Shown: piece after piece, positions 1 through 41,366 of the stretch
Position numbering within the stretch: the stretch's first letter is position 1
Layout: each line of letters opens with the position of its first letter
IMG/VR virus record: IMGVR_UViG_3300044994_000093
Source: a virus
Reading direction: 5' to 3' (one strand)
Length of the DNA stretch: 41,366 nucleotides
The notes under the pieces: generated by a model
Seen by the model: only the letters and a program-made list of their open reading frames with translations
The model's database searches: none
Told to the model about the DNA's origin: nothing
Made by a program: the position numbers and the translations under genes

Positions 1-127
1 CGACGTGAGCCAGCGTCATAGGGCAACGGGTCATCGATACGCGCCCGGCGATCGGTAAACAGCGAGACGATCACTGCCGAATGCAGGTCCTGGCCGGTGG
101 CCAGATCAGCGTTCTCCAGATAGAAAT
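1..127. repeat. Terminal direct repeat. Bases 1-127 are identical to 41240-41366, so the window is a linearised circular or terminally redundant genome with 41239 bp of unique sequence.
   Basis: Read directly: cgacgtgagccagcgtcatagg...gttctccagatagaaat is present at both ends with a constant offset of 41239. Confidence 0.95.
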
Positions 128-170
128 CGAACAGTGTGTCGTCGATGAATTGAAAGCGAAGATCCGCCAT
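1..170 (-). CDS. Baseplate protein, Mu gp46-like (GP46 family), 5' part. The gene wraps the linearisation point and continues at 41239 down to 40936.
   Basis: ATG at 170 lies 9 nt after the gp45 stop, preceded by TAAGGG. Translation is MADLRFQFIDDTLFDFYLENADLATGQDLHSAVIVSLFTDRRA, in frame with ORF 40936..41313. The joined gene is 474 nt. Confidence 0.8.
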   Translation of the reverse strand, partial: MADLRFQFIDDTLFDFYLENADLATGQDLHSAVIVSLFTDRRARIDDPLPYDAGSR

Positions 171-179
171 TGTGGGCCC

Positions 180-701
180 TTACTGCTGCTGGTTCGGTAC
201 GTTGGTCGTCGAACCGGTCTCCGGATGCCTATGAATATTGTAAATATCCCGGTCGGCTTCCATGCTCCGGACGCCATCGGACACGTTGCCGGTGGCATGA
301 ATATCGCCGGTTACCGTGAGATTACCCTCGACGCTCACGCCGCCTGTGGCCGCAAAGATGCTAATGGCGCCGGTGGCGTTGTGCAGCGTTATGTAAATGC
401 CGGTGGCCGTATAAATTGAGACATCGCCAGGCAGAAGGCCTTTCTTCCGATATCGCCGGTCGTCGGCCACAATCACAATCGGATGATCTCGGTTCCCGCC
501 TACGCACAAGGCCACTGCCTCGGCACCAGTGAGAGGGACGGACGAGAATCCATAATTCTGATAGCGCTCGACTGTGTTGTGGGTCTCTTCGGCCAGCAAG
601 TCAATCTGCATCGTCTGGATGCCGGGCGCGTCATTCACCAGGTTCACCAGCGCCCGGCCCAGCATATTCTTAACCATCCGAGCCACCGCCTGCAGGGTCA
701 T
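180..701 (-). CDS. Baseplate assembly protein V / central spike (Mu gp45, P2 gpV-like)
   Basis: 173 aa. Contains YQNYGFSSVPLTGAEAVALCVGGNRDHPIVIVADDRRYR followed by a beta-helical C-terminus with H-x-H (NIHRHPETG), as recalled for gpV-type spikes. ATGA overlap with the upstream gene. Confidence 0.8.
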   Translation of the reverse strand: MTLQAVARMVKNMLGRALVNLVNDAPGIQTMQIDLLAEETHNTVERYQNYGFSSVPLTGAEAVALCVGGNRDHPIVIVADDRRYRKKGLLPGDVSIYTATGIYITLHNATGAISIFAATGGVSVEGNLTVTGDIHATGNVSDGVRSMEADRDIYNIHRHPETGSTTNVPNQQQ

Positions 702-1798
702 AGGTCGAACTCCTCGGTGTCTTTCTTGCGCTTTTTGTTTTTCTTGCGGCCTTTCTTCTTTTTCACCGGCGGCAACTCAAACTCAATGAGCAGCTGATAG
801 GCTTGCGGCCTGACGACAGTCAGCTGGGTGATCTGCCCGCCATTATCGTCAACGGTAAACGTCAGCTCAGAAATCAGCATATTGGCATTGATGCCGCAGG
901 TGGCGCTGATGACCTTGACGATGGTGTTCACCGTCCAGAGCTGGCCATTGGGGTTGAGCCATCCCTGAACCGTGATGGTGGCTTTCCGGGAACGTCCGGA
1001 ACGCACCGCCACTTCCCATCGTGCCCTATCCAGGCAGCGTGAGGAGGTGGCCTGCCCTTCCGCCTGGACAAGTAGTGGGCGATAACGGGAAATCTCTGGA
1101 TCGCGGGCACTGCCCAGGCCCTTGGTGGACACCTGGCCAGGGGTGTTGTCATCGCCTTGGGTTTGGCCTTTCACGTAAATCGTGCTGAACCGCTCACGGG
1201 CGTTGAAATTGCCCTGGATCGCCTTAATCAAACCGCCCTCTTTGAGCGTGATGCCAGAGGGAATGCTCTTGGCCCGCGTAATTAACAGGCCGCCCTGGTC
1301 ATCCGCCATGGCCAGTACGGCACGCAGGCGGCACATCCGCTCGATCGCCTCGTACACTGTCTCGCCCTGCTGAATGGCGAACTTGGGAAACGCCGCGCCG
1401 GTGTCCACATCCGCTCGGACTTTGATACCGAATGGGGCGCAAAGGATGGTGGCAATCGCCTCAAGCGTGAGCCCTGACCATTGCCCAGTGGGATGGACTG
1501 CAGAACAGTCAACCAGGTCGCCGGTGGTGTCCCGCCCGGATACATCAAGGCCGTGGGACTTGTCATCCAGGGACACATTGACCTCGTCCACGTAGCCGGT
1601 GAGGATGGTGGACGAACCGATGCGCACCTTGCAGCTGTCGCCTGGAAAAATCTGCCGGACTTTCTCGGTGACTGCCCACGGATCAGATAGGCCCAGGCGA
1701 AACTCACCAGAGAGCGTCTCCATCGAGCGCGTCACCTCGATGGTTTTCCAGCCGACGTTGGCCTGTCCGTTGATGGAAAGTGATAGAAGCGTGCTCAC
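698..1798 (-). CDS. Baseplate hub protein (Mu gp44 / P2 gpD late control D family) with an unusual polybasic C-terminal tail
   Basis: 366 aa, positioned between the DNA circulation protein and gp45 as in Mu. The C-terminus reads PPVKKKKGRKKNKKRKKDTEEFDL. Confidence 0.7.
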   Translation of the reverse strand: MSTLLSLSINGQANVGWKTIEVTRSMETLSGEFRLGLSDPWAVTEKVRQIFPGDSCKVRIGSSTILTGYVDEVNVSLDDKSHGLDVSGRDTTGDLVDCSAVHPTGQWSGLTLEAIATILCAPFGIKVRADVDTGAAFPKFAIQQGETVYEAIERMCRLRAVLAMADDQGGLLITRAKSIPSGITLKEGGLIKAIQGNFNARERFSTIYVKGQTQGDDNTPGQVSTKGLGSARDPEISRYRPLLVQAEGQATSSRCLDRARWEVAVRSGRSRKATITVQGWLNPNGQLWTVNTIVKVISATCGINANMLISELTFTVDDNGGQITQLTVVRPQAYQLLIEFELPPVKKKKGRKKNKKRKKDTEEFDL

Positions 1799-3000
1799 AC
1801 CAGCACCTGCAGCTCACTGCCTCCAGGGACAAAGCCCGGATGCCGGATTTTGTTCCGGTCGATAAGATCCTGATCGCGCTCGGCTGAATCGTATTGTTCA
1901 TAGGTGACAGCCAGGGCTGGGAGCGTTTCCCGGAGGCGTACTGTTTTGACGCGCTCCAGGTTGCCGCCTCGGGTCGTCACATCAGCCACCACCGCCGTGT
2001 GTAAGTCAACGAAGGCCTGCAGCACTTCATCATCATCGGTATCGCCGATGGTCAGAATCTCGTCGTCCAGGTAGGTGGCAACCTCGTCCCGGAATACCAC
2101 CGCGTCGTCATAGCTGTCGAAGTCGATATCCGGAACCGCCTTGGCCATCCCGATGAGGGCCTCACGGCGCACCAGGTCAACCTGGGCCTTGCGATTCTGT
2201 GCCTGCCGCTCTCGGGTGGTTGTCGTGGTGGGTACCGGCACAAAATCATCACCAAAGGCCAGTAAGCGCTTGAACGCTTTGTAGGCATTCAGCGCATCTG
2301 GAAAGACCTGATCCAGGGCGTTGGTGATTTCCTGCACCCTAGCGACAAAGCTGCGAGGGTTGCGAACCAGAGTCGATTTCTCCGACACAAAATCCGACAC
2401 GGAACCAAACAAGACCGGGCTGATTTCCGGATCCACCGGGTAGGCATTGCCAGCCGCTTCGATCTGGTCAGCCATAGCAACGCTCACGGTTTCGGCATCG
2501 GTGGCGACGAATTCCGGGAAACCGTCGGTATCGAACTTGGCCTCGAACGTGGTGGCCACGGTTTCCTGGGCTGTTTCAGCCTTGGTCAGGATAGCGGCCC
2601 GCGTGTCGATGTCTGCCTTGGGGTATTGATTCTCGCCAGCCTGGACGAATACCAGGGTGAGGTACTCGATGCCGCCCTCGTTCTTGCTCCAGCTGGTTTT
2701 GCAGCCATCCGCCGGGATAACGTCGATGGAGCCTAGCGTCGGATGGATGAGCGTCCCCGGTTCGGAGCGGTCCTCGATGGCAGCGATAAGTCGATCCCGC
2801 TGCTCCGGGTACTCCTCACCCAGGAGGTACGCTGTCAGGTTGTATGTTCTGGCCTTACGGCCCAGGTCTTCGCCGTAGGGGTCATCCCGGTACGGGTACT
2901 CGTGCAACACATTGCGCCGCCCAAAGTCCACATCCGCCGAATCCACATAGAATTCAACGCCTCTGAAGCTCGCTTTTTGTAAACGGTCACGCCAGGCCAT
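1795..3000 (-). CDS. DNA circulation protein (Mu gp43 / N-like)
   Basis: 401 aa. N-terminus MAWRDRLQKASFRGVEFYVDSADVDFGRRNVLHEYPYRDDPYGEDLG matches the recalled DNA-circularisation N-terminal motif. Lies immediately downstream of the tape measure gene. Confidence 0.8.
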   Translation of the reverse strand: MAWRDRLQKASFRGVEFYVDSADVDFGRRNVLHEYPYRDDPYGEDLGRKARTYNLTAYLLGEEYPEQRDRLIAAIEDRSEPGTLIHPTLGSIDVIPADGCKTSWSKNEGGIEYLTLVFVQAGENQYPKADIDTRAAILTKAETAQETVATTFEAKFDTDGFPEFVATDAETVSVAMADQIEAAGNAYPVDPEISPVLFGSVSDFVSEKSTLVRNPRSFVARVQEITNALDQVFPDALNAYKAFKRLLAFGDDFVPVPTTTTTRERQAQNRKAQVDLVRREALIGMAKAVPDIDFDSYDDAVVFRDEVATYLDDEILTIGDTDDDEVLQAFVDLHTAVVADVTTRGGNLERVKTVRLRETLPALAVTYEQYDSAERDQDLIDRNKIRHPGFVPGGSELQVLV

Positions 3001-3002
3001 CG

Positions 3003-4670
3003 CTAATACCCCGGCGCCATCATAGGACCACGGGCCGCCTTGTTGGTGCTGACGACGACTTTACGCGCCGTCCGGCTCTCCACATTGGCCACCTGGGGCA
3101 TGCCTTTGGAATCGATGGTCAGCGTGATGTGCAGCTCGTCTCTTCCACCCATCTGGCGCTGGTTGAGAATCCGTCCCGACTGATTGGGGATGAATGTTTC
3201 CTGCCCGAACTCACCCACGGTATACGCCAGGCCTGCGCGAACCGGTCCGCCAATCGCCCGCTTGCCGCCTTTTTGAGCCATGATGGCGTCGTATCGTTTC
3301 CGAGCCGCAGGGTTCAACTTGCTGGTATCCATCACGGTCGCTCGACCGCCGCCGGTGGCATAATTCAATAAGGCCGGAACTTCTTTCAGGTTCGAGACGA
3401 TCCGATCCACCAGCTGCTTAAACGGCGTCCACTTGTTATACAAAATCGTCCCGGCAATGCCGATGGCGGTAATGGTAATGAGCGCAGGCGCAAATGGAGC
3501 CAGAGCCGTGAGCAATAGCCTGCCAAAGGTCACCACCGCCGTGCCAATCATGCCCCAGTTGAGGCCCATCAAACCAAGGCCTGCATTGATTAGACCAACC
3601 CCGGCAACGATGGATTGAATGTAGCTCACGACCACTGGAATGGCCATGGCCGCGACGATGACCTTTAACAGGTTGCCATAGCCGCCCAGGTTCTTTGCCA
3701 AGGCTGCAATCGTGCCGCCGATTTGTTTCAGGACTGGCCAGACTTCAATGGCTGCCTGTTTAAGTTCAACGAACATCGCCTTGAGTTCTGTGCCAACACT
3801 CTGAGCCAGCTTTTTCATACTGCCATCGTTGGCCATCTGGTTGAGTGAATCCAGGACTCCGGACACTTCGTCCTTCATCATGTCGAACAGCCCGGAGCCC
3901 ATCACCATCAACTCAAACCGGGTGAATGCATCCGAAATATTGGAGAGCATCCCGGCAAAGGTCTTCGACTGTTTCTCCATCGCACCGGCGTACTTATTGT
4001 TCCAGATGCCCATCAGGGTCGCCTGGATCAGCTCCCGGTTGTTGGCCTTGACCTTCTTGACGACTGTCTTACCGTTCTTGTCCGTGTATTCATAGGCAAT
4101 CATCCCGCCGCCTTTTCGGGCCTTGATGCCAAATTCCTTCAGGCGCTCATTTTCGCCAGTAATGGCATCGGCGATGGCTTCCACCGATTGCATCAACGGT
4201 TTACCCATCGCAGCGGATGTGTCACCCAGCGAACGCAGAAGGCCTTTGGTTGGCTCCATCCCATAGGCACGTAGCCGTACAAAGGCCTCTGTGACTTCAC
4301 CGATTTCGTAGGGAGTGGTGGCTGCAAAATTCGAAACCCAGCTCAGGGCTTTCTCCGCCTTTTTGGAGGAACCTTCGACGGTTTCCAAAATCGTTCGGTA
4401 GTTTTCAAACTCAACGGCCGTGTCCACAAACAGCTTTTTAAAGGCATAACCGCCTACGGCAGCCATTGCCGTCAACCTGGCTGCAAAAGCCCCGGTTTCT
4501 TTTCCTGCGTTGGATAACGAGCTTTTGAATTTGTCGGTGGCGTTAGCCATCGACTTGAGATGCCCCGACGCTTTGAGCTGGTTCAGATGTGAGCCAAGCT
4601 GCTTCAAAGGCCCGGACGCTTTATCCAGGGCCTTGATCACTATGGCGACTGAGTACTCTTTGAATCCCAT
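3003..4670 (-). CDS. Tail tape measure protein
   Basis: 555 aa, helical N-terminal half, long hydrophobic Gly/Ala-rich segment (aa ~340-420). Positioned after the chaperone pair. Ends in TAG. Confidence 0.85.
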   Translation of the reverse strand: MGFKEYSVAIVIKALDKASGPLKQLGSHLNQLKASGHLKSMANATDKFKSSLSNAGKETGAFAARLTAMAAVGGYAFKKLFVDTAVEFENYRTILETVEGSSKKAEKALSWVSNFAATTPYEIGEVTEAFVRLRAYGMEPTKGLLRSLGDTSAAMGKPLMQSVEAIADAITGENERLKEFGIKARKGGGMIAYEYTDKNGKTVVKKVKANNRELIQATLMGIWNNKYAGAMEKQSKTFAGMLSNISDAFTRFELMVMGSGLFDMMKDEVSGVLDSLNQMANDGSMKKLAQSVGTELKAMFVELKQAAIEVWPVLKQIGGTIAALAKNLGGYGNLLKVIVAAMAIPVVVSYIQSIVAGVGLINAGLGLMGLNWGMIGTAVVTFGRLLLTALAPFAPALITITAIGIAGTILYNKWTPFKQLVDRIVSNLKEVPALLNYATGGGRATVMDTSKLNPAARKRYDAIMAQKGGKRAIGGPVRAGLAYTVGEFGQETFIPNQSGRILNQRQMGGRDELHITLTIDSKGMPQVANVESRTARKVVVSTNKAARGPMMAPGY

Positions 4671-5046
4671 GCTTCCTGCGCCTTATTGGCTTCGATACAG
4701 GTATTGGCCCAGAACGTTAACTGGCCAGCTGTGAGTTTTTCGATGTCGCGAATTCCGCCGCCACACTGGCAAGCGAGTCTCCAGGCAATAACCGCCCAAT
4801 CTTCAGGGAATCGGGCAAAAAAGGTGTCACGGCGCTTTCGAGCTTGTCGAAGTCATCCAGCATCATTTCACCCAGTGCGCCTGGTGTGATTCCGGCCAGT
4901 GTACCAACCAAGGCATAAATGCGTTCTTCGGCGTTGGTTAGATGCGCCGTCTCGCGCATGTGCTTGACTCGGGGTTCTTTGATCTGAACCGTGGTCGTCA
5001 TCTGCCCGTCAATCTCAACGGGATTTTTTAACTCAACGGTGATCAT
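4640..5046 (-). CDS. Predicted -1 frameshift fusion product of the tail assembly chaperone
   Basis: After a slip at 4816..4822 the -1 frame stays open for 63 codons (ARFPEDWAVIAWRLACQCGGGIRDIEKLTAGQLTFWANTCIEANKAQEAW...) and ends at TAG 4640..4642, inside the tape measure start region. Confidence 0.55.
4717..5046 (-). CDS. Tail assembly chaperone (Mu gp41-like), zero-frame product
   Basis: 109 aa between the tube and tape measure genes. Contains a T_TTT_TTG slippery site. Confidence 0.75.
   Translation of the reverse strand: MITVELKNPVEIDGQMTTTVQIKEPRVKHMRETAHLTNAEERIYALVGTLAGITPGALGEMMLDDFDKLESAVTPFLPDSLKIGRLLPGDSLASVAAEFATSKNSQLAS
4816..4822 (-). promoter_or_regulatory. Slippery heptanucleotide T_TTT_TTG (X_XXY_YYZ) for programmed -1 frameshifting
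   Basis: Minus-strand codons read CC[T TTT TTG] in the chaperone zero frame. Confidence 0.55.
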
Positions 5047-5408
5047 GCCTGAGCCACGCTTTCTTGGATTTCAACACCTTCCCAGCGCACGTTGAACTTG
5101 CCCTCAACCGCATCCAGCTCAATGGCTGTAACCACCCAGGCATTCCGGAGGACGTAACGGGTGCCGTCGATGAGTTCGGCGGTAATTGTCGCATCCTTCT
5201 GGTCTTTGATTTTTTGAACCGAGATGCCCTTACGTGTTAGCTCTGCCTCAATAAATGGGGGCTTGGGCATCTCTTTATACCCGTGGACGGCATCAACACC
5301 CACAATGGTCTCTCGCTCCAGGTCAGAGACGCCAACGGTGACCGAGCCGCCCAGGGCTACAAGCTCACCGTCGATTTTTAGAAATACTTTTCCCGCAATT
5401 GCGCCCAT
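5043..5408 (-). CDS. Tail tube protein (Mu gp40 / M-like)
   Basis: 121 aa directly downstream of the sheath gene. Sequence MGAIAGKVFLKIDGELVALGG...; ATGA-type overlap with the chaperone gene. Confidence 0.75.
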   Translation of the reverse strand: MGAIAGKVFLKIDGELVALGGSVTVGVSDLERETIVGVDAVHGYKEMPKPPFIEAELTRKGISVQKIKDQKDATITAELIDGTRYVLRNAWVVTAIELDAVEGKFNVRWEGVEIQESVAQA

Positions 5409-5426
5409 GTTGGTCGATAACCTCCG

Positions 5427-6581
5427 TTACAATCTGAACTGGATCTGGGTGGCGATGATCCGCAGCTGGTTGACGAGATCCGGCGGAAGCAGGATATTGA
5501 CCCGGTTCGGGTCACTGCCGTCACGCTCCACCACCAGGTCGTCCTTGAACTGGTCGACGTTTTCCACCAGGCCGTTCTCTTCCCAGAGCCCGAACAACGC
5601 GATGCACTCGTCCCGGATATCGCGAGGTGTGACCAAGGCCTGACCAACACCCACGCGGGTGCCGTCGTCGGCAATTTTGTATCGTGGAAACTTGAGCTTC
5701 ATCCGAGTCCGGAACGATTGAGACAAGTAGGCCAGGGTTGCCATCGTCTCTGTGTCAAGGTAGGACGGATCTGGTGCGCTTGCCACGTTGAGCTGGTAGG
5801 TCGTCGCTGCCCGCTCGATGCGTACGGTACCATCGCGATCCACACTGAATGTGGCGATGCCGTCGGTGAGCAGAATATTTCGTTCACTCAACAGGAACCG
5901 GCTCGTCAATGGTGGCGCGAGAACGCCTTTAAGATCCAGCGTCTGCAACGGCCTGGCCGGGTCGATGGTCAGGTAGTAGGCCGCCACCGCCGCGTACGCC
6001 GCTGCCCATTCATAGGGGGGTGTCGGGCTATCGTTGTAACCCATAATCGTCAAGTGCTGGCTGTTGTGCGAATTGCCCAGGGTGGTTAAATTCGCCACCG
6101 TGGCCCGGTGCGCCGAAAAAGCATGTGACTCCAGCAATACCAACGGCCCCCAGCGCAGCGTTAACTCGGTTTTCAACGCTGACAGGTTGGTGCTGTCGGT
6201 GTAAGGGTTGACGATGAAATCATAGATTTCCTCGGGCATGGCATCGATTGCGGTTTGCAGTGTCGGGTTGGTCGTTCCGGAAGCCATCGCCGTGATGGTC
6301 AGCGTCACGCCCGCCGGTGTTTTCTCGCCGCCCAGGCTGCCCCGGTAATTGGTGCGGATGTCGATATCATTGCCCCACAGACCCTTGTGCCTGCAAGCGA
6401 TGGTCACGGTGGCCGTATCAACAGTAGAGGTCACTGGCAAGTCGGCTGCCGCGTTGATGGCTGCATTGATGGCGGTCGCAATACTGCTGGCGGTATCGGC
6501 TGTGGTCACGCCAATGGTGAGACGCTGGCCAGCAATATAGAGATTAATCGTACCGGCCTCGGTCGGTGTGCCACTCACCAC
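5427..6581 (-). CDS. Tail sheath protein, C-terminal 384-aa segment. The frame is open upstream as far as the TAG at 6633.
   Basis: First start codon is GTG 6581. The 17 codons upstream (AIALDDNGSGVAATGTI) are in the same frame as the N-terminal fragment. Confidence 0.85.
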   Translation of the reverse strand: MVSGTPTEAGTINLYIAGQRLTIGVTTADTASSIATAINAAINAAADLPVTSTVDTATVTIACRHKGLWGNDIDIRTNYRGSLGGEKTPAGVTLTITAMASGTTNPTLQTAIDAMPEEIYDFIVNPYTDSTNLSALKTELTLRWGPLVLLESHAFSAHRATVANLTTLGNSHNSQHLTIMGYNDSPTPPYEWAAAYAAVAAYYLTIDPARPLQTLDLKGVLAPPLTSRFLLSERNILLTDGIATFSVDRDGTVRIERAATTYQLNVASAPDPSYLDTETMATLAYLSQSFRTRMKLKFPRYKIADDGTRVGVGQALVTPRDIRDECIALFGLWEENGLVENVDQFKDDLVVERDGSDPNRVNILLPPDLVNQLRIIATQIQFRL

Positions 6582-6632
6582 AATCGTACCGGTGGCGGCA
6601 ACGCCGGAGCCGTTGTCGTCCAGAGCAATGGC

Positions 6633-6902
6633 CTAGGACTCGGTGTAGTTGTTATTGAGTTTTAAGGCCTTAAACATATTGGCCAGCTGGGAGCCACGGC
6701 CAAAATAGGTGACGGCCTGCTCGTAGCTGGTCACCAGTGTTGGAACGCCAGCGGCTACAGTACCGGCAGATAAGCGCTGCCCGAACACCATCAGACGGGT
6801 GGCAAATCGAATCAGCCCCTTGTTGGCTTTCGTGTTGTCAATTTCGACGTAAACACCAGGAACCCGAATATTCGACGGGATCGTATTAAATGAAACGGCC
6901 AC
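6633..6902 (-). CDS. Tail sheath protein, N-terminal 89-aa segment ending at an in-frame TAG
   Basis: MAVSFNTIPSNIRVPGVYVEIDN is the typical contractile-sheath N-terminus. GTG start overlaps the upstream TAG by 1 nt. Confidence 0.85.
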   Translation of the reverse strand: MAVSFNTIPSNIRVPGVYVEIDNTKANKGLIRFATRLMVFGQRLSAGTVAAGVPTLVTSYEQAVTYFGRGSQLANMFKALKLNNNYTES

Positions 6903-7087
6903 TACTTATCGCCTCCCTTGTTTTTCTGAGGCGAGGATTCTGCCTCGGATGCCAATACCACATCCCCATCAGCCAGCCGACGCCGCCAATAGGTCGTATC
7001 CGTCACGGCAGCGCCTTCCGGCGGCAGAATCCGCAACGTGTGTGGGTCACGGATGACCAGACTCGGGTGTGCAGGCTTTACATACAC
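6902..7087 (-). CDS. Small conserved tail-module protein (Mu gp38 / DUF2635-like)
   Basis: 61 aa immediately upstream of the sheath gene. MYVKPAHPSLVIRDPHTLRILPPEG resembles the recalled DUF2635 pattern. Confidence 0.6.
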   Translation of the reverse strand: MYVKPAHPSLVIRDPHTLRILPPEGAAVTDTTYWRRRLADGDVVLASEAESSPQKNKGGDK

Positions 7088-7105
7088 AGTTCAAGGCTCC
7101 CGTCG

Positions 7106-7134
7106 ATAATGCAAACAGCGATTAATCGCATTAT
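7106..7134. promoter_or_regulatory. Inverted repeat ATAATGC...GCATTAT enclosing the perfect 12-bp palindrome GCGATTAATCGC (7118..7129)
   Basis: Read directly. Lies in the only sizeable gap (86 nt) of the head-tail operon, just upstream of the sheath sub-operon. Confidence 0.3.
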
Positions 7135-7173
7135 TCCAAATTCTGCAAGGCCTTTGTTTCGTCACGCCATTTG

Positions 7174-7782
7174 TCAGGATTGGGGCAGATTCACCAAGTC
7201 TGTTTTATCGATCTGGCCGTCCGGGCCATCGACGTCTGTATTCCGAGGCGAATACATATCCCACTCAACACTGAGCGTTTCGAGGTTTGGAATCTGATCC
7301 AGATCCTCGATGGTGATTTCATCCTGCTCATACGTGCATTTATAGCCGATTTTCGCCACGGCGATGGGTTGCTCACCATCGACAATCATGGCGATTTCCG
7401 TGCGGTCATACAGGCAGCTTTCGACGATTCGGTCATCTTTGTTTGACGCCAGGTAGTAGGGGATGCGGGCCATAATCTGCTCGCACATCGTATCGAGATC
7501 GGCGGCATAGGTATCATTGGCCTTGACGATGACTTCGACATCGAGGGCGCATTCCATTTTATAAACGAGTGGCGGATCGCAAATCACTTCCAGCACCCGG
7601 TCATCCAGCGTGTACACATTAATGGCGGGCAATTCGGTGGCGTCTTCAAGCCTGGCCTGGTGCGCCAATATCCGTGAATCATACACACGGCCTTGTGCGC
7701 TTGTCGGGTAAACGCCAGGGCTGATGGCCGTACCCAGCCGGGCCACGACATAGTCTCGAATTAATTTTCGCTTGAGCGTCAT
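7174..7782 (-). CDS. Tail terminator / tail completion protein, assigned by position (Mu gp37 slot)
   Basis: 202 aa, located between the head-tail adaptor and the gp38/sheath genes. Confidence 0.5.
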   Translation of the reverse strand: MTLKRKLIRDYVVARLGTAISPGVYPTSAQGRVYDSRILAHQARLEDATELPAINVYTLDDRVLEVICDPPLVYKMECALDVEVIVKANDTYAADLDTMCEQIMARIPYYLASNKDDRIVESCLYDRTEIAMIVDGEQPIAVAKIGYKCTYEQDEITIEDLDQIPNLETLSVEWDMYSPRNTDVDGPDGQIDKTDLVNLPQS

Positions 7783-7784
7783 GA

Positions 7785-8087
7785 CTATCCTCGGTGGAGA
7801 TAAACCTCGGTGATGCCGGTGCCGTCTGGACGCTTGTCTGCCATCCGGTACTGAACGCCACTAACATAGACCGGCGTGCCAGTGGGTTTATTCTGAACAT
7901 CCATCGATCGGCAGGTGATTTTTGGTTGGCTAGTCGACACCGCTGCGACGCCTTCCTCCATCTGCCAGAATTCGTTGTCAAAAATGGCCCGGATGGTGGT
8001 TTGATTGCCAACCGGGCCAATTTGAACCTCCTGGGCAAATTCCGTGAGGTTGAAAAACAGGTCGATGTTTTCAAAATCCAGCGTCAT
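7785..8087 (-). CDS. Head-tail joining / head closure protein (lambda FII-like attachment family candidate)
   Basis: 100 aa. C-terminal pattern GTPVYVSGVQYRMADKRPDGTGITEVYLHR resembles recalled head-tail attachment proteins. Confidence 0.5.
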   Translation of the reverse strand: MTLDFENIDLFFNLTEFAQEVQIGPVGNQTTIRAIFDNEFWQMEEGVAAVSTSQPKITCRSMDVQNKPTGTPVYVSGVQYRMADKRPDGTGITEVYLHRG

Positions 8088-8090
8088 GGG

Positions 8091-8606
8091 TTAGGACTCC
8101 GGGCTGAATTGCTCCTCGGTGGTGAATTCTTCGCCGGAGGAATCGTCAGAAGTGTATTCGTCCGGTGTTTCCTCGGGCGATTCTTCCTCACTGGTTTCTT
8201 CTTCGGTCGACTCCTCGTCGTCGAGGGCCTGCTCCACGATGGCAAGCGGCACGATATCGCGGCCTGCATTCAGTACCAGGGCGAACTTGTCACGTAGCAG
8301 GGCCAGGGTTTGCTTCACGTTCAGGCCCAGCTGCTCAGCCAGGTCCTTGACGGTGAAGGTTGCGTCCGGCGTTTCCTGCAGGGATTCTTCCGCCGCCTTT
8401 ACATCCTTGGCCAAGGTTGGTGTCAATTCGCCGTCATATTCAAACACCTCGCCGTGCTTGAATCCCACTGGCTTCTCGATGGTGTACACATGGACGTCGT
8501 CGGTTTTACCCAGGGCGTGGGCGCGATCCGTGTATTGCTTGTCTGTCAGACGAATCCGGCCGCTATTAAGCAAGACAAACGGGCTGGTGACTTCAAACAA
8601 CCGCAT
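8091..8606 (-). CDS. Hypothetical head-module protein with a helix-hairpin-helix-like motif and a strongly acidic Ser/Thr/Glu tail
   Basis: Start moved to ATG 8606 (AAGGAG lies 6 nt upstream). C-terminus reads DDEESTEEETSEEESPEETPDEYTSDDSSGEEFTTEEQFSPES. Confidence 0.7.
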   Translation of the reverse strand: MRLFEVTSPFVLLNSGRIRLTDKQYTDRAHALGKTDDVHVYTIEKPVGFKHGEVFEYDGELTPTLAKDVKAAEESLQETPDATFTVKDLAEQLGLNVKQTLALLRDKFALVLNAGRDIVPLAIVEQALDDEESTEEETSEEESPEETPDEYTSDDSSGEEFTTEEQFSPES

Positions 8607-8618
8607 AAGGCTCTCCTT

Positions 8619-8663
8619 CAAAAACAAAAAATAAGAGGCGGCAGGATTTAAGCCAGACCGCCT
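8619..8663 (-). terminator. Putative intrinsic (attenuating) terminator after the major capsid gene
   Basis: Minus strand reads AGGCGG-16 nt-CCGCCT followed by CTTATTTTTTGTTTTTG. Confidence 0.45.
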
Positions 8664-8679
8664 ACGCTTCGCGTCAGAC

Positions 8680-9633
8680 CTAGATCAGGGTGACATGAAC
8701 GGCTTGCTGCCAGTAGCCATACCCGGCGTTCCGGATAGCCTTGATACCGTATTGGTGCTTGTCCTCGTTGAATTCAAGTTCACTATCTTCGGCAAGGGCT
8801 TTGACTTTGACACCTTCTTCCTCTTGCAGGACAAAAGGCTTGACCTGGCCATCAGTACGAATAACAGTGAATTTATCATTCCATCCAGCGGCCGATAACC
8901 TTGAGCTTGGCTTTACGGTGATACTGAAATCACTATTGGCCAGGGTGTTGTCTTCTCCGCTTGCCAAAACCTTGCTCTTAACAGCTGCATTCGACGGGTT
9001 CAAAAGATTAATGGGCACTGTTACGAGAAAATTATTGGCATTCTCGTTCATCGGTTCGCCCTGATCATCTTTGAACATGAGCATCTGTTGTATACCGGCG
9101 TAAATCGCGTGTACCATTTCACCAGCAGAAGGTGCTGTGATGATGCCATGCTGTGCCGTTGGATATGTTGAAATATCCGCCTCAATTTTATTCGACTGAC
9201 TGCCGCTAATACCCTCAGAGTGATCCGTGTCAAAGAAATACTGACCGTCATAGCACAGGCTGGATGCCCCGTTGACGATTAATTCGATGACCAGCTTTTG
9301 CCAATGTGTTTTGGCCCGTTCCGCTAATTCACGAATACGAACATAGGTTTGACCAGTCTTGTCACGACGCATATCATCAACCAAGACTTCGAGCGTTGCC
9401 TCGAATTTTTTGTTCCAGATGGTGAATCCATTGTCACGGAACCCCTTGGCATGACGTCCGCCGATCCATTCGCGCATAGCAGGAACCATTCCGAGCCACT
9501 TGTAGGTCTCCGACTCCTGGTCACTGTCGAACTTCATCGCAACACTATTCAGCCAGCTTTGGCCAGTATCCTGCTCAAGGGCAAGATAGAACTCCCCGAT
9601 AATCGCCCGCGAGCTTAAACCCTTTGCACCCAT
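8680..9633 (-). CDS. Major capsid protein (Mu gpT-like family)
   Basis: 317 aa. Contains ETYKWLGMVPAMREWIGGRHAKGF and CYDGQYFFDTDH, recalled as hallmarks of the Mu-like major head subunit family. Ends in TAG. Confidence 0.85.
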   Translation of the reverse strand: MGAKGLSSRAIIGEFYLALEQDTGQSWLNSVAMKFDSDQESETYKWLGMVPAMREWIGGRHAKGFRDNGFTIWNKKFEATLEVLVDDMRRDKTGQTYVRIRELAERAKTHWQKLVIELIVNGASSLCYDGQYFFDTDHSEGISGSQSNKIEADISTYPTAQHGIITAPSAGEMVHAIYAGIQQMLMFKDDQGEPMNENANNFLVTVPINLLNPSNAAVKSKVLASGEDNTLANSDFSITVKPSSRLSAAGWNDKFTVIRTDGQVKPFVLQEEEGVKVKALAEDSELEFNEDKHQYGIKAIRNAGYGYWQQAVHVTLI

Positions 9634-9690
9634 AACTTTCTGCTCCTTAACATTGACTGCTTAATTCCTGTTGGCGCTGGTTCCCAGGCG

Positions 9691-10248
9691 CTACGCCAAG
9701 AGTTTGGCCAGCGCGTTGACCTTGGCGGCCAATGAAGCGATGGCGTTGCGTACTTCTGTCTGACTGTAGGTGCCTCCGATAGCCGCAATGGTATCCGATG
9801 CCGTTCCACCGCTGCTGTCGGTCAATGCGCCAATCAAACCCAGGTCGCCCTTGTTGGCGTCAAACGCCACGATGCCGACGCCGGTGCTGATGAACCGATG
9901 CACACGGCCCACGTAACTATTGCTAGTGGCGGTCAGGGTGAACGTGTCGTCGTCGCTTGCATAGACTGGTTTGCCCACATCGGTGATGGCGAGGCTGCCA
10001 ACGCTCAGTTGAACCAAGCCTTCTGTCCGGACTCGAACATTCTTGGCTCCGGCAGCGCCGGTGCTGTTGTCCACGTTGGATTCGGCAAAACCCCGGAAGG
10101 GATCGCCAGCCACCAGCGGGCGGGCATAACCCGAGCCGTTATCACCCACGGCAGCGCCTTCGTAAATGATATCGGTGGCGATGACGGGTAGTTCGTTGAT
10201 GCTGCCCAGTTCAAACGTCCGGGCCTTATCCACTGCTAAGGTAGTCAT
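9691..10248 (-). CDS. Head decoration / cement protein candidate (lambda gpD slot, DUF2190-like) with a helical C-terminal extension
   Basis: 185 aa between the protease/scaffold and capsid genes. Gly/Ala-rich beta-type sequence. Confidence 0.5.
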   Translation of the reverse strand: MTTLAVDKARTFELGSINELPVIATDIIYEGAAVGDNGSGYARPLVAGDPFRGFAESNVDNSTGAAGAKNVRVRTEGLVQLSVGSLAITDVGKPVYASDDDTFTLTATSNSYVGRVHRFISTGVGIVAFDANKGDLGLIGALTDSSGGTASDTIAAIGGTYSQTEVRNAIASLAAKVNALAKLLA

Positions 10249-10296
10249 TCACTTGATCTCCTTGTTTCCAATCACAAAATGCTTGCTTAGACTCGC

Positions 10297-11463
10297 TTAA
10301 GCACGGCCCTTGATTTTGACCAGGCCTTTTTCATCGGCCTTGCAGAACGCCGTGTAGGCTTCCAGCGAACTGAATTCGTTCTGCAGGTCTTTGGAGGTTT
10401 CCCACTCAGCTTTGCAACGCGCATCCAACGGGAGGTTGGGATCGATGGCAGCGGCTTTGTCCTCAGCCTTGGCGGCATTGACCGGTGTAAATTTCACAGC
10501 GGAGGGCGCGTCAGCCTCAATGGCTTGCATGGTGGTTTTGCCAAGAGCTTTCTCGGCGGCCACAATTTTGAGGGCAGCCTGCTCCGGTGATGTCACGCCG
10601 TCGTACATGAGCTCCTGCACCAGGGCGTCATGCCCGGCCAGCATCTGCTCGGATACGCCTTTGATGCGGGCGCGTTCTGATTCGGCGCCCTCTTTTTTTG
10701 CTTGCGCCTGGATGTCTTTCAGCAGGTCCGGCGCCTTTTCCTGCAATAGCTGCATGGTGATTTCCACGGGGGGTTCTCCTTTCTGATTAACAGGGATGTG
10801 AGCCGTGTTTTCAGGCTCGATGGAGGCAGGCGCAGGCCGTGCCACGCTTGTGAGTGCGGCCAATTGTGGCGGCACGTTCTGGAACTTGGATGCGTCAAAA
10901 TGCGCGATAGCGGCCATGGGAACCGATTCGGAGACCACGTCCACAAAGCCGTTGGCCTTGGCTTCCTGGGCGGTCATCCAGGTTTCATCGCTCATCATCT
11001 GAGCGATAGTGGTACGGTCAAGGCTCGTCTTACGCTGGTAAGCATTAAGGGCCGTCTCTTTGACTTTCTGCAGGAGCTCCACCGCCTTGAGCATGTCGTT
11101 CTCGTTGCCGACAGCCACCGTCAGCGGGTCGTGGATCATGAATAGCGCATTATCCGGCATGGTGATGGTATCCGCCGCCATGACGATGACGCTGGCAATG
11201 GATGCAGCCAGGCCGTCAATGCGTGCATTCACCTTGGCCTTGTGATTCAAAAGCAGGCTATAAATGGCCTGGCCATCGAACACGGCGCCACCTGGGCTGT
11301 TGATAAACAGGTTGATGGTGTCCAGGTCACCCAGGGCCTTCAGGTCCTCGGCAAAGCGCTTGGCGGATATGCCATCTCCCCACCAGTTCTCACCAATCTG
11401 GTCGTAAATATAGATATCGGCCGTCTTCTCACCATTGGCCTTCATTGAAAACCATTTATGCAT
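10297..11463 (-). CDS. Prohead serine protease (ClpP / S14-type) fused to a scaffold-like coiled-coil C-terminal half
   Basis: IYIYDQIGENWWGDGISA...INSPGGAVFDGQAIY...ASIASVI is the ClpP-type phage protease pattern. Start is ATG 11463 or 11445; the longer upstream ORF extension overlaps the portal gene. Confidence 0.8.
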   Translation of the reverse strand: MHKWFSMKANGEKTADIYIYDQIGENWWGDGISAKRFAEDLKALGDLDTINLFINSPGGAVFDGQAIYSLLLNHKAKVNARIDGLAASIASVIVMAADTITMPDNALFMIHDPLTVAVGNENDMLKAVELLQKVKETALNAYQRKTSLDRTTIAQMMSDETWMTAQEAKANGFVDVVSESVPMAAIAHFDASKFQNVPPQLAALTSVARPAPASIEPENTAHIPVNQKGEPPVEITMQLLQEKAPDLLKDIQAQAKKEGAESERARIKGVSEQMLAGHDALVQELMYDGVTSPEQAALKIVAAEKALGKTTMQAIEADAPSAVKFTPVNAAKAEDKAAAIDPNLPLDARCKAEWETSKDLQNEFSSLEAYTAFCKADEKGLVKIKGRA

Positions 11464-13024
11464 CGGGGTTCTGAGCCTCCTGATCTGGACTGGTTGTGTT
11501 TGTGGGCTGCGCATTCAGCCCGGCAGCCTCACGCATCTCGTGCTCCTTCACGCGCTGGGCGTGGATCTCTTCCCAGCTCAAACCGGAGTAGGCTGCCGTC
11601 TCTTCGGTTAGTGTGGATATCCCCATATCCACCCGGAGCTCGGCGGCTTTGACTTCCTTGAGCTCGTCAATCTGTCCTTTGGCCGGGCCAATCCACAGCG
11701 CTCTGGCATACGCTGCACGAATGGCCGGGTCCTTTAGAAAACCGGGGGCGCTCAGACGACCGGTGGCAACAGCCTCGGTCAGCCAGGCTTCATAAATCGG
11801 TTGGCAGAAGTTCTCGGCCAGCCATGAACGACGGGCCTGGAAAAACTTCCACGCTTCCAGCAAGGCGGCCCGCGCTGCTGAATACGAGGCGGTAAAGTGT
11901 TTGACCAGCAATTCAAAGGGCAATTCCAAACCCACGCCAATCTGACGCAACACGGCCATCACGAAGGGATCGAACTTCTCGTTGGGACGCCCAGGATTGG
12001 TGGTTTCAATGGATTCATTGGGGGCCAGGCGGAGCATTGCTGCCGGGCCGAGTTTGAAATCCTTGTCCGACGTTTTGCCGCCCACTTCCTCGGCAGGCTG
12101 GAAACCGCCCAGTTCACTCTCGGACTTGATAAACACGGTGAATAACGAGCTGACCACAGCCGCCATCACCTCGGCGTCGGTGTAATCGCCCAGCTGCTTG
12201 AGTGGTTGAATCACTGGCGCCAGATCCGGAATACCCCGACACTGGTTGATGCGAAGCTGCCGGAATAAATGGAGCACATTCCGACGGCCTGTACGCTCGC
12301 CAAAGGCCGGTATTCTCGTCCAGGTCATTGCCCATCCACTGAACCCGCCCGGGTGCTTGTCGGAGATGTGGTAGGCCACCGGTGCGCCATATGGGTTCAG
12401 CTCAACGCCGCCACAGAGGTCATCGGTGTCTGCCTGGCGGTTAGGATTAGAAACCCGATCCGCCTCGATCAGCTGGATGGCCAGCCGATAGGTCACAGGG
12501 ACGTTCGGCTTCCACATGGTCATCAAGGCGAACACGTCGCCATTTTCCAGCACGGAGCGAAAAGCCAGATCCTGCATGTCGTAAAAATTGACGGTCCTGG
12601 CAAGGTCACACTCTTTCTGCATCGCCCAGAGGCGGAACTCACGCTCGGCGTTCTTTTCCCAGGCGTCGGCCTGTTCTGGCGTCAAACCCAGATATTCGTG
12701 GTCTATCCAGCTTTGCAGTCGAAGGCCTGAGCCGACGACGTTTGTGACCTTGGTATTAATCGCACCAGCGGCCAGCGGGTTGTTTCGTATGAGATCCCGA
12801 GAGCGTGCCCGCAGTGTCGGCAAGTCCGGCACGCTGGCGGCATTGGCGCTGCTGTCCCGATAATCCCACGACGATAGCGCCCGGCTTTTGCGCGATGCGC
12901 CTTTGTACCCGCCGCCGGTCATCTGCAGAATCAATCGATTCCGTTTGCGCTCGACGCCCAGCGCCGGGTTAAAAAACTCGATCACCCGATCAAGAACATT
13001 GCTTTCGATCTGTGGCAGTCTCAT
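11456..13024 (-). CDS. Portal protein, lambda family
   Basis: 522 aa. Contains LRARSRDLIRNNPLAAGAINTKVTNVVGSGL. Positioned after gpW and TerL. Confidence 0.85.
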   Translation of the reverse strand: MRLPQIESNVLDRVIEFFNPALGVERKRNRLILQMTGGGYKGASRKSRALSSWDYRDSSANAASVPDLPTLRARSRDLIRNNPLAAGAINTKVTNVVGSGLRLQSWIDHEYLGLTPEQADAWEKNAEREFRLWAMQKECDLARTVNFYDMQDLAFRSVLENGDVFALMTMWKPNVPVTYRLAIQLIEADRVSNPNRQADTDDLCGGVELNPYGAPVAYHISDKHPGGFSGWAMTWTRIPAFGERTGRRNVLHLFRQLRINQCRGIPDLAPVIQPLKQLGDYTDAEVMAAVVSSLFTVFIKSESELGGFQPAEEVGGKTSDKDFKLGPAAMLRLAPNESIETTNPGRPNEKFDPFVMAVLRQIGVGLELPFELLVKHFTASYSAARAALLEAWKFFQARRSWLAENFCQPIYEAWLTEAVATGRLSAPGFLKDPAIRAAYARALWIGPAKGQIDELKEVKAAELRVDMGISTLTEETAAYSGLSWEEIHAQRVKEHEMREAAGLNAQPTNTTSPDQEAQNPDA

Positions 13025-13233
13025 AGTACGGGTGTGACTCCGCGCACCTGGATGCCACCGGCCGCCTCACGAGAGGCCAGCGAGCGGTAGTGCTTTTCAA
13101 GCTCCAGCAATTCCTTGAGGTTGGCTCGGGTCAGGGAACGGTTGCCAATTGAGTAGGATTGAGCACCGCCCAGGATGGCAGAGATTGCCGCCTGGACCTC
13201 TTCGGCCATTTCTGCATAGGATTTCAAGGCCAC
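13021..13233 (-). CDS. Head-tail joining protein gpW-like
   Basis: 70 aa between TerL and the portal gene, the same size and position as lambda W. Confidence 0.7.
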   Translation of the reverse strand: MALKSYAEMAEEVQAAISAILGGAQSYSIGNRSLTRANLKELLELEKHYRSLASREAAGGIQVRGVTPVL

Positions 13234-13314
13234 GGATAGACCCTCTAGTCATTGGATAGCCCTGATTAAATCAGTTTTAACGTGCCGCTTGTTGAGTCAC
13301 GCCATACGTGCCGA

Positions 13315-15222
13315 TTACAGCTCAACGCCTCGCGATACCACCCGTTTAAAAGTGACGGGTGCTTTTTGGTTCTCAGGTTCTGGCGGCTTGAGTCGCTCGG
13401 CCCAGGCCTCGAAATTCGGATTCAGCATTTTCATCGCCGCCAAGGCGTACACGTTGACGTCCAGCGCCTCGTTTCGGGCTCTGGTTTTTTCCCAAACCCG
13501 GTAGGCAAAGCCCTTGGAAAATTTAATCTTGGCCTGCTCGGCGGTCAGCTGGGAAAAATATTCGGCATCGTAGTCGTCCGGAAAATGGTAATACCCTGGG
13601 CCAGGTTCCGGCATGCGCAGCCGGGCATAAATCATATCCTTGGCCGTATCGACGCCGATATGCACCAGGTCGACATCCCTGCGATCCTTGCCTTTACGCT
13701 TGGCGCTGACGCGTTTGACGATGGGCCGCCCGGCTCCATCCTGGCCGTTGATGGCGTAAATCCGTCGGCCTTGCCGTGGGCGGACGTAGTCATACACCAT
13801 CTGCGTCTGGTACTTGGCATCAATAAACACCGAGGCGATGGTTAAATCGTGGCCGTTCTCGTGGCGGAAGCGTGTGCCCAGGTAATCGTCCAACGCCTGC
13901 CACACATCGCCCTGTGAGGTATCCCCATAGAATATCCGGTACTCGATGCCCCAGCTTTCCTCGGCAATGCCCCAGCCGCGTACCTCACATTCAATCCGAT
14001 CGGCCTGAATGTCGACGCCTGCCGTCAATACCAGAGCACCGGCTGGCACCTCGGCATCGTATGTTTCCCGGCGCTGGGCCAGCCAGTTCTCGTCGACCGT
14101 CTCGCCTTTTTCTTCCCAGGTTTCGCCCAGTACCGTGTTGACGAACACCCGCAGCGTGACCGGGTCCTTTTTGGCTTCCACAAATTCGGCGGCGATATTG
14201 CCCCAGCTGGCGTTGGCGAATACTGAATACCCAGCCCAGATAAAGAAGCTGGCATGGCCGTTGAATTCAGCATGGGCAATCCACTGGCCCTGCTCCAGCA
14301 TCCTTACCTTCTGCTTCTCTTCGATGATGCAGCCGGTGGAGCACTCAAAATATGCCTCGTGGGGTTTGCCCTCCGGCCAGCGCAGCACGGCCTGAGAGTA
14401 TCCCAGGTGTTTCTTTTTGTCGTTGAACTCCAGCGTCTGCATCACGCCGCAGTGGGGGCACGGCACATAAAAATGGCGCTGGTCGCCTGCGAGGAATTCT
14501 CGCTCAATCCGGCTGACGCCTTTGATGGTGGGTGTTGAGCCTTTAAGAAACAGGGCATTATCAAAGGTTTGCGCCCGCTTTTTACCCAGAGCGATCTGGT
14601 CGCCCTCGTCGCCTGCGCCCTCAACCGGGTAGCCGTCCACCTCGTCGAACAGCACAACCCGCACCGTAATCCGGCGGAAGCCTCGCGGGCTGTTGGCCCC
14701 CACAAAATAGAGCTTACCGCCAGGAAATGACTTGGACTGGATGGTTTGCTCCTGGTCTTTGACCGGTTTTTCCTTCTCCGACTTGACGAGATCCTGACGG
14801 CTGGCTTTCGTGAATAATTCCGCCAGGACAGGCGTGTCCCGAATCATTGGGTCGAATTCATCCTTGGAATACCCCTTGGCATCCTCGATGGTGGGCTGAA
14901 CCATCAGAATGGGTGACGGGTCCTGGTGGATGAAGTAGGCAATGGCATGGTCGATGATTTTGGTATAGCCGACGCGGGCGGATTTCATTACCGAGATTTC
15001 CCGCACGGTGGGATCGGTGACCGCATCCATGATGCCCACCTGGTACGGGATATTGTGCCACTTGCCTGGGGTTGCCGAGTTTTCCGGGCTTAGATAGGCG
15101 TACTTTTCTGCCCAGTCTGAGAGTGTGAGTTTTTCCGGAGGTTTCAGGGCCTTAAGGGATTTCCGGACGACGTTCAGCAGGCCCGGATGCCAATCTCTAT
15201 ATAGTTGTTTTTGAGAGCTCAT
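13315..15222 (-). CDS. terL: Terminase large subunit (lambda GpA family)
   Basis: 635 aa, long GpA-type architecture. Overlaps the TerS 3' end. Confidence 0.85.
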   Translation of the reverse strand: MSSQKQLYRDWHPGLLNVVRKSLKALKPPEKLTLSDWAEKYAYLSPENSATPGKWHNIPYQVGIMDAVTDPTVREISVMKSARVGYTKIIDHAIAYFIHQDPSPILMVQPTIEDAKGYSKDEFDPMIRDTPVLAELFTKASRQDLVKSEKEKPVKDQEQTIQSKSFPGGKLYFVGANSPRGFRRITVRVVLFDEVDGYPVEGAGDEGDQIALGKKRAQTFDNALFLKGSTPTIKGVSRIEREFLAGDQRHFYVPCPHCGVMQTLEFNDKKKHLGYSQAVLRWPEGKPHEAYFECSTGCIIEEKQKVRMLEQGQWIAHAEFNGHASFFIWAGYSVFANASWGNIAAEFVEAKKDPVTLRVFVNTVLGETWEEKGETVDENWLAQRRETYDAEVPAGALVLTAGVDIQADRIECEVRGWGIAEESWGIEYRIFYGDTSQGDVWQALDDYLGTRFRHENGHDLTIASVFIDAKYQTQMVYDYVRPRQGRRIYAINGQDGAGRPIVKRVSAKRKGKDRRDVDLVHIGVDTAKDMIYARLRMPEPGPGYYHFPDDYDAEYFSQLTAEQAKIKFSKGFAYRVWEKTRARNEALDVNVYALAAMKMLNPNFEAWAERLKPPEPENQKAPVTFKRVVSRGVEL

Positions 15223-15664
15223 CGAGCACCTCGTGCGCCATATTTTTAAGCTGCTGGCGCATTTCTTTTAAGCTATCGATGCCAAGTAGTTTATGAGACC
15301 AATCCTGGGAGATGCTATTCACTTTAGATTTCAGGTTGGCCATCAGGGTGAGCCACATGTCTTCCACTTCTGAGACCGGCACCAGAAGGCCTTCAATCTG
15401 TGCCGTTCGCAATTCTTCCCGTTTGGCTTTGGCCTCGGTCATCCGGACCTGGGCCGCATAGAGATCGGCTTTGGTTTTGCCGCCTTCCGGAGAGTGCTCT
15501 TTGTTCAGATTCTGCAGGTACTTGATGTAGCCCTGAACAGACGGCAGTAGCTCATACTGGCCTTGTTTGGCTTTGGGGATAATCCCTTCCTTGGCCAGCT
15601 GCTGAACGCGCCGCTCAGACACACAAAGCAGCTTGGCCATTTGGGAAAGGGAGATTACTGACAT
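15197..15664 (-). CDS. terS: Terminase small subunit (Nu1-like winged HTH)
   Basis: 155 aa. N-terminal HTH LSQMAKLLCVSERRVQQLAKEGIIP, then a coiled coil. Directly upstream of TerL. Confidence 0.75.
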   Translation of the reverse strand: MSVISLSQMAKLLCVSERRVQQLAKEGIIPKAKQGQYELLPSVQGYIKYLQNLNKEHSPEGGKTKADLYAAQVRMTEAKAKREELRTAQIEGLLVPVSEVEDMWLTLMANLKSKVNSISQDWSHKLLGIDSLKEMRQQLKNMAHEVLDELSKTTI

Positions 15665-16890
15665 TAGGCAGCAACGCTATCCCCGTTTTTGGTAATCGTT
15701 AAGTCCGGGAATAAATCGCGCATCCGGGAAACGATGACGTCGCAGTACTTCGGGTCAAGCTCGATGAGCCTTGCTCTGCGGCCCTGCATATGTGCGGCCA
15801 CCATGGTCGAACCGGAACAACCAAAACCATCAAAGACAATCTCACCAGGCTGGCTGCTGTTCTGGATAGCCTTTTCAACCAGCGCAATAGGCTTCATGGT
15901 TGGATGAACACCATTTCTCATCGGCTTGGGAAAATCCCACACGCTCGCTTGATTTCTTCCACCATACCAACGATGAGGGCCACCAGGCTTCCACCCGTAA
16001 AGTATGGGTTCGTGCTGATACTGGTAATCCATTCGCCCCAAAACAATGGAGTTTTTAACCCAGATAAGACACTGCTTAAGCTCCCACTTGGTTCTGACCA
16101 AGGCCGTTCGAAACGCGTGCCACTCGGAGTCGGCATGGCAGACATAGATGCCGCCACCAACAACCGTATAGAGCCTGGCAGATAAATAAAACGCTGACAG
16201 AAATTTCATAAAACTGCTGGCGTCCATTTTGTCGTTCATAATAGTCAGCTTCTCATCGGTCCCGCCCTCATAAGCCACATTGTAGGGTGGGTCTGTAAAT
16301 ACCATTTGCGCTTTTTCATCCCCGAACAGGGCCTTATAGGTATCGAGCTGCGTCGAGTCGCCGCAGATAAGACGATGCGGTCCTATCTGGTAGATATCGC
16401 CAGGTTTGCTGATTGGCTTTTTTGGGGGCTCCGGAACCCGTTCATCGATATCGTCCGGAATATCCAAGATGGGCGTTAATTCGGCTTCAACACCAGCCAC
16501 CAGGCTGGCCAGCTCGTCAGAGCTAAAGCCGAGCATCTCGATGGAATAGCCTTGAGAATCAAGCTTCTGGATTTCATCCGACAAACCCTCCAGATTCCAG
16601 CCTGCCAGTTCTCCCAGCTTGTTATCAGCCAGGCGATAAGCATCGATATCGACTTGCGCCATATCCGAGGCGACGTGTACCGGAACCTTTTCCAGTCCCA
16701 GCTTTAACGCTGCGTGATAACGTACGTGTCCCACAATGATGATATTGGCACTATCGACTACAATCGGTTGGCGGAATCCGAATCGCTTAATTGACTCAGC
16801 AACGTGTGCCACCGCCGATTCAATTTCTCTGGGGTTATTTTCATAAGGCTTAATATCACCAAGCTTCATTTCAATAATTTTCACAACCAT
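15664..16890 (-). CDS. ParB-like nuclease domain fused to a DNA methyltransferase (DPPY motif; N6-adenine or N4-cytosine)
   Basis: 408 aa. ParB-type N-terminus (KPYENNPR...IIVGHVRYHAALKLG), motif IV FTDPPYNV, and a C-terminal SAM-binding motif FDGFGCSGST. Confidence 0.85.
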   Translation of the reverse strand: MVVKIIEMKLGDIKPYENNPREIESAVAHVAESIKRFGFRQPIVVDSANIIIVGHVRYHAALKLGLEKVPVHVASDMAQVDIDAYRLADNKLGELAGWNLEGLSDEIQKLDSQGYSIEMLGFSSDELASLVAGVEAELTPILDIPDDIDERVPEPPKKPISKPGDIYQIGPHRLICGDSTQLDTYKALFGDEKAQMVFTDPPYNVAYEGGTDEKLTIMNDKMDASSFMKFLSAFYLSARLYTVVGGGIYVCHADSEWHAFRTALVRTKWELKQCLIWVKNSIVLGRMDYQYQHEPILYGWKPGGPHRWYGGRNQASVWDFPKPMRNGVHPTMKPIALVEKAIQNSSQPGEIVFDGFGCSGSTMVAAHMQGRRARLIELDPKYCDVIVSRMRDLFPDLTITKNGDSVAA

Positions 16891-16908
16891 CCTCCGTTAT
16901 TTAAATAA

Positions 16909-17235
16909 CTAACACACTGAGATGACAGAGAGCGGATGCAACTTAGCGGTTTGGCATAGCTTGGCAACAAACCGCAAGGCTCCCTCGTAGGAGCCAAAGC
17001 CATTCTCTGGATTAAGTTTTTTATGAAGCTCAGGGTTTTGTATAAAATGCCTGACAGCTAATTGCAGCAAAGGATATGCCTGCTCTCCTGTTTGATTGTG
17101 TAATCCACTGATACCACCGCCGCCTGGGATAGCCGCGTAAAACATAGGGGCGCAGTTGTATGTGTAGCTGAAGCGAGCAATTTCGACAGATCGTCCTGCG
17201 CCGGTATCAATCTCAAAACTGACGTCGTAGCTCAT
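16909..17235 (-). CDS. Hypothetical protein
   Basis: Start chosen at ATG 17235 (AAGAGGG lies 9 nt upstream). The longer track ORF extension is hydrophobic and looks like junk. ATG 17286 is an alternative start. Confidence 0.5.
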   Translation of the reverse strand: MSYDVSFEIDTGAGRSVEIARFSYTYNCAPMFYAAIPGGGGISGLHNQTGEQAYPLLQLAVRHFIQNPELHKKLNPENGFGSYEGALRFVAKLCQTAKLHPLSVISVC

Positions 17236-17326
17236 CGTATCCGCCCTCTTCGTTGCAGAGAAGTAATAAGAGCACCGGTTAGCCATCCCGACGTAAAACA
17301 ACAAATAAAAAAAAGGGTTTCCAGCA

Positions 17327-17521
17327 CTACTCATCCTCCGATTGTTCAGGCTTTTTATATGTGATGATGATTTCACTTTCCAAGACCGTATCCTTACCCA
17401 CGACCAGTTTTTTTAAATGCTCGGTTTTCTGCTTGTCTCTATCACGACAATGTTTTTCAAATTCATCTGATAAGTTCCCGGATTGTAGACTGCTTGGGGT
17501 GGCTTGGTCGTTAGTGGTCAT
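17327..17521 (-). CDS. Hypothetical protein (64 aa)
   Basis: ORF in operon context. No recognisable motif. Confidence 0.45.
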   Translation of the reverse strand: MTTNDQATPSSLQSGNLSDEFEKHCRDRDKQKTEHLKKLVVGKDTVLESEIIITYKKPEQSEDE

Positions 17522-17522
17522 T

Positions 17523-18002
17523 TCAACTTCCTTCTGAATCTTTCATAAAAACTATCCAGTGTGTTTTGCCGTTTTTACCCGTCATTTGGCCTAATAGCGG
17601 TTTTTGATCGGTTAGTTTTATCACTTCAGATACTTTGATATCTGTCTCGTTCCATTTAAATATTAGAGTTCCATTGGGTTTCAGCACCCTGAAACACTCC
17701 CGAAATCCTGCGGTTAATAAAGGCGTAAAATCAGCTGGTAATTTCCCATATTTTTTAACCAGCCATGAATTTCTACCCACCTTCACGAGGTGGGGTGGAT
17801 CAAAGACAACCATATGAAATGAATCATCTTGAAATGGAAGATTTGTAAAATCGCAAACCGTATCAGGGGACACTGTAAATATGCGTCCATCGCAGAGGGT
17901 TTGTGATTCGTGGCGGATATCGCAGAAATGAACCAAGGGGTTAGTTTTATTAAAATAAAACATCTTTCCGCCACAGCAAACATCTAGTACTGTTTTAGAC
18001 AT
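17523..18002 (-). CDS. Small SAM-dependent (DNA) methyltransferase, DPPH motif
   Basis: Motif I VLDVCCGG and motif IV VVFDPPHL. ATG 18002 overlaps the upstream TGA (TGATG). Confidence 0.7.
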   Translation of the reverse strand: MSKTVLDVCCGGKMFYFNKTNPLVHFCDIRHESQTLCDGRIFTVSPDTVCDFTNLPFQDDSFHMVVFDPPHLVKVGRNSWLVKKYGKLPADFTPLLTAGFRECFRVLKPNGTLIFKWNETDIKVSEVIKLTDQKPLLGQMTGKNGKTHWIVFMKDSEGS

Positions 18003-18178
18003 CACTCGCCCACAGCCTCTAACGGTTCAACAGCCGTGACCGTGACACGGGTTGGTTGGCAAGCCTGCATCCGTTTAGTCAGTAGCATGCTTAGAAACGG
18101 GGTTTTGTCGCCTTCCTGTGGAACTGAATTAATCAGCTCACCCTGGGCCGTAAATTTAAAATCAATATAAAACGTCAT
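18002..18178 (-). CDS. Hypothetical 58-aa protein (below the ORF-track size cut-off)
   Basis: Hand translation: MTFYIDFKFTAQGELINSVPQEGDKTPFLSMLLTKRMQACQPTRVTVTAVEPLEAVGE. Fills the gap and is stop/start coupled to the methyltransferase gene. Confidence 0.4.
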   Translation of the reverse strand: MTFYIDFKFTAQGELINSVPQEGDKTPFLSMLLTKRMQACQPTRVTVTAVEPLEAVGE

Positions 18179-18190
18179 GTCTCTAATCTT

Positions 18191-18439
18191 TCAACTTTTC
18201 CAATGACACAAAACACAGCGGCCAGGGCCAGCAAGGGGGCTGCCACCAGGTAATTTATCACGGTTTTCATTGTGTTGATTCCCTCCGATGGGTTGATTGC
18301 ATTGCTTGATGATCTGCCCGACACGCTCCCCGGTGAGCCCGTACTGCTTGCCGATGGCCCGTTTGCTGACACCCTGCCGGTGAAGTTTCAGAATCATTCG
18401 GGTGCGTTCGCCAATCTGCTCCAGTGTCAGCCTTGTCAT
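18191..18439 (-). CDS. Sigma-70 region-4 / LuxR-type HTH regulator candidate
   Basis: LTLEQIGERTRMILKLHRQGVSKRAIGKQYGLTGERVGQIIKQ. Start set at ATG 18439, just after the upstream stop. A 31-aa TM mini-ORF (18175..18270) overlaps in another frame. Confidence 0.5.
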   Translation of the reverse strand: MTRLTLEQIGERTRMILKLHRQGVSKRAIGKQYGLTGERVGQIIKQCNQPIGGNQHNENRDKLPGGSPLAGPGRCVLCHWKS

Positions 18440-18443
18440 CGCA

Positions 18444-19040
18444 TCAGAGCCTTGAACGAATTGCGTCATCGAGGGAGAGCTTGAACAGGCGCTCAAACCG
18501 CTCGTCCACGACTTTCTGAACCGTACGCTCCAATTCGAACCGGGCTTTCACTTGGGTCGTTGGACGCAGGGCATAGAGTAGCTGGATGGGTGTTCTGGCT
18601 TTTGTCACCCGCTGGTAAATGCCCAGGCGGCCTTTGACCGTGGCGATGAAGGGCTGACGCGGCCCGGACTTGTCCAGGATTCGCCGTGGCCGGTTGGACT
18701 TGGTGACGATATCCCGCTTGTTGCGTTTAATCTTCACCGGGATAGCCACGTGTCTACCCTTGGGGCGCTTCGTCCCGCCTTTGTCCTGACGCTCCATAAA
18801 TTCGTCCACACTGCCCACCTTGGCGGCCTGATTGGCCTTGGTCGCCTTCTCGATGCGGATGCCCTTGCTCACATAGTTGTTCCGGATGATGAACCGCCTG
18901 GGCAGCTCCCTACGAATTGCCTTCTGGGCATCCGAGGCCGTCCAGGTCAACGCTCGCGCATTGGCAAATGGAAGCTGGTCCTTGGCCAGCTGAGACAAGC
19001 CTTTGATGGCTTTGGTGGTATCGACGCTGATTGATATCAC
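18444..19040 (-). CDS. Hypothetical basic protein (HK97 gp10-like / morphogenesis-like N-terminus, uncertain)
   Basis: 198 aa ORF, coupled to its neighbours. The resemblance is by eye only. Confidence 0.5.
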   Translation of the reverse strand: MISISVDTTKAIKGLSQLAKDQLPFANARALTWTASDAQKAIRRELPRRFIIRNNYVSKGIRIEKATKANQAAKVGSVDEFMERQDKGGTKRPKGRHVAIPVKIKRNKRDIVTKSNRPRRILDKSGPRQPFIATVKGRLGIYQRVTKARTPIQLLYALRPTTQVKARFELERTVQKVVDERFERLFKLSLDDAIRSRL

Positions 19041-19528
19041 AGCTTTTTATCCTCCATCAGGGTTTCAATTTCCTGGATTACCTCGGTGACGCCGTCGAGA
19101 ATCAGTTCCAGGCGTGTGATGTGACCGGTGCGCATGTTGATAACCTGGGCGATTTTCCGAATCAGCGAGGCCGGTGCCTGCCCGTTGAGCGTGAGCAACT
19201 CCAGATACCGTCGCTCCCGCCGGGTGATGGGTGGCACCATCGGGCGGATGTCCCGTGAGTACAGGCCGTAGAGGTCATTCGGCGTGATGCCAAACAGATG
19301 GCACAGCTTAGACACCTGCTGTGAGTTCGGCTCGAAGCGGCCTTCGTGCCCTTCCATCCACCGCCGGATCGTGCCTTCACCCACGCCAATCATTTGAGCC
19401 ACCTGCACCGGTGTTCGTCCACTGGTGCCGATGAAGTAGGTCAGTCGTTTGTGAAACGCGCTCTGGGGCGTGATGCTCTCGACCGGGTACACCAGCTGCA
19501 TCTGCCTCTCGTTCATCTCTGCTGCCAT
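19037..19528 (-). CDS. XRE-type HTH regulator
   Basis: 163 aa. HTH segment RTPVQVAQMIGVGEGTIRRWMEG. Confidence 0.6.
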   Translation of the reverse strand: MAAEMNERQMQLVYPVESITPQSAFHKRLTYFIGTSGRTPVQVAQMIGVGEGTIRRWMEGHEGRFEPNSQQVSKLCHLFGITPNDLYGLYSRDIRPMVPPITRRERRYLELLTLNGQAPASLIRKIAQVINMRTGHITRLELILDGVTEVIQEIETLMEDKKL

Positions 19529-19543
19529 TATTCTCGTTTCCCA

Positions 19544-20515
19544 CTATCCCCGGATGATTTCCAATAGCCCGGGCTGGCATCCGGCCCCGTCCCAGTTTTC
19601 GCCGCTTTCGTCACTGAGGTAAAAAAGATCCCCGCTGGATTCGCCAGGCGCTCGTGGGTTGATAGCCCGGAACTCGACCTGGTGCTTGCTAAAAACCCGC
19701 CCGTCGGTAATGCAGCGGACCTGGCCGCCTTCGTCCAAGTGGTCGAGAATCTGCTTCCAGCGTGGCGTGGTGGCTGGCTTACTCACGGTCTGGCCTCTGC
19801 GTTGGCCGTCGGGCCGGTAGTCCTGGATGCGCCCCCAGAATGCCGACTCGAACCACTTGGGCGCTGACTTGCCGGAAGAAGTCGCCGCGTCCACGGTTTG
19901 CTGCCAGCATTCGCGAAGCACCAGATCGCCCAGGTTGGGATACTGAGCCTTGGCTTTGCCGAGCACGCGCCTTACCGTGCCGCCTGCCCAGTGCAGGTTG
20001 GTCAGATTCGGGTTTTTTGAGGCCACCAGGTAGTCGACGGCATCGGAAACAAATTTTTCATTTTCGGCATCGTCTGCGCACGCGGCACGCGTTAGCGTGC
20101 TTTCTCTCTCTGTTTCTAACTCTGTCTCTAACTCTGTATCTTGGGCCGGAGTCGCTACGGATTCACTCCGGAGTTTTTTATTTTGCTTTTTGGTGTGTTC
20201 GTCCCTGTATTCAACCATCTTAGGGCAATCGATGCGTATCAAATTCTGACGGTTTTCTGTGAAAGAAATTTTAAAAAGTTTCAAGTTTTCGCAGAAAAGT
20301 AGGAAGTTTTTGATCTTTTTTTCAGAAATTCTGAGGATTCTTTTCCAACTTGAGACCGGAAGTTCGACATGGGTTCGGTCGGTTTCGTCCATCTGTTCGC
20401 CGATGGTTTCCAGGATTAAAAAATAAATGCCATAGCCCTCTGGCCCGAATTCATCCAGGATTATCGCCAACTTTTCGTCTCTATTGGCCGTTGATATGTG
20501 CTTGAACCAACGCAT
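19544..20515 (-). CDS. Replisome organiser / replication initiation protein candidate (DUF4373-like N-terminal domain)
   Basis: 323 aa. N-terminus MRWFKHISTANRDEKLAIILDEFGPEGYGIYFLILE is the recalled Lin1244/Lin1753-type pattern. The acidic linker is encoded by tandem repeats. Confidence 0.6.
   Translation of the reverse strand: MRWFKHISTANRDEKLAIILDEFGPEGYGIYFLILETIGEQMDETDRTHVELPVSSWKRILRISEKKIKNFLLFCENLKLFKISFTENRQNLIRIDCPKMVEYRDEHTKKQNKKLRSESVATPAQDTELETELETERESTLTRAACADDAENEKFVSDAVDYLVASKNPNLTNLHWAGGTVRRVLGKAKAQYPNLGDLVLRECWQQTVDAATSSGKSAPKWFESAFWGRIQDYRPDGQRRGQTVSKPATTPRWKQILDHLDEGGQVRCITDGRVFSKHQVEFRAINPRAPGESSGDLFYLSDESGENWDGAGCQPGLLEIIRG
20108..20143. repeat. Three tandem 12-bp repeats (CTCTGTTTCTAA / CTCTGTCTCTAA / CTCTGTATCTTG), followed by a 7-bp inverted repeat (20146..20152 / 20165..20171) and a T-rich tract
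   Basis: Read directly. Lies in the linker of the replisome organiser gene and encodes TELETELETE. Confidence 0.7.
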
Positions 20516-20550
20516 GTCTCTCTAACCTATATTTCCCGCTATTCTCTTGC

Positions 20551-20742
20551 TTACTCTCCGCGATTATTCCGATTGATAGACTTATGAATCGAGACCTCGG
20601 TGGGCCTGGTGTCGTTGCTGAGGAGCTTTAGGAATACTACAGCCGGGTACACACAGCCCCAGATGATAAAGCAGGCAATGGCATCGGCCAGCCACTCCGG
20701 CAGCCACCCTGGCAGTGACACATTCCACGATTCGTTACTCAC
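20551..20742 (-). CDS. Small membrane protein
   Basis: GTG 20742 is preceded by GGGAGGGAG. One clear TM segment: LADAIACFIIWGCVYPAVVFLKLL. Confidence 0.5.
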   Translation of the reverse strand: MSNESWNVSLPGWLPEWLADAIACFIIWGCVYPAVVFLKLLSNDTRPTEVSIHKSINRNNRGE

Positions 20743-20944
20743 GCACTGCTCCCTCCCGATATTTATCCACACAGGCCTGATAGGATTCTTCAGGCGTTCG
20801 TCCGGATGCGCTAATGGCCGATCCTGGAATATCCCCGGTGGTCATCAGGTAACAGTTCCAGATGCCTCTGCGACGGTTCCAGGCCACCATGGCGTGGTCA
20901 TAGCGCCGCATCACATCGAACAGGGTGGCCTCTGTGCTAGACAT
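20735..20944 (-). CDS. Hypothetical protein (69 aa)
   Basis: ORF with overlapping coupling on both sides. Confidence 0.5.
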   Translation of the reverse strand: MSSTEATLFDVMRRYDHAMVAWNRRRGIWNCYLMTTGDIPGSAISASGRTPEESYQACVDKYREGAVRE

Positions 20945-21206
20945 TCATTCCGGCCTCCTGTGCCTCCTGGAGCCTGGCTTTTAACCGTTTGACCTCGCTC
21001 TCGGCAGACAGGCGCTTGCGGCGCTCCTCTTCGGCGAATTCGTGACACGCAATGTAATTGGCCAGGATGACGGTTCGTTCGTACTTGCCTGGTTTGTCTG
21101 CCAGCAAGCGCATCGCCGCCTCTTTGTGATGAGGCAGCGCTGGCGGAATCACACAGCGTTTCGGTGCTGGGATGGGTTGGTGCAGACTCATTCCCTGCTC
21201 AAGCAT
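20937..21206 (-). CDS. Hypothetical protein (89 aa, coiled-coil C-terminus)
   Basis: ORF coupled to the helicase gene. Confidence 0.5.
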   Translation of the reverse strand: MLEQGMSLHQPIPAPKRCVIPPALPHHKEAAMRLLADKPGKYERTVILANYIACHEFAEEERRKRLSAESEVKRLKARLQEAQEAGMNV

Positions 21207-22662
21207 GGGAGGCCTCCTCGTAGTGCTGAACGATTAATTGCTCGGCGTAACGGCTGCCCAGGTACGAGCCTAAATTCTGGAAGCCCTGATGCATGCCAAT
21301 CTGCTGGGCCACCCATCTGGCGGGTTTTCCGTTGGCCCTGGCAAACCGCAACAACTGGATAAACCGTTTGACGATCGCCGGTGTTTCCACTTTGGGTGGC
21401 GTAAAGTCTTCTGGTAGCAAGACAAAGTTCGGCAGCGGTTTGCTGGTGGTGGCTGGGCGTCGGATTGCGTCGTTCAGTCTAAGTCCCTTTTCCCAGATGC
21501 CATTGGCTTCGTTCAGCCGGTATTTGCTCGGCGGAATCGGCGCGTTTTTATCTCGGTCAGCCAGCGTCCACTCGTGTTCGTCCAGGAGGTGGCCGTGGGT
21601 TTCCACCAGTTCACCGTGGTCAATCAGGATACAGTCACGCTTGCCGCTCTCTGGGCACGGGCGTAGGCCTCGACCGGCTTGTTGAATGTACAGGGCTTTG
21701 GATTGGGTCGGACGTGCCAGGCCGATGTAGGAGATTGAGAGCAAGTCCACGCCCTCACAAAGCACGTTGGCATTGGTGACGATATCAATATGCCCGGCTT
21801 CGAGTCTGGCCAGGATACTTGCTCGCTCGGCATCGGGTGTGGTTCCGTCCAGGTGCTCTGCATGGATGCCTGCCGCGTTAAAACTCTGAGCCATGGCTTT
21901 TGAGTGCTCGATGCCGACACAGAATACAATTCCGCGTCGTCCCAGTGCGTGGCGTTTGTACTGGTTCACCACCGCCTCCAGGTGCTCTGTCTGGCTCATG
22001 TAATGGCTTAATTCGTTCTGGATATAGTCTCCGTGCATTTTACGCACTCGGGACAGACCGCCCAGGTCATCGCCTTTAATCATCACCGGGGGCACCAGAT
22101 AGGGACCTTCTGGGTGGTTGATGAGCTCCTCGATGGTGGCCACCTGGATCAATTCCTGGGCCATGTCATCAAAGCCTGAGCCATCCAGACGCCAGGGTGT
22201 GGCCGAGACCAGCAAGAGTTTGGCTTTGGGATAACGGGCCAGAAAACGGCCATAGCGAAACGCCTTGGCCAGGTGGGCCTCGTCGATGACAATCACATAA
22301 GGCTCGATAGGGAGCGATCTGGTTCGCATTGAATCGATGCTGCAAATCTGGATGGCGGCCATTTTTTCCGTACTGTCATTGGCTTTGATAATGCCGTGAC
22401 GCAGGCCCATGCGCCGAATCGTCTTGGATGCCTGGGTGATTAATTCGCCCCGGTGGGCCACAACCACAGCAGGCCGTCCGGCCATCACATTTTGACGGAT
22501 GAATTCACTGAATATCACTGTCTTGCCACCGCCGGTGGGCAGCTGGAGAAACACGCCCTTAATACCTGCCCCGAATGCCATAGCAATCCGATCCAGCGCT
22601 TCCTGCTGGTAATCGCGCAAATCAATCGGCGTCACGATATTATCCGACGTAGCCAGGGTCAT
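21199..22662 (-). CDS. Superfamily-2 DEAH-box DNA helicase
   Basis: Walker A LPTGGGKT and motif II VIDEAHLA. Start set at ATG 22662 (ATGA overlap with the upstream stop). Confidence 0.8.
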   Translation of the reverse strand: MTLATSDNIVTPIDLRDYQQEALDRIAMAFGAGIKGVFLQLPTGGGKTVIFSEFIRQNVMAGRPAVVVAHRGELITQASKTIRRMGLRHGIIKANDSTEKMAAIQICSIDSMRTRSLPIEPYVIVIDEAHLAKAFRYGRFLARYPKAKLLLVSATPWRLDGSGFDDMAQELIQVATIEELINHPEGPYLVPPVMIKGDDLGGLSRVRKMHGDYIQNELSHYMSQTEHLEAVVNQYKRHALGRRGIVFCVGIEHSKAMAQSFNAAGIHAEHLDGTTPDAERASILARLEAGHIDIVTNANVLCEGVDLLSISYIGLARPTQSKALYIQQAGRGLRPCPESGKRDCILIDHGELVETHGHLLDEHEWTLADRDKNAPIPPSKYRLNEANGIWEKGLRLNDAIRRPATTSKPLPNFVLLPEDFTPPKVETPAIVKRFIQLLRFARANGKPARWVAQQIGMHQGFQNLGSYLGSRYAEQLIVQHYEEASHA

Positions 22663-22964
22663 GAGCGGCAGTCCCCGCAGTATTTGCGCCATTGGCTGTT
22701 AGCTTCAAAGGCTTTGCCGCAATCAATGCAAATCTTTTGAAATATCGGCTTTTTGTACCCGTTTTTGGATTTAACAACCGTTTCCCGTTGGGGTTCCGAT
22801 CCACACAGCGATTGGATAGAGTCATAGGCTTGTTTCAACGGCACCATGGCTGCTTCCAGTCTGGCCAGCTCGGCCTGGATTTCCTGCAGTCTGGTCTTTA
22901 ACTCCTGGCGCTTGGTGTGCATCTTTTGCAGCGCCGTCATGATGTTTTCAAGCTGTTTTTTCAT
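22659..22964 (-). CDS. Coiled-coil protein with a C-terminal zinc ribbon
   Basis: 101 aa. Contains CIDCGKAFEANSQWRKYCGDC. Confidence 0.55.
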   Translation of the reverse strand: MKKQLENIMTALQKMHTKRQELKTRLQEIQAELARLEAAMVPLKQAYDSIQSLCGSEPQRETVVKSKNGYKKPIFQKICIDCGKAFEANSQWRKYCGDCRS

Positions 22965-23536
22965 CAGAGAACCCGCCTCCGTGCTTCCCGCTTTAGTGCC
23001 GCCGCCTTGCGGTATTCATCCCCACTCATTAACCAGACGAATGCAGCGGCCAGTGCGTCGGCGTGGTTGTCGTCCACAATCTTCGAGCCCTTCATATTCC
23101 AGACCGTCTGGACGGCCGCTCTGACCTCGTCCTTGCTGGCGCTGCCATTGGCGGCAATCCGGGCCTTGATTGATGTGGGAGAGACGGCATAAAAGGCCAG
23201 GCCGTAGGTTTTAGCAAAATCCTTGCAAAGCGCAGAGACAGCGCCCATCACGTTGGTGGTGTCTCCGCTCCGCCGAATAGGCGTGGTGTGTTCAATCACC
23301 AGCTCAGTGGGACGAAACTGGGTCATGAGGGTGACGAGATCGGTTCTGAGTACGTTCAGGCGATCCATCAGGCTGGTGGTGGGGCCTTTCATCCGGATGA
23401 CACCAGAGGTCAGAAGCCTGCCCGTCACCCCGTAAGCGACGGGGTGAGACGGGTCAGCTTCGACGACGGCAAATCCAGTATTCACACTGGCCTGGTCAAG
23501 CACCAGGGTGACGTGATGCGTCAACTGGCTAGGCAC
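22964..23536 (-). CDS. RuvC-like Holliday junction resolvase
   Basis: 190 aa. N-terminal VTLVLDQASVNTGFAVV (catalytic Asp context) and overall RuvC-like size. Confidence 0.65.
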   Translation of the reverse strand: MPSQLTHHVTLVLDQASVNTGFAVVEADPSHPVAYGVTGRLLTSGVIRMKGPTTSLMDRLNVLRTDLVTLMTQFRPTELVIEHTTPIRRSGDTTNVMGAVSALCKDFAKTYGLAFYAVSPTSIKARIAANGSASKDEVRAAVQTVWNMKGSKIVDDNHADALAAAFVWLMSGDEYRKAAALKREARRRVL

Positions 23537-24188
23537 TTTCCACCTCGTCGTTATTGCGGTAAAACTTGCGGGCGGCAGCGATTTGGCCCTGGGTCAGGCG
23601 CTGGCCCAGGTGAATTTTTTTGACCCGGAATTGCTGAATAAAGAACCGGCGTAGATCCGAGATACTGATGCCTAATTCAGCAGATAGGGACTTGAGCGTC
23701 TGTGGCGCGATGGCCTGGACGTTGTCATCTGACGAAGGCTCTTCGTCAGAACTTTGATCAGGATTTGATTCATCGTCCGGGGTTTCTGTCTCGGCATCTG
23801 ACTCAGCGTCCTCGGTCGATTCTTCCTCGGTTTCTTCGGTGGTTTCTTCGTCCGGGCTTTCGGCAGGCTCGGGTTTCGGGCCATCCGGATCAAATTCTTC
23901 CAGGTCGTCATCACTGGGTGTGTCATCATCCAGCGGTTCCGGATCAGCAGAATCCACAATCTCGGTATGGAATGTCAGCTGGCCGGAATCCAACTGGTTA
24001 AGCAATTCATCACGCTGTTTTTCTTTCGCTTTGATCTCGTTCTTGAGCGCGTTGGCTTCATTCACTTTAATCTCGCGGTCGTTTTTAAGGTTTGCTATCT
24101 CTTTTGAGATTGCATACAGATGCTCCAGGCGCTCTGTTTTGCTGACAAAATTCAACTGGGGCTCGTTATCGGCTGTCTCAATTGCCAC
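23529..24188 (-). CDS. Hypothetical protein with an N-terminal coiled coil, an ~80-aa extremely acidic tract, and a C-terminal helix-hairpin-helix-like motif
   Basis: GTG start with AAGGAG upstream. Acidic tract runs DSADPEPLDDDTPSDDDLEEFDPD...SDEEPSSDD. C-terminus contains LKSLSAELGISISDLRRF. Confidence 0.7.
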   Translation of the reverse strand: MAIETADNEPQLNFVSKTERLEHLYAISKEIANLKNDREIKVNEANALKNEIKAKEKQRDELLNQLDSGQLTFHTEIVDSADPEPLDDDTPSDDDLEEFDPDGPKPEPAESPDEETTEETEEESTEDAESDAETETPDDESNPDQSSDEEPSSDDNVQAIAPQTLKSLSAELGISISDLRRFFIQQFRVKKIHLGQRLTQGQIAAARKFYRNNDEVESA

Positions 24189-24632
24189 GGTTCACTCTCC
24201 TTTATGCCTATGATGGTGATGCCCTTCTTAGGGGCGGCCGCACGGTAATCACCTGCCTTTCTTACTTGTGCCCTCTATCGTCCCCTTCGATGCTTACTTA
24301 CTAGTCGTTTGTTAGTGACTTAACAGCTCATAAGTTCACCACCTCCTGTCTTTTCACCATCTCGTGGATCACCTCGGAATGGTTTAGGATTTGTTGGGTG
24401 CCGGTTGCCTCATCACCGGAAGGTTTCACCGTTCCACTCTGGGGTCAGTAATAGCTCGAACCCGAATAGCAGGTGTCGCTACCCTATGATGTTTACGACG
24501 GCATAGGCACCCTGTCTCTTGACTGCTGGCCGGATTTGAACCGACTCTTTGCTGTTTCCACCGCCAAGTTCACAAAGGATTAAGCGGAATTTGTGCCTTG
24601 CGTGTACGCCGCCACGCCGCAGCAGTCAAACC
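24189..24632 (-). other. 444-bp non-coding block inside the early operon; candidate structured RNA and/or replication origin
   Basis: No ORF of 60 aa or more in any frame. More than 20 stop codons on the sense strand. Six same-orientation TCACC (GGTGA on minus) motifs within 24249..24430. AT-rich tract 24290..24335. Several strong hairpins. Confidence 0.5.
24521..24627 (-). ncRNA. tRNA-like element with a non-canonical core
   Basis: 8-bp closing helix GACTGCTG/CAGCAGTC. T-arm GTCGG-TTCAAAT-CCGGC. D-like hairpin GCGTG-GCGGCGTA-CACGC. Central helix CACAAA/TTTGTG with a 13-nt loop. Extra hairpin capped by GGAA. No standard 7-nt anticodon loop could be drawn by hand. Confidence 0.3.
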
Positions 24633-24827
24633 TCAACTTGCCACCTTCTGGTAAAGAATCCACTCCATTTGCGATATAGTGAGTTTGTTAGGCTCTAAGC
24701 TGGTCCGGCGGAGGATTTCCCCCACCAACTCAAGTTCGTAGCATTCCCTGCCGCAGAAGGGCTCACCGGTGGTTTCAGCTAGGTAAGCCTGGTTGATTGG
24801 CTCAAAGCAGTGGGTGCACTCCATCAT
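24633..24827 (-). CDS. Small zinc-binding protein candidate
   Basis: 64 aa with CTHC...CGREC. Confidence 0.5.
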   Translation of the reverse strand: MMECTHCFEPINQAYLAETTGEPFCGRECYELELVGEILRRTSLEPNKLTISQMEWILYQKVAS

Positions 24828-24829
24828 TT

Positions 24830-25195
24830 CTAACCCTCTGCCTTATCCACAAATTGATCCGACCGATTAGCTAGAAAATGAGTAAACATTAAAGCTGTTG
24901 AGCGACGGCTTAAGGCTTCACGAGCAATGCTTGCACCACCAGAAGCCAGCAATTGGCCAGTGCAACAAATAACCGATTGAAAACTATCGTCGCCATCATC
25001 AAAAAGCTCTGATGAGGCGATTAAAATGAAACCATTCTTGTAGTCCTGCACTTTATCGAGATCGCCGGACGTATTATGAAATTCTCGCAGTAGTTTAATT
25101 GCTGCTTTGACTTCGTCCAGGGTTATAGCTTTTTGTTGTTCAGCAACTGTCATGAAATTCTCCAATTCAATGTTTAGGGTGTTAATCTGATGCAT
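24830..25195 (-). CDS. Hypothetical protein (121 aa)
   Basis: ORF in the early operon. Confidence 0.55.
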   Translation of the reverse strand: MHQINTLNIELENFMTVAEQQKAITLDEVKAAIKLLREFHNTSGDLDKVQDYKNGFILIASSELFDDGDDSFQSVICCTGQLLASGGASIAREALSRRSTALMFTHFLANRSDQFVDKAEG

Positions 25196-25385
25196 CCTTA
25201 TCCGGAAACGTCCAGTCCAGGAATTTAACCTGGCACGTCCCCACCCACTGCATCACGTGAAAACTGTGCATCGGGTTCCTTGTCGCCAGGCGTTCGGCTT
25301 CCTGCTTGGCGCTCTCATAAGTGCTATGGATGTGGGTTGGATTTTTACCGGCCTGGTTCCAAACCAGCCAAAACGCTTCAGCCAT
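25182..25385 (-). CDS. Hypothetical protein (67 aa)
   Basis: ORF overlapping its neighbours. Confidence 0.5.
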   Translation of the reverse strand: MAEAFWLVWNQAGKNPTHIHSTYESAKQEAERLATRNPMHSFHVMQWVGTCQVKFLDWTFPDKDASD

Positions 25386-25962
25386 TGCTTAATTGCCTCC
25401 TCGCTTCTTCTATAGCCTGGTTCAATTCGAGCATTTGTGATTCAGAACCGCCTGCGTCCGGATGGGCTTTTTTCGCTTTGGCGCGAAAGATTGCTTCGGC
25501 TTCATCCAGCGAGGCGTCCGGATAAATACCCAGAACCTCGTGCCAGGCCTTGGCCGGTGGTGGTAACGCCTTGAACCCGGCCAGCTCCTGCTCAAGCGAC
25601 TGGGAAGTTTTACGCCGCGTGAGGGCTCGTTTTTCAGTCAGGTAGAGGTGAATATCCCAGAGATTGTCTTCCGGCCGAAAATAGCCATCGCAGGCAAGGC
25701 TGTAGTCGCATTGACCAACCCGAAAATACACGGCAACACCTGGATCGTCATCTCGGCGTGGGCGGCCGGTCAAAGTCCCCTTCGGATTCACATAATCGCA
25801 ACAGATGGTGATGTTGTAGGCATTCCACCGGCCCAGCTCAGAAACGAGCTTTTCCTTGGCTTGTGCCCAGGAGTGCGCACCATAACGGCTCTCGGTGCGA
25901 TGCTCGCGAGGTGTCCGATTTAAGTGGGCTGGCCAGGCCAATGAGCGATAGGATGAACTCAT
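25378..25962 (-). CDS. J-domain (DnaJ-like) protein with an unknown N-terminal domain
   Basis: C-terminus WHEVLGIYPDASLDEAEAIFRAKAKKAHPDAGGS contains the HPD tripeptide in J-domain context. Confidence 0.75.
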   Translation of the reverse strand: MSSSYRSLAWPAHLNRTPREHRTESRYGAHSWAQAKEKLVSELGRWNAYNITICCDYVNPKGTLTGRPRRDDDPGVAVYFRVGQCDYSLACDGYFRPEDNLWDIHLYLTEKRALTRRKTSQSLEQELAGFKALPPPAKAWHEVLGIYPDASLDEAEAIFRAKAKKAHPDAGGSESQMLELNQAIEEARRQLSNG

Positions 25963-26243
25963 ACTGTGATGATGTCCTCATTGGATTGATTCGCACTATT
26001 CAGATTGGATGCCTTATAGCGAAGCTCGTAGAGCGCGTTATAGGCTTCGTCGATGCTATTCATGTACCTGCCATTTGCTGAGAGTTTTGAATGCATCAGC
26101 TCAATTAAACAGGTTAAGGCCTCACCGAAATCGAGCTTGTGGGCGAACTGTCCATTGCTCAAAACGGAGTAGTGTCCTGGCTCTGACATTTCAACGACAA
26201 TGGTGCGAGGCTGGAAGTAGGGCACCGGCAAATTAGCCATCAT
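25959..26243 (-). CDS. Hypothetical protein (94 aa)
   Basis: ORF in the early operon. Confidence 0.5.
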   Translation of the reverse strand: MMANLPVPYFQPRTIVVEMSEPGHYSVLSNGQFAHKLDFGEALTCLIELMHSKLSANGRYMNSIDEAYNALYELRYKASNLNSANQSNEDIITV

Positions 26244-26437
26244 CTCAGGCCCTCTAAGCGTGCCTTAATGCGTTCCATCAACTGAATACGATGATCCATC
26301 TCGTCTGGTTTCATCGTGCCGTCGTTGACCATCCTGCCGAAGACGTGGCGACGCATAAGGATTTCACGTTCAATTTCCCTGATTTCCTGCTCAAGCTCAT
26401 GATTGTATCCAGGCAGTGAAAGCGGCTGTTGCATCAT
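26240..26437 (-). CDS. Hypothetical protein (65 aa)
   Basis: ORF coupled to recT. Confidence 0.5.
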   Translation of the reverse strand: MMQQPLSLPGYNHELEQEIREIEREILMRRHVFGRMVNDGTMKPDEMDHRIQLMERIKARLEGLR

Positions 26438-27390
26438 TTACCTGCTTTCTCGCCCGCTGGCGGCTCTGTCGGTTTACCAGCGAAGGAATCCAGACGGGAC
26501 TGCTGGGGCTCTTTGCTCTCGGCCTGGCCAGCATCATCCGGCTCGCTGGTTTGCGCCCAGATATCGATGACTTCTCCGGTTTCCACGTCCACCGTGGCAT
26601 ACCGGCCATCGTGGGCCGCGTCATCAATCTGCATGGCTATGCGCATCTGAGGCGTTAAGGCCATCGGGAGCCGTTTGTAGGCTCTGCGGAATACCGTCTT
26701 TTTGCCCATTTCCTCGAAGTGCTTGCCCCAGACAGAATCCTTTTGCTTGCCGTATTTGGCGGCCTGTTTATAGTTCGCCGATTCGTCCCGAACGCGCTCG
26801 ACATCGGCCTTGGTCATGAATTCCACATGCCTCGAACCGTCCTTGAATCGCACCAGGCAATAGAACCCGATGAGATCGCCCCGTGGGCCTCTCAGCTCCG
26901 GCTTGTGCTGGATGGGCTCCTCACGGCCATAATCGAGATCGAAATGGTCGTTGGCATACACATCCACGCAGCTAATCGAGCTGATTTCGCCGCTGTTCCG
27001 CACCAGGCGCATCAGGCCCTTGTAGCCGGGAATGACCTGGACTTGCTGACCGTAAGGCAACAGGTAAACCTGGCCGTGGTACGGATCCGGCTCCAGACCC
27101 ATCGCCGCTGCCGTGATGAGGCTTTTCATCAGGGAGCCAGGGTCACACTCCAGGAGCTTGGGCGTCTGTTTGATGTTCAACACGAACATCTGTTTCAGGC
27201 GGTTAAAGTCGAGGTGAGGCGGCATCACCGCCGTGATGTCGGAACGGATGGACTCGACTAGGACGCCCATGGCGTTGGCCCGGTCCTTCGTGGCGGCCTT
27301 TGGGTCCTGGACTTTCGCCATGGCTGCTGCAAAGTCTGTTTTCGTAATGCCTTTACTGCCGTCTGGAGCGGTTGCTAGTTGATTAGCCAT
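26434..27390 (-). CDS. recT: RecT-family single-strand annealing recombinase
   Basis: 318 aa. Contains QVYLLPYGQQVQVIPGYKGLMRLVRNSGEISSI. Paired with an upstream YqaJ-type exonuclease. Confidence 0.85.
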   Translation of the reverse strand: MANQLATAPDGSKGITKTDFAAAMAKVQDPKAATKDRANAMGVLVESIRSDITAVMPPHLDFNRLKQMFVLNIKQTPKLLECDPGSLMKSLITAAAMGLEPDPYHGQVYLLPYGQQVQVIPGYKGLMRLVRNSGEISSISCVDVYANDHFDLDYGREEPIQHKPELRGPRGDLIGFYCLVRFKDGSRHVEFMTKADVERVRDESANYKQAAKYGKQKDSVWGKHFEEMGKKTVFRRAYKRLPMALTPQMRIAMQIDDAAHDGRYATVDVETGEVIDIWAQTSEPDDAGQAESKEPQQSRLDSFAGKPTEPPAGEKAGK

Positions 27391-28363
27391 TATCGTTGGC
27401 CTCCTTCAATTTCATCTTGGTCACCCGGAGCACACGATAGGTCGAGGCCTTAACCATGTGCTCGGCTCGGGTCATTTCCTTATAGGTGACCTTGTATCCG
27501 TCACCCACAGCCACATCCGCCTCGGCTTTGGAGAGCACCTCGATAAACTTGGCTTTGATCAGGTCCTCGTTGTCTTTGGCTTCTTTGGTGTTCTGTTTAG
27601 CACGCTCCCACAGTTCGCAGAGTTCCAGCAGTGAGCCATCGTCGATGACGGCCACCTTGTTGATACCCTCGAACAGCTTGGCCGCCGTGGCCAGGTCGGC
27701 GGAATCGGATATCTCTGGAACTTGGCCCAGCTGGATCGTTTCCCAGAACTCGGCAACGGCCTCCTCCAGCATTCTGATGGTGGTCTCGTGCCGCTTCCGG
27801 ATGATGACGTGGGACTCGTTCCCACCCACCAGCATGCCTATGGCGCCCCAGGTTCTGCCGGTGACGGCCAGCTGATGCTGCAGCTGGAGCTCGATGTGGA
27901 GCGGCGCCTCGATGGACTTGTCTTCGTTCACTTGGAACGACGAATAGAACACGGACCGATCCACGTTCTTGATTTCCAGGCAGCCAGGGCCATCCGGGTG
28001 GTTTAAAATTTCATAGTCCAGGCTGGCGCCCATGCCTTTGACAGTCGGATGGAGCAGGTAGCGGCGAACCTTCTGGATTTTCCAACCCTGTTCCTCGGCT
28101 ATGCCCTGGGCAATCATGGGCTCCAGTAATGTCCCCCAGCGCATGCGCTCGTTGCCGAACTCCGGACGGGCTACCTTGCCCGATTTCTGATGCCAGAGAT
28201 TAAACCGGGTGATATAAGGCGATTCGCCAAACAGGGCCGCCACTTCGGAGCCGCCGATATTCTGAGCGCGAAGCTCATGCCAGTGGGCCTCATCCTCGAC
28301 TTTGACGTGACGCTTGCCCGTCAGCGCATCGGTGATGCCTTTCTCTTTCTCTGCCAGGGTCAT
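27383..28363 (-). CDS. YqaJ-like (lambda Exo-type, PD-(D/E)xK) recombination exonuclease
   Basis: 326 aa. Contains NIGGSEVAALFGESPYITRFNLWHQKSG...GTLLEP. Confidence 0.8.
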   Translation of the reverse strand: MTLAEKEKGITDALTGKRHVKVEDEAHWHELRAQNIGGSEVAALFGESPYITRFNLWHQKSGKVARPEFGNERMRWGTLLEPMIAQGIAEEQGWKIQKVRRYLLHPTVKGMGASLDYEILNHPDGPGCLEIKNVDRSVFYSSFQVNEDKSIEAPLHIELQLQHQLAVTGRTWGAIGMLVGGNESHVIIRKRHETTIRMLEEAVAEFWETIQLGQVPEISDSADLATAAKLFEGINKVAVIDDGSLLELCELWERAKQNTKEAKDNEDLIKAKFIEVLSKAEADVAVGDGYKVTYKEMTRAEHMVKASTYRVLRVTKMKLKEANDNG

Positions 28364-28499
28364 AAACCAGAGCTCTCCTTTTATGCCGCCTATTAACGAG
28401 TCAGCGCCGGAAAAACAGTGCGGATGCCACGAGAACGACTGCCGTCAGCCCGATACGAGGCAAAAACGGCGGAACACTGACGACGCTGGGTGTAAATGA

Positions 28500-28602
28500 G
28501 TCCATTGCCGGAATCGAACCGGTTACTTCAGGGATGGCAGACCCGAAGCCCGAACCTGGTTGGACAGGGAAACCGGCCGAAGCCGGGACGAAGGGTAATG
28601 AC
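28500..28602 (-). ncRNA. Second tRNA-like element (degenerate or atypical tRNA, or a tRNA-derived fragment)
   Basis: T-arm-like ACCGG-TTCGATT-CCGGC followed by AATGGAC. Upstream hairpins: CCGGC-UUCG-GCCGG (28573..28586), CCTG-TCCAAC-CAGG (28555..28568, loop resembles a Trp UCCAA loop), and CTTCGGG-9 nt-CCTGAAG (28526..28548). The acceptor pairing is imperfect. Confidence 0.3.
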
Positions 28603-28636
28603 TTGGTTATTGTTTGTTGGTTAGAGGAGAAGGAAT

Positions 28637-28709
28637 CGCCACCCGCAGGATTCGAACCTGCAACCATCGGCTTTGGAGGCCGCTGCGCTCCCGATTGCGC
28701 CAGGGTGAC
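28637..28709 (-). tRNA. trnW: tRNA-Trp (anticodon CCA)
   Basis: Hand-folded 73-nt cloverleaf: acceptor GTCACCC/GGGTGGC, D arm GCGC-AATCGGGA-GCGC, anticodon arm GCGGC-CTCCAAA-GCCGA (G27:A43 mismatch), variable loop TGGTT, T arm GCAGG-TTCGAAT-CCTGC, discriminator G. CCA is not encoded. Confidence 0.8.
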
Positions 28710-28773
28710 AGAGACAGGGGCCACCGGCCCCGAGGATGGCACGTAGTTCGTAACAGGGAACTCAGACACGGGA

Positions 28774-29067
28774 CTAGAAGCCTTTGAATAGTGCGTGGGC
28801 GAACCAATCAACGGCCGCAGGCCAGTCCAGACCAAAGCCCATCAGGAGCATCATTACCTGGATGGCCACTAACAGGAACACCGCTGCGTTCGCCAGCGTA
28901 TAGCCGCCACTGCTAATATAGGATTCCGCCGTATAGCCTCGGGAAACGGACTTGCCACCTTTTACGCTTGCGGTAGTATTTGTAGTTGTGTCCGTAGTAC
29001 GAATGACCTGCAAAGCCGCATGACGTTGGCAGCAGGCTGCCTCGGCTTTGGGTGTTTTGTGGCGCAT
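28774..29067 (-). CDS. Small early protein with a C-terminal TM helix
   Basis: 97 aa. TM segment NAAVFLLVAIQVMMLLMGFGL. Ends in TAG. Confidence 0.5.
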   Translation of the reverse strand: MRHKTPKAEAACCQRHAALQVIRTTDTTTNTTASVKGGKSVSRGYTAESYISSGGYTLANAAVFLLVAIQVMMLLMGFGLDWPAAVDWFAHALFKGF

Positions 29068-29088
29068 GGCTGTGGTTCCTTTCCCTAA

Positions 29089-29310
29089 TTACGCTTCTGT
29101 TGCTTGTTGTTCACGCAGCAGACGGTTGGCACGCATCATTTTGAGATGGCGCATCACGCTGGCCAGGTTGTGCTTGGATTCTTCGCTGCCGATGCCTGCT
29201 TCGTCGAGCGCCGACTGGGAGCGCTCCAGCAAGTCGTCGGTGATTGCGTCACGGCCAAAGGCGATGACGACGTGTGGACGTCGATTATTGGGTTTTCCAT
29301 CCCGCGTCAT
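29089..29310 (-). CDS. Hypothetical early protein (73 aa)
   Basis: ORF directly downstream of the cro-like gene. Confidence 0.5.
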   Translation of the reverse strand: MTRDGKPNNRRPHVVIAFGRDAITDDLLERSQSALDEAGIGSEESKHNLASVMRHLKMMRANRLLREQQATEA

Positions 29311-29355
29311 GGCTGTTTTTGCCTTCCTGTTGGCTAGTGCTTTGTTACAGGTTGT

Positions 29356-29595
29356 TTACCTAGTGCCGTTTTTCAAAACTTCCCCAGAGGTTGATTCTTC
29401 CTCAAAAAAATACTCTATAGGCTTTTCAAACGCTTCAGCCAAAACAGCGAGCGTGTTTGCGGAAGGGACTGACAATCCCCGTCTTAACTTACGGATGCAA
29501 TTGTGTGAGACACCGGCAAACCGTTGGATGCCAGCTATAGAAACTCTTTCATCACTCAGGAGTGCATCTAATTTTCTCGCCGAAAATTTCTTCAT
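29356..29595 (-). CDS. Cro-like XRE-family HTH regulator
   Basis: 79 aa. HTH VSIAGIQRFAGVSHNCIRKLRRG. Divergent from the CI-like gene. AGGTGA SD lies 5 nt upstream. Confidence 0.75.
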   Translation of the reverse strand: MKKFSARKLDALLSDERVSIAGIQRFAGVSHNCIRKLRRGLSVPSANTLAVLAEAFEKPIEYFFEEESTSGEVLKNGTR

Positions 29596-29685
29596 ATTTC
29601 ACCTATTAACCTATAGGTACATCTTAAACCCTTGGGTGATTTTGGTCAACCCCATAGGTTCGATGCCAGGAACCTATAGTTGAAT
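29596..29685. promoter_or_regulatory. Divergent immunity switch region with three related operator-like sites and two promoters
   Basis: Operator-like sites: ACCTATAGGT (29609..29618, perfect palindrome), AACCCCATAGGTT (29648..29660), AACCTATAGTT (29671..29681). Leftward promoter: -35 TTGACC (29644..29649), 17-nt spacer, -10 TAAGAT (29621..29626). Rightward -10 TATAGT (29675..29680) ends 5 nt before ATG 29686. Confidence 0.6.
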
Positions 29686-30084
29686 ATGTGGAAATTCGGC
29701 CAATACATAAGCGAACTGCTTTCAGCTAAAGACTGGAATATGGCAAAGCTAGCCAAAGAGGCTGGTTTGTCCCATCAGTACGTCCGATGGGTTGTCAATG
29801 GCGAAACAGCAGACAAGCCAAACCCTCCAAGCATAAGTGTTGACACTCTTCTGTCCCTCTCAAGGGCCTTAGGAGCCAGCCCAATAGCTTTATTGAGGGT
29901 GTATGATGGAAAAAGCCCAGATAGTGACGAGCAACTAGCCCCGGATACCCTTGGATTACTCGCTGATTTTATAGGGAAGCTGCCTCCTGAGGTTGTTATT
30001 CAGGCTTTGGAGCAGCGTTTCCCGGATAAGGACAGCAAAAAGCGTTTTGCACAGAAATACTTTGAAGGTAAAGAAAAGGAATAA
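29686..30084 (+). CDS. CI-like repressor (XRE HTH, no S24 peptidase domain), probably translated from a leaderless mRNA
   Basis: HTH WNMAKLAKEAGLSHQYVRWVVNG. ATG 29686 has no SD and lies 5 nt downstream of TATAGT. Confidence 0.7.
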   Translation: MWKFGQYISELLSAKDWNMAKLAKEAGLSHQYVRWVVNGETADKPNPPSISVDTLLSLSRALGASPIALLRVYDGKSPDSDEQLAPDTLGLLADFIGKLPPEVVIQALEQRFPDKDSKKRFAQKYFEGKEKE

Positions 30085-30088
30085 CGCC

Positions 30089-30625
30089 GTGCCTGCGCTT
30101 ATTATTGGTGCAGTTGTTTTATTGGCCATACTTTGGCAGGTTATTCAGTTCATCTGGCCGATCCTCCTCATCATCTTTATTGTGATTGTTGTCGTTTTCG
30201 TGGCCCAGGTTCTCAGGAATTCTAATGAGCCAACATCGAATGGCGGCATTGAGCTCCGTGCAGAATTTAAGTCAAAACCAGACAATGTAAAAACTGATAA
30301 AGCAATTGAGGCCCAAAAGGGTACGGTATTTGAAGAATGGTGGCGGGTCCGAGATCGCTTGGGATATGAAGATCACTACTCGACTAACGAAGATTTGAGA
30401 GATTCGATTCGTTATGCCATTGGAGTGTGGAAAACCTTGAAAGGGCTTGATACACCTATTCCAGATGAACTTTATATCAAAGCAATTGACGCTATTTTTA
30501 ATAGCCCAGAACTTTTGCAGTATGCAAGTAAATGGAGTGATAGCGTTTACAACCGCCGAACACCATGGCATCGAACTCGCCTAACCCAGAATGATTACTT
30601 TAATCGAGTCGCGTCGCTATTTTAA
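30089..30625 (+). CDS. Membrane-anchored protein co-transcribed with the repressor (two N-terminal TM helices plus a ~130-aa soluble domain)
   Basis: GTG 30089 is 4 nt after the cI-like stop, with AAGGA upstream. TM segments PALIIGAVVLLAILWQVIQFIWPILLIIFIVIVVVFVAQVL. Confidence 0.6.
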   Translation: MPALIIGAVVLLAILWQVIQFIWPILLIIFIVIVVVFVAQVLRNSNEPTSNGGIELRAEFKSKPDNVKTDKAIEAQKGTVFEEWWRVRDRLGYEDHYSTNEDLRDSIRYAIGVWKTLKGLDTPIPDELYIKAIDAIFNSPELLQYASKWSDSVYNRRTPWHRTRLTQNDYFNRVASLF

Positions 30626-30828
30626 TCACAGAGCCAATTAAGCAACATACACTCATATAATCCAGTAACTTCACCATCTAGCCGCCGGAATACCTGACAC
30701 AATGAATCCTCATCCAATTCGTCAAATAAGCAATGCAAATTTAAACCAGTTTCGCTGGCTTTTTGGAGCATTTTCTCCCCGCTTTCTTCGTTTAAATCAG
30801 ATGGTTACCGGACACACAAAAACGAACA

Positions 30829-30853
30829 TAACTGTTCCCCTCCAAAACAGTTA
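30829..30853. repeat. Inverted repeat TAACTGTT-9 nt-AACAGTTA
   Basis: Read directly, in the AT-rich non-coding stretch upstream of the integrase operon. Confidence 0.6.
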
Positions 30854-30899
30854 CCTTGGCACTAATTCAGGCAATCAACACGCAATATATTTCTTGAGA

Positions 30900-30935
30900 T
30901 TTACACATGTAGCAAAAAACAATCGTATGTGTAAA
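30900..30935. repeat. Perfect 9-bp inverted repeat TTTACACAT-18 nt-ATGTGTAAA
   Basis: Read directly, about 30 nt upstream of ORF 30968. Confidence 0.6.
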
Positions 30936-30967
30936 GATGATATAGCTCAGTTTAATGCGAAAGAATC

Positions 30968-31243
30968 ATGATTAGCTTAGGGAAGGCTAACACTATGGAT
31001 AATGAGCCAAAATCATTCAAAGAACGATGGAAACGTTCTACTCGCAGCCAAAAGAATGGGTATATTGCTCTGGGTATATCGAGCGCCTTGATAATCGGTA
31101 TGCAATTTACGTTTTTAGGCGGTCTGCCTTGGTGGGTTTACATTCTCTTCTGGCTGATGCTTGCTGGCGGTCTGGCAGGTGCCTTTAATCAGGGTTCTGC
31201 TAATCAAAATCTGGCCGATATGAACAAGTCAGATGAAAAATAG
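30968..31243 (+). CDS. Small two-TM membrane protein
   Basis: TM segments YIALGISSALIIGMQFTFLGGLPWWVYILFWLMLAGGLAGAF. ATG 30995 has the better SD. Overlaps the integrase start by 11 nt. Confidence 0.5.
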   Translation: MISLGKANTMDNEPKSFKERWKRSTRSQKNGYIALGISSALIIGMQFTFLGGLPWWVYILFWLMLAGGLAGAFNQGSANQNLADMNKSDEK

Positions 31244-32792
31244 CAGCTGTTTTCTTTATGCCCGCGTCTCCTCCGACAAGCAAGAGGACGAAGGCTACAG
31301 CATTCCGGCCCAGCTCCGTATGCTCCAGGAGTATGCTGACCGCCAAGGCTTCACAGTGACCGAGGAGTTCATCGACGTTGAAACCGCGAAGCAACCAGGC
31401 CGGTCTGCCTTCAATCGGATGGTTAAGGCACTAAAAGCCAAAAACGCCCCTAAAATCCTCCTAGTGGAGAAAACCGACCGTCTCACCCGTAATTACCATG
31501 ATGAACTAACCATCAACAGCCTTGTGCAGGAACAAGGTGTGTCCGTCCACTACGTCAAAGAAGGCGAGATCATCTGCCAAAACGCCAGCTCCCACACGAA
31601 GCTGATACACAACATCAAAGTGGCCCTCGCCCAGCACTATGTGGACAACCTCTCCGAGGAAATCAAGAAAGGCAAGCGAGAAAAGGCCAAGCAAGGCGGA
31701 TGGTCGAGTAAGGCTCCGCTCGGTTATCAAATGGTCAAGGGTGAGCTCCAGGTGGATCCGGAAGGTGCCGCTTTTGTAAAGAAAGCATTCAGCCTGTTTG
31801 CCTCTGGAATTTACTCACTGCGGGCCTGTGCCGATAAACTCTTCGAATCCGGATTGATTTATAAGCCTGGCATCCCGGTCATCCAAGCCGCCACGCTGCA
31901 GAAAATACTAACGAATCGTCTCTACCTGGGCGAGGTTCACAACAACGGAGAGCGTTACCCAGGCAGGCATCAGCCGCTGGTGGATGAAATCACATTTCAG
32001 CAGGCTCAGAGAGCACTCAGAAAAGACAATAAACCGCTCAGTTACACGGCAAACACCTTTGTGTTCCGTGGCATCGTCAACTGTGGTGAATGTGGCTCGC
32101 CGCTCGTTGGAGAGCTAAAAAAAGGCGGAAAATACACCTATTATCGGTGTGTCACGAAGGCGCACCGCGGGGAATGCTCCCAGGGTTACATCAACGAAAT
32201 CAAGATGTCAGAAGCGGTCAAGCAAACGTTTCTCCGGATTCGCTTTCCGGAACACGTCAAAGATGCCATAGGCCTTGCAGTGGCTGAATCCGACAAAATC
32301 AAACAACGACAGGACGAGCACCAGGCCAGCGAGATTCGCAGAAAACTAACCAACGCCAAAAGCGCAATTCAGCAGGCATACAGAGACCGCACGGCCGGGA
32401 TAATCGACGCTGAATTCTTTCAGGAGCTGGCCGCAGAGTACAAAGAAAAAATCCAAAACTTAGAAATTGAGTTACAGGCCATCGGGAATGCGGATATCGA
32501 TTATTACGAGACCGTTCAAATGTTGTTCGAACTCGGCGAAACCTTGTATTCAAGCTGGATTGCAGGCACTGTGGAAGAAAACGCGTTACTTTTGAAATTG
32601 GTGTGTTCGAACTTTTCTGTCAAAGACGGAAACCCGCTCATTGAGCTGAAAGAACCGTTCCGAACATTGGCCAATACTGGCACTTGTAAACTTTGGTGGA
32701 GCAATAGAGAAGTAGCTCGAACGCTCCTGATACCTCTTCTTACGCAACACTCTGTTACAATTAGAACAATGCATCAAGCCTTGTGTGCCTAA
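31233..32792 (+). CDS. Large serine recombinase (phage integrase)
   Basis: 519 aa. Resolvase catalytic N-terminus FLYARVSSDKQ, recombinase domain, Cys-rich zinc ribbon (CGECGSP...YYRC), and a coiled-coil C-terminus. Confidence 0.85.
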   Translation: MKNSSCFLYARVSSDKQEDEGYSIPAQLRMLQEYADRQGFTVTEEFIDVETAKQPGRSAFNRMVKALKAKNAPKILLVEKTDRLTRNYHDELTINSLVQEQGVSVHYVKEGEIICQNASSHTKLIHNIKVALAQHYVDNLSEEIKKGKREKAKQGGWSSKAPLGYQMVKGELQVDPEGAAFVKKAFSLFASGIYSLRACADKLFESGLIYKPGIPVIQAATLQKILTNRLYLGEVHNNGERYPGRHQPLVDEITFQQAQRALRKDNKPLSYTANTFVFRGIVNCGECGSPLVGELKKGGKYTYYRCVTKAHRGECSQGYINEIKMSEAVKQTFLRIRFPEHVKDAIGLAVAESDKIKQRQDEHQASEIRRKLTNAKSAIQQAYRDRTAGIIDAEFFQELAAEYKEKIQNLEIELQAIGNADIDYYETVQMLFELGETLYSSWIAGTVEENALLLKLVCSNFSVKDGNPLIELKEPFRTLANTGTCKLWWSNREVARTLLIPLLTQHSVTIRTMHQALCA

Positions 32793-32793
32793 A

Positions 32794-33276
32794 ATGCGCG
32801 TTCTGATTCCCATTTTAGCTTTTTTCCTACCTTCAGTATGCTTTGCAGAACCCGTTTGCAAGGTTCACGACGGCGACACGTTTAGGACTTGTTCCGGAAC
32901 CAGCGTCCGGATGAACGGCATCGATGCCCCAGAGCTCAAACAGCCCTATGGATACGTGGCCAGGGATGCTCTCCGGCGTATGATTCTCTATAAAGACGTC
33001 CAGCTCACCTGTAAGGGGAAATCATTTAAAAGACGAGTTTGCACGGCTACTTTGACCGGTCATGATATTGGTGAGGCGATGGTTCAGCAGGGCTATGCCT
33101 TCGATGCTACCCAGTTCAGCAAGGGACGCTACAAAACGAATGAGCGATCAGCACAAGCCAGACGAGTCGGACTTTGGGTGCAGCCCGATGGGGGCATCCG
33201 GCCATGGGACTGGCGCCGAGCACAAAGACAACGATACGCTGACCGTCGAGCAAGCAAGGCAATTGCTGGCGATTGA
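32794..33276 (+). CDS. Secreted staphylococcal-nuclease-like (thermonuclease) protein
   Basis: Signal peptide MRVLIPILAFFLPSVCFA. SNase motifs VHDGDTF and RMNGIDAPE. Confidence 0.75.
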   Translation: MRVLIPILAFFLPSVCFAEPVCKVHDGDTFRTCSGTSVRMNGIDAPELKQPYGYVARDALRRMILYKDVQLTCKGKSFKRRVCTATLTGHDIGEAMVQQGYAFDATQFSKGRYKTNERSAQARRVGLWVQPDGGIRPWDWRRAQRQRYADRRASKAIAGD

Positions 33277-33496
33277 AGCGCCAAAAAGATTTGATATAGA
33301 TACTTCAAAGCCTTATTCAGTCCTGATTCGTTCATCTGGCCAGGGTGACTATAGGTTCGTCATCGATATCGAAGGCTATACCAGCTACAGCATTCATCGG
33401 GGTGGCGTCTGGCGAAATATTTCCAGGTCTGAGCGTGATGTTTTCAGAAAAGCCCTGGGCGGATTGCTTCAGAAAACGTTCAAACCCAAATCCTAG
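33263..33496 (+). CDS. Possible small protein (~77 aa) overlapping the nuclease 3' end; start uncertain (TTG 33263)
   Basis: The frame stays open to 33496 with protein-like sequence (SKPYSVLIRSSGQGDYRFVIDIEGYTSYSIHRGGVWRNISRSERDVFRKAL). There is no ATG after the nuclease stop. Confidence 0.3.
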   Translation: MLAIEAPKRFDIDTSKPYSVLIRSSGQGDYRFVIDIEGYTSYSIHRGGVWRNISRSERDVFRKALGGLLQKTFKPKS

Positions 33497-33545
33497 CGGC
33501 GAAACGAACTGCCCAAAAAAAAATTTAACAAATCGCCGATTATCG

Positions 33546-33598
33546 GGGTTGCGCGTCACCCGCATTCCGGAGGCCCCGGAAGGACCCAATTTTTTTTG
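33546..33598 (+). terminator. Putative intrinsic terminator (possibly bidirectional) between the nuclease block and higBA
   Basis: GC-rich branched hairpin (inner stem TTCCGG-AGGCC-CCGGAA, outer GGGTT/GGACC) followed by AATTTTTTTT. An A9 run at 33515..33523 lies on the other side. Confidence 0.4.
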
Positions 33599-33611
33599 AA
33601 GGGCTGAATCC

Positions 33612-33670
33612 TACACATAGTGTAACATTGGGGCCTTAAGGCTTTAAAACTGTATAAGTGTATGATACAG
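33612..33670 (+). promoter_or_regulatory. higBA promoter region with two palindromes (candidate HigA operators)
   Basis: TACAC-ATA-GTGTA (33612..33624) and CTGTAT-9 nt-ATACAG (33650..33670), just upstream of the higB ATG. Confidence 0.45.
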
Positions 33671-33680
33671 TGATAACATC

Positions 33681-33971
33681 ATGATTAAGACATTCGCTAA
33701 CAAGCTCGCCGAAAATCTGTTTCACGGCAGATCATCCAAGGAAACCCGCAAGTTTCCGCATGAGTTGCATCGTCGGTCAGAGCTTTTATTGGATGCCTTA
33801 AACGCTGCCACCGAACTGCAGGACATGGCTTCACCGCCGGGCAACCGACTGGAGAAGCTATCGGGAGAGCTGCAGGACAAGTACAGCGTGCGAATCAATG
33901 ATCAATGGCGGATTGTCTTCCGCTTTGAGAATGGAAACGCCCATGAGGTAGAAATACTCGACTATCACTAG
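33681..33971 (+). CDS. higB: HigB toxin (RelE/ParE superfamily, plasmid maintenance system killer)
   Basis: 96 aa. PPGNRLEKLSGELQDKYSVRINDQWRIVFRFENGNAHEVEILDYH is the recalled HigB signature. Confidence 0.85.
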   Translation: MIKTFANKLAENLFHGRSSKETRKFPHELHRRSELLLDALNAATELQDMASPPGNRLEKLSGELQDKYSVRINDQWRIVFRFENGNAHEVEILDYH

Positions 33972-34038
33972 CAAAACCGACTAGCACCAGGCGCAATTAA
34001 GGTGAAGGATTGGACCAGTAACTAGGAGTTCGTGAGAC

Positions 34039-34326
34039 ATGCGCCCGAAAGAAAGGAAACCAGCTCATCCTGGAGAAATTTTGGAAGAGTTGTATATAAA
34101 GCCCCTTGGTTTAAGCCAAGGACAGATTGCAGCGCACCTTGGTATTCAACGTGGACAATTAAATAATATAATCCACGGCAAACAGGGTGTTACTCCGCGT
34201 CTTGCTCTGCGATTAGCAGACGCGTTTGGTACCACACCAGAGTTTTGGATGAATCTACAATCCAATTGTGAGCTCTGGGAAGCAGCTAGAAAGCATGAAA
34301 GAATCACCGCTTTAGTAGCAGTCTAG
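34039..34326 (+). CDS. higA: HigA antitoxin (XRE HTH)
   Basis: 95 aa. HPGEILEELYIKPLGLSQGQIAAHLGIQRGQLNNIIHGKQGVTPRLALRLADAFGTTPEFWMNLQ. Confidence 0.85.
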   Translation: MRPKERKPAHPGEILEELYIKPLGLSQGQIAAHLGIQRGQLNNIIHGKQGVTPRLALRLADAFGTTPEFWMNLQSNCELWEAARKHERITALVAV

Positions 34327-35183
34327 CCCCACTGGCTGTACGAGCCGAGCTTGCCCTGGCGGAAGAGGGCGCGCTTGGTGTCTCGGTCGATGTTGAAGTC
34401 GGCGGTATCCACGTTCTTAACTGGTGAGGCCAGGTCATACAACCGTGGGTCGATGACCTTGAGCTTGGCGAACCTTGCCAGGGCCATGCGATGACGGGTG
34501 GCTGCCGTCACCTCGTAGGCATAGAGCGCCCGCTTGAGCAAACCATTCGGCGTGGTGTCACCGCCTCGGTTGACTGTGCCAGGGAAGCCAAGGACGATGG
34601 CGGTCACGTCGGCGTCAGCAGGCAGAAAACTCAATGGTGGATGCTCACCAAGGCCGCCATCCATCCAGCGGCGTGAATCGGCTACCAGGCCAGGCAGGGC
34701 CATCGAACGTGTGAGAACCGTGCCAAAGCCCAGGTCCGTGAATGCGTTTTCCACCCATACGGTTTTGACGGTGGCCGATTCAATCACGCCCTCTGGTTTA
34801 CGATGGCAGTAGAGCACCTGGGCGTTGTCTTCCGCATCCCAGGCATTGATGACCAGGCCGTTGACCGGTTCAAGCTGAAGGCTGTCCAGGTAGGCCGCTA
34901 CCCGGTTGAGCTCTACTGGCTTGGCCAGAATGCCAAGCTCTCGAATTTTCCATGGAATCCAGCCGCTCAACAGGCCTTTGAAATCAGACCGCTCGAAAAA
35001 ACTGGCCATCTCCAAAGGGCTCCAGTGATTGGCAGCCAGGGCCGCTACCAGGGCGCCAAATGAATCGCCAGTGATGATGTCATAGCGATGCGGGTGATAG
35101 TGCCCCATCATCTCGCCTGCGCGTAACACGCCAGCCAGGGCGATGCCTCGAACGCCGCCACCGGCGATGGAAAGTGCTTTCAT
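34323..35183 (-). CDS. Patatin-like phospholipase
   Basis: 286 aa from ATG 35183 (ATGA overlap with the endolysin stop). Oxyanion motif GGGVRG, nucleophile GDSFG, catalytic Asp in MDGGLGEH. No signal peptide or TM segment. The upstream part of the track ORF is Arg-rich junk. Confidence 0.8.
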   Translation of the reverse strand: MKALSIAGGGVRGIALAGVLRAGEMMGHYHPHRYDIITGDSFGALVAALAANHWSPLEMASFFERSDFKGLLSGWIPWKIRELGILAKPVELNRVAAYLDSLQLEPVNGLVINAWDAEDNAQVLYCHRKPEGVIESATVKTVWVENAFTDLGFGTVLTRSMALPGLVADSRRWMDGGLGEHPPLSFLPADADVTAIVLGFPGTVNRGGDTTPNGLLKRALYAYEVTAATRHRMALARFAKLKVIDPRLYDLASPVKNVDTADFNIDRDTKRALFRQGKLGSYSQWG

Positions 35184-35611
35184 GGATACGTCCACCGTGC
35201 TCTCTTGGGCCTCGTGTCGATATGGCACCAGGTGTTGGCCTTGCCGTAGCCTCCGGGCCAATTGTCCAGGTCGAGCGTTTTCTGCTCTCTGGCTGAACAA
35301 TCGAAATCGACTGCCGTGGCCAGCAGGTGCTCGCTTTTTTCGCCGCCGCCCGCCTGGGCGTTGGCCACCGGGCAAGAATAGCCGCGATTCGGAACCACCC
35401 GCCTGCCGAGTTTGGAATTAAAGCGTTCCAGGTGCCCGGCCAGGGTTTTGAGGCGCTCTGTGTAGAGTTTTTGCTTGTCGACCGGCAGACACCCAAAGTA
35501 GTCCCAGGAAAGCTGGTCAAACACCCGTCTGCCGTTGATGAGTCGCACAAAAAAGTGTTGCAGCTGGTACTGGGGGCTCAGGTGGTCCGTCAGTTTATAA
35601 ATATGGGGCAT
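35180..35611 (-). CDS. Endolysin, peptidase M15 family (zinc D-Ala-D-Ala carboxypeptidase / L-Ala-D-Glu peptidase type)
   Basis: 143 aa from ATG 35611 (AGGAGG lies 5 nt upstream). Motifs RGYSCPVANAQAGGGEKSEHLLATAVDF and WCHIDTRP. Confidence 0.8.
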   Translation of the reverse strand: MPHIYKLTDHLSPQYQLQHFFVRLINGRRVFDQLSWDYFGCLPVDKQKLYTERLKTLAGHLERFNSKLGRRVVPNRGYSCPVANAQAGGGEKSEHLLATAVDFDCSAREQKTLDLDNWPGGYGKANTWCHIDTRPKRARWTYP

Positions 35612-35624
35612 GGCTGCCTCCTGA

Positions 35625-37055
35625 TTAGGTGAGTGCAGTGACACAGGCCGCGGCGTTGGTTGCGCCGATGGCGACCCCGGCGGCCTTGGGATGAATCTTG
35701 TCGGTCTCGTAGTACGTCGTGTTGGCCGGGTCGTCCCCGTCATCGAAATACTCGTTATTGCCCCACTGGGACAGCGCATTGATGCCATAGGCCGATGGAT
35801 TGGCCTCAACAGCGGCGATTAAGTCCCGGATTTTGGCTGTAATGGCAACCGATGTCCGGGCAATCGGCAGCGAGTACCCCAGAGGCATCCCGTGGTGGTA
35901 ACTTTTCCATTGGGCTGCCAACGCGGTAAGGCGCTCTAAGGTGGTGGCCACCGTCTGGCCATTGGGCAATAAACCGCCAGAGGTATCGGTGGTAAGGTCA
36001 TTGGTGCCAGCGTGAAGCAACCCGATGACGTCGAGTCGTGAGGATTCCGGCACATAAAGATCCGTGGCGATTCTGGCCCAGTGGGTAGTGCGTAGCGTTT
36101 CCAAGGTGGCGCCATCCACTCCCAGGCTGTGAACGTAATCGGTGGCATTACCGCCCAGCTCGACGGCCAGCTTGGCATAGAGCTTGTCGGCTTCGGCCAC
36201 GATGTTGCTGTTGAAGCTGATGGAATCACCGGTTAGCAACACCAGGCGATTGAGCAGTACGCCAGGACGAATGTTCTGGTCGATGTTCTGGGTGAGCCCC
36301 CACATTTGCGCATCCGTCCAAACACCTGGTCCGATTAGTAGCGTGTCAAAATGCCCTAAAAAGAAATTACCAGCGCCTAAATTAGAACCTAAAAGGCTAT
36401 TTTGAGCACGAGAATTGGTGATAGTGGTTCCGCTGCCAACAGCTGACCCAAAGTTCTCAATAGTGCCCACGCGATAGCCGCCTCGATAGAGACGAGCGCG
36501 TCGGTTAATATAATCGACGGTACCGCCGTAAACCTGCCATTTGCTGGCATCGTTTAAATAGCCTGCTGTTGCGGTAGACGTTGTATCCGCGTCGAGTTTT
36601 CTACCTTGGACTTTGACGCCGCTAGCGGTAAGGTTCAAACCGGCCCGGTTGATACTACCCGATGCGGCGGTACTCATTGACCATATGCAACGCTCTGCAG
36701 AAAAATTATCTGATTTTACAAGCGCCAAGACAGAATAACCATTAGCACCATTGAGTAAATCCCTGATAGACGTATCCCCGAACAAATGGCGAGCGCCATC
36801 GAGGTATAACGCTTGTCGGCTGTCTACGCTTTCAGGTAACGGCATTCTGGCATCTGTCATCGTTTCAAAGTAACTAGCCGTGTTTCGACTTGTCCAACGC
36901 TGTACTCGTCCGCCATTAGCTTCTTTAGGCGTTATGCCTTGGGTTGAGTCCATCCAGATAAGCCCAGGAATTGAGAGCGGATCGACAGGACCCAGGCCAG
37001 ACTGGCCCATAAACCCGGATATTCCGGACATTCCCGATAACCCGCTGAGTCCCAT
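35625..37055 (-). CDS. Tail-associated protein with a collagen-like Gly-X-Y N-terminus, a LamG / ConA-like lectin domain, and a C-terminal SGNH (GDSL) hydrolase
   Basis: N-terminus has 7 G-X-Y triplets (GLSGLSGMSGISGFMGQSGLG). SGNH blocks LLTGDSIS, HAGTNDL and DKIHP. The LamG call is by eye only. Confidence 0.65.
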   Translation of the reverse strand: MGLSGLSGMSGISGFMGQSGLGPVDPLSIPGLIWMDSTQGITPKEANGGRVQRWTSRNTASYFETMTDARMPLPESVDSRQALYLDGARHLFGDTSIRDLLNGANGYSVLALVKSDNFSAERCIWSMSTAASGSINRAGLNLTASGVKVQGRKLDADTTSTATAGYLNDASKWQVYGGTVDYINRRARLYRGGYRVGTIENFGSAVGSGTTITNSRAQNSLLGSNLGAGNFFLGHFDTLLIGPGVWTDAQMWGLTQNIDQNIRPGVLLNRLVLLTGDSISFNSNIVAEADKLYAKLAVELGGNATDYVHSLGVDGATLETLRTTHWARIATDLYVPESSRLDVIGLLHAGTNDLTTDTSGGLLPNGQTVATTLERLTALAAQWKSYHHGMPLGYSLPIARTSVAITAKIRDLIAAVEANPSAYGINALSQWGNNEYFDDGDDPANTTYYETDKIHPKAAGVAIGATNAAACVTALT

Positions 37056-37060
37056 GCCGT

Positions 37061-37384
37061 TTAATCCCTATGCATTAATAAATCCTGAATCGTCACCGTA
37101 TTGCGATTAATCGCCTGAGTGCAGTGGTCGACCGCGCTGCATACTTTGGTCATTGCCTCGGTATTGCGTTCGACGATGCCTGCAAACCGGTCCTTGTCGG
37201 CCTTGTGCTCTTCGCACCGGATCCGTAATTCATCACACTTGGAGTCGTTGACCTGCTTGATAAACAGCAACAACTTGGTGACCAATACCGCCACACCGGT
37301 AAAAAAGACACTAATAATGACCGCTAATTGCCCGCCGTACTCACTCAGGGCTTTTAAAATAACTGGATCAAACCCATCCACCAC
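37061..37384 (-). CDS. Single-TM protein with a charged C-terminal domain (holin candidate or fibre-associated membrane protein)
   Basis: 107 aa, GTG start. TM segment LAVIISVFFTGVAVLVTKLLLFI. Confidence 0.4.
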   Translation of the reverse strand: MVDGFDPVILKALSEYGGQLAVIISVFFTGVAVLVTKLLLFIKQVNDSKCDELRIRCEEHKADKDRFAGIVERNTEAMTKVCSAVDHCTQAINRNTVTIQDLLMHRD

Positions 37385-37444
37385 GCATTATCCACTTCTC
37401 TCTGCCTTGCTGGGTGACCACACACACCCGCATAAGGCTTTGTT

Positions 37445-37786
37445 TTAAATCGTGCCGCCGATTGTCACGCTGGTTTGAGCGCCATTAGCTGCAAACGCCG
37501 CCGAAATCGAATCAGCCACAATGTGGTCAAGGGGATACCAGCCAGGGCCTGGCTTGGAAACATAAACGAGCTCCGTGTATGAGCCAGCGGTAATTGTGAT
37601 CACGCCATCGCCGCTGAATCCCGACTCTTTGACCGACCAACGGAGCATCCCGCCCTTGACCGAGTCGTTCGAGACGCCGGTTTTCGTCAGGGTGGCCGTC
37701 AGCAGCGTGTTGCTTCCGGATACACTGTCAATCAGGTCATAGTTTGAGCCTTTAGGGCCTTTGTTCTGGATGACGGTTTGAGCCAT
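37445..37786 (-). CDS. Hypothetical beta-rich protein (tail fibre region)
   Basis: 113-aa ORF downstream of the fibre genes. Confidence 0.5.
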   Translation of the reverse strand: MAQTVIQNKGPKGSNYDLIDSVSGSNTLLTATLTKTGVSNDSVKGGMLRWSVKESGFSGDGVITITAGSYTELVYVSKPGPGWYPLDHIVADSISAAFAANGAQTSVTIGGTI

Positions 37787-37792
37787 GCCGGT

Positions 37793-38206
37793 TTAACTCC
37801 CTGTCATAACCGCTAAAATCTGCGCCTTGCCATCGGTAATGGCCGCCTCGACCTCCGGCGACAAATTGTACTGGGCCACGATGGCCGGGATACTCACATT
37901 CTGGATGACGGCAAGAGCTGCCTCTTCCAGGCCGTAGGTCCGCAGTGAATCCACTTTGGAGATGGCCTCGGCAAAGATAGCCTGGAGAGAGGGGTCAAAG
38001 GACTGAATCACCGCAATGAGCGCCTCAGTTTTATTGACGGGCTTTGGCTCAAAATCTTCCTCAGCCGGGCCTGCCTCCGGAACGTCGACGAGCTCGTAAA
38101 CCTCCGGGTCGTATTGCCCGGCAAAGTCCCAGCATGCAAACATCCGCTCACCATTAGATGAACGCTTAAATAGGCCAGATACTTTGTGTTGTAACGCTTT
38201 CATCAA
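37793..38206 (-). CDS. Hypothetical protein (occupies the fibre-assembly/chaperone position)
   Basis: 137-aa ORF starting 1-2 nt after the tail fibre stop. Confidence 0.5.
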   Translation of the reverse strand: MMKALQHKVSGLFKRSSNGERMFACWDFAGQYDPEVYELVDVPEAGPAEEDFEPKPVNKTEALIAVIQSFDPSLQAIFAEAISKVDSLRTYGLEEAALAVIQNVSIPAIVAQYNLSPEVEAAITDGKAQILAVMTGS

Positions 38207-38207
38207 A

Positions 38208-39197
38208 TTAAAGCCTCATCATAAATCCAAAGGCAGTGATAAACGCCAGGAAGTCGGTCGTTGTACCGTTCTTGCGCCATTCAAAATCACCGCTGGAATC
38301 GCAAAGAATGATCTGATCCATGTTGACATCACCTGATACGCCACCACCTGTGGTGCCTCGGATGATGGTGCTATGTTGAGGCCCGGTGGAACCCTTAACC
38401 CGTACTTCCAACCGGTCGACACCTGCAGCGCCTGGTGTGGTTTGTGTGTAGGCATCGCCGTGGTATATCAACTCTCGCATGCCTGGGGCGGCTGCTGGCA
38501 CGTACGCGCCGCTGGTACTGGTGCTGTTCCAGGTGCCAGACGTGCCATCCACCGCGTTAACGATGATGCGGTACACATCCCACTGCACTTCTTTGTCCGG
38601 GCCTTTACCACGGCAATAAAACTTGAGAATGTTCCCAGAGCCGTCGGTCTGCACAGCGCCCACCAGGCGCTTATAGGTGGTGTACCCGCTTGGCAGCGTT
38701 GGCGCCGAGAAACTGGTTGAATACACAAACCCGGTACCGGATGCGCCTTTGCACATCCAGACGGCGTACCATGTGCTGTTGGCTTTGGTTCCTGCGTCGA
38801 TGGAATTAATCCCGACGGCCGTGTTGAGTGTCACGTTCTGGGTGCTGGTGATTTCCATCACGGCTGCGCCGGTGGCATCCACACAACGTCCGGTTTGCAT
38901 CTGGATCGTGTTGGCGTTCACCCAGAGCATTTCCAAGCCGTACAGATAGCCCGGAATAATGCCACGCAGGGACTGAATCGCCAGAAACAACTGGTTAAAT
39001 GCGGTTTTATCCAGGGTAATGCCTGCGCCCTCGATGACGTTGGCAATCTCTTCCTGGATGTGATTACACCAGTCCGGCGTTACCAGCGTACCCTTGGGAG
39101 CGCCTGATGTCGGGTACTGGCGAAAATATCCCGGAGTAGCCAGGTCTTCGGGTGTCGGTAAAACGCCAACATTGGTTGTATGGTCAATACGTTGCAC
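38208..39197 (-). CDS. Tail fibre / receptor-binding protein
   Basis: 329 aa. N-terminus TPGYFRQYPTSGAPKGTLVTPDWCNHIQEEIANVIEGAGITLDKTAFNQLFLAIQ is the conserved fibre N-terminal pattern. Follows the gp48-like gene. Confidence 0.7.
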   Translation of the reverse strand: MQRIDHTTNVGVLPTPEDLATPGYFRQYPTSGAPKGTLVTPDWCNHIQEEIANVIEGAGITLDKTAFNQLFLAIQSLRGIIPGYLYGLEMLWVNANTIQMQTGRCVDATGAAVMEITSTQNVTLNTAVGINSIDAGTKANSTWYAVWMCKGASGTGFVYSTSFSAPTLPSGYTTYKRLVGAVQTDGSGNILKFYCRGKGPDKEVQWDVYRIIVNAVDGTSGTWNSTSTSGAYVPAAAPGMRELIYHGDAYTQTTPGAAGVDRLEVRVKGSTGPQHSTIIRGTTGGGVSGDVNMDQIILCDSSGDFEWRKNGTTTDFLAFITAFGFMMRL

Positions 39198-39262
39198 AGG
39201 ACGGTCCTCCTGTGACTACCATACCCGCCCTGGCCGCCGTGTTGGGGTGTCACGCCACGGGG

Positions 39263-39859
39263 TTATGAATAACTGAATTCTAGAATCGTGTGGGCTGGTT
39301 TGATTTTATTCAGAGCGCATTCGAGCTGGTCGTTGTTGAACGTCCACAGGTGCTCACCTGCCAGGCTCTGGCCAGCATAAAACAGGGTGCTGCTGGTGGC
39401 CGGTGCGTTGACCTGCCAGTAGTGGATGGCCGATTCGTCCATGACCATCTCACCGGCGTAGCTCTGGCCAGCGCGAAACGGCCGGTACTCGGTGATGGTG
39501 ATTTCAAACCCAAGCCGTTCCGCCACGTCGATAAAGTACTGAGGCGTCTGTTTGCCGATTTGCGTCAGCTTGGCCACAATCGCATTGCGTCGTTGCTGCA
39601 ATGTTTCCAGCTGGCCAGTACACGCATCAGGCAAACCGAGAACACGCTCCCAGTCTTCCAACAGCTCGATGGTGGTTCTCGGGTCGACCTCCTCGATCAG
39701 GTCCCAGGCACGGCCATCGATTCGAGCCGGTTCCTCGCTGATGGCCTTAAGGGTTTCGGCTTGTTTGCTGTCAGCCTTATAAACGCTGTTCCAGGCCCAT
39801 CCCTGGGGCCACAAACCTATCAGCTGCTGAAAATAGTCGGAAGCGCGTAAGCGTGGCAT
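39263..39859 (-). CDS. Baseplate / tail protein, Mu gp48-like (DUF2313)
   Basis: 198 aa. Contains YFQQLIGLWPQGWAWN...EVDPRTTIELLEDWERVLGLPD. Confidence 0.75.
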   Translation of the reverse strand: MPRLRASDYFQQLIGLWPQGWAWNSVYKADSKQAETLKAISEEPARIDGRAWDLIEEVDPRTTIELLEDWERVLGLPDACTGQLETLQQRRNAIVAKLTQIGKQTPQYFIDVAERLGFEITITEYRPFRAGQSYAGEMVMDESAIHYWQVNAPATSSTLFYAGQSLAGEHLWTFNNDQLECALNKIKPAHTILEFSYS

Positions 39860-39871
39860 TATGTATCGTCC

Positions 39872-40936
39872 TTACGTCCAGGTAATCGTGCCCATAGTGG
39901 CAATCTGCCCGGTGGTATGCGTTACGTTGGCATTGGGCGTGGTCAGAACATGATCAGTCTCACCGGCCGCAATCGAGATGGCCTCACGAATCCGACTGAC
40001 AAGAATCGTACCGCCTGGCTTTGCATCACGCCTGAGCATATCCTTAAGCTCAGCCTCGACCGCTGCCCGGATTTCGGCTGTGTCATCGGTGCCCAGGTCG
40101 ATGGTGAAGTTCATCGGTGCCGCAATAGGCGCCACTGCGGTCACATCCGCCGTCACTGGACGAACGCTCTCCAGGTACGTCTGGACAGTGGTCACGTCGC
40201 CTGCCAATGGGATGCCATTGGTATAGGTATCATCCATCATAAAACGGACGATGACCGTACCCTCACCCTCTTCCAGCGGATAAACCCACACGCGGGTAAC
40301 GCCTGCCACCGATAACGTCCAGGCCTCGTAGTCGAATTTGGCGCCGCCGTGTGGCGGTTCCTGAATGCGGGCCAGTAATCGCGCCCGCAGGCTGTCGTCG
40401 GATTCGGTATCGGTACCGCCGGTCAGAGCGCTGGTGGTTCCGGTGGCATTGGCTCCGGAGACTGGCGAGGAAAAACTTAGCACCGTGTTGATGGCTGCGT
40501 TCCCAGCTTCCGCCGCCGTGCTGGCTTCGATGGCGATGGCAACAGTACCGCCGGAGATGATGCCACTGGCCGTGGTCACGTACTCAAGGCCATCGCCACG
40601 GCGTAGTACCGTGCCCGAATCGATAACCGTCCCATTGCTGCCGGTGATGGTCACCGTGCCGGTGGCCTTGGTGGCCGCCTTGCGAGAAATTGCCCAGATG
40701 GCCGCCCACCGGTCGAGAAACTCGGTGATGGCCGAGTCGGGAAACACCTGGCGCGAAATAAAATCGAGAAACCCATATAACCCGTGGGCCAATCCGGCGA
40801 GGACGCGGCCAATGACCGTAAGCGCTGCCCGCCGCAGTCGGCTGTCTGCCCCAGATAAACGGCTGTTGATGTCGGTTTGTACCCGGTCAATCAGTGTCTG
40901 CAGGCTTGGCCTGGAAAATCCGGAATCGAACGACAT
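39872..40936 (-). CDS. Baseplate J-like protein (Mu gp47)
   Basis: 354 aa. Contains GGTDTESDDSLRARLLARIQEPPHGG. Positioned between the gp46 and gp48 equivalents. Confidence 0.8.
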   Translation of the reverse strand: MSFDSGFSRPSLQTLIDRVQTDINSRLSGADSRLRRAALTVIGRVLAGLAHGLYGFLDFISRQVFPDSAITEFLDRWAAIWAISRKAATKATGTVTITGSNGTVIDSGTVLRRGDGLEYVTTASGIISGGTVAIAIEASTAAEAGNAAINTVLSFSSPVSGANATGTTSALTGGTDTESDDSLRARLLARIQEPPHGGAKFDYEAWTLSVAGVTRVWVYPLEEGEGTVIVRFMMDDTYTNGIPLAGDVTTVQTYLESVRPVTADVTAVAPIAAPMNFTIDLGTDDTAEIRAAVEAELKDMLRRDAKPGGTILVSRIREAISIAAGETDHVLTTPNANVTHTTGQIATMGTITWT

Positions 40937-41366
40937 TAACGAGTCACCTCCACAACATCCGCCTGGATCTGCTGCCAGGGGTAATCAAAGCGAAACTCCT
41001 CGCGGCCGGTGGGCTTGTCGATGCCGACGAAAATAGCCATGACACCCATGCGCGGATAGGTCACCTCCACATCCACACGGGATGCAACACCGTCCTCGAT
41101 GAGCCATCGCAAGGCTTCCCGGCAATATTCCTGAGCCCTGGCCAGCGTGGCCTGGGTCTGTTTTTCCCGGCTCAACAGCCAGAGTCGGCTGCCGATTCGG
41201 TCACCTTGAATGGGCTCAAAGGTATCGCCCCACCATCCCCGACGTGAGCCAGCGTCATAGGGCAACGGGTCATCGATACGCGCCCGGCGATCGGTAAACA
41301 GCGAGACGATCACTGCCGAATGCAGGTCCTGGCCGGTGGCCAGATCAGCGTTCTCCAGATAGAAAT
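40936..41366 (-). CDS. Baseplate protein Mu gp46-like, 3' part. The true start is at 170, across the circular junction; the M at 41313 in the ORF track is internal.
   Basis: The frame is open to the window end and continues in phase into 1..170. Confidence 0.8.
   Translation of the reverse strand, partial: FYLENADLATGQDLHSAVIVSLFTDRRARIDDPLPYDAGSRRGWWGDTFEPIQGDRIGSRLWLLSREKQTQATLARAQEYCREALRWLIEDGVASRVDVEVTYPRMGVMAIFVGIDKPTGREEFRFDYPWQQIQADVVEVTR
41240..41366. repeat. Second copy of the 127-bp terminal direct repeat
   Basis: Identical to 1..127. Confidence 0.95.

Follow-up and report, generated by a model that had tools for sequence, protein, structure and literature searches.

The locus described here raises a simple question: why is the tail sheath gene of a phage interrupted by an in-frame stop codon? 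The stop could be an error in the assembly, it could be decoded as an amino acid, or it could be a plain mutation. The DNA studied is the window, the whole 41,366-nucleotide stretch of IMG/VR virus record IMGVR_UViG_3300044994_000093.

The answer favoured here, with good confidence, is that the stop is a genuine and very recent TGG to TAG nonsense polymorphism in the single-copy sheath gene of a temperate phage, and that the TGG allele is still present in the community. On this reading the stop is a commonplace knockout, with no novel way of coding behind it. It is a spontaneous amber mutation, a counterpart in nature of the sheath-gene ambers of classical phage genetics.

The sheath gene and its surroundings

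The features that matter for the argument are the following.

5427..6902, minus strand: Mu-type contractile tail sheath gene (from translation, Pfam, alignment with Mu gp39, and homologues)
6633..6635, minus strand: in-frame amber TAG, codon 90; the polymorphic base is plus-strand 6634, T here and C (TGG, Trp) elsewhere
6633..6902, minus strand: N-terminal fragment ORF of 89 codons, the predicted product of the TAG allele (from the ORF list)
5427..6632, minus strand: rest of the sheath frame, 401 codons, with what is left of domain I, then domains II and III and the C-arm
6902..7087, minus strand: DUF2635 gene, upstream of the sheath (Pfam PF10948, Logan gene call)
5043..5408, minus strand: tail tube gene, intact, directly downstream of the sheath (PF10618, Tail_tube)
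31233..32792, plus strand: large serine recombinase (integrase), 519 aa (PF00239, PF07508, PF13408)

On the minus strand, the frame between 6902 and 5427 contains just one stop before its end, the TAG at 6633..6635. It consists of 491 codons and a TAA stop (5427..5429), and is open except at codon 90. An earlier note on this DNA, made without database searches, had reported that an amber codon splits the sheath gene at this place, and this is confirmed. The resulting ORFs are 89 and 384 amino acids long; in the second of these (5427..6581), gene callers begin at an internal GTG (6579..6581). The start codon of the sheath is GTG (6900..6902), not ATG. In the sequence TAGTG it shares bases with the TAG that ends the DUF2635 gene upstream, an arrangement that suggests translational coupling.

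The joined protein matches Phage_sheath_1 (PF04984; 2.4e-23, 83 bits) and Phage_sheath_1C (PF17482; 6.3e-19, 68 bits), both above cut-off. The beta-sandwich domain Phage_sheath_domII (PF17481) scores 29 bits, just under its cut-off of 31.4 bits. Against the sheath protein gp39 of phage Mu (PDB 9khy), residues 3-490 align with 4-494 at E = 7e-114. Apart from the break in the TAG allele, the gene belongs in every respect to the Mu gpL/gp39 sheath family. What the allele in the window lacks, given the TAG at codon 90, is an unbroken ORF of about 490 codons.

A tryptic peptide across this codon would read LNNNYTES-X-AIALDDNGSGVAATGTIVVSGTPTEAGTINLYIAGQR, where X is the residue at codon 90. The 17 codons 3' of the TAG (AIALDDNGSGVAATGTI) still closely match the family consensus, which means that there is no secondary decay of the frame.

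The gene order around the sheath is DUF2635, sheath, Tail_tube, TAC_7, TMP_3, DNA_circ_N, GpP-like, Gp45, GP46, Baseplate_J and Gp48. The sheath sits in a contractile-tail module, with tube, chaperone, tape measure and Mu-type baseplate genes. The earlier note held that every other structural gene is intact, and no further split gene is apparent. Just one more same-frame pair on the minus strand has a TAG between its members, 19544..20515 and 19037..19528. It was weighed as another split gene, broken at the 19544 TAG, and rejected because the two ORFs belong to different families.

The ends of the window repeat 127 nt, which makes the circular unit 41,239 bp long. On this circular map, Mu-type tail and capsid genes are combined with a lambda-type (GpA) terminase. 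Also encoded are a HigB/HigA pair, RecT and a YqaJ-type exonuclease. The GC content of the genome is 54%. Judging by the serine recombinase and HigBA, the phage is temperate.

Homologues and the ancestral codon

A search of 5.8 billion proteins gave 120 listed matches. Just one of these is a fragment, namely P0001, the 384-aa piece from the window itself. The remaining 119 (P0002 to P0120) are 484-503 aa long, have 99-100% query coverage and are unbroken across the site; the closest among the matches listed is P0002, at 68% identity. The sheaths in phage records, with identities up to 52%, are unsplit as well.

At the DNA level, 80 prophage loci from very diverse bacterial genomes were compared, and in-frame sheath stops occur in none of them. 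It had been considered that related phages might naturally encode the sheath as two genes, split at the same position. Given that the homologues are all single genes of about 490 aa, a naturally split sheath is ruled out: no homologue, among those listed or in the 80 loci, is broken here.

The column aligned with the TAG holds Trp in 40 of 48 aligned homologues and Tyr in 4. Mu gp39 has W91 there, and Y, T, V, H, F, M, I, E and K also occur in some homologues. The aligned codon is TGG in 62 of the 80 prophage loci. From these alignments the ancestral codon is expected to be TGG (Trp90), one transition away from TAG. TGG was among the one-substitution precursors that had been proposed from the letters alone, and it is both the codon for the residue common in this column and the alternative allele found in other libraries.

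In an AlphaFold2 model of P0002 (mean pLDDT 87.7), residue 90 lies in a confidently predicted strand, 88-94 (block pLDDT 92-95), right after helix 72-83, the counterpart of the helix that contacts the tube in Mu.

The change from TGG to TAG is a G>A transition on the coding strand, or C>T on the plus strand. C>T is the change expected from cytosine deamination, and heat speeds deamination. Only TGG and CAG lead to TAG by a transition, and the phage has 139 TGG and 313 CAG codons. Of all possible substitutions in its coding sequence 3.7% create a stop, and this is 4.6% for GC>AT transitions. A nonsense SNP is therefore not a rare class of mutation.

Decoding of the amber codon

A stop codon inside a gene need not be the end of a protein, and phages that read TAG as sense do exist. 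In such phages, in-frame stops are found in 26-71% of genes, and reading TAG as sense raises coding density by more than 10% (bioRxiv 10.1101/2021.08.26.457843). Genuine TAG stops are few, GC content is low, and suppressor tRNAs are often present. In-frame stops are concentrated in late structural genes (same source).

Here, a set of 61 greedy ORFs ends 24 times in TGA, 20 times in TAA and 17 times in TAG (28%). A single ORF among about 61 has an in-frame TAG. Reading TAG as sense takes coding density from 94.1% (code 11) to 93.1%; code 4 likewise brings no gain. The terminators that had been listed earlier as genuine TAG stops (3003, 8680, 6902, 34323 and 34324) are correct, and both stop usage and coding density agree with the earlier judgement that genome-wide TAG reassignment is unlikely. 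Reassignment of the code 15 type was rejected, failing on all counts: a single gene, TAG as a common terminator, no density gain and no tRNA with a CUA anticodon.

As to that last point, the earlier note was right that no CUA-anticodon tRNA is to be found; neither ARAGORN nor Rfam finds such a suppressor in the phage genome. The genome does hold one tRNA: a tRNA-Trp(CCA) at 28637..28709 on the minus strand, scoring 59 bits in Rfam. No library, be it TAG or TGG, differs in this tRNA or in its CCA anticodon. With G at position 24, the D-arm is free of a Hirsh-type change. A Hirsh-type suppressor tRNA decodes UGA.

The RNA around the stop was also looked at. The base 3' of the TAG is G. The 131 nt downstream fold with z = -1.5, and 17 of 200 shuffles fold equally well; signals for readthrough in bacteria are poorly defined. 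Programmed readthrough was rejected on the comparative data, in which neither the 80 loci nor the 119 listed homologues have a stop at this site. A restart at GTG 6581, which would make a two-piece sheath, was rejected as well. It loses the conserved residues 90-106, and no homologue is organised in this way. In the model of P0002, these residues are strand 88-94 and part of strand 101-110.

Alleles in public libraries

The phage was found in 11 public runs, from hot-spring and microbial-mat metagenomes. Ten of these fall into five pairs, alike in size and nearly so in record count. Each pair is evidently one data set with two deposits, so that six distinct libraries remain. Alleles were called from assembled contigs, which drop minority variants, so the calls below are the consensus per library and not frequencies.

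X1 (=X4): TAG; contig depth 8.5; 16.5 kb with 0 mismatches to the window
X2 (=X3): TAG; contig depth 18.1; no mismatch to the window over the 21 kb compared
X7 (=X8): TGG (plus-strand 6634 T>C); 542-nt contig, depth 3.67; sole difference in the contig
X9 (=X10): TGG, the same change at 6634; 158-nt contig, depth 4.7; sole difference in the contig
X5 (=X6) and X11: codon 90 lies outside contig coverage

The two libraries with a TAG consensus are precisely those with the greatest phage depth. The TGG allele is seen in two short contigs of low depth, yet these come from separate libraries and carry the identical change. In X7 and X9 the frame is uninterrupted at codon 90, in contigs that do not span the whole gene.

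Over positions 1-40000 of the window, compared with four libraries, there are only 3 contig SNPs: 6634 (in X7 and X9), 21896 (in X9 only, depth 2.3) and 34090 (in X5 only, depth 2.4). Position 6634 is the only difference that recurs in more than one library. The phage population is almost clonal. Since there is no other divergence between the alleles, and the frame downstream is undecayed, the mutation must be very recent.

The exact 33-mer around the codon, with an N at the variable base, has no match in IMG/VR, in JGI metagenome contigs or in GTDB genomes. This means that the phage is known only from these hot-spring and mat libraries. Near-identical DNA is likewise absent from INPHARED phage records and E. 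coli genomes, and a search for papers citing the run accessions found none. RNA-seq runs were sought too, and none is listed.

An independent Logan assembly of one run (X2) gave a contig of 41,269 nt that wraps with a 30-nt overlap. This circular contig begins at different points in the two deposits of the same data. The contigs contain no host junctions or attB, and the X2 genome closes as a circle. The phage DNA in X2 is thus mostly non-integrated. Two loose ends, at 33641 and 33671, were considered as an att site and turned out to be the diverged higBA-like promoter region of another element.

Interpretation

Translation of the TAG allele would end after 89 residues. By homology, the fragment would keep the N-arm and the beginning of domain I with its tube-contact helix. 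What follows in domain I would be missing, as would domains II and III and the C-arm that is needed for the sheath 'handshake'. In Mu gp39, this handshake consists of the N-arm, the two-stranded sheet of domain I and a neighbouring subunit's C-arm, which together hold the sheath, while helix 72-86 of domain I touches the tube (PMC11915804). The place of residue 90 in a core strand of the modelled homologue points to loss of function. With the TAG allele no sheath would be expected to polymerise, and genomes with TAG only should give non-infectious particles.

How could such an allele persist? As a prophage, it could be inherited with its host, by way of the serine integrase, at no cost. A prophage with a broken sheath, once induced, may still excise, replicate, package its DNA and lyse cells, and such induction would add large numbers of circular or packaged phage genomes to a bulk metagenome. 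Co-resident TGG genomes could also supply sheath in trans. The high share of TAG in two libraries would then reflect drift, hitch-hiking or an induction burst, and not a benefit.

For a dead-end mutant, the mostly non-integrated state of the DNA in X2, where TAG is the majority, comes as something of a surprise. It would be explained by a burst of induction of the defective prophage, or by complementation.

Four other explanations have to be weighed against a recent nonsense polymorphism. That TGG is present everywhere and that TAG is a sequencing or assembly artefact is highly improbable. It is true that other libraries read TGG, and that all allele calls come from contigs. But TAG was assembled in two libraries, at 8.5x and 18x, and by two assemblers, one giving the window with its 127-nt end overlap and the other the Logan contig with its 30-nt overlap. 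An error specific to the sequence context should also strike the TGG libraries, where the flanks are identical. The stop is therefore real. A sense codon in the reads had earlier been named as a sign of consensus error; on the contigs, TGG is a second allele, next to a TAG found in two libraries. Programmed decoding, be it reassignment of TAG as in code 15, programmed readthrough or a natural two-piece sheath, has a probability close to negligible. An in-frame TAG in a late structural gene recalls recoded phages (bioRxiv 10.1101/2021.08.26.457843), but there in-frame stops affect 26-71% of genes and here one of about 61 ORFs, in a genome where TAG ends 28% of ORFs, coding density does not gain and no CUA tRNA is encoded. 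The stop is also missing from all homologues examined and from part of the phage's own population, and a restart at GTG 6581 would drop conserved residues. Of the explanations that the earlier note had put forward without choosing between them, a real amber mutation as a population variant is the one supported, and a sequencing error has become very unlikely.

The other two accept the mutation and ask if the allele is functional after all. In one, an amber suppressor tRNA of the host, or unusually leaky termination at UAG, yields enough full-length sheath, and the phage is a natural suppressor-dependent variant. This is unlikely, though several observations are in line with it. TAG is the majority in the two libraries of highest phage depth, and a closed circle without host junctions is found there, as expected of replicating or packaged DNA. 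The column of codon 90 tolerates several residues, so that several insertions might work. The undecayed downstream frame also fits, but is equally explained by a very recent mutation in a near-clonal background. The phage itself has no suppressor tRNA, an efficient suppressor would extend the 17 phage ORFs that end in TAG, and neither the G after the stop nor the RNA downstream, which lacks special structure (z = -1.5), favours readthrough. In the other, TAG genomes are 'cheaters' or hitch-hikers, packaged with sheath made by TGG genomes that co-infect the cell or are co-resident in it. For a structural protein that diffuses, as the sheath does, amber-mutant genetics leads one to expect complementation in trans, and both alleles occur at the same site in an otherwise identical background. 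But no library shows both alleles in its contigs (contigs do drop minority variants), and a nonsense allele has no obvious replication advantage. As a separate explanation this is very unlikely; it is more a mode of persistence for the recent nonsense polymorphism. Given the TAG consensus at the highest depth and the X2 circle without a junction, a host suppressor and regular complementation both stay alive at low probability. It is improbable that the amber is a naturally maintained conditional allele, by a host suppressor tRNA or by systematic rescue from co-resident TGG genomes. If it were, virion production would depend on host genotype or co-infection, and the TAG majority where the phage is most abundant and non-integrated would be explained. 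More remote is the idea that the phage's own tRNA-Trp helps to decode UAG at a former Trp codon. No feature that would support this was seen in the tRNA, the anticodon of which is plain CCA. The coincidence of a Trp codon and a tRNA-Trp is explained by TGG being one of the two transition routes to amber.

Use of the annotation

For annotation, the reading as a recent nonsense polymorphism means that the 89-aa and 384-aa ORFs are one sheath gene, disrupted by a nonsense mutation. The genome is best flagged as a probably tail-defective variant and not used as the reference of its lineage; the intact allele has a C at plus-strand 6634.

The case also has a use as a method. Comparison between libraries can settle what a lone in-frame stop in the genome of a metagenomic phage is, and such a stop is not in itself evidence of alternative coding. 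A mutation of the lethal class is found here at majority frequency in a natural population of temperate phage, which fits weak purging via lysogeny or complementation. No new question is raised by this, unless host suppression is shown.

Comparison with known systems

Amber mutations in sheath genes are not new. Laboratory amber mutants are known in gene 18 of T4 and gene L of Mu. The phenotype to be expected is heads, and baseplate-tube structures without sheath, with rescue by suppressor hosts or by complementation. The allele described here is likewise a single UAG inside the sheath gene. In contrast to the laboratory mutants, it arose and spread in a hot-spring community, with neither mutagenesis nor suppressor selection, and is known from sequence.

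Phages recoded to code 15 (bioRxiv 10.1101/2021.08.26.457843; PMC9523058; PMC7886860) share with this one the in-frame TAG in a late structural gene, and a host that presumably uses the standard code. They differ in several ways: the present genome, with a GC content of 54%, has a single in-frame TAG, often uses TAG as a terminator and encodes no suppressor tRNA, and the stop is polymorphic. Known recoding of TAG in phages is also to Gln and not to Trp (bioRxiv 10.1101/2021.08.26.457843).

Phage Mu offers a comparison for the gene itself. Its gp39 (PDB 9KHY/9KI1/9LJ8; PMC11915804) is of the same family and colinear, with a Trp (W91) at the aligned position. The neighbourhood matches as well: DUF2635, sheath, tube, chaperone and tape measure, followed by baseplate genes of the Mu gp44-48 type. 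The sheaths of Mu-group phages share about 44% identity with the one here (tblastn to SfMu). Elsewhere the genome is unlike Mu, with a GpA-type terminase, a serine integrase and RecT/YqaJ, and no transposase was seen in it. A further difference from gp39 is that the sheath gene is broken in the TAG allele.

Defective or cryptic prophages, finally, also derive from temperate phages, with an essential virion gene knocked out, and can be inherited with the host. Here there is one lesion and no further decay, the genome assembles into a free circle, and the intact allele is still in circulation. The TAG allele is possibly the very first step of prophage decay, if it is decay at all.

Genome unit and sequence variants

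The features discussed here are as follows, with strands where they apply.

1..127 and 41240..41366: terminal direct repeat of 127 nt
18444..19040, minus strand: gpZ-like minor tail or tail-completion gene (PHROG 1924, 2e-31; Pfam Minor_tail_Z)
28637..28709, minus strand: tRNA-Trp, anticodon CCA, full-length (Rfam, 59 bits)
31233..35375: accessory cluster next to the serine integrase
33681..33971: higB
35625..37055: GDSL-lipase-like ORF, close to the tail-fibre genes

The repeat at the ends of the window is an assembler overlap, and the true unit is a circle of 41,239 bp. This is confirmed by the Logan assembly, where a contig of 41,269 nt wraps around with an overlap of 30 nt, and does so in a different rotation in the two deposits of the same data.

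Besides the polymorphism at 6634, only two contig-level SNPs are found over 40 kb (window 1-40000, in four libraries). These are 21896 G>T in metagenome run X9 (depth 2.3) and 34090 T>G in run X5 (depth 2.4). Each occurs in a single contig of low depth, so both may be errors.

The transfer RNA

The tRNA-Trp is the sole tRNA of the phage genome. It lies in the early region, flanked by the YqaJ-like exonuclease gene on one side and an ORF of 97 aa on the other. The discriminator base is G73, the CCA end is not encoded, and the sequence is invariant across all libraries. A search of IMG/VR for this tRNA returned no exact match.

Since tryptophan has only one codon, compensation for codon usage does not account for the presence of this tRNA. 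The tRNA might instead offset depletion or cleavage of the host tRNA.

Accessory and tail genes

The gpZ-like gene is found among regulatory, replication and methyltransferase genes, with around 10 kb separating it from the other genes of the tail module.

The accessory cluster encodes a HigB-like toxin paired with an HTH antitoxin, together with a patatin-like phospholipase and an M15 peptidase. The stop codon of higA (34324..34326, plus strand) overlaps that of the convergent patatin gene (34323..34325, minus strand).

Upstream of higB, a stretch of 31 nt (33641..33671) holds the imperfect palindrome CTGTAT...ATACAG, and is also present in a contig of run X7. The flanks of the two copies have diverged yet are still recognisably similar. 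The X7 contig looks like a second operator or promoter of the higBA type, elsewhere in the metagenome, rather than an att site.

Within the GDSL-lipase-like ORF, read depth over 36182..36977 is roughly double that of the neighbouring sequence in X5, and is also elevated in X7 and X9. At both edges, contigs from these three runs and from X11 diverge into unrelated sequence. The stretch is therefore common to another element of the community, and probably represents a mosaic module for tail fibres or host recognition.

What the first reader, a model, noticed from the sequence alone, without database searches (positions are those of the whole stretch)
24189..24632. 444-bp stop-saturated gap in a gap-free early operon, with a GGTGA motif array, hairpins and an AT-rich tract
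Seen in sequence:
- Neighbouring early genes overlap or are separated by only a few nt, but this stretch has no ORF of 60 aa or more in any frame and more than 20 stop codons on the sense (minus) strand.
- Six exact same-orientation TCACC (GGTGA on minus) motifs lie within 182 bp, at 24249, 24336, 24354, 24369, 24413 and 24426. A seventh is inverted at 24215. About 0.18 would be expected per strand for a random pentamer.
- Two similar hairpins are each closed by GGTG...CACC (minus strand): GGTG-CCTATG...CATAGG-...-CACC and GGTG-AAACCTT-CCGGT-GATGAGGCA-ACCGG-CACC.
- There is an AT-rich tract (24290..24335), a DnaA-box-like TGATCCACG, and a TAGTAAGTAA stop cluster.

Inference: this is either a roughly 400-nt structured non-coding RNA expressed with the early genes or an iteron-type replication origin. 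Neither can be matched to a known family by eye.
Basis: partly seen in the sequence, partly recalled or inferred. Interest (0 to 1): 0.7.

Follow-up and report, generated by a model that had tools for sequence, protein, structure and literature searches.

The report
Aberrant tRNA-like element in phage gap
The 444-base gap in this temperate phage's early operon is real non-coding DNA. Its first quarter is a misshapen, tRNA-Leu-like RNA gene sitting where related phages carry ordinary tRNA genes. It is neither a replication origin nor one large structured RNA, so it is a modest curiosity.

Summary
The gap (24189-24632, sense = minus strand) is real and is the largest non-coding stretch in the early operon. 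The motif positions are correct. The GGTGA cluster is non-random within the gap (0.04% of gap shuffles), but a comparable pentamer cluster appears somewhere in 14% of whole-window shuffles. The "DnaA box" and the "AT-rich tract" are at chance or weak level.

The gap is composite:
- **24519-24629:** a tRNA-shaped element with a 10-bp closing stem, a D-like hairpin and a canonical T arm. This skeleton occurs in 1 of 300 shuffled windows. It is most similar to tRNA-Leu(UAA) but lacks a proper anticodon arm, and ARAGORN and Rfam reject it.
- **24396-24512:** a 117-nt imperfect hairpin (z = -2.8).
- **About 24190-24395:** a purine-rich leader that is unusually unstructured.
- **24220-24242:** a 23-nt box conserved upstream of the same gene in one distant relative.

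Distant relatives carry tRNA-Trp in exactly this slot, or tRNA-Met or a small KGG gene nearby. I found no iterons, no AT-rich unwinding element, no Rfam family and no protein homology. All copies of the gap are identical, so covariation cannot be tested.

Best reading: a tRNA cargo slot holding a degenerate or non-decoding tRNA-like RNA followed by the 5' leader of the next gene. Interest is low to moderate.

The parts
24189..24632 (-). Whole non-coding gap between the 64-aa ORF (24633-24827) and the 219-aa 'MAI' gene (23529-24188).
   Evidence: ORF maps. Gene callers on identical Logan and JGI contigs call no gene here.
24519..24629 (-). tRNA-like element. Closing stem UUGACUGCUG (24629-24620) pairs with CAGCAGUCAA (24528-24519). 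D-like hairpin GCGUG-8 nt-CACGC (24617-24600). Ill-defined middle containing CUUAA. T arm GUCGG-UUCAAAU-CCGGC (24545-24529) directly abuts the 3' strand of the closing stem.
   Evidence: 10-bp perfect inverted repeat. Rfam tRNA-Sec 17 bits, E = 2.7. Acceptor plus T-arm skeleton found in 1 of 300 shuffled windows. Pair probabilities: closing stem about 1.0, T arm 0.9-0.99, D hairpin 0.74, anticodon-like stem 0.17. Similar to tRNA-Leu(UAA). Not called by ARAGORN at default settings.
24396..24512 (-). 117-nt imperfect hairpin closed by GGGUGCC/GGCACCC.
   Evidence: MFE -45.9 kcal/mol, z = -2.78, equalled by 1 of 200 shuffles. The plus strand gives -42.8 kcal/mol, z = -1.9. The boundaries were chosen post hoc, and coding regions elsewhere in the window give stronger residuals in the scan.
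24254..24395 (-). Purine-rich, unstructured linker. It holds three GGUGA copies, SD-like GAGGUGAUCC (24375-24366) and AGGAGGUG (24347-24340), mini-ORFs of 10 codons (AUG 24360) and 3 codons (AUG 24331), and the stop cluster 24303-24294.
   Evidence: Sequence. MFE z = +0.29. 64% purine over 24189-24395. No protein homology.
24215..24253 (-). GGUGAU-12 nt-GCCCCUAAGAAGGGC-AUCACC. A possible small nested hairpin containing the sixth GGUGA and the inverted copy.
   Evidence: Sequence. Not favoured thermodynamically: z = +0.2, and the inner hairpin is absent from the MFE structure.
24220..24242 (-). 23-nt box UGCGGCCGCCCCUAAGAAGGGCA. It is conserved (20 of 23) at the same place upstream of the MAI gene in relative L104.
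   Evidence: equalled by 1 of 1000 shuffles. The core 15-mer is 13 of 15 identical to lambda nutL boxB, which was read from NC_001416.
24186..24202 (-). Shine-Dalgarno sequence AAGGAG (24202-24197) and the GTG start (24188-24186) of the 219-aa gene.
   Evidence: The N-terminus aligns from residue 1 with homologues in five relatives.

Best explanation
The gap is a non-coding cargo slot in the early (minus-strand) operon of a temperate phage. It is built from unrelated pieces and is not a single device.

Piece 1 (24519-24629) is a tRNA-derived gene, closest to class-II tRNA-Leu(UAA). It keeps the acceptor, T-arm and D-arm 'top half' of a tRNA. Its anticodon and variable region is enlarged and poorly defined, so it very probably cannot decode.

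I found no sigma-70-type promoter or intrinsic terminator in the gap. From this I infer that the gap is co-transcribed with the operon. I also infer that the tRNA-like fold is recognised by the host tRNA-processing enzymes (RNase P at the 5' side, 3' trimming), as must happen for the genuine tRNA-Trp in the operon's other large gap. That cleavage would cut the polycistronic mRNA between the recombination genes (YqaJ exonuclease, RecT) and the replication genes (219-aa protein, RuvC, helicase, initiator).

The downstream mRNA would then begin with the 117-nt hairpin, which could act as a 5' stabiliser or an RNase III site. That hairpin is followed by a purine-rich, unstructured leader carrying a short conserved box and the ribosome-binding site of the 219-aa gene.

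The GGTGA 'array' is a by-product of GGUG pairing with CACC or CAUC in the hairpins, plus Shine-Dalgarno-like purine runs. It is not a set of protein-binding iterons.

Shown: the absence of coding signal, the anatomy, the tRNA-like skeleton, and tRNA genes in the same slot in relatives. Inferred: transcription, processing, and any role of the hairpin or the box.
For: tRNA-like element:
- A 7-bp acceptor plus canonical T arm occurs in 0.3% of shuffled windows.
- The window's only three T-arm-like hairpins are all on the sense strand and all inside the operon's two large gaps.
- The internal part aligns to tRNA-Leu(UAA) with z = 2.9 (equalled by 23 of 2000 shuffles) but not to tRNA-Thr, which was picked by the same 20-mer (z = -0.45).
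- A covariance model built from the element scores tRNA-Leu at 32.8 bits and tRNA-Thr at 21 bits.

Slot context:
- tRNA-Trp sits directly upstream of the homologous gene in L009/L010 and L076. L077 carries tRNA-Trp, and L013 and L012 carry tRNA-Met, elsewhere in the early operon.
- Only the module of 219-aa protein, RuvC, helicase and initiator is conserved. The upstream DNA is mosaic.

Other points:
- No promoter-like or terminator-like site in the gap.
- Hairpin z = -2.78.
- The 3' half is unstructured.
- The conserved box is shared with L104.
- Four GGUGA copies pair with CACC, CAUC or AUCACC in the proposed helices: two in the MFE hairpin and one plus the inverted copy in the weakly supported 24215-24253 hairpin.
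Against: - All retrievable copies of the gap are 100% identical, and no diverged homologue of the element was found anywhere. Conservation and covariation are therefore untested.
- The element fails ARAGORN and Rfam thresholds.
- Its fold z-score is only -1.36, and its middle is thermodynamically undefined.
- The tRNA-Leu similarity is modest. It rests on tRNAs that were found with a 20-mer taken from the element itself.
- The hairpin boundaries were chosen post hoc, and the hairpin is not among the strongest folds found in the window-wide scan.
- There is no expression or processing data.
- The host is unknown, so the sigma-70 promoter scan may not apply.
Confidence: 0.5

Rival explanations
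1. Evolutionary debris. The gap is the decayed remains of former cargo (one or more tRNA genes and/or a small gene such as the KGG gene of relatives). It has no present function beyond spacing and providing the next gene's ribosome-binding site.
For: - Relatives carry intact tRNA-Trp or a KGG gene in this slot.
- The element is non-canonical.
- The other large gap also holds a T-arm remnant without a stable tRNA fold.
- The gap's 5' edge resembles the 3' end of the phage's own tRNA-Trp (equalled by 1 of 200 shuffles).
- A strong SD plus AUG is followed by a stop at codon 4 (24347-24320).
- The 3' half is purine-rich and unstructured, as a former coding strand might be.
Against: - The closing stem (10 of 10 pairs), the T stem and the D stem are all perfect, which is not expected of a drifting pseudogene.
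- There is no DNA or protein similarity to the KGG genes, although the two KGG genes match each other clearly.
- The gap is identical in samples from four sequencing projects.
Confidence: 0.25
2. A functional, non-decoding tRNA mimic. The element, perhaps together with the adjacent hairpin, would act as a regulator or as a decoy for host tRNA-directed enzymes such as anticodon nucleases or modification and processing enzymes.
For: - The tRNA top half is intact while the anticodon region is remodelled.
- The geometry is 8/5, as in tRNA-Sec.
- Non-canonical tRNAs are documented in phages (PMC5389517).
Against: No homologues and no covariation. There is no associated defence or counter-defence gene next to it. 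The middle of the molecule has no preferred fold.
Confidence: 0.12
3. One dedicated structured non-coding RNA of about 400 nt, expressed with the early genes.
For: It is the largest non-coding stretch in the operon. The 5' half contains stable helices.
Against: - Whole-gap z-scores are -0.8 (minus strand) and -0.2 (plus strand).
- The 3' 200 nt are among the least structured windows.
- No Rfam family matches.
- No homologue was found in phage, viral, metagenome or genome searches.
Confidence: 0.06
4. An iteron-type replication origin.
For: Clustered GGTGA copies. A 117-bp imperfect palindrome. Replication genes lie downstream.
Against: - The motif is only 5 bp, with spacings of 13, 44, 15, 18 and 87 bp.
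- There are no repeats of 17-22 bp.
- GC is 52%, with no unwinding element.
- The DnaA-like box is at chance level.
- There is no skew inflection.
- The slot is variable or absent in relatives that share the replication module.
- An AT-rich tract inside the initiator gene is a better origin candidate.
Confidence: 0.04
5. An N/nut-like antitermination site. The conserved hairpin GCCCCUAAGAAGGGC would act as a boxB analogue upstream of the replication genes.
For: - 13 of 15 identity to lambda nutL boxB. L104's version has the same identity to nutR boxB.
- Its position in the early operon, before the replication genes, resembles that of lambda nutR.
Against: - The first loop base G and the closing U-A pair of boxB are lost.
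- There is no boxA.
- The hairpin is not favoured by folding.
- No arginine-rich N-like protein is seen among the small early ORFs.
- No terminators were predicted downstream.
- The same 15-mer is common in viral contigs as Ala-Pro-Lys-Lys-Gly codons.
Confidence: 0.03

Closest known systems
Phage-encoded tRNA genes and tRNA pseudogenes in intergenic slots of early operons
   Same: It has an acceptor stem with a directly abutting canonical T arm, a D-like hairpin, and similarity to tRNA-Leu(UAA). It lies in an operon gap where relatives carry tRNA-Trp or tRNA-Met. CCA is not encoded, as is also true of the phage's own tRNA-Trp.
   Different: It is 107-111 nt long. It has no 5-bp/7-nt anticodon arm. 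It has a 5-nt insertion after the acceptor stem and a 10-bp closing stem. It falls below the ARAGORN and Rfam thresholds.
Non-canonical tRNAs: bacterial tRNA-Sec (8/5) and allo-tRNAs (8/4, 9/3), some of them phage-borne (Mukai et al. 2017, PMC5389517)
   Same: A long acceptor stem (8 bp) with a 5-bp T stem, an extended D stem, and a long region in the place of the variable arm. The best Rfam hit is tRNA-Sec.
   Different: It scores 17 bits against a 47-bit gathering threshold. It has no UCA or other well-presented anticodon. Allo-tRNAs have 12-bp acceptor branches and normal anticodon loops.
tmRNA
   Same: A tRNA-like domain followed by an mRNA-like stretch with short ORFs and tandem stop codons.
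   Different: The tRNA-like domain closes on itself before the 'mRNA' part rather than around it. There is no G3:U70 pair, no pseudoknots and no hydrophobic tag. ARAGORN and the Rfam tmRNA models are negative.
Lambda nut sites (boxA plus boxB)
   Same: The 15-nt GC-clamped, A-rich hairpin is 13 of 15 identical to lambda boxB. It lies in an early operon ahead of the replication genes. It is conserved in one relative.
   Different: There is no boxA. The GNRA-like pentaloop and its closing pair are lost. No N-like protein was found.
Iteron-containing phage and plasmid origins
   Same: Clustered same-orientation short motifs in a non-coding stretch near replication genes.
   Different: The motif is 5 bp rather than 17-22 bp, and its spacing is irregular. 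There is no AT-rich unwinding element. It is not adjacent to the initiator gene, and it is not conserved with the replication module.

Membership tests
Canonical tRNA (Rfam RF00005 / ARAGORN) | A 7-bp acceptor stem whose 3' strand directly follows a 5-bp T stem with a UUCRANY loop. | tested here: met
   ACUGCUG/CAGCAGU plus GUCGG-UUCAAAU-CCGGC. This skeleton occurs in 1 of 300 shuffled windows.
Canonical tRNA (Rfam RF00005 / ARAGORN) | A 5-bp anticodon stem with a 7-nt loop (U33, purine 37). | tested here: not met
   The best candidate is a 6-bp stem with a 13-nt loop, at pair probability 0.17. ARAGORN only yields a forced 'intron' solution at 80% stringency.
Canonical tRNA (Rfam RF00005 / ARAGORN) | Reaches the detection threshold of the standard tools. 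| tested here: not met
   No ARAGORN call. No Rfam gathering hit. The best hit is 17 bits at E = 2.7.
Canonical tRNA (Rfam RF00005 / ARAGORN) | Processed, CCA-tailed and aminoacylated in vivo. | not testable with these tools
   Requires RNA-end mapping and charging assays.
tRNA-Sec / allo-tRNA | A 13-bp (8/5) or 12-bp (8/4, 9/3) acceptor branch with a long variable arm and a defined anticodon. | tested here: inconclusive
   An 8/5 geometry is possible. The variable and anticodon region is undefined. The score is 17 bits against a 47-bit gathering threshold.
tmRNA | A tRNA-like domain formed by the 5' and 3' ends around a tag ORF and pseudoknots, with a G3:U70 pair. | tested here: not met
   ARAGORN in tmRNA mode is negative except for junk hits at 60% stringency. 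No tmRNA family appears among the Rfam hits at E<=10, although overlapping lower-scoring matches of the same clan are not listed. The acceptor stem has C3-G70.
Iteron-type replication origin | Three or more direct repeats of about 17-22 bp at regular spacing. | tested here: not met
   Only two-copy repeats of up to 19 nt at 74-86% identity. The pentamer spacings are 13, 44, 15, 18 and 87 bp.
Iteron-type replication origin | An adjacent AT-rich unwinding element and/or significant DnaA boxes. | tested here: not met
   GC is 0.48-0.53 across the gap. The tract is 65% AT, inside the top 2.5% of windows. The 7-of-9 box is one of 107 such matches in the window.
Iteron-type replication origin | Initiator binding and replication initiation map here. 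| not testable with these tools
   Needs EMSA or ChIP, marker-frequency analysis or 2D gels.
Known large or structured bacterial and phage ncRNAs in Rfam 15 (ROOL, GOLLD, HEARO, raiA, YrlA, RNase P, 6S, riboswitches, group I introns and others) | A covariance-model match. | tested here: not met
   No hit at gathering thresholds. At E<=10 there are only chance-level hits in 23900-24950.
Lambda-type nut site | A boxB hairpin with a 5-bp stem and GNRA-like pentaloop, plus boxA (CGCUCUUA) upstream. | tested here: not met
   The sequence is GCCCC-UAAGA-AGGGC. It has a C·A closing mismatch, U in place of the loop G, and no boxA.
Pseudogene of the KGG small-protein gene that relatives carry here | Residual DNA or protein similarity to KGG genes or to Pfam PF10685. 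| tested here: not met
   tblastn, Smith-Waterman, Pfam and DNA alignments are all at null level, whereas L013 against L007 scores 34 against a null of 10.7.

The most novel reading that the evidence does not exclude
The 111-nt element would be a functional, non-decoding tRNA mimic: an intact acceptor/T/D 'top half' with a deliberately remodelled anticodon region. The phage would express it from its early operon, possibly acting together with the adjacent 117-nt hairpin. Its role could be to punctuate the early mRNA through RNase P, or to decoy or titrate host tRNA-directed enzymes such as anticodon-nuclease defences. That would make it a previously undescribed class of phage tRNA-like RNA.
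Probability: 0.12. Interest if true: 0.55.

Novelty: new member of a known kind. Interest (0 to 1): 0.3.

Why it matters
If the best reading holds, this is one more case of phage operon gaps serving as interchangeable cargo slots for tRNA genes. It would also be an example of a tRNA gene caught either in decay or in conversion to a non-decoding tRNA-shaped RNA.

The finding has practical value for annotation. Standard tRNA finders miss such elements. A striking short-motif 'array' can also arise as a by-product of a few helices and Shine-Dalgarno-like runs.

It would matter more only if the element proves to be a processed, functional tRNA mimic, for example in mRNA punctuation or as an anti-defence decoy. 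The present data can neither show nor exclude that.

Tried and rejected
**Homologue searches**
- blastn of the gap and of the element against 50,697 GenBank phages found nothing significant.
- Exact or degenerate pattern scans of IMG/VR used the T-arm/acceptor 22-mer, a loop-plus-T-loop pattern, the D-arm 16-mer (44 chance hits), the 15-mer box (119 or more hits, mostly APKKG codons) and the extended 22-mer box (0 hits).
- The flanking 219-aa and 64-aa proteins have almost no homologues among 5.8 billion proteins.
- RecT, 219-aa-protein and RuvC-based locus searches recovered only distant relatives.
- Twelve contig look-ups gave five identical copies of the gap, two of them partial, and about ten distant relatives without the element.
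- A covariance model of the element found only true tRNAs in the held loci.

**Coding tests**
- Six-frame fragments were scanned against PHROGs and Pfam. The best hit was E = 0.011, with nothing at a curated level.
- tblastn against phages gave nothing.
- phmmer of the 38-aa open frame against 1.84 billion proteins gave 0 hits.
- The KGG-pseudogene idea was rejected statistically.
- A split gene joined by an intron was rejected because the 219-aa protein aligns with its homologues from residue 1.

**Other ideas rejected**
- tmRNA, including the permuted form.
- Paralogy between the operon's two large gaps: shared k-mers are at chance level.
- Sequence homology to the relatives' tRNA slots: none.
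- A MITE or repeat copy elsewhere in the window: none.
- An N-like arginine-rich protein: none seen.
- A Shine-Dalgarno explanation for GGTGA through host SD usage: the phage's genes use GGAG/GAGG, not GGTGA.
Full report
**Context**

The window is a temperate phage genome of about 41 kb. It encodes a large serine recombinase (31233-32792), a terminase, and other phage functions. A long minus-strand early operon runs in this order:
- YqaJ exonuclease (27383-28363)
- RecT (26434-27390)
- small ORFs
- a 64-aa ORF (24633-24827)
- the gap
- a 219-aa acidic protein whose homologues begin 'MAI' (23529-24188)
- RuvC
- an SF2 helicase
- a Lin1244_N-type initiator (19544-20515)

Genes in this operon overlap or are at most 86 nt apart. 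The exceptions are this 444-nt gap and a 410-nt gap at 28364-28773 that holds a genuine tRNA-Trp.

**Check of the observation**

The sense strand has 27 stop codons, and no ORF in the gap exceeds 49 aa.

The TCACC/GGTGA cluster of six copies in 182 bp is seen in 0.04% of dinucleotide shuffles of the gap. A comparable cluster of some pentamer appears somewhere in 14% of shuffles of the whole window. It is therefore meaningful only conditional on the gap having been chosen first.

The 'DnaA box' is one of 107 matches of equal quality in the window. The 'AT-rich tract' is 65% AT, and the gap overall is 52% GC. No iteron-length repeats exist.

**What the gap contains**

Reading the minus strand 5' to 3':

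(i) 24629-24519 is a tRNA-shaped element.
- A perfect 10-bp stem (UUGACUGCUG/CAGCAGUCAA) closes a domain.
- Inside are a D-like hairpin and a textbook T arm (GUCGG-UUCAAAU-CCGGC). The T arm abuts the 3' strand exactly as in a tRNA.
- An acceptor-plus-T-arm skeleton of this quality occurs in 1 of 300 dinucleotide-shuffled windows.
- The closing stem, T arm and D hairpin have pair probabilities of 0.74-1.0. The middle has no preferred fold. The best anticodon-like stem has probability 0.17 and a 13-nt loop.
- ARAGORN and Rfam do not call it. The best Rfam hit is tRNA-Sec at 17 bits against a 47-bit gathering threshold.
- A genome-wide scan with its T-arm/acceptor 20-mer returned true tRNA-Leu(UAA) and tRNA-Thr(CGU) genes.
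- Outside that 20-mer the element resembles the tRNA-Leu genes (GUGGCG...CGCAAGG D arm, CUUAA), with z = 2.9. It does not resemble the tRNA-Thr genes, with z = -0.45.
- A covariance model built from the element ranks tRNA-Leu (32.8 bits) above tRNA-Thr (21 bits).

(ii) 24512-24396 is a 117-nt imperfect hairpin closed by GGGUGCC/GGCACCC.
- Its MFE is -45.9 kcal/mol, z = -2.78.
Two GGUGA copies pair in it with CACC and CAUC.
- The plus strand folds almost as well.
- Coding regions elsewhere in the window give stronger residuals in a window-wide scan.

(iii) 24395 to about 24190 is 64% purine and ranks among the least structured 2-3% of 120-nt windows.
- It carries three GGUGA copies inside Shine-Dalgarno-like runs (GAGGUGAUCC, AGGAGGUG).
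- It also carries mini-ORFs of 10 and 3 codons and the tandem stop cluster.

(iv) 24253-24215 can form a small nested hairpin, GGUGAU...GCCCCUAAGAAGGGC...AUCACC.
- This accounts for the sixth motif and the inverted copy.
- Folding does not favour it.

**Comparative evidence**

The gap is 100% identical wherever it is covered in every contig that carries it, from Logan runs SRR30649430, SRR35364708 and SRR35364711 and from JGI 3300044941. Covariation therefore cannot be assessed.

No diverged homologue of the gap or of the element was found in any of these sources:
- GenBank phages
- IMG/VR
- the related loci recovered from JGI metagenomes by the RuvC-based search
- GTDB genomes

Distant relatives, with helicases 45-56% identical, share only the module of 'MAI' protein, RuvC, helicase and initiator. 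The DNA upstream of that module is mosaic. What sits upstream of the MAI gene varies:
- tRNA-Trp directly upstream in L009/L010 and L076
- a small KGG-domain gene in L007, L013 and the P0011 contig
- short gaps without a tRNA in L102, L103 and L104
- tRNA-Trp or tRNA-Met elsewhere in the early operon in L077, L013 and L012

The position is thus a variable cargo slot that often holds a tRNA.

One short piece is conserved. Window 24242-24220 matches L104 at 20 of 23 positions, at the equivalent place upstream of the MAI gene (equalled by 1 of 1000 shuffles).

**Coding and pseudogene tests**

There are no significant Pfam or PHROG hits for any frame. The longest open frame has no hit among 1.84 billion proteins.

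There is no similarity to the relatives' KGG genes at the DNA, protein or HMM level, although those genes match each other clearly.

The 219-aa protein aligns with its homologues from residue 1, which excludes a split gene.

**Origin test**

Beyond the lack of iterons and of an AT-rich element, GC skew shows no inflection here. The slot is not conserved with the replication module. A 30-33% GC tract inside the initiator gene (about 20160-20370) is a more conventional origin candidate, although I found no clear iterons there either.

**Interpretation**

The most economical account is a composite: a tRNA-Leu-derived, non-decoding tRNA-like gene inserted in a tRNA cargo slot, followed by a hairpin and the unstructured leader of the next gene.

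Neither a sigma-70-type promoter nor an intrinsic terminator is predicted in the gap. I therefore infer co-transcription with the operon and processing of the tRNA-like fold by RNase P and the 3' trimming enzymes. This would split the early mRNA between the recombination and replication modules. That step is inference, with confidence about 0.5.

The main rival is that the gap is non-functional debris (0.25). The perfect stems argue against this, and the undefined middle argues for it. A functional tRNA mimic or decoy is the most novel reading not excluded (about 0.12).

The conserved box is 13 of 15 identical to lambda boxB, which I verified on NC_001416. It lacks boxA, the GNRA-like loop and a recognisable N-like protein. 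I therefore treat the resemblance as unexplained and not as evidence of nut-site membership.

**Verdict**

The gap is a real and correctly described non-coding region, but the interpretation overreached. It is a new, aberrant member of the known class of phage tRNA-derived elements. Interest is low to moderate (0.3), pending expression data or diverged homologues.

Noticed in passing
window 28364-28773 (minus strand): This is a second large non-coding gap in the same operon. It holds tRNA-Trp(CCA) at 28636-28710. About 115 nt downstream there is a second T-arm-like hairpin, ACCGG-UUCGAUU-CCGGC (28507-28523), with a possible bulged acceptor-like stem. Folding does not support a tRNA shape, so it is probably a tRNA remnant.
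   Followed up: partly
window 24610-24638 vs 28636-28664 (minus strand): The 5' edge of the gap, overlapping the stop codon of the 64-aa ORF, resembles the T-arm and acceptor 3' end of the phage's own tRNA-Trp. The match is about 24 of 29 aligned positions with 2 indels and was equalled by 1 of 200 shuffles. This may be a scar of a tRNA-Trp that once occupied this slot, as it does in relatives L009 and L076.
   Followed up: partly
window 24220-24242; L104 4323-4346: A 23-nt box (UGCGGCCGCCCCUAAGAAGGGCA) is conserved upstream of the MAI gene in two phages whose helicases are only 49% identical. Its core is 13 of 15 identical to lambda nutL boxB, and L104's core has the same identity to nutR boxB. 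Its function is unknown.
   Followed up: partly
window about 20160-20370: An AT-rich tract (GC 0.30-0.33) with T-runs and short inverted and direct repeats lies inside the 5' part of the Lin1244_N initiator gene. On the plus strand it gives some of the strongest fold residuals in the window (second- and fifth-ranked windows, residual z = -3.9 and -3.7). It is a more conventional candidate for the replication origin than the gap.
   Followed up: partly
window 24197-24208 and 28376-28387 (minus strand): The genes that follow the operon's two large gaps share a near-identical translation-initiation region, GGCAUAAA(A)GGAGAG.
   Followed up: no
L076 about 47-62; L077 about 1655-1670; window 28725-28740: In several of these phages the tRNA-Trp gene is preceded by a GC-rich hairpin that looks like a terminator: GCCCC-UUCG-GGGGC in L076 and L077, and GGGGCC-GGU-GGCCCC in the window.
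   Followed up: no
P0017 (helicase homologue, 823 aa, Logan): One close helicase homologue carries intein/homing-endonuclease domains (PF05204, PF05203, PF14528) inserted in the helicase.
   Followed up: no

What the first reader, a model, noticed from the sequence alone, without database searches (positions are those of the whole stretch)
34323..35611. Intact patatin-like phospholipase translationally coupled to the endolysin: candidate lipid-targeting lysis (or effector) module
Seen in sequence:
- The M15 peptidase gene (35180..35611) ends in TGA within ATGA, where the patatin ORF starts (35183). The two are the last genes of the late, minus-strand operon.
- The patatin keeps all catalytic motifs (GGGVRG, GDSFG, DGG) and has no signal peptide or TM segment. 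The endolysin also lacks a signal sequence.
- I see no spanin-like gene pair and no holin next to the endolysin. The only single-TM candidate (37061..37384) is separated from it by a 1.4-kb LamG-SGNH gene.

Established knowledge: patatin-fold enzymes such as CBASS CapV or ExoU kill by degrading membranes. Mycobacteriophage LysB shows that lipid esterases can act as lysis accessories. Phages of Gram-negative hosts normally use spanins or disruptin-type peptides.

Inference: this phospholipase may permeabilise the inner or outer membrane at lysis, taking a holin or spanin role. Alternatively it is a late-expressed toxin or abortive-infection effector. I am not aware of a described endolysin-patatin lysis cassette.
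Basis: partly seen in the sequence, partly recalled or inferred. Interest (0 to 1): 0.8.

Follow-up and report, generated by a model that had tools for sequence, protein, structure and literature searches.

The report
Patatin phospholipase inside phage lysis cassettes
A complete 41-kb temperate phage genome ends its late operon with a cell-wall-cutting enzyme fused by a 4-base overlap to an intact lipid-cutting (patatin) enzyme, and the same rare patatin sits beside unrelated cell-wall enzymes in at least six other unrelated uncultured phages, which makes it a strong but untested candidate for a membrane-destroying step of phage escape.

Summary
The M15_3 peptidase (35180..35611, minus strand) and a 286-aa patatin (34323..35183, minus strand) overlap in ATGA. 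Both lack hydrophobic segments, and they are the last genes of the late operon of a circular 41.2-kb Mu-like-tailed temperate phage.

The patatin belongs to a small, sharply bounded subfamily: about 26 clusters at 50% identity among 1.84 billion representatives. Ser41 and Asp175 are invariant in 35 members. The AlphaFold2 model is confident and matches CapV, CapE and PlpD.

Of 11 phage-like loci carrying this patatin, 7 have a profile-confirmed peptidoglycan hydrolase within two genes. Three unrelated hydrolase families are involved (M15_3, Amidase_2, GH108), often with 4-bp overlaps. Two more loci have a motif-only candidate. Almost nothing else is shared between these phages. I found no lipoprotein (o-spanin or u-spanin) ORF.

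Best reading: a lysis-cassette lipid hydrolase, probably acting on the outer membrane in spanin-less phages, as LysB does in mycobacteriophages.

It is not unprecedented. Phage WO of Wolbachia has a hypothesised, untested "patatin-based lytic cassette", but without an endolysin and with a distantly related patatin.

Cellular homologues in Vampirovibrionales, one beside a HEC-02 defence system, keep the toxin or defence rivals alive. No function has been shown.

The parts
34323..35183 (-). Patatin-like phospholipase, 286 aa; last gene of the late operon. It has no signal peptide or TM segment.
   Evidence: ORF and translation. Pfam PF01734 at 56.1 bits, cut-off 27.7. AF2 model pLDDT 89.4, pTM 0.90. 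Foldseek against PDB: CapV, CapE, PlpD and patatin-17, E 1e-10 to 1e-6. Subfamily of about 26 clusters at 50% identity. No hydrophobic segment.
35145..35162 (-). GGGVRG oxyanion-hole / glycine-rich motif (aa 8-13).
   Evidence: Read from the sequence. G8 is invariant, and G9, G10 and R12 are at least 90% conserved in 35 family members.
35055..35069 (-). GDSFG nucleophile elbow; catalytic Ser41 at 35061..35063.
   Evidence: Read from the sequence. S41 is invariant in 35 members. It sits at the strand 36-39 / helix 41-51 junction of the model.
34653..34661 (-). DGG motif; catalytic Asp175 at 34659..34661.
   Evidence: Read from the sequence. D175 is invariant in 35 members.
35180..35183 (-). ATGA: the M15 stop (TGA) overlaps the patatin start (ATG).
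   Evidence: The same 4-bp overlap of an upstream gene with the patatin start occurs in L002, L021 and L016 (upstream gene is the endolysin or endolysin candidate) and in L001 and L004 (upstream gene is a small ORF).
35180..35611 (-). Peptidase M15_3 endolysin, 143 aa, cytoplasmic (no signal or SAR segment). AGGAGG lies 7 nt upstream of the ATG.
   Evidence: Pfam PF08291 at 34.8 bits, cut-off 23.2. phrog_894 endolysin, 1.6e-11. H-x6-D and H zinc-ligand pattern in the sequence. No hydrophobic segment.
35625..37055 (-). 476-aa protein with a C-terminal SGNH/GDSL-type esterase domain (aa 276-462). It is packed between the TM gene (5-nt spacer) and the endolysin (13-nt spacer). Its role is uncertain: tail-associated esterase or a second lysis esterase.
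   Evidence: Pfam Lipase_GDSL_2 at 31.2 bits, cut-off 32.9. The N-terminal 270 aa have no Pfam hit. No PHROG hit. An unrelated GDSL gene sits at the equivalent place in L002.
37061..37384 (-). 107-aa single-TM protein (TM about aa 19-42) with a charged, Cys-containing, helical C-terminal part. It is a holin-like (or i-spanin-like) candidate.
   Evidence: Hydropathy 2.43 over aa 22-40. No Pfam or PHROG family. Proteins of the same architecture occur in L004, L021, L016, L001 and L018 and in the phage WO cassette, but without detectable sequence similarity.
34306..34322 (-). Weak terminator-like hairpin immediately after the patatin stop; end of the late transcription unit. The convergent HigA stop overlaps the patatin stop at 34323..34326.
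   Evidence: Consensus scan only: 11 terminator-like sites against 7.3 expected in the region. ORF coordinates.

Best explanation
The patatin is a component of the phage's lysis cassette: a soluble Ser-Asp phospholipase/acyl hydrolase made at the very end of the late operon, in step with the endolysin.

Proposed sequence of events (all inferred):
1. The single-TM holin-like protein permeabilises the inner membrane.
2. The signal-less M15 endopeptidase and the signal-less patatin both escape into the periplasm.
3. The peptidase cuts peptidoglycan cross-links.
4. The patatin deacylates envelope phospholipids, most likely the inner leaflet of the outer membrane. This removes the last mechanical barrier in a phage that has no spanin.

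Functionally it would be the diderm counterpart of mycobacteriophage LysB.

Shown here: gene structure, intact catalytic apparatus, patatin fold, late-operon position, and recurrent linkage to endolysins.

Inferred: expression timing, export route, substrate, and which membrane is attacked.
For: 1. Linkage. Among 11 phage-like loci carrying this patatin subfamily, 7 have a profile-confirmed peptidoglycan hydrolase within two genes:
- window: M15_3
- L004/5/6: M15_3
- L016: M15_3 with a 4-bp overlap
- L025: M15_3, 1-nt gap
- L021: Amidase_2/phrog_822 with a 4-bp overlap
- L023: Amidase_2
- L001: GH108, overlapping the patatin's 3' end
L002 and L018 have a motif-only SLT-like candidate directly upstream. 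A rough binomial gives P about 3e-6.

2. The phages are otherwise unrelated. In an all-vs-all BLASTP of the loci, the patatin is essentially the only shared protein, and the M15 proteins do not even hit one another at 1e-5. The adjacency is therefore maintained or re-created by selection, not inherited as a block.

3. The enzyme is under catalytic constraint. G8, S41, R81 and D175 are invariant in 35 members. The patatin fold is predicted with confidence.

4. It is part of the late operon, not a moron. There is an ATGA overlap and no promoter-like site between the two genes. GC is 57-61%, like the M15 and baseplate genes and unlike the 46-52% of the HigBA/SNase/recombinase region.

5. No lipobox ORF was found in the window or near the other cassettes. 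Small N-TM proteins are present in most cassettes.

6. Background. About 13% of phages of Gram-negative hosts lack spanins, many of them cyanophages (PMC6139136). The only cellular homologues among 185,579 species genomes are in Vampirovibrionales/Cyanobacteriota MAGs, and one of these (L016) is a prophage-like locus.

7. Independent precedent for the idea comes from phage WO (PMC9203015, PMC3173496).
Against: - There is no functional datum of any kind; guilt by association is the whole case.
- Two phage loci (L008, L022) carry the gene away from any recognisable lysis gene. L008 has it among DNA-metabolism genes.
- Cellular copies exist outside prophages (L007, L014). One lineage sits next to a HEC-02 defence system. 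The family is therefore not lysis-specific.
- A cytoplasmic, constitutively active phospholipase would be dangerous before lysis, and no inhibitor or activator has been identified. The nearest structural relatives (CapV, CapE) need a ligand.
- The host of the window phage is unknown, so even the presence of a robust outer membrane is assumed.
- Absence of spanins rests on a simple heuristic.
- Genes placed next to lysis cassettes can be cargo (for example Stx).
Confidence: 0.5

Rival explanations
1. Cargo toxin or effector. The patatin is a late-expressed phospholipase released by phage lysis. It benefits the lysogen population, for example by attacking prey or eukaryotic membranes. It sits by the lysis genes for co-release, as Stx does in lambdoid phages.
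For: - The only cellular homologues are in Vampirovibrionales/Cyanobacteriota MAGs. This is an order that includes algal predators (my own knowledge), where a secreted phospholipase could serve predation.
- Stand-alone chromosomal copies exist (L007, L014).
- Patatins such as ExoU, VipD and PlpD are classic effectors and are among the structural matches.
- The phage is temperate and carries other accessory genes next door: HigBA and a signal-bearing SNase.
Against: - The protein has no secretion signal.
- It has a 4-bp overlap with the endolysin, GC like the structural genes, and no promoter of its own.
- In L001 and L018 it lies inside the cassette, between the TM gene and the hydrolase.
- It also occurs in L002, a genome with DNA polymerase A and primase and no integrase in the part seen, where lysogenic conversion makes little sense.
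Confidence: 0.13
2. The patatin is itself the inner-membrane permeabiliser. It acts from the cytoplasmic face as a holin substitute or lysis trigger, rather than on the outer membrane.
For: - It is cytoplasmic and has no export signal.
- CapV-type patatins kill by degrading the inner membrane from inside, and they are the best structural matches.
- The 107-aa TM protein is separated from the endolysin by a 1.4-kb gene and has no holin family assignment.
Against: - Most cassettes retain a small single-TM protein, and L023 has a 3-TM protein next to the patatin.
- An enzyme gives poor all-or-none timing compared with holins.
- No regulator has been identified.
Confidence: 0.12
3. Prophage-encoded defence or abortive-infection effector (superinfection exclusion). 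It would be an orphan relative of the CBASS and other anti-phage phospholipases.
For: - There are weak N-terminal matches to PADLOC phospholipase effectors and to NCBIfam CBASS_lipase and an anti-phage phospholipase model.
- Cellular homologues lie immediately upstream of HEC-02A/B defence genes (1.7e-138 and 2.7e-43).
- A toxin-antitoxin pair adjoins the gene in the window.
Against: - Scores are far below the family cut-offs (25 vs 200 bits).
- No cyclase or sensor partner is adjacent.
- The gene is the distal, overlapped cistron of the late operon rather than a lysogen-expressed moron.
- The recurrent partner is an endolysin, not a sensor.
Confidence: 0.1
4. Virion-associated entry enzyme. 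The patatin is packaged or tail-attached and opens host membranes during infection.
For: The gene follows the tail-fibre module. Kent et al. raised 'entry or exit' for the WO patatin (PMC3173496). An SGNH esterase of possible tail function lies two genes upstream.
Against: - Its constant neighbour is the small soluble endolysin, not tail genes.
- In L008 it is in an early/DNA-metabolism region.
- It has no structural-protein domain or fusion.
Confidence: 0.05

Closest known systems
Phage WO (Wolbachia) 'patatin-based lytic cassette' (Kent 2011, PMC3173496; Bordenstein & Bordenstein 2022, PMC9203015)
   Same: - A patatin-like phospholipase sits at the end of the tail/late region of a temperate myovirus with a large serine recombinase.
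- It is accompanied by a small protein with one N-terminal TM and a charged, coiled-coil C-terminus.
- It is proposed to act in cell exit.
- The head-packaging genes of the window are recognisably related to WO: TerL 40% identity, portal 30%.
   Different: - WO has no endolysin, because Wolbachia has little or no peptidoglycan, so its patatin is proposed to replace the endolysin. Here the patatin is coupled to one.
- The patatins are related only at superfamily level: 28% over the N-terminal 141 aa, E 2e-4 in a two-sequence comparison.
- The holin-like proteins show no detectable similarity.
- There are no ankyrin genes and no eukaryotic association module here.
- The WO proposal is itself untested.
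Mycobacteriophage Lysin B (LysB)
   Same: An ester-hydrolysing lipolytic enzyme encoded beside the endolysin in the lysis cassette. It is soluble, lacks a signal sequence and is released via the holin. It removes the outer lipid barrier after peptidoglycan is cut (established knowledge).
   Different: LysB has a cutinase-like alpha/beta-hydrolase fold with a Ser-Asp-His triad, and it cleaves the mycolyl-arabinogalactan ester of mycolata. The protein here has a patatin fold with a Ser-Asp dyad and would act on glycerophospholipids of a diderm envelope.
CBASS phospholipase effectors CapV / CapE
   Same: They are the best structural matches (Foldseek E 1e-10, TM 0.6-0.7). They are of similar size, consist of the patatin domain only, and kill by membrane degradation.
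   Different: - The sequence match is confined to about 65 N-terminal residues and reaches 25 bits against a 200-bit family cut-off.
- There is no CD-NTase neighbour.
- The gene is phage-encoded, in a late operon.
- CapV and CapE need a cyclic-nucleotide ligand and form filaments; nothing here bears on activation.
Spanins (Rz/Rz1, gp11) and phiKT gp28 cationic peptide
   Same: They perform the step proposed here: outer-membrane disruption after holin and endolysin action. The genes lie in or next to the lysis cassette.
   Different: Their mechanisms are non-enzymatic (membrane fusion, amphipathic peptide). No lipobox ORF or spanin pair is present here. The patatin would be an enzymatic solution.

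Membership tests
Patatin-like phospholipase (Pfam PF01734) | Profile match above the curated cut-off | tested here: met
   56.1 bits against a cut-off of 27.7, aa 4-184.
Patatin-like phospholipase (Pfam PF01734) | Gly-rich oxyanion motif G-G-G-x-[RK]-G, G-x-S-x-G serine and D-G-[GA] aspartate (Ser-Asp dyad) | tested here: met
   GGGVRG at 8-13, GDSFG at 39-43, DGG at 175-177. S41 and D175 are invariant in 35 members.
Patatin-like phospholipase (Pfam PF01734) | Patatin alpha/beta fold | tested here: met
   AF2 pLDDT 89.4, pTM 0.90. Foldseek hits to CapV, CapE, PlpD, patatin-17, iPLA2-beta, VipD and ExoU.
Patatin-like phospholipase (Pfam PF01734) | Acyl-hydrolase activity on (phospho)lipids | not testable with these tools
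   Needs an enzyme assay.
CBASS phospholipase effector (CapV; NCBIfam NF041079) | Equivalog score above the cut-off | tested here: not met
   25.3 bits against a cut-off of 200; N-terminal 65 aa only.
CBASS phospholipase effector (CapV; NCBIfam NF041079) | Encoded next to a CD-NTase | tested here: not met
   The neighbours are the M15 peptidase and the convergent HigA. No PADLOC hit in the adjacent genes tested.
Phage WO patatin-based lytic cassette | Patatin at the distal end of the tail/late module with a small N-TM, charged-C-terminus 'holin-like' gene nearby | tested here: met
   Gene order. The 107-aa TM protein is at 37061..37384. This is an architecture-level match only.
Phage WO patatin-based lytic cassette | Patatin and holin-like protein orthologous to those of WO | tested here: not met
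   28% over 141 aa, E 2e-4 for the patatin. No alignment for the TM proteins.
Phage WO patatin-based lytic cassette | No canonical endolysin; ankyrin-repeat gene in the cassette | tested here: not met
   An M15_3 endolysin is present. No ankyrin domain was found in the Pfam scans of the neighbouring genes.
Mycobacteriophage LysB | Cutinase-like alpha/beta hydrolase with a Ser-Asp-His triad | tested here: not met
   Patatin fold and Ser-Asp dyad instead.
Mycobacteriophage LysB | Lipolytic gene adjacent to the endolysin in the lysis cassette | tested here: met
   ATGA overlap with the M15 gene. The adjacency recurs in 7-9 of 11 loci.
Spanins (two-component or unimolecular) | Outer-membrane lipoprotein ORF with a lipobox, in or near the lysis cassette | tested here: not met
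   No candidate in the whole window, and none credible near the other cassettes. This was a heuristic scan, not a dedicated tool.
Peptidase M15_3 endolysin (the partner gene) | Profile match above the cut-off, zinc-ligand H-x6-D ... H, and a phage endolysin family | tested here: met
   PF08291 at 34.8 bits against 23.2. phrog_894 endolysin at 1.6e-11. SEHLLATAVD and WCHID in the sequence.

The most novel reading that the evidence does not exclude
A dedicated subfamily of patatin phospholipases is a previously unrecognised class of phage lysis protein: an enzymatic outer-membrane (or envelope-lipid) disruptor. In spanin-less phages of Cyanobacteriota/Vampirovibrionia and related uncultured diderms it does the job of spanins, and it has been recombined repeatedly next to at least three unrelated endolysin types. 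It would be the first enzymatic third-step lysis factor for a lipopolysaccharide-type envelope. It would also give retrospective support to the untested phage WO hypothesis.
Probability: 0.35. Interest if true: 0.85.

Novelty: new variant of a known kind. Interest (0 to 1): 0.62.

Why it matters
How phages without spanins break the outer membrane is an open question. Kongari et al. found none in 91 of 677 phages, 20 of them cyanophages (PMC6139136). Only one alternative, the phiKT gp28 peptide, has been demonstrated.

A lipid hydrolase that is genetically welded to endolysins of different families, in unrelated phages, is a concrete and cloneable candidate for an enzymatic solution. It can be tested directly in the lambda Rz/Rz1 complementation system.

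It would also turn the decade-old, untested 'patatin lysis' idea for Wolbachia phage WO into something testable in a tractable setting. It would add a membrane-active enzyme to the toolbox of endolysin-based antibacterials against Gram-negative bacteria.

If the rival readings are right instead, the locus is still a clean example of a phospholipase toxin riding on a lysis cassette.

Tried and rejected
- GenBank phages: tblastn with the patatin and megablast with the 8.4-kb region found nothing.
- IMG/VR scan with the family alignment: no confirmed locus.
- The metagenome and genome scans gave only 2 and 3 loci.
- PHROGs has no family for the patatin, the SGNH protein or the TM protein.
- Orthology with the phage WO cassette: rejected.
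- CapV membership: rejected on score and context.
- DGR hypothesis for the tail fibre (weak Mtd_2nd hit): rejected, because there is no reverse transcriptase in the window.
- The SLT-like 193/200-aa proteins of L002 and L018 could not be confirmed as peptidoglycan hydrolases. There is no Pfam, NCBIfam or PDB sequence hit. The only PHROG endolysin hits have E 0.06-0.08. The AF2 model is mediocre (pLDDT 70.8) and Foldseek finds nothing. I therefore count them only as 'probable'.
- Homology among the small single-TM proteins: the alignment shows shared architecture but no conserved columns, so no family claim is made.
- The LamG assignment for the N-terminus of the 476-aa protein is not supported by Pfam.
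- PHROG scans of the L008 and L022 neighbours revealed no hidden lysis genes.
- Host assignment of the window phage failed. There is only one tRNA-Trp, and the cluster look-up returned no accession numbers or organism names.
- Literature searches for spanin-less or 'disruptin' alternatives involving lipases returned nothing relevant beyond phage WO and LysZ/LysB of Corynebacteriales.
Full report
**1. The observation**

Reading the minus strand gives a 143-aa ORF from the ATG at 35611, with AGGAGG 7 nt upstream, to TGA at 35182..35180. A 286-aa ORF runs from the ATG at 35183..35181 to TAG at 34325..34323. The two share the tetranucleotide ATGA.

- The first ORF is a Peptidase_M15_3 protein: 34.8 bits against a cut-off of 23.2, and phrog_894 'endolysin' at 1.6e-11. 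It shows the H-x6-D ... H zinc pattern.
- The second is a patatin: PF01734 at 56.1 bits against 27.7.
- A hydropathy scan of every ORF in the window finds no hydrophobic segment in either protein.

Upstream lie a 476-aa protein and a 107-aa single-TM protein.

- The 476-aa protein (35625..37055) has a C-terminal half that matches GDSL_2 just under the Pfam threshold (31.2 vs 32.9 bits). The N-terminal 'LamG' call got no Pfam support.
- The 107-aa protein is at 37061..37384.
- The spacers are 5, 13 and -4 nt, so the four genes form one tight block.

**2. Genome context**

The contig carries an exact 127-bp terminal repeat, so it is a circular assembly of about 41.24 kb. The same phage was assembled as 41,269-bp contigs in two other samples.

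It is a temperate myovirus with the following features:
- a Mu-type baseplate (Gp45, Gp46, Gp48, DNA_circ_N);
- YqaJ/RecT, RuvC and a helicase;
- a ParB-methylase fusion;
- a large serine recombinase.

On the circle the minus-strand late unit runs head, tail, baseplate, fibre, TM protein, SGNH, M15, patatin. It is met head-on by HigA/HigB, a signal-bearing SNase and the recombinase on the plus strand.

The patatin and M15 genes have 57-61% GC, like the baseplate genes. The accessory/lysogeny region has 46-52%. No promoter-like site separates M15 from the patatin, and a weak hairpin follows the patatin stop. 'Last genes of the late operon' is therefore correct.

**3. The protein**

The AF2 model built on 13 homologues is confident (pLDDT 89.4, pTM 0.90). 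Ser41 sits at a strand-helix elbow. Foldseek finds the CBASS lipases CapV and CapE, PlpD, potato patatin, iPLA2-beta, VipD and ExoU.

Sequence similarity to all of these is limited to the first ~75 residues. The NCBIfam CBASS_lipase score is 25 bits against a 200-bit cut-off. It is therefore a patatin but not a CapV.

A profile search of 1.84 billion representative proteins shows a sharply bounded subfamily. There are 26 clusters at E<=1e-30, then a gap from 1e-42 to 1e-23 before generic patatins begin. In 35 members G8, S41, R81 and D175 are invariant, and a family-specific TRSMALPGLxAD...DGGxxEHPP signature is nearly so. The enzyme is thus under catalytic selection.

**4. Where relatives sit: the key result**

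Contexts were recovered for the following loci.

Phage-like loci with a peptidoglycan hydrolase within two genes:

| Locus | Arrangement |
|---|---|
| window | M15_3, then patatin, 4-bp overlap |
| L016 (a Cyanobacteriota MAG) | M15_3, then patatin, 4-bp overlap |
| L025 (TARA) | M15_3, then patatin, 1-nt gap |
| L004/5/6 | 65-aa TM, 133 aa, M15_3, 85 aa, patatin |
| L021 | 93-aa TM, 123 aa, Amidase_2 (phrog_822, 4.6e-16), then patatin, 4-bp overlap |
| L023 | Amidase_2, 102 aa, DUF6527, patatin, 3-TM protein |
| L001 | 79-aa TM protein, patatin, GH108, with both junctions overlapping |

L002 and L018 have, directly upstream, a 193/200-aa protein with SLT-like motifs (E-N/C-A-S-L-x-P, GLGQIMG, WWNTG). 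I could not confirm these by any profile or fold search.

Two phage-like loci show no lysis neighbour:
- L008, where the gene is among Dam, Thy1 and RNR genes;
- L022.

Cellular contexts are as follows:
- L007: fliD ... purL.
- L014: Vampirovibrionales, downstream of ychF-tdh-kbl.
- L017: patatin convergent with a 637-aa gene on a 2.9-kb contig.
- L009-12 and L015: the patatin is immediately upstream of a HEC-02A/B defence pair (1.7e-138 and 2.7e-43).

An all-vs-all BLASTP of the ORFs of 15 loci shows that the patatin is essentially the only protein they share. Even the M15 peptidases do not hit one another at 1e-5. The adjacency is therefore not a block inherited among close relatives. It is kept or re-created across unrelated genomes, with three unrelated hydrolase families.

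Suppose an unrelated gene has a 4/54 chance of lying within two genes of the endolysin. Then 7 of 11 loci has P about 3e-6. This is rough, because the loci are not fully independent.

**5. Holin and spanin question**

My lipobox scan found no candidate o-spanin or u-spanin ORF in the window, and none credible near the other cassettes.

Most cassettes contain a small protein with one N-terminal TM and a charged, often Cys-containing, helical tail: window 107 aa, L004 65 aa, L021 93 aa, L016 87 aa, L001 79 aa, L018 71 aa. They share architecture but no alignable sequence. The phage WO 'holin-like' protein has the same architecture. These may be holins or orphan i-spanin-like proteins; that is unresolved.

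Other TM ORFs in the window are not assignable to lysis:
- 30968..31243, two TM segments, plus strand, next to the recombinase;
- 29993..30625;
- small ORFs at about 18.2 kb and 20.6 kb.

**6. Mechanism**

The most economical reading is a three-barrier cassette:
1. A holin-like TM protein opens the inner membrane.
2. The signal-less M15 endopeptidase and the signal-less patatin pass into the periplasm.
3. The patatin deacylates envelope phospholipids, most plausibly the inner leaflet of the outer membrane, and so completes lysis without spanins.

This is what LysB does for mycolata with a different fold and substrate (established knowledge).

- Shown here: gene organisation, intact catalytic machinery, fold, and recurrent linkage.
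- Inferred: timing, export, substrate and target membrane.

How a cytoplasmic phospholipase is kept harmless before holin triggering is not explained. Position as the last, overlapped cistron (low and late dosage), or a need for an envelope cofactor, are speculations. The unidentified small proteins between endolysin and patatin in L004, L018 and L023 could be regulators.

I put about 0.65 on 'functionally part of lysis' and about 0.35 on the specific outer-membrane role. Confidence in the composite statement is 0.5.

**7. Rivals**

- Cargo toxin co-released by lysis (0.13). This is favoured by the Vampirovibrionales connection and the stand-alone cellular copies. It is disfavoured by the overlaps, the GC content, the position inside cassettes, and presence in a polymerase-encoding phage (L002).
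- Cytoplasmic-face inner-membrane permeabiliser or holin substitute (0.12).
- Prophage defence or Abi effector (0.10). This is favoured by the HEC-02 neighbourhood of cellular homologues and weak matches to anti-phage lipase models. It is disfavoured by the late-operon position and the endolysin partner.
- Virion entry enzyme (0.05).
- A catalytically dead cyclic-nucleotide decoy is essentially excluded by the invariant dyad.

**8. Comparison with what is known**

The literature held here has one close idea: the 'patatin-based lytic cassette' of Wolbachia phage WO (PMC3173496, PMC9203015). It consists of a patatin, a holin-like single-TM protein and an ankyrin protein at the end of the tail module. 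It was proposed because WO lacks an endolysin and Wolbachia lacks detectable peptidoglycan. Related 'Undavirus' prophages have GH108 at that position instead. That proposal has never been tested.

- The window phage shares a related terminase (40% identity), portal (30%) and serine recombinase (23%) with WO.
- Its patatin is only a superfamily-level relative: 28% over 141 aa, E 2e-4.
- The TM proteins do not align.
- The patatin here coexists with an endolysin.
- L001 even combines the patatin with GH108.

The present family therefore shows the patatin as an addition to, not a substitute for, the endolysin. This fits an envelope-lipid role better than an 'endolysin replacement' role.

No paper in the library reports an experimentally supported phospholipase in a Gram-negative lysis cassette. 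Kongari et al. list 91 of 677 phages without spanins, 20 of them on marine cyanobacteria, and leave the mechanism open (PMC6139136).

**9. Verdict**

Novelty: a new variant of a known (and itself only hypothesised) kind.

Interest is 0.62. A lysis specialist would want to clone this. But the hosts are uncultured, the evidence is purely associative, and cellular and defence-adjacent homologues leave real alternatives.

Noticed in passing
window 1..127 and 41240..41366: There is an exact 127-bp direct repeat at the two contig ends, so the window is a circularly closed assembly of a phage genome of about 41.24 kb. The same phage appears as 41,269-bp contigs in two other sequencing runs.
   Followed up: yes
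window 33681..34326 (+): A HigB-like toxin (33681..33971) and HigA-type HTH antitoxin (34039..34326) are convergent with the late operon. The HigA stop and the patatin stop overlap in the palindrome CTAG (34323..34326), so late transcription would run antisense into the TA module.
   Followed up: partly
window 30968..33276 (+): This is the lysogeny/accessory block. It holds a 91-aa two-TM ORF (30968..31243), a large serine recombinase (31233..32792), and a staphylococcal-nuclease homologue with an N-terminal signal-like hydrophobic segment (32785..33276) that overlaps the recombinase stop. GC is 44-52%, against 57-61% for the late genes.
   Followed up: partly
window 35625..37055 (-); L002 5440..6798: An SGNH/GDSL esterase gene is wedged between the holin-like gene and the endolysin, with 5- and 13-nt spacers. 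An unrelated GDSL gene sits just upstream of the cassette in L002. It could be a tail-borne receptor esterase or a second lipolytic/deacetylating lysis enzyme; this is not resolved.
   Followed up: partly
L009-L012 and L015 (e.g. L015 2391..4932): In Vampirovibrionales-type cellular contigs the patatin homologue lies immediately upstream of a HEC-02A/HEC-02B candidate defence pair (PADLOC 1.7e-138 and 2.7e-43). This suggests that some family members work in, or next to, anti-phage defence.
   Followed up: partly
L022 3..2983: Seven consecutive small genes upstream of the patatin all begin with (or contain) the motif M-S-R-Q-[FY]-S-R-L and then diverge. This is an unexplained N-terminal tag family, possibly a targeting or packaging signal.
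   Followed up: no
window 38208..39197 (-): The tail-fibre protein has a weak match to the second domain of the Bordetella phage Mtd tropism determinant (E 3.6e-4, below the cut-off). No reverse transcriptase is encoded in the window, so this is not a diversity-generating retroelement.
   Followed up: yes
window 11456..15222 (-) vs Wolbachia phage WO KX522565 (L013): The large terminase is 40% identical (E 3e-135) and the portal 30% identical to those of phage WO, and the serine recombinase is 23% identical. The tail and baseplate are Mu-like rather than P2-like. This is a distant packaging-module kinship with the only phage group for which patatin-based lysis has been proposed.
   Followed up: partly
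window 15664..18005 (-) and 28636..28710 (-): A ParB-like/N6-DNA-methyltransferase fusion (15664..16890) and a second methyltransferase (17523..18005) lie just upstream of the terminase genes. A single tRNA-Trp (CCA) lies at 28636..28710.
   Followed up: no
L002 7423..8004; L018 2063..2665: These are 193/200-aa proteins directly upstream of the patatin, with SLT-like motifs (E-N/C-A-S-L-x-P, GLGQIMG, WWNTG). They have no hit in Pfam, NCBIfam or PDB, only three homologues in 5.8 billion clusters, and a mediocre AF2 model without fold matches. They may be an undescribed endolysin family.
   Followed up: partly
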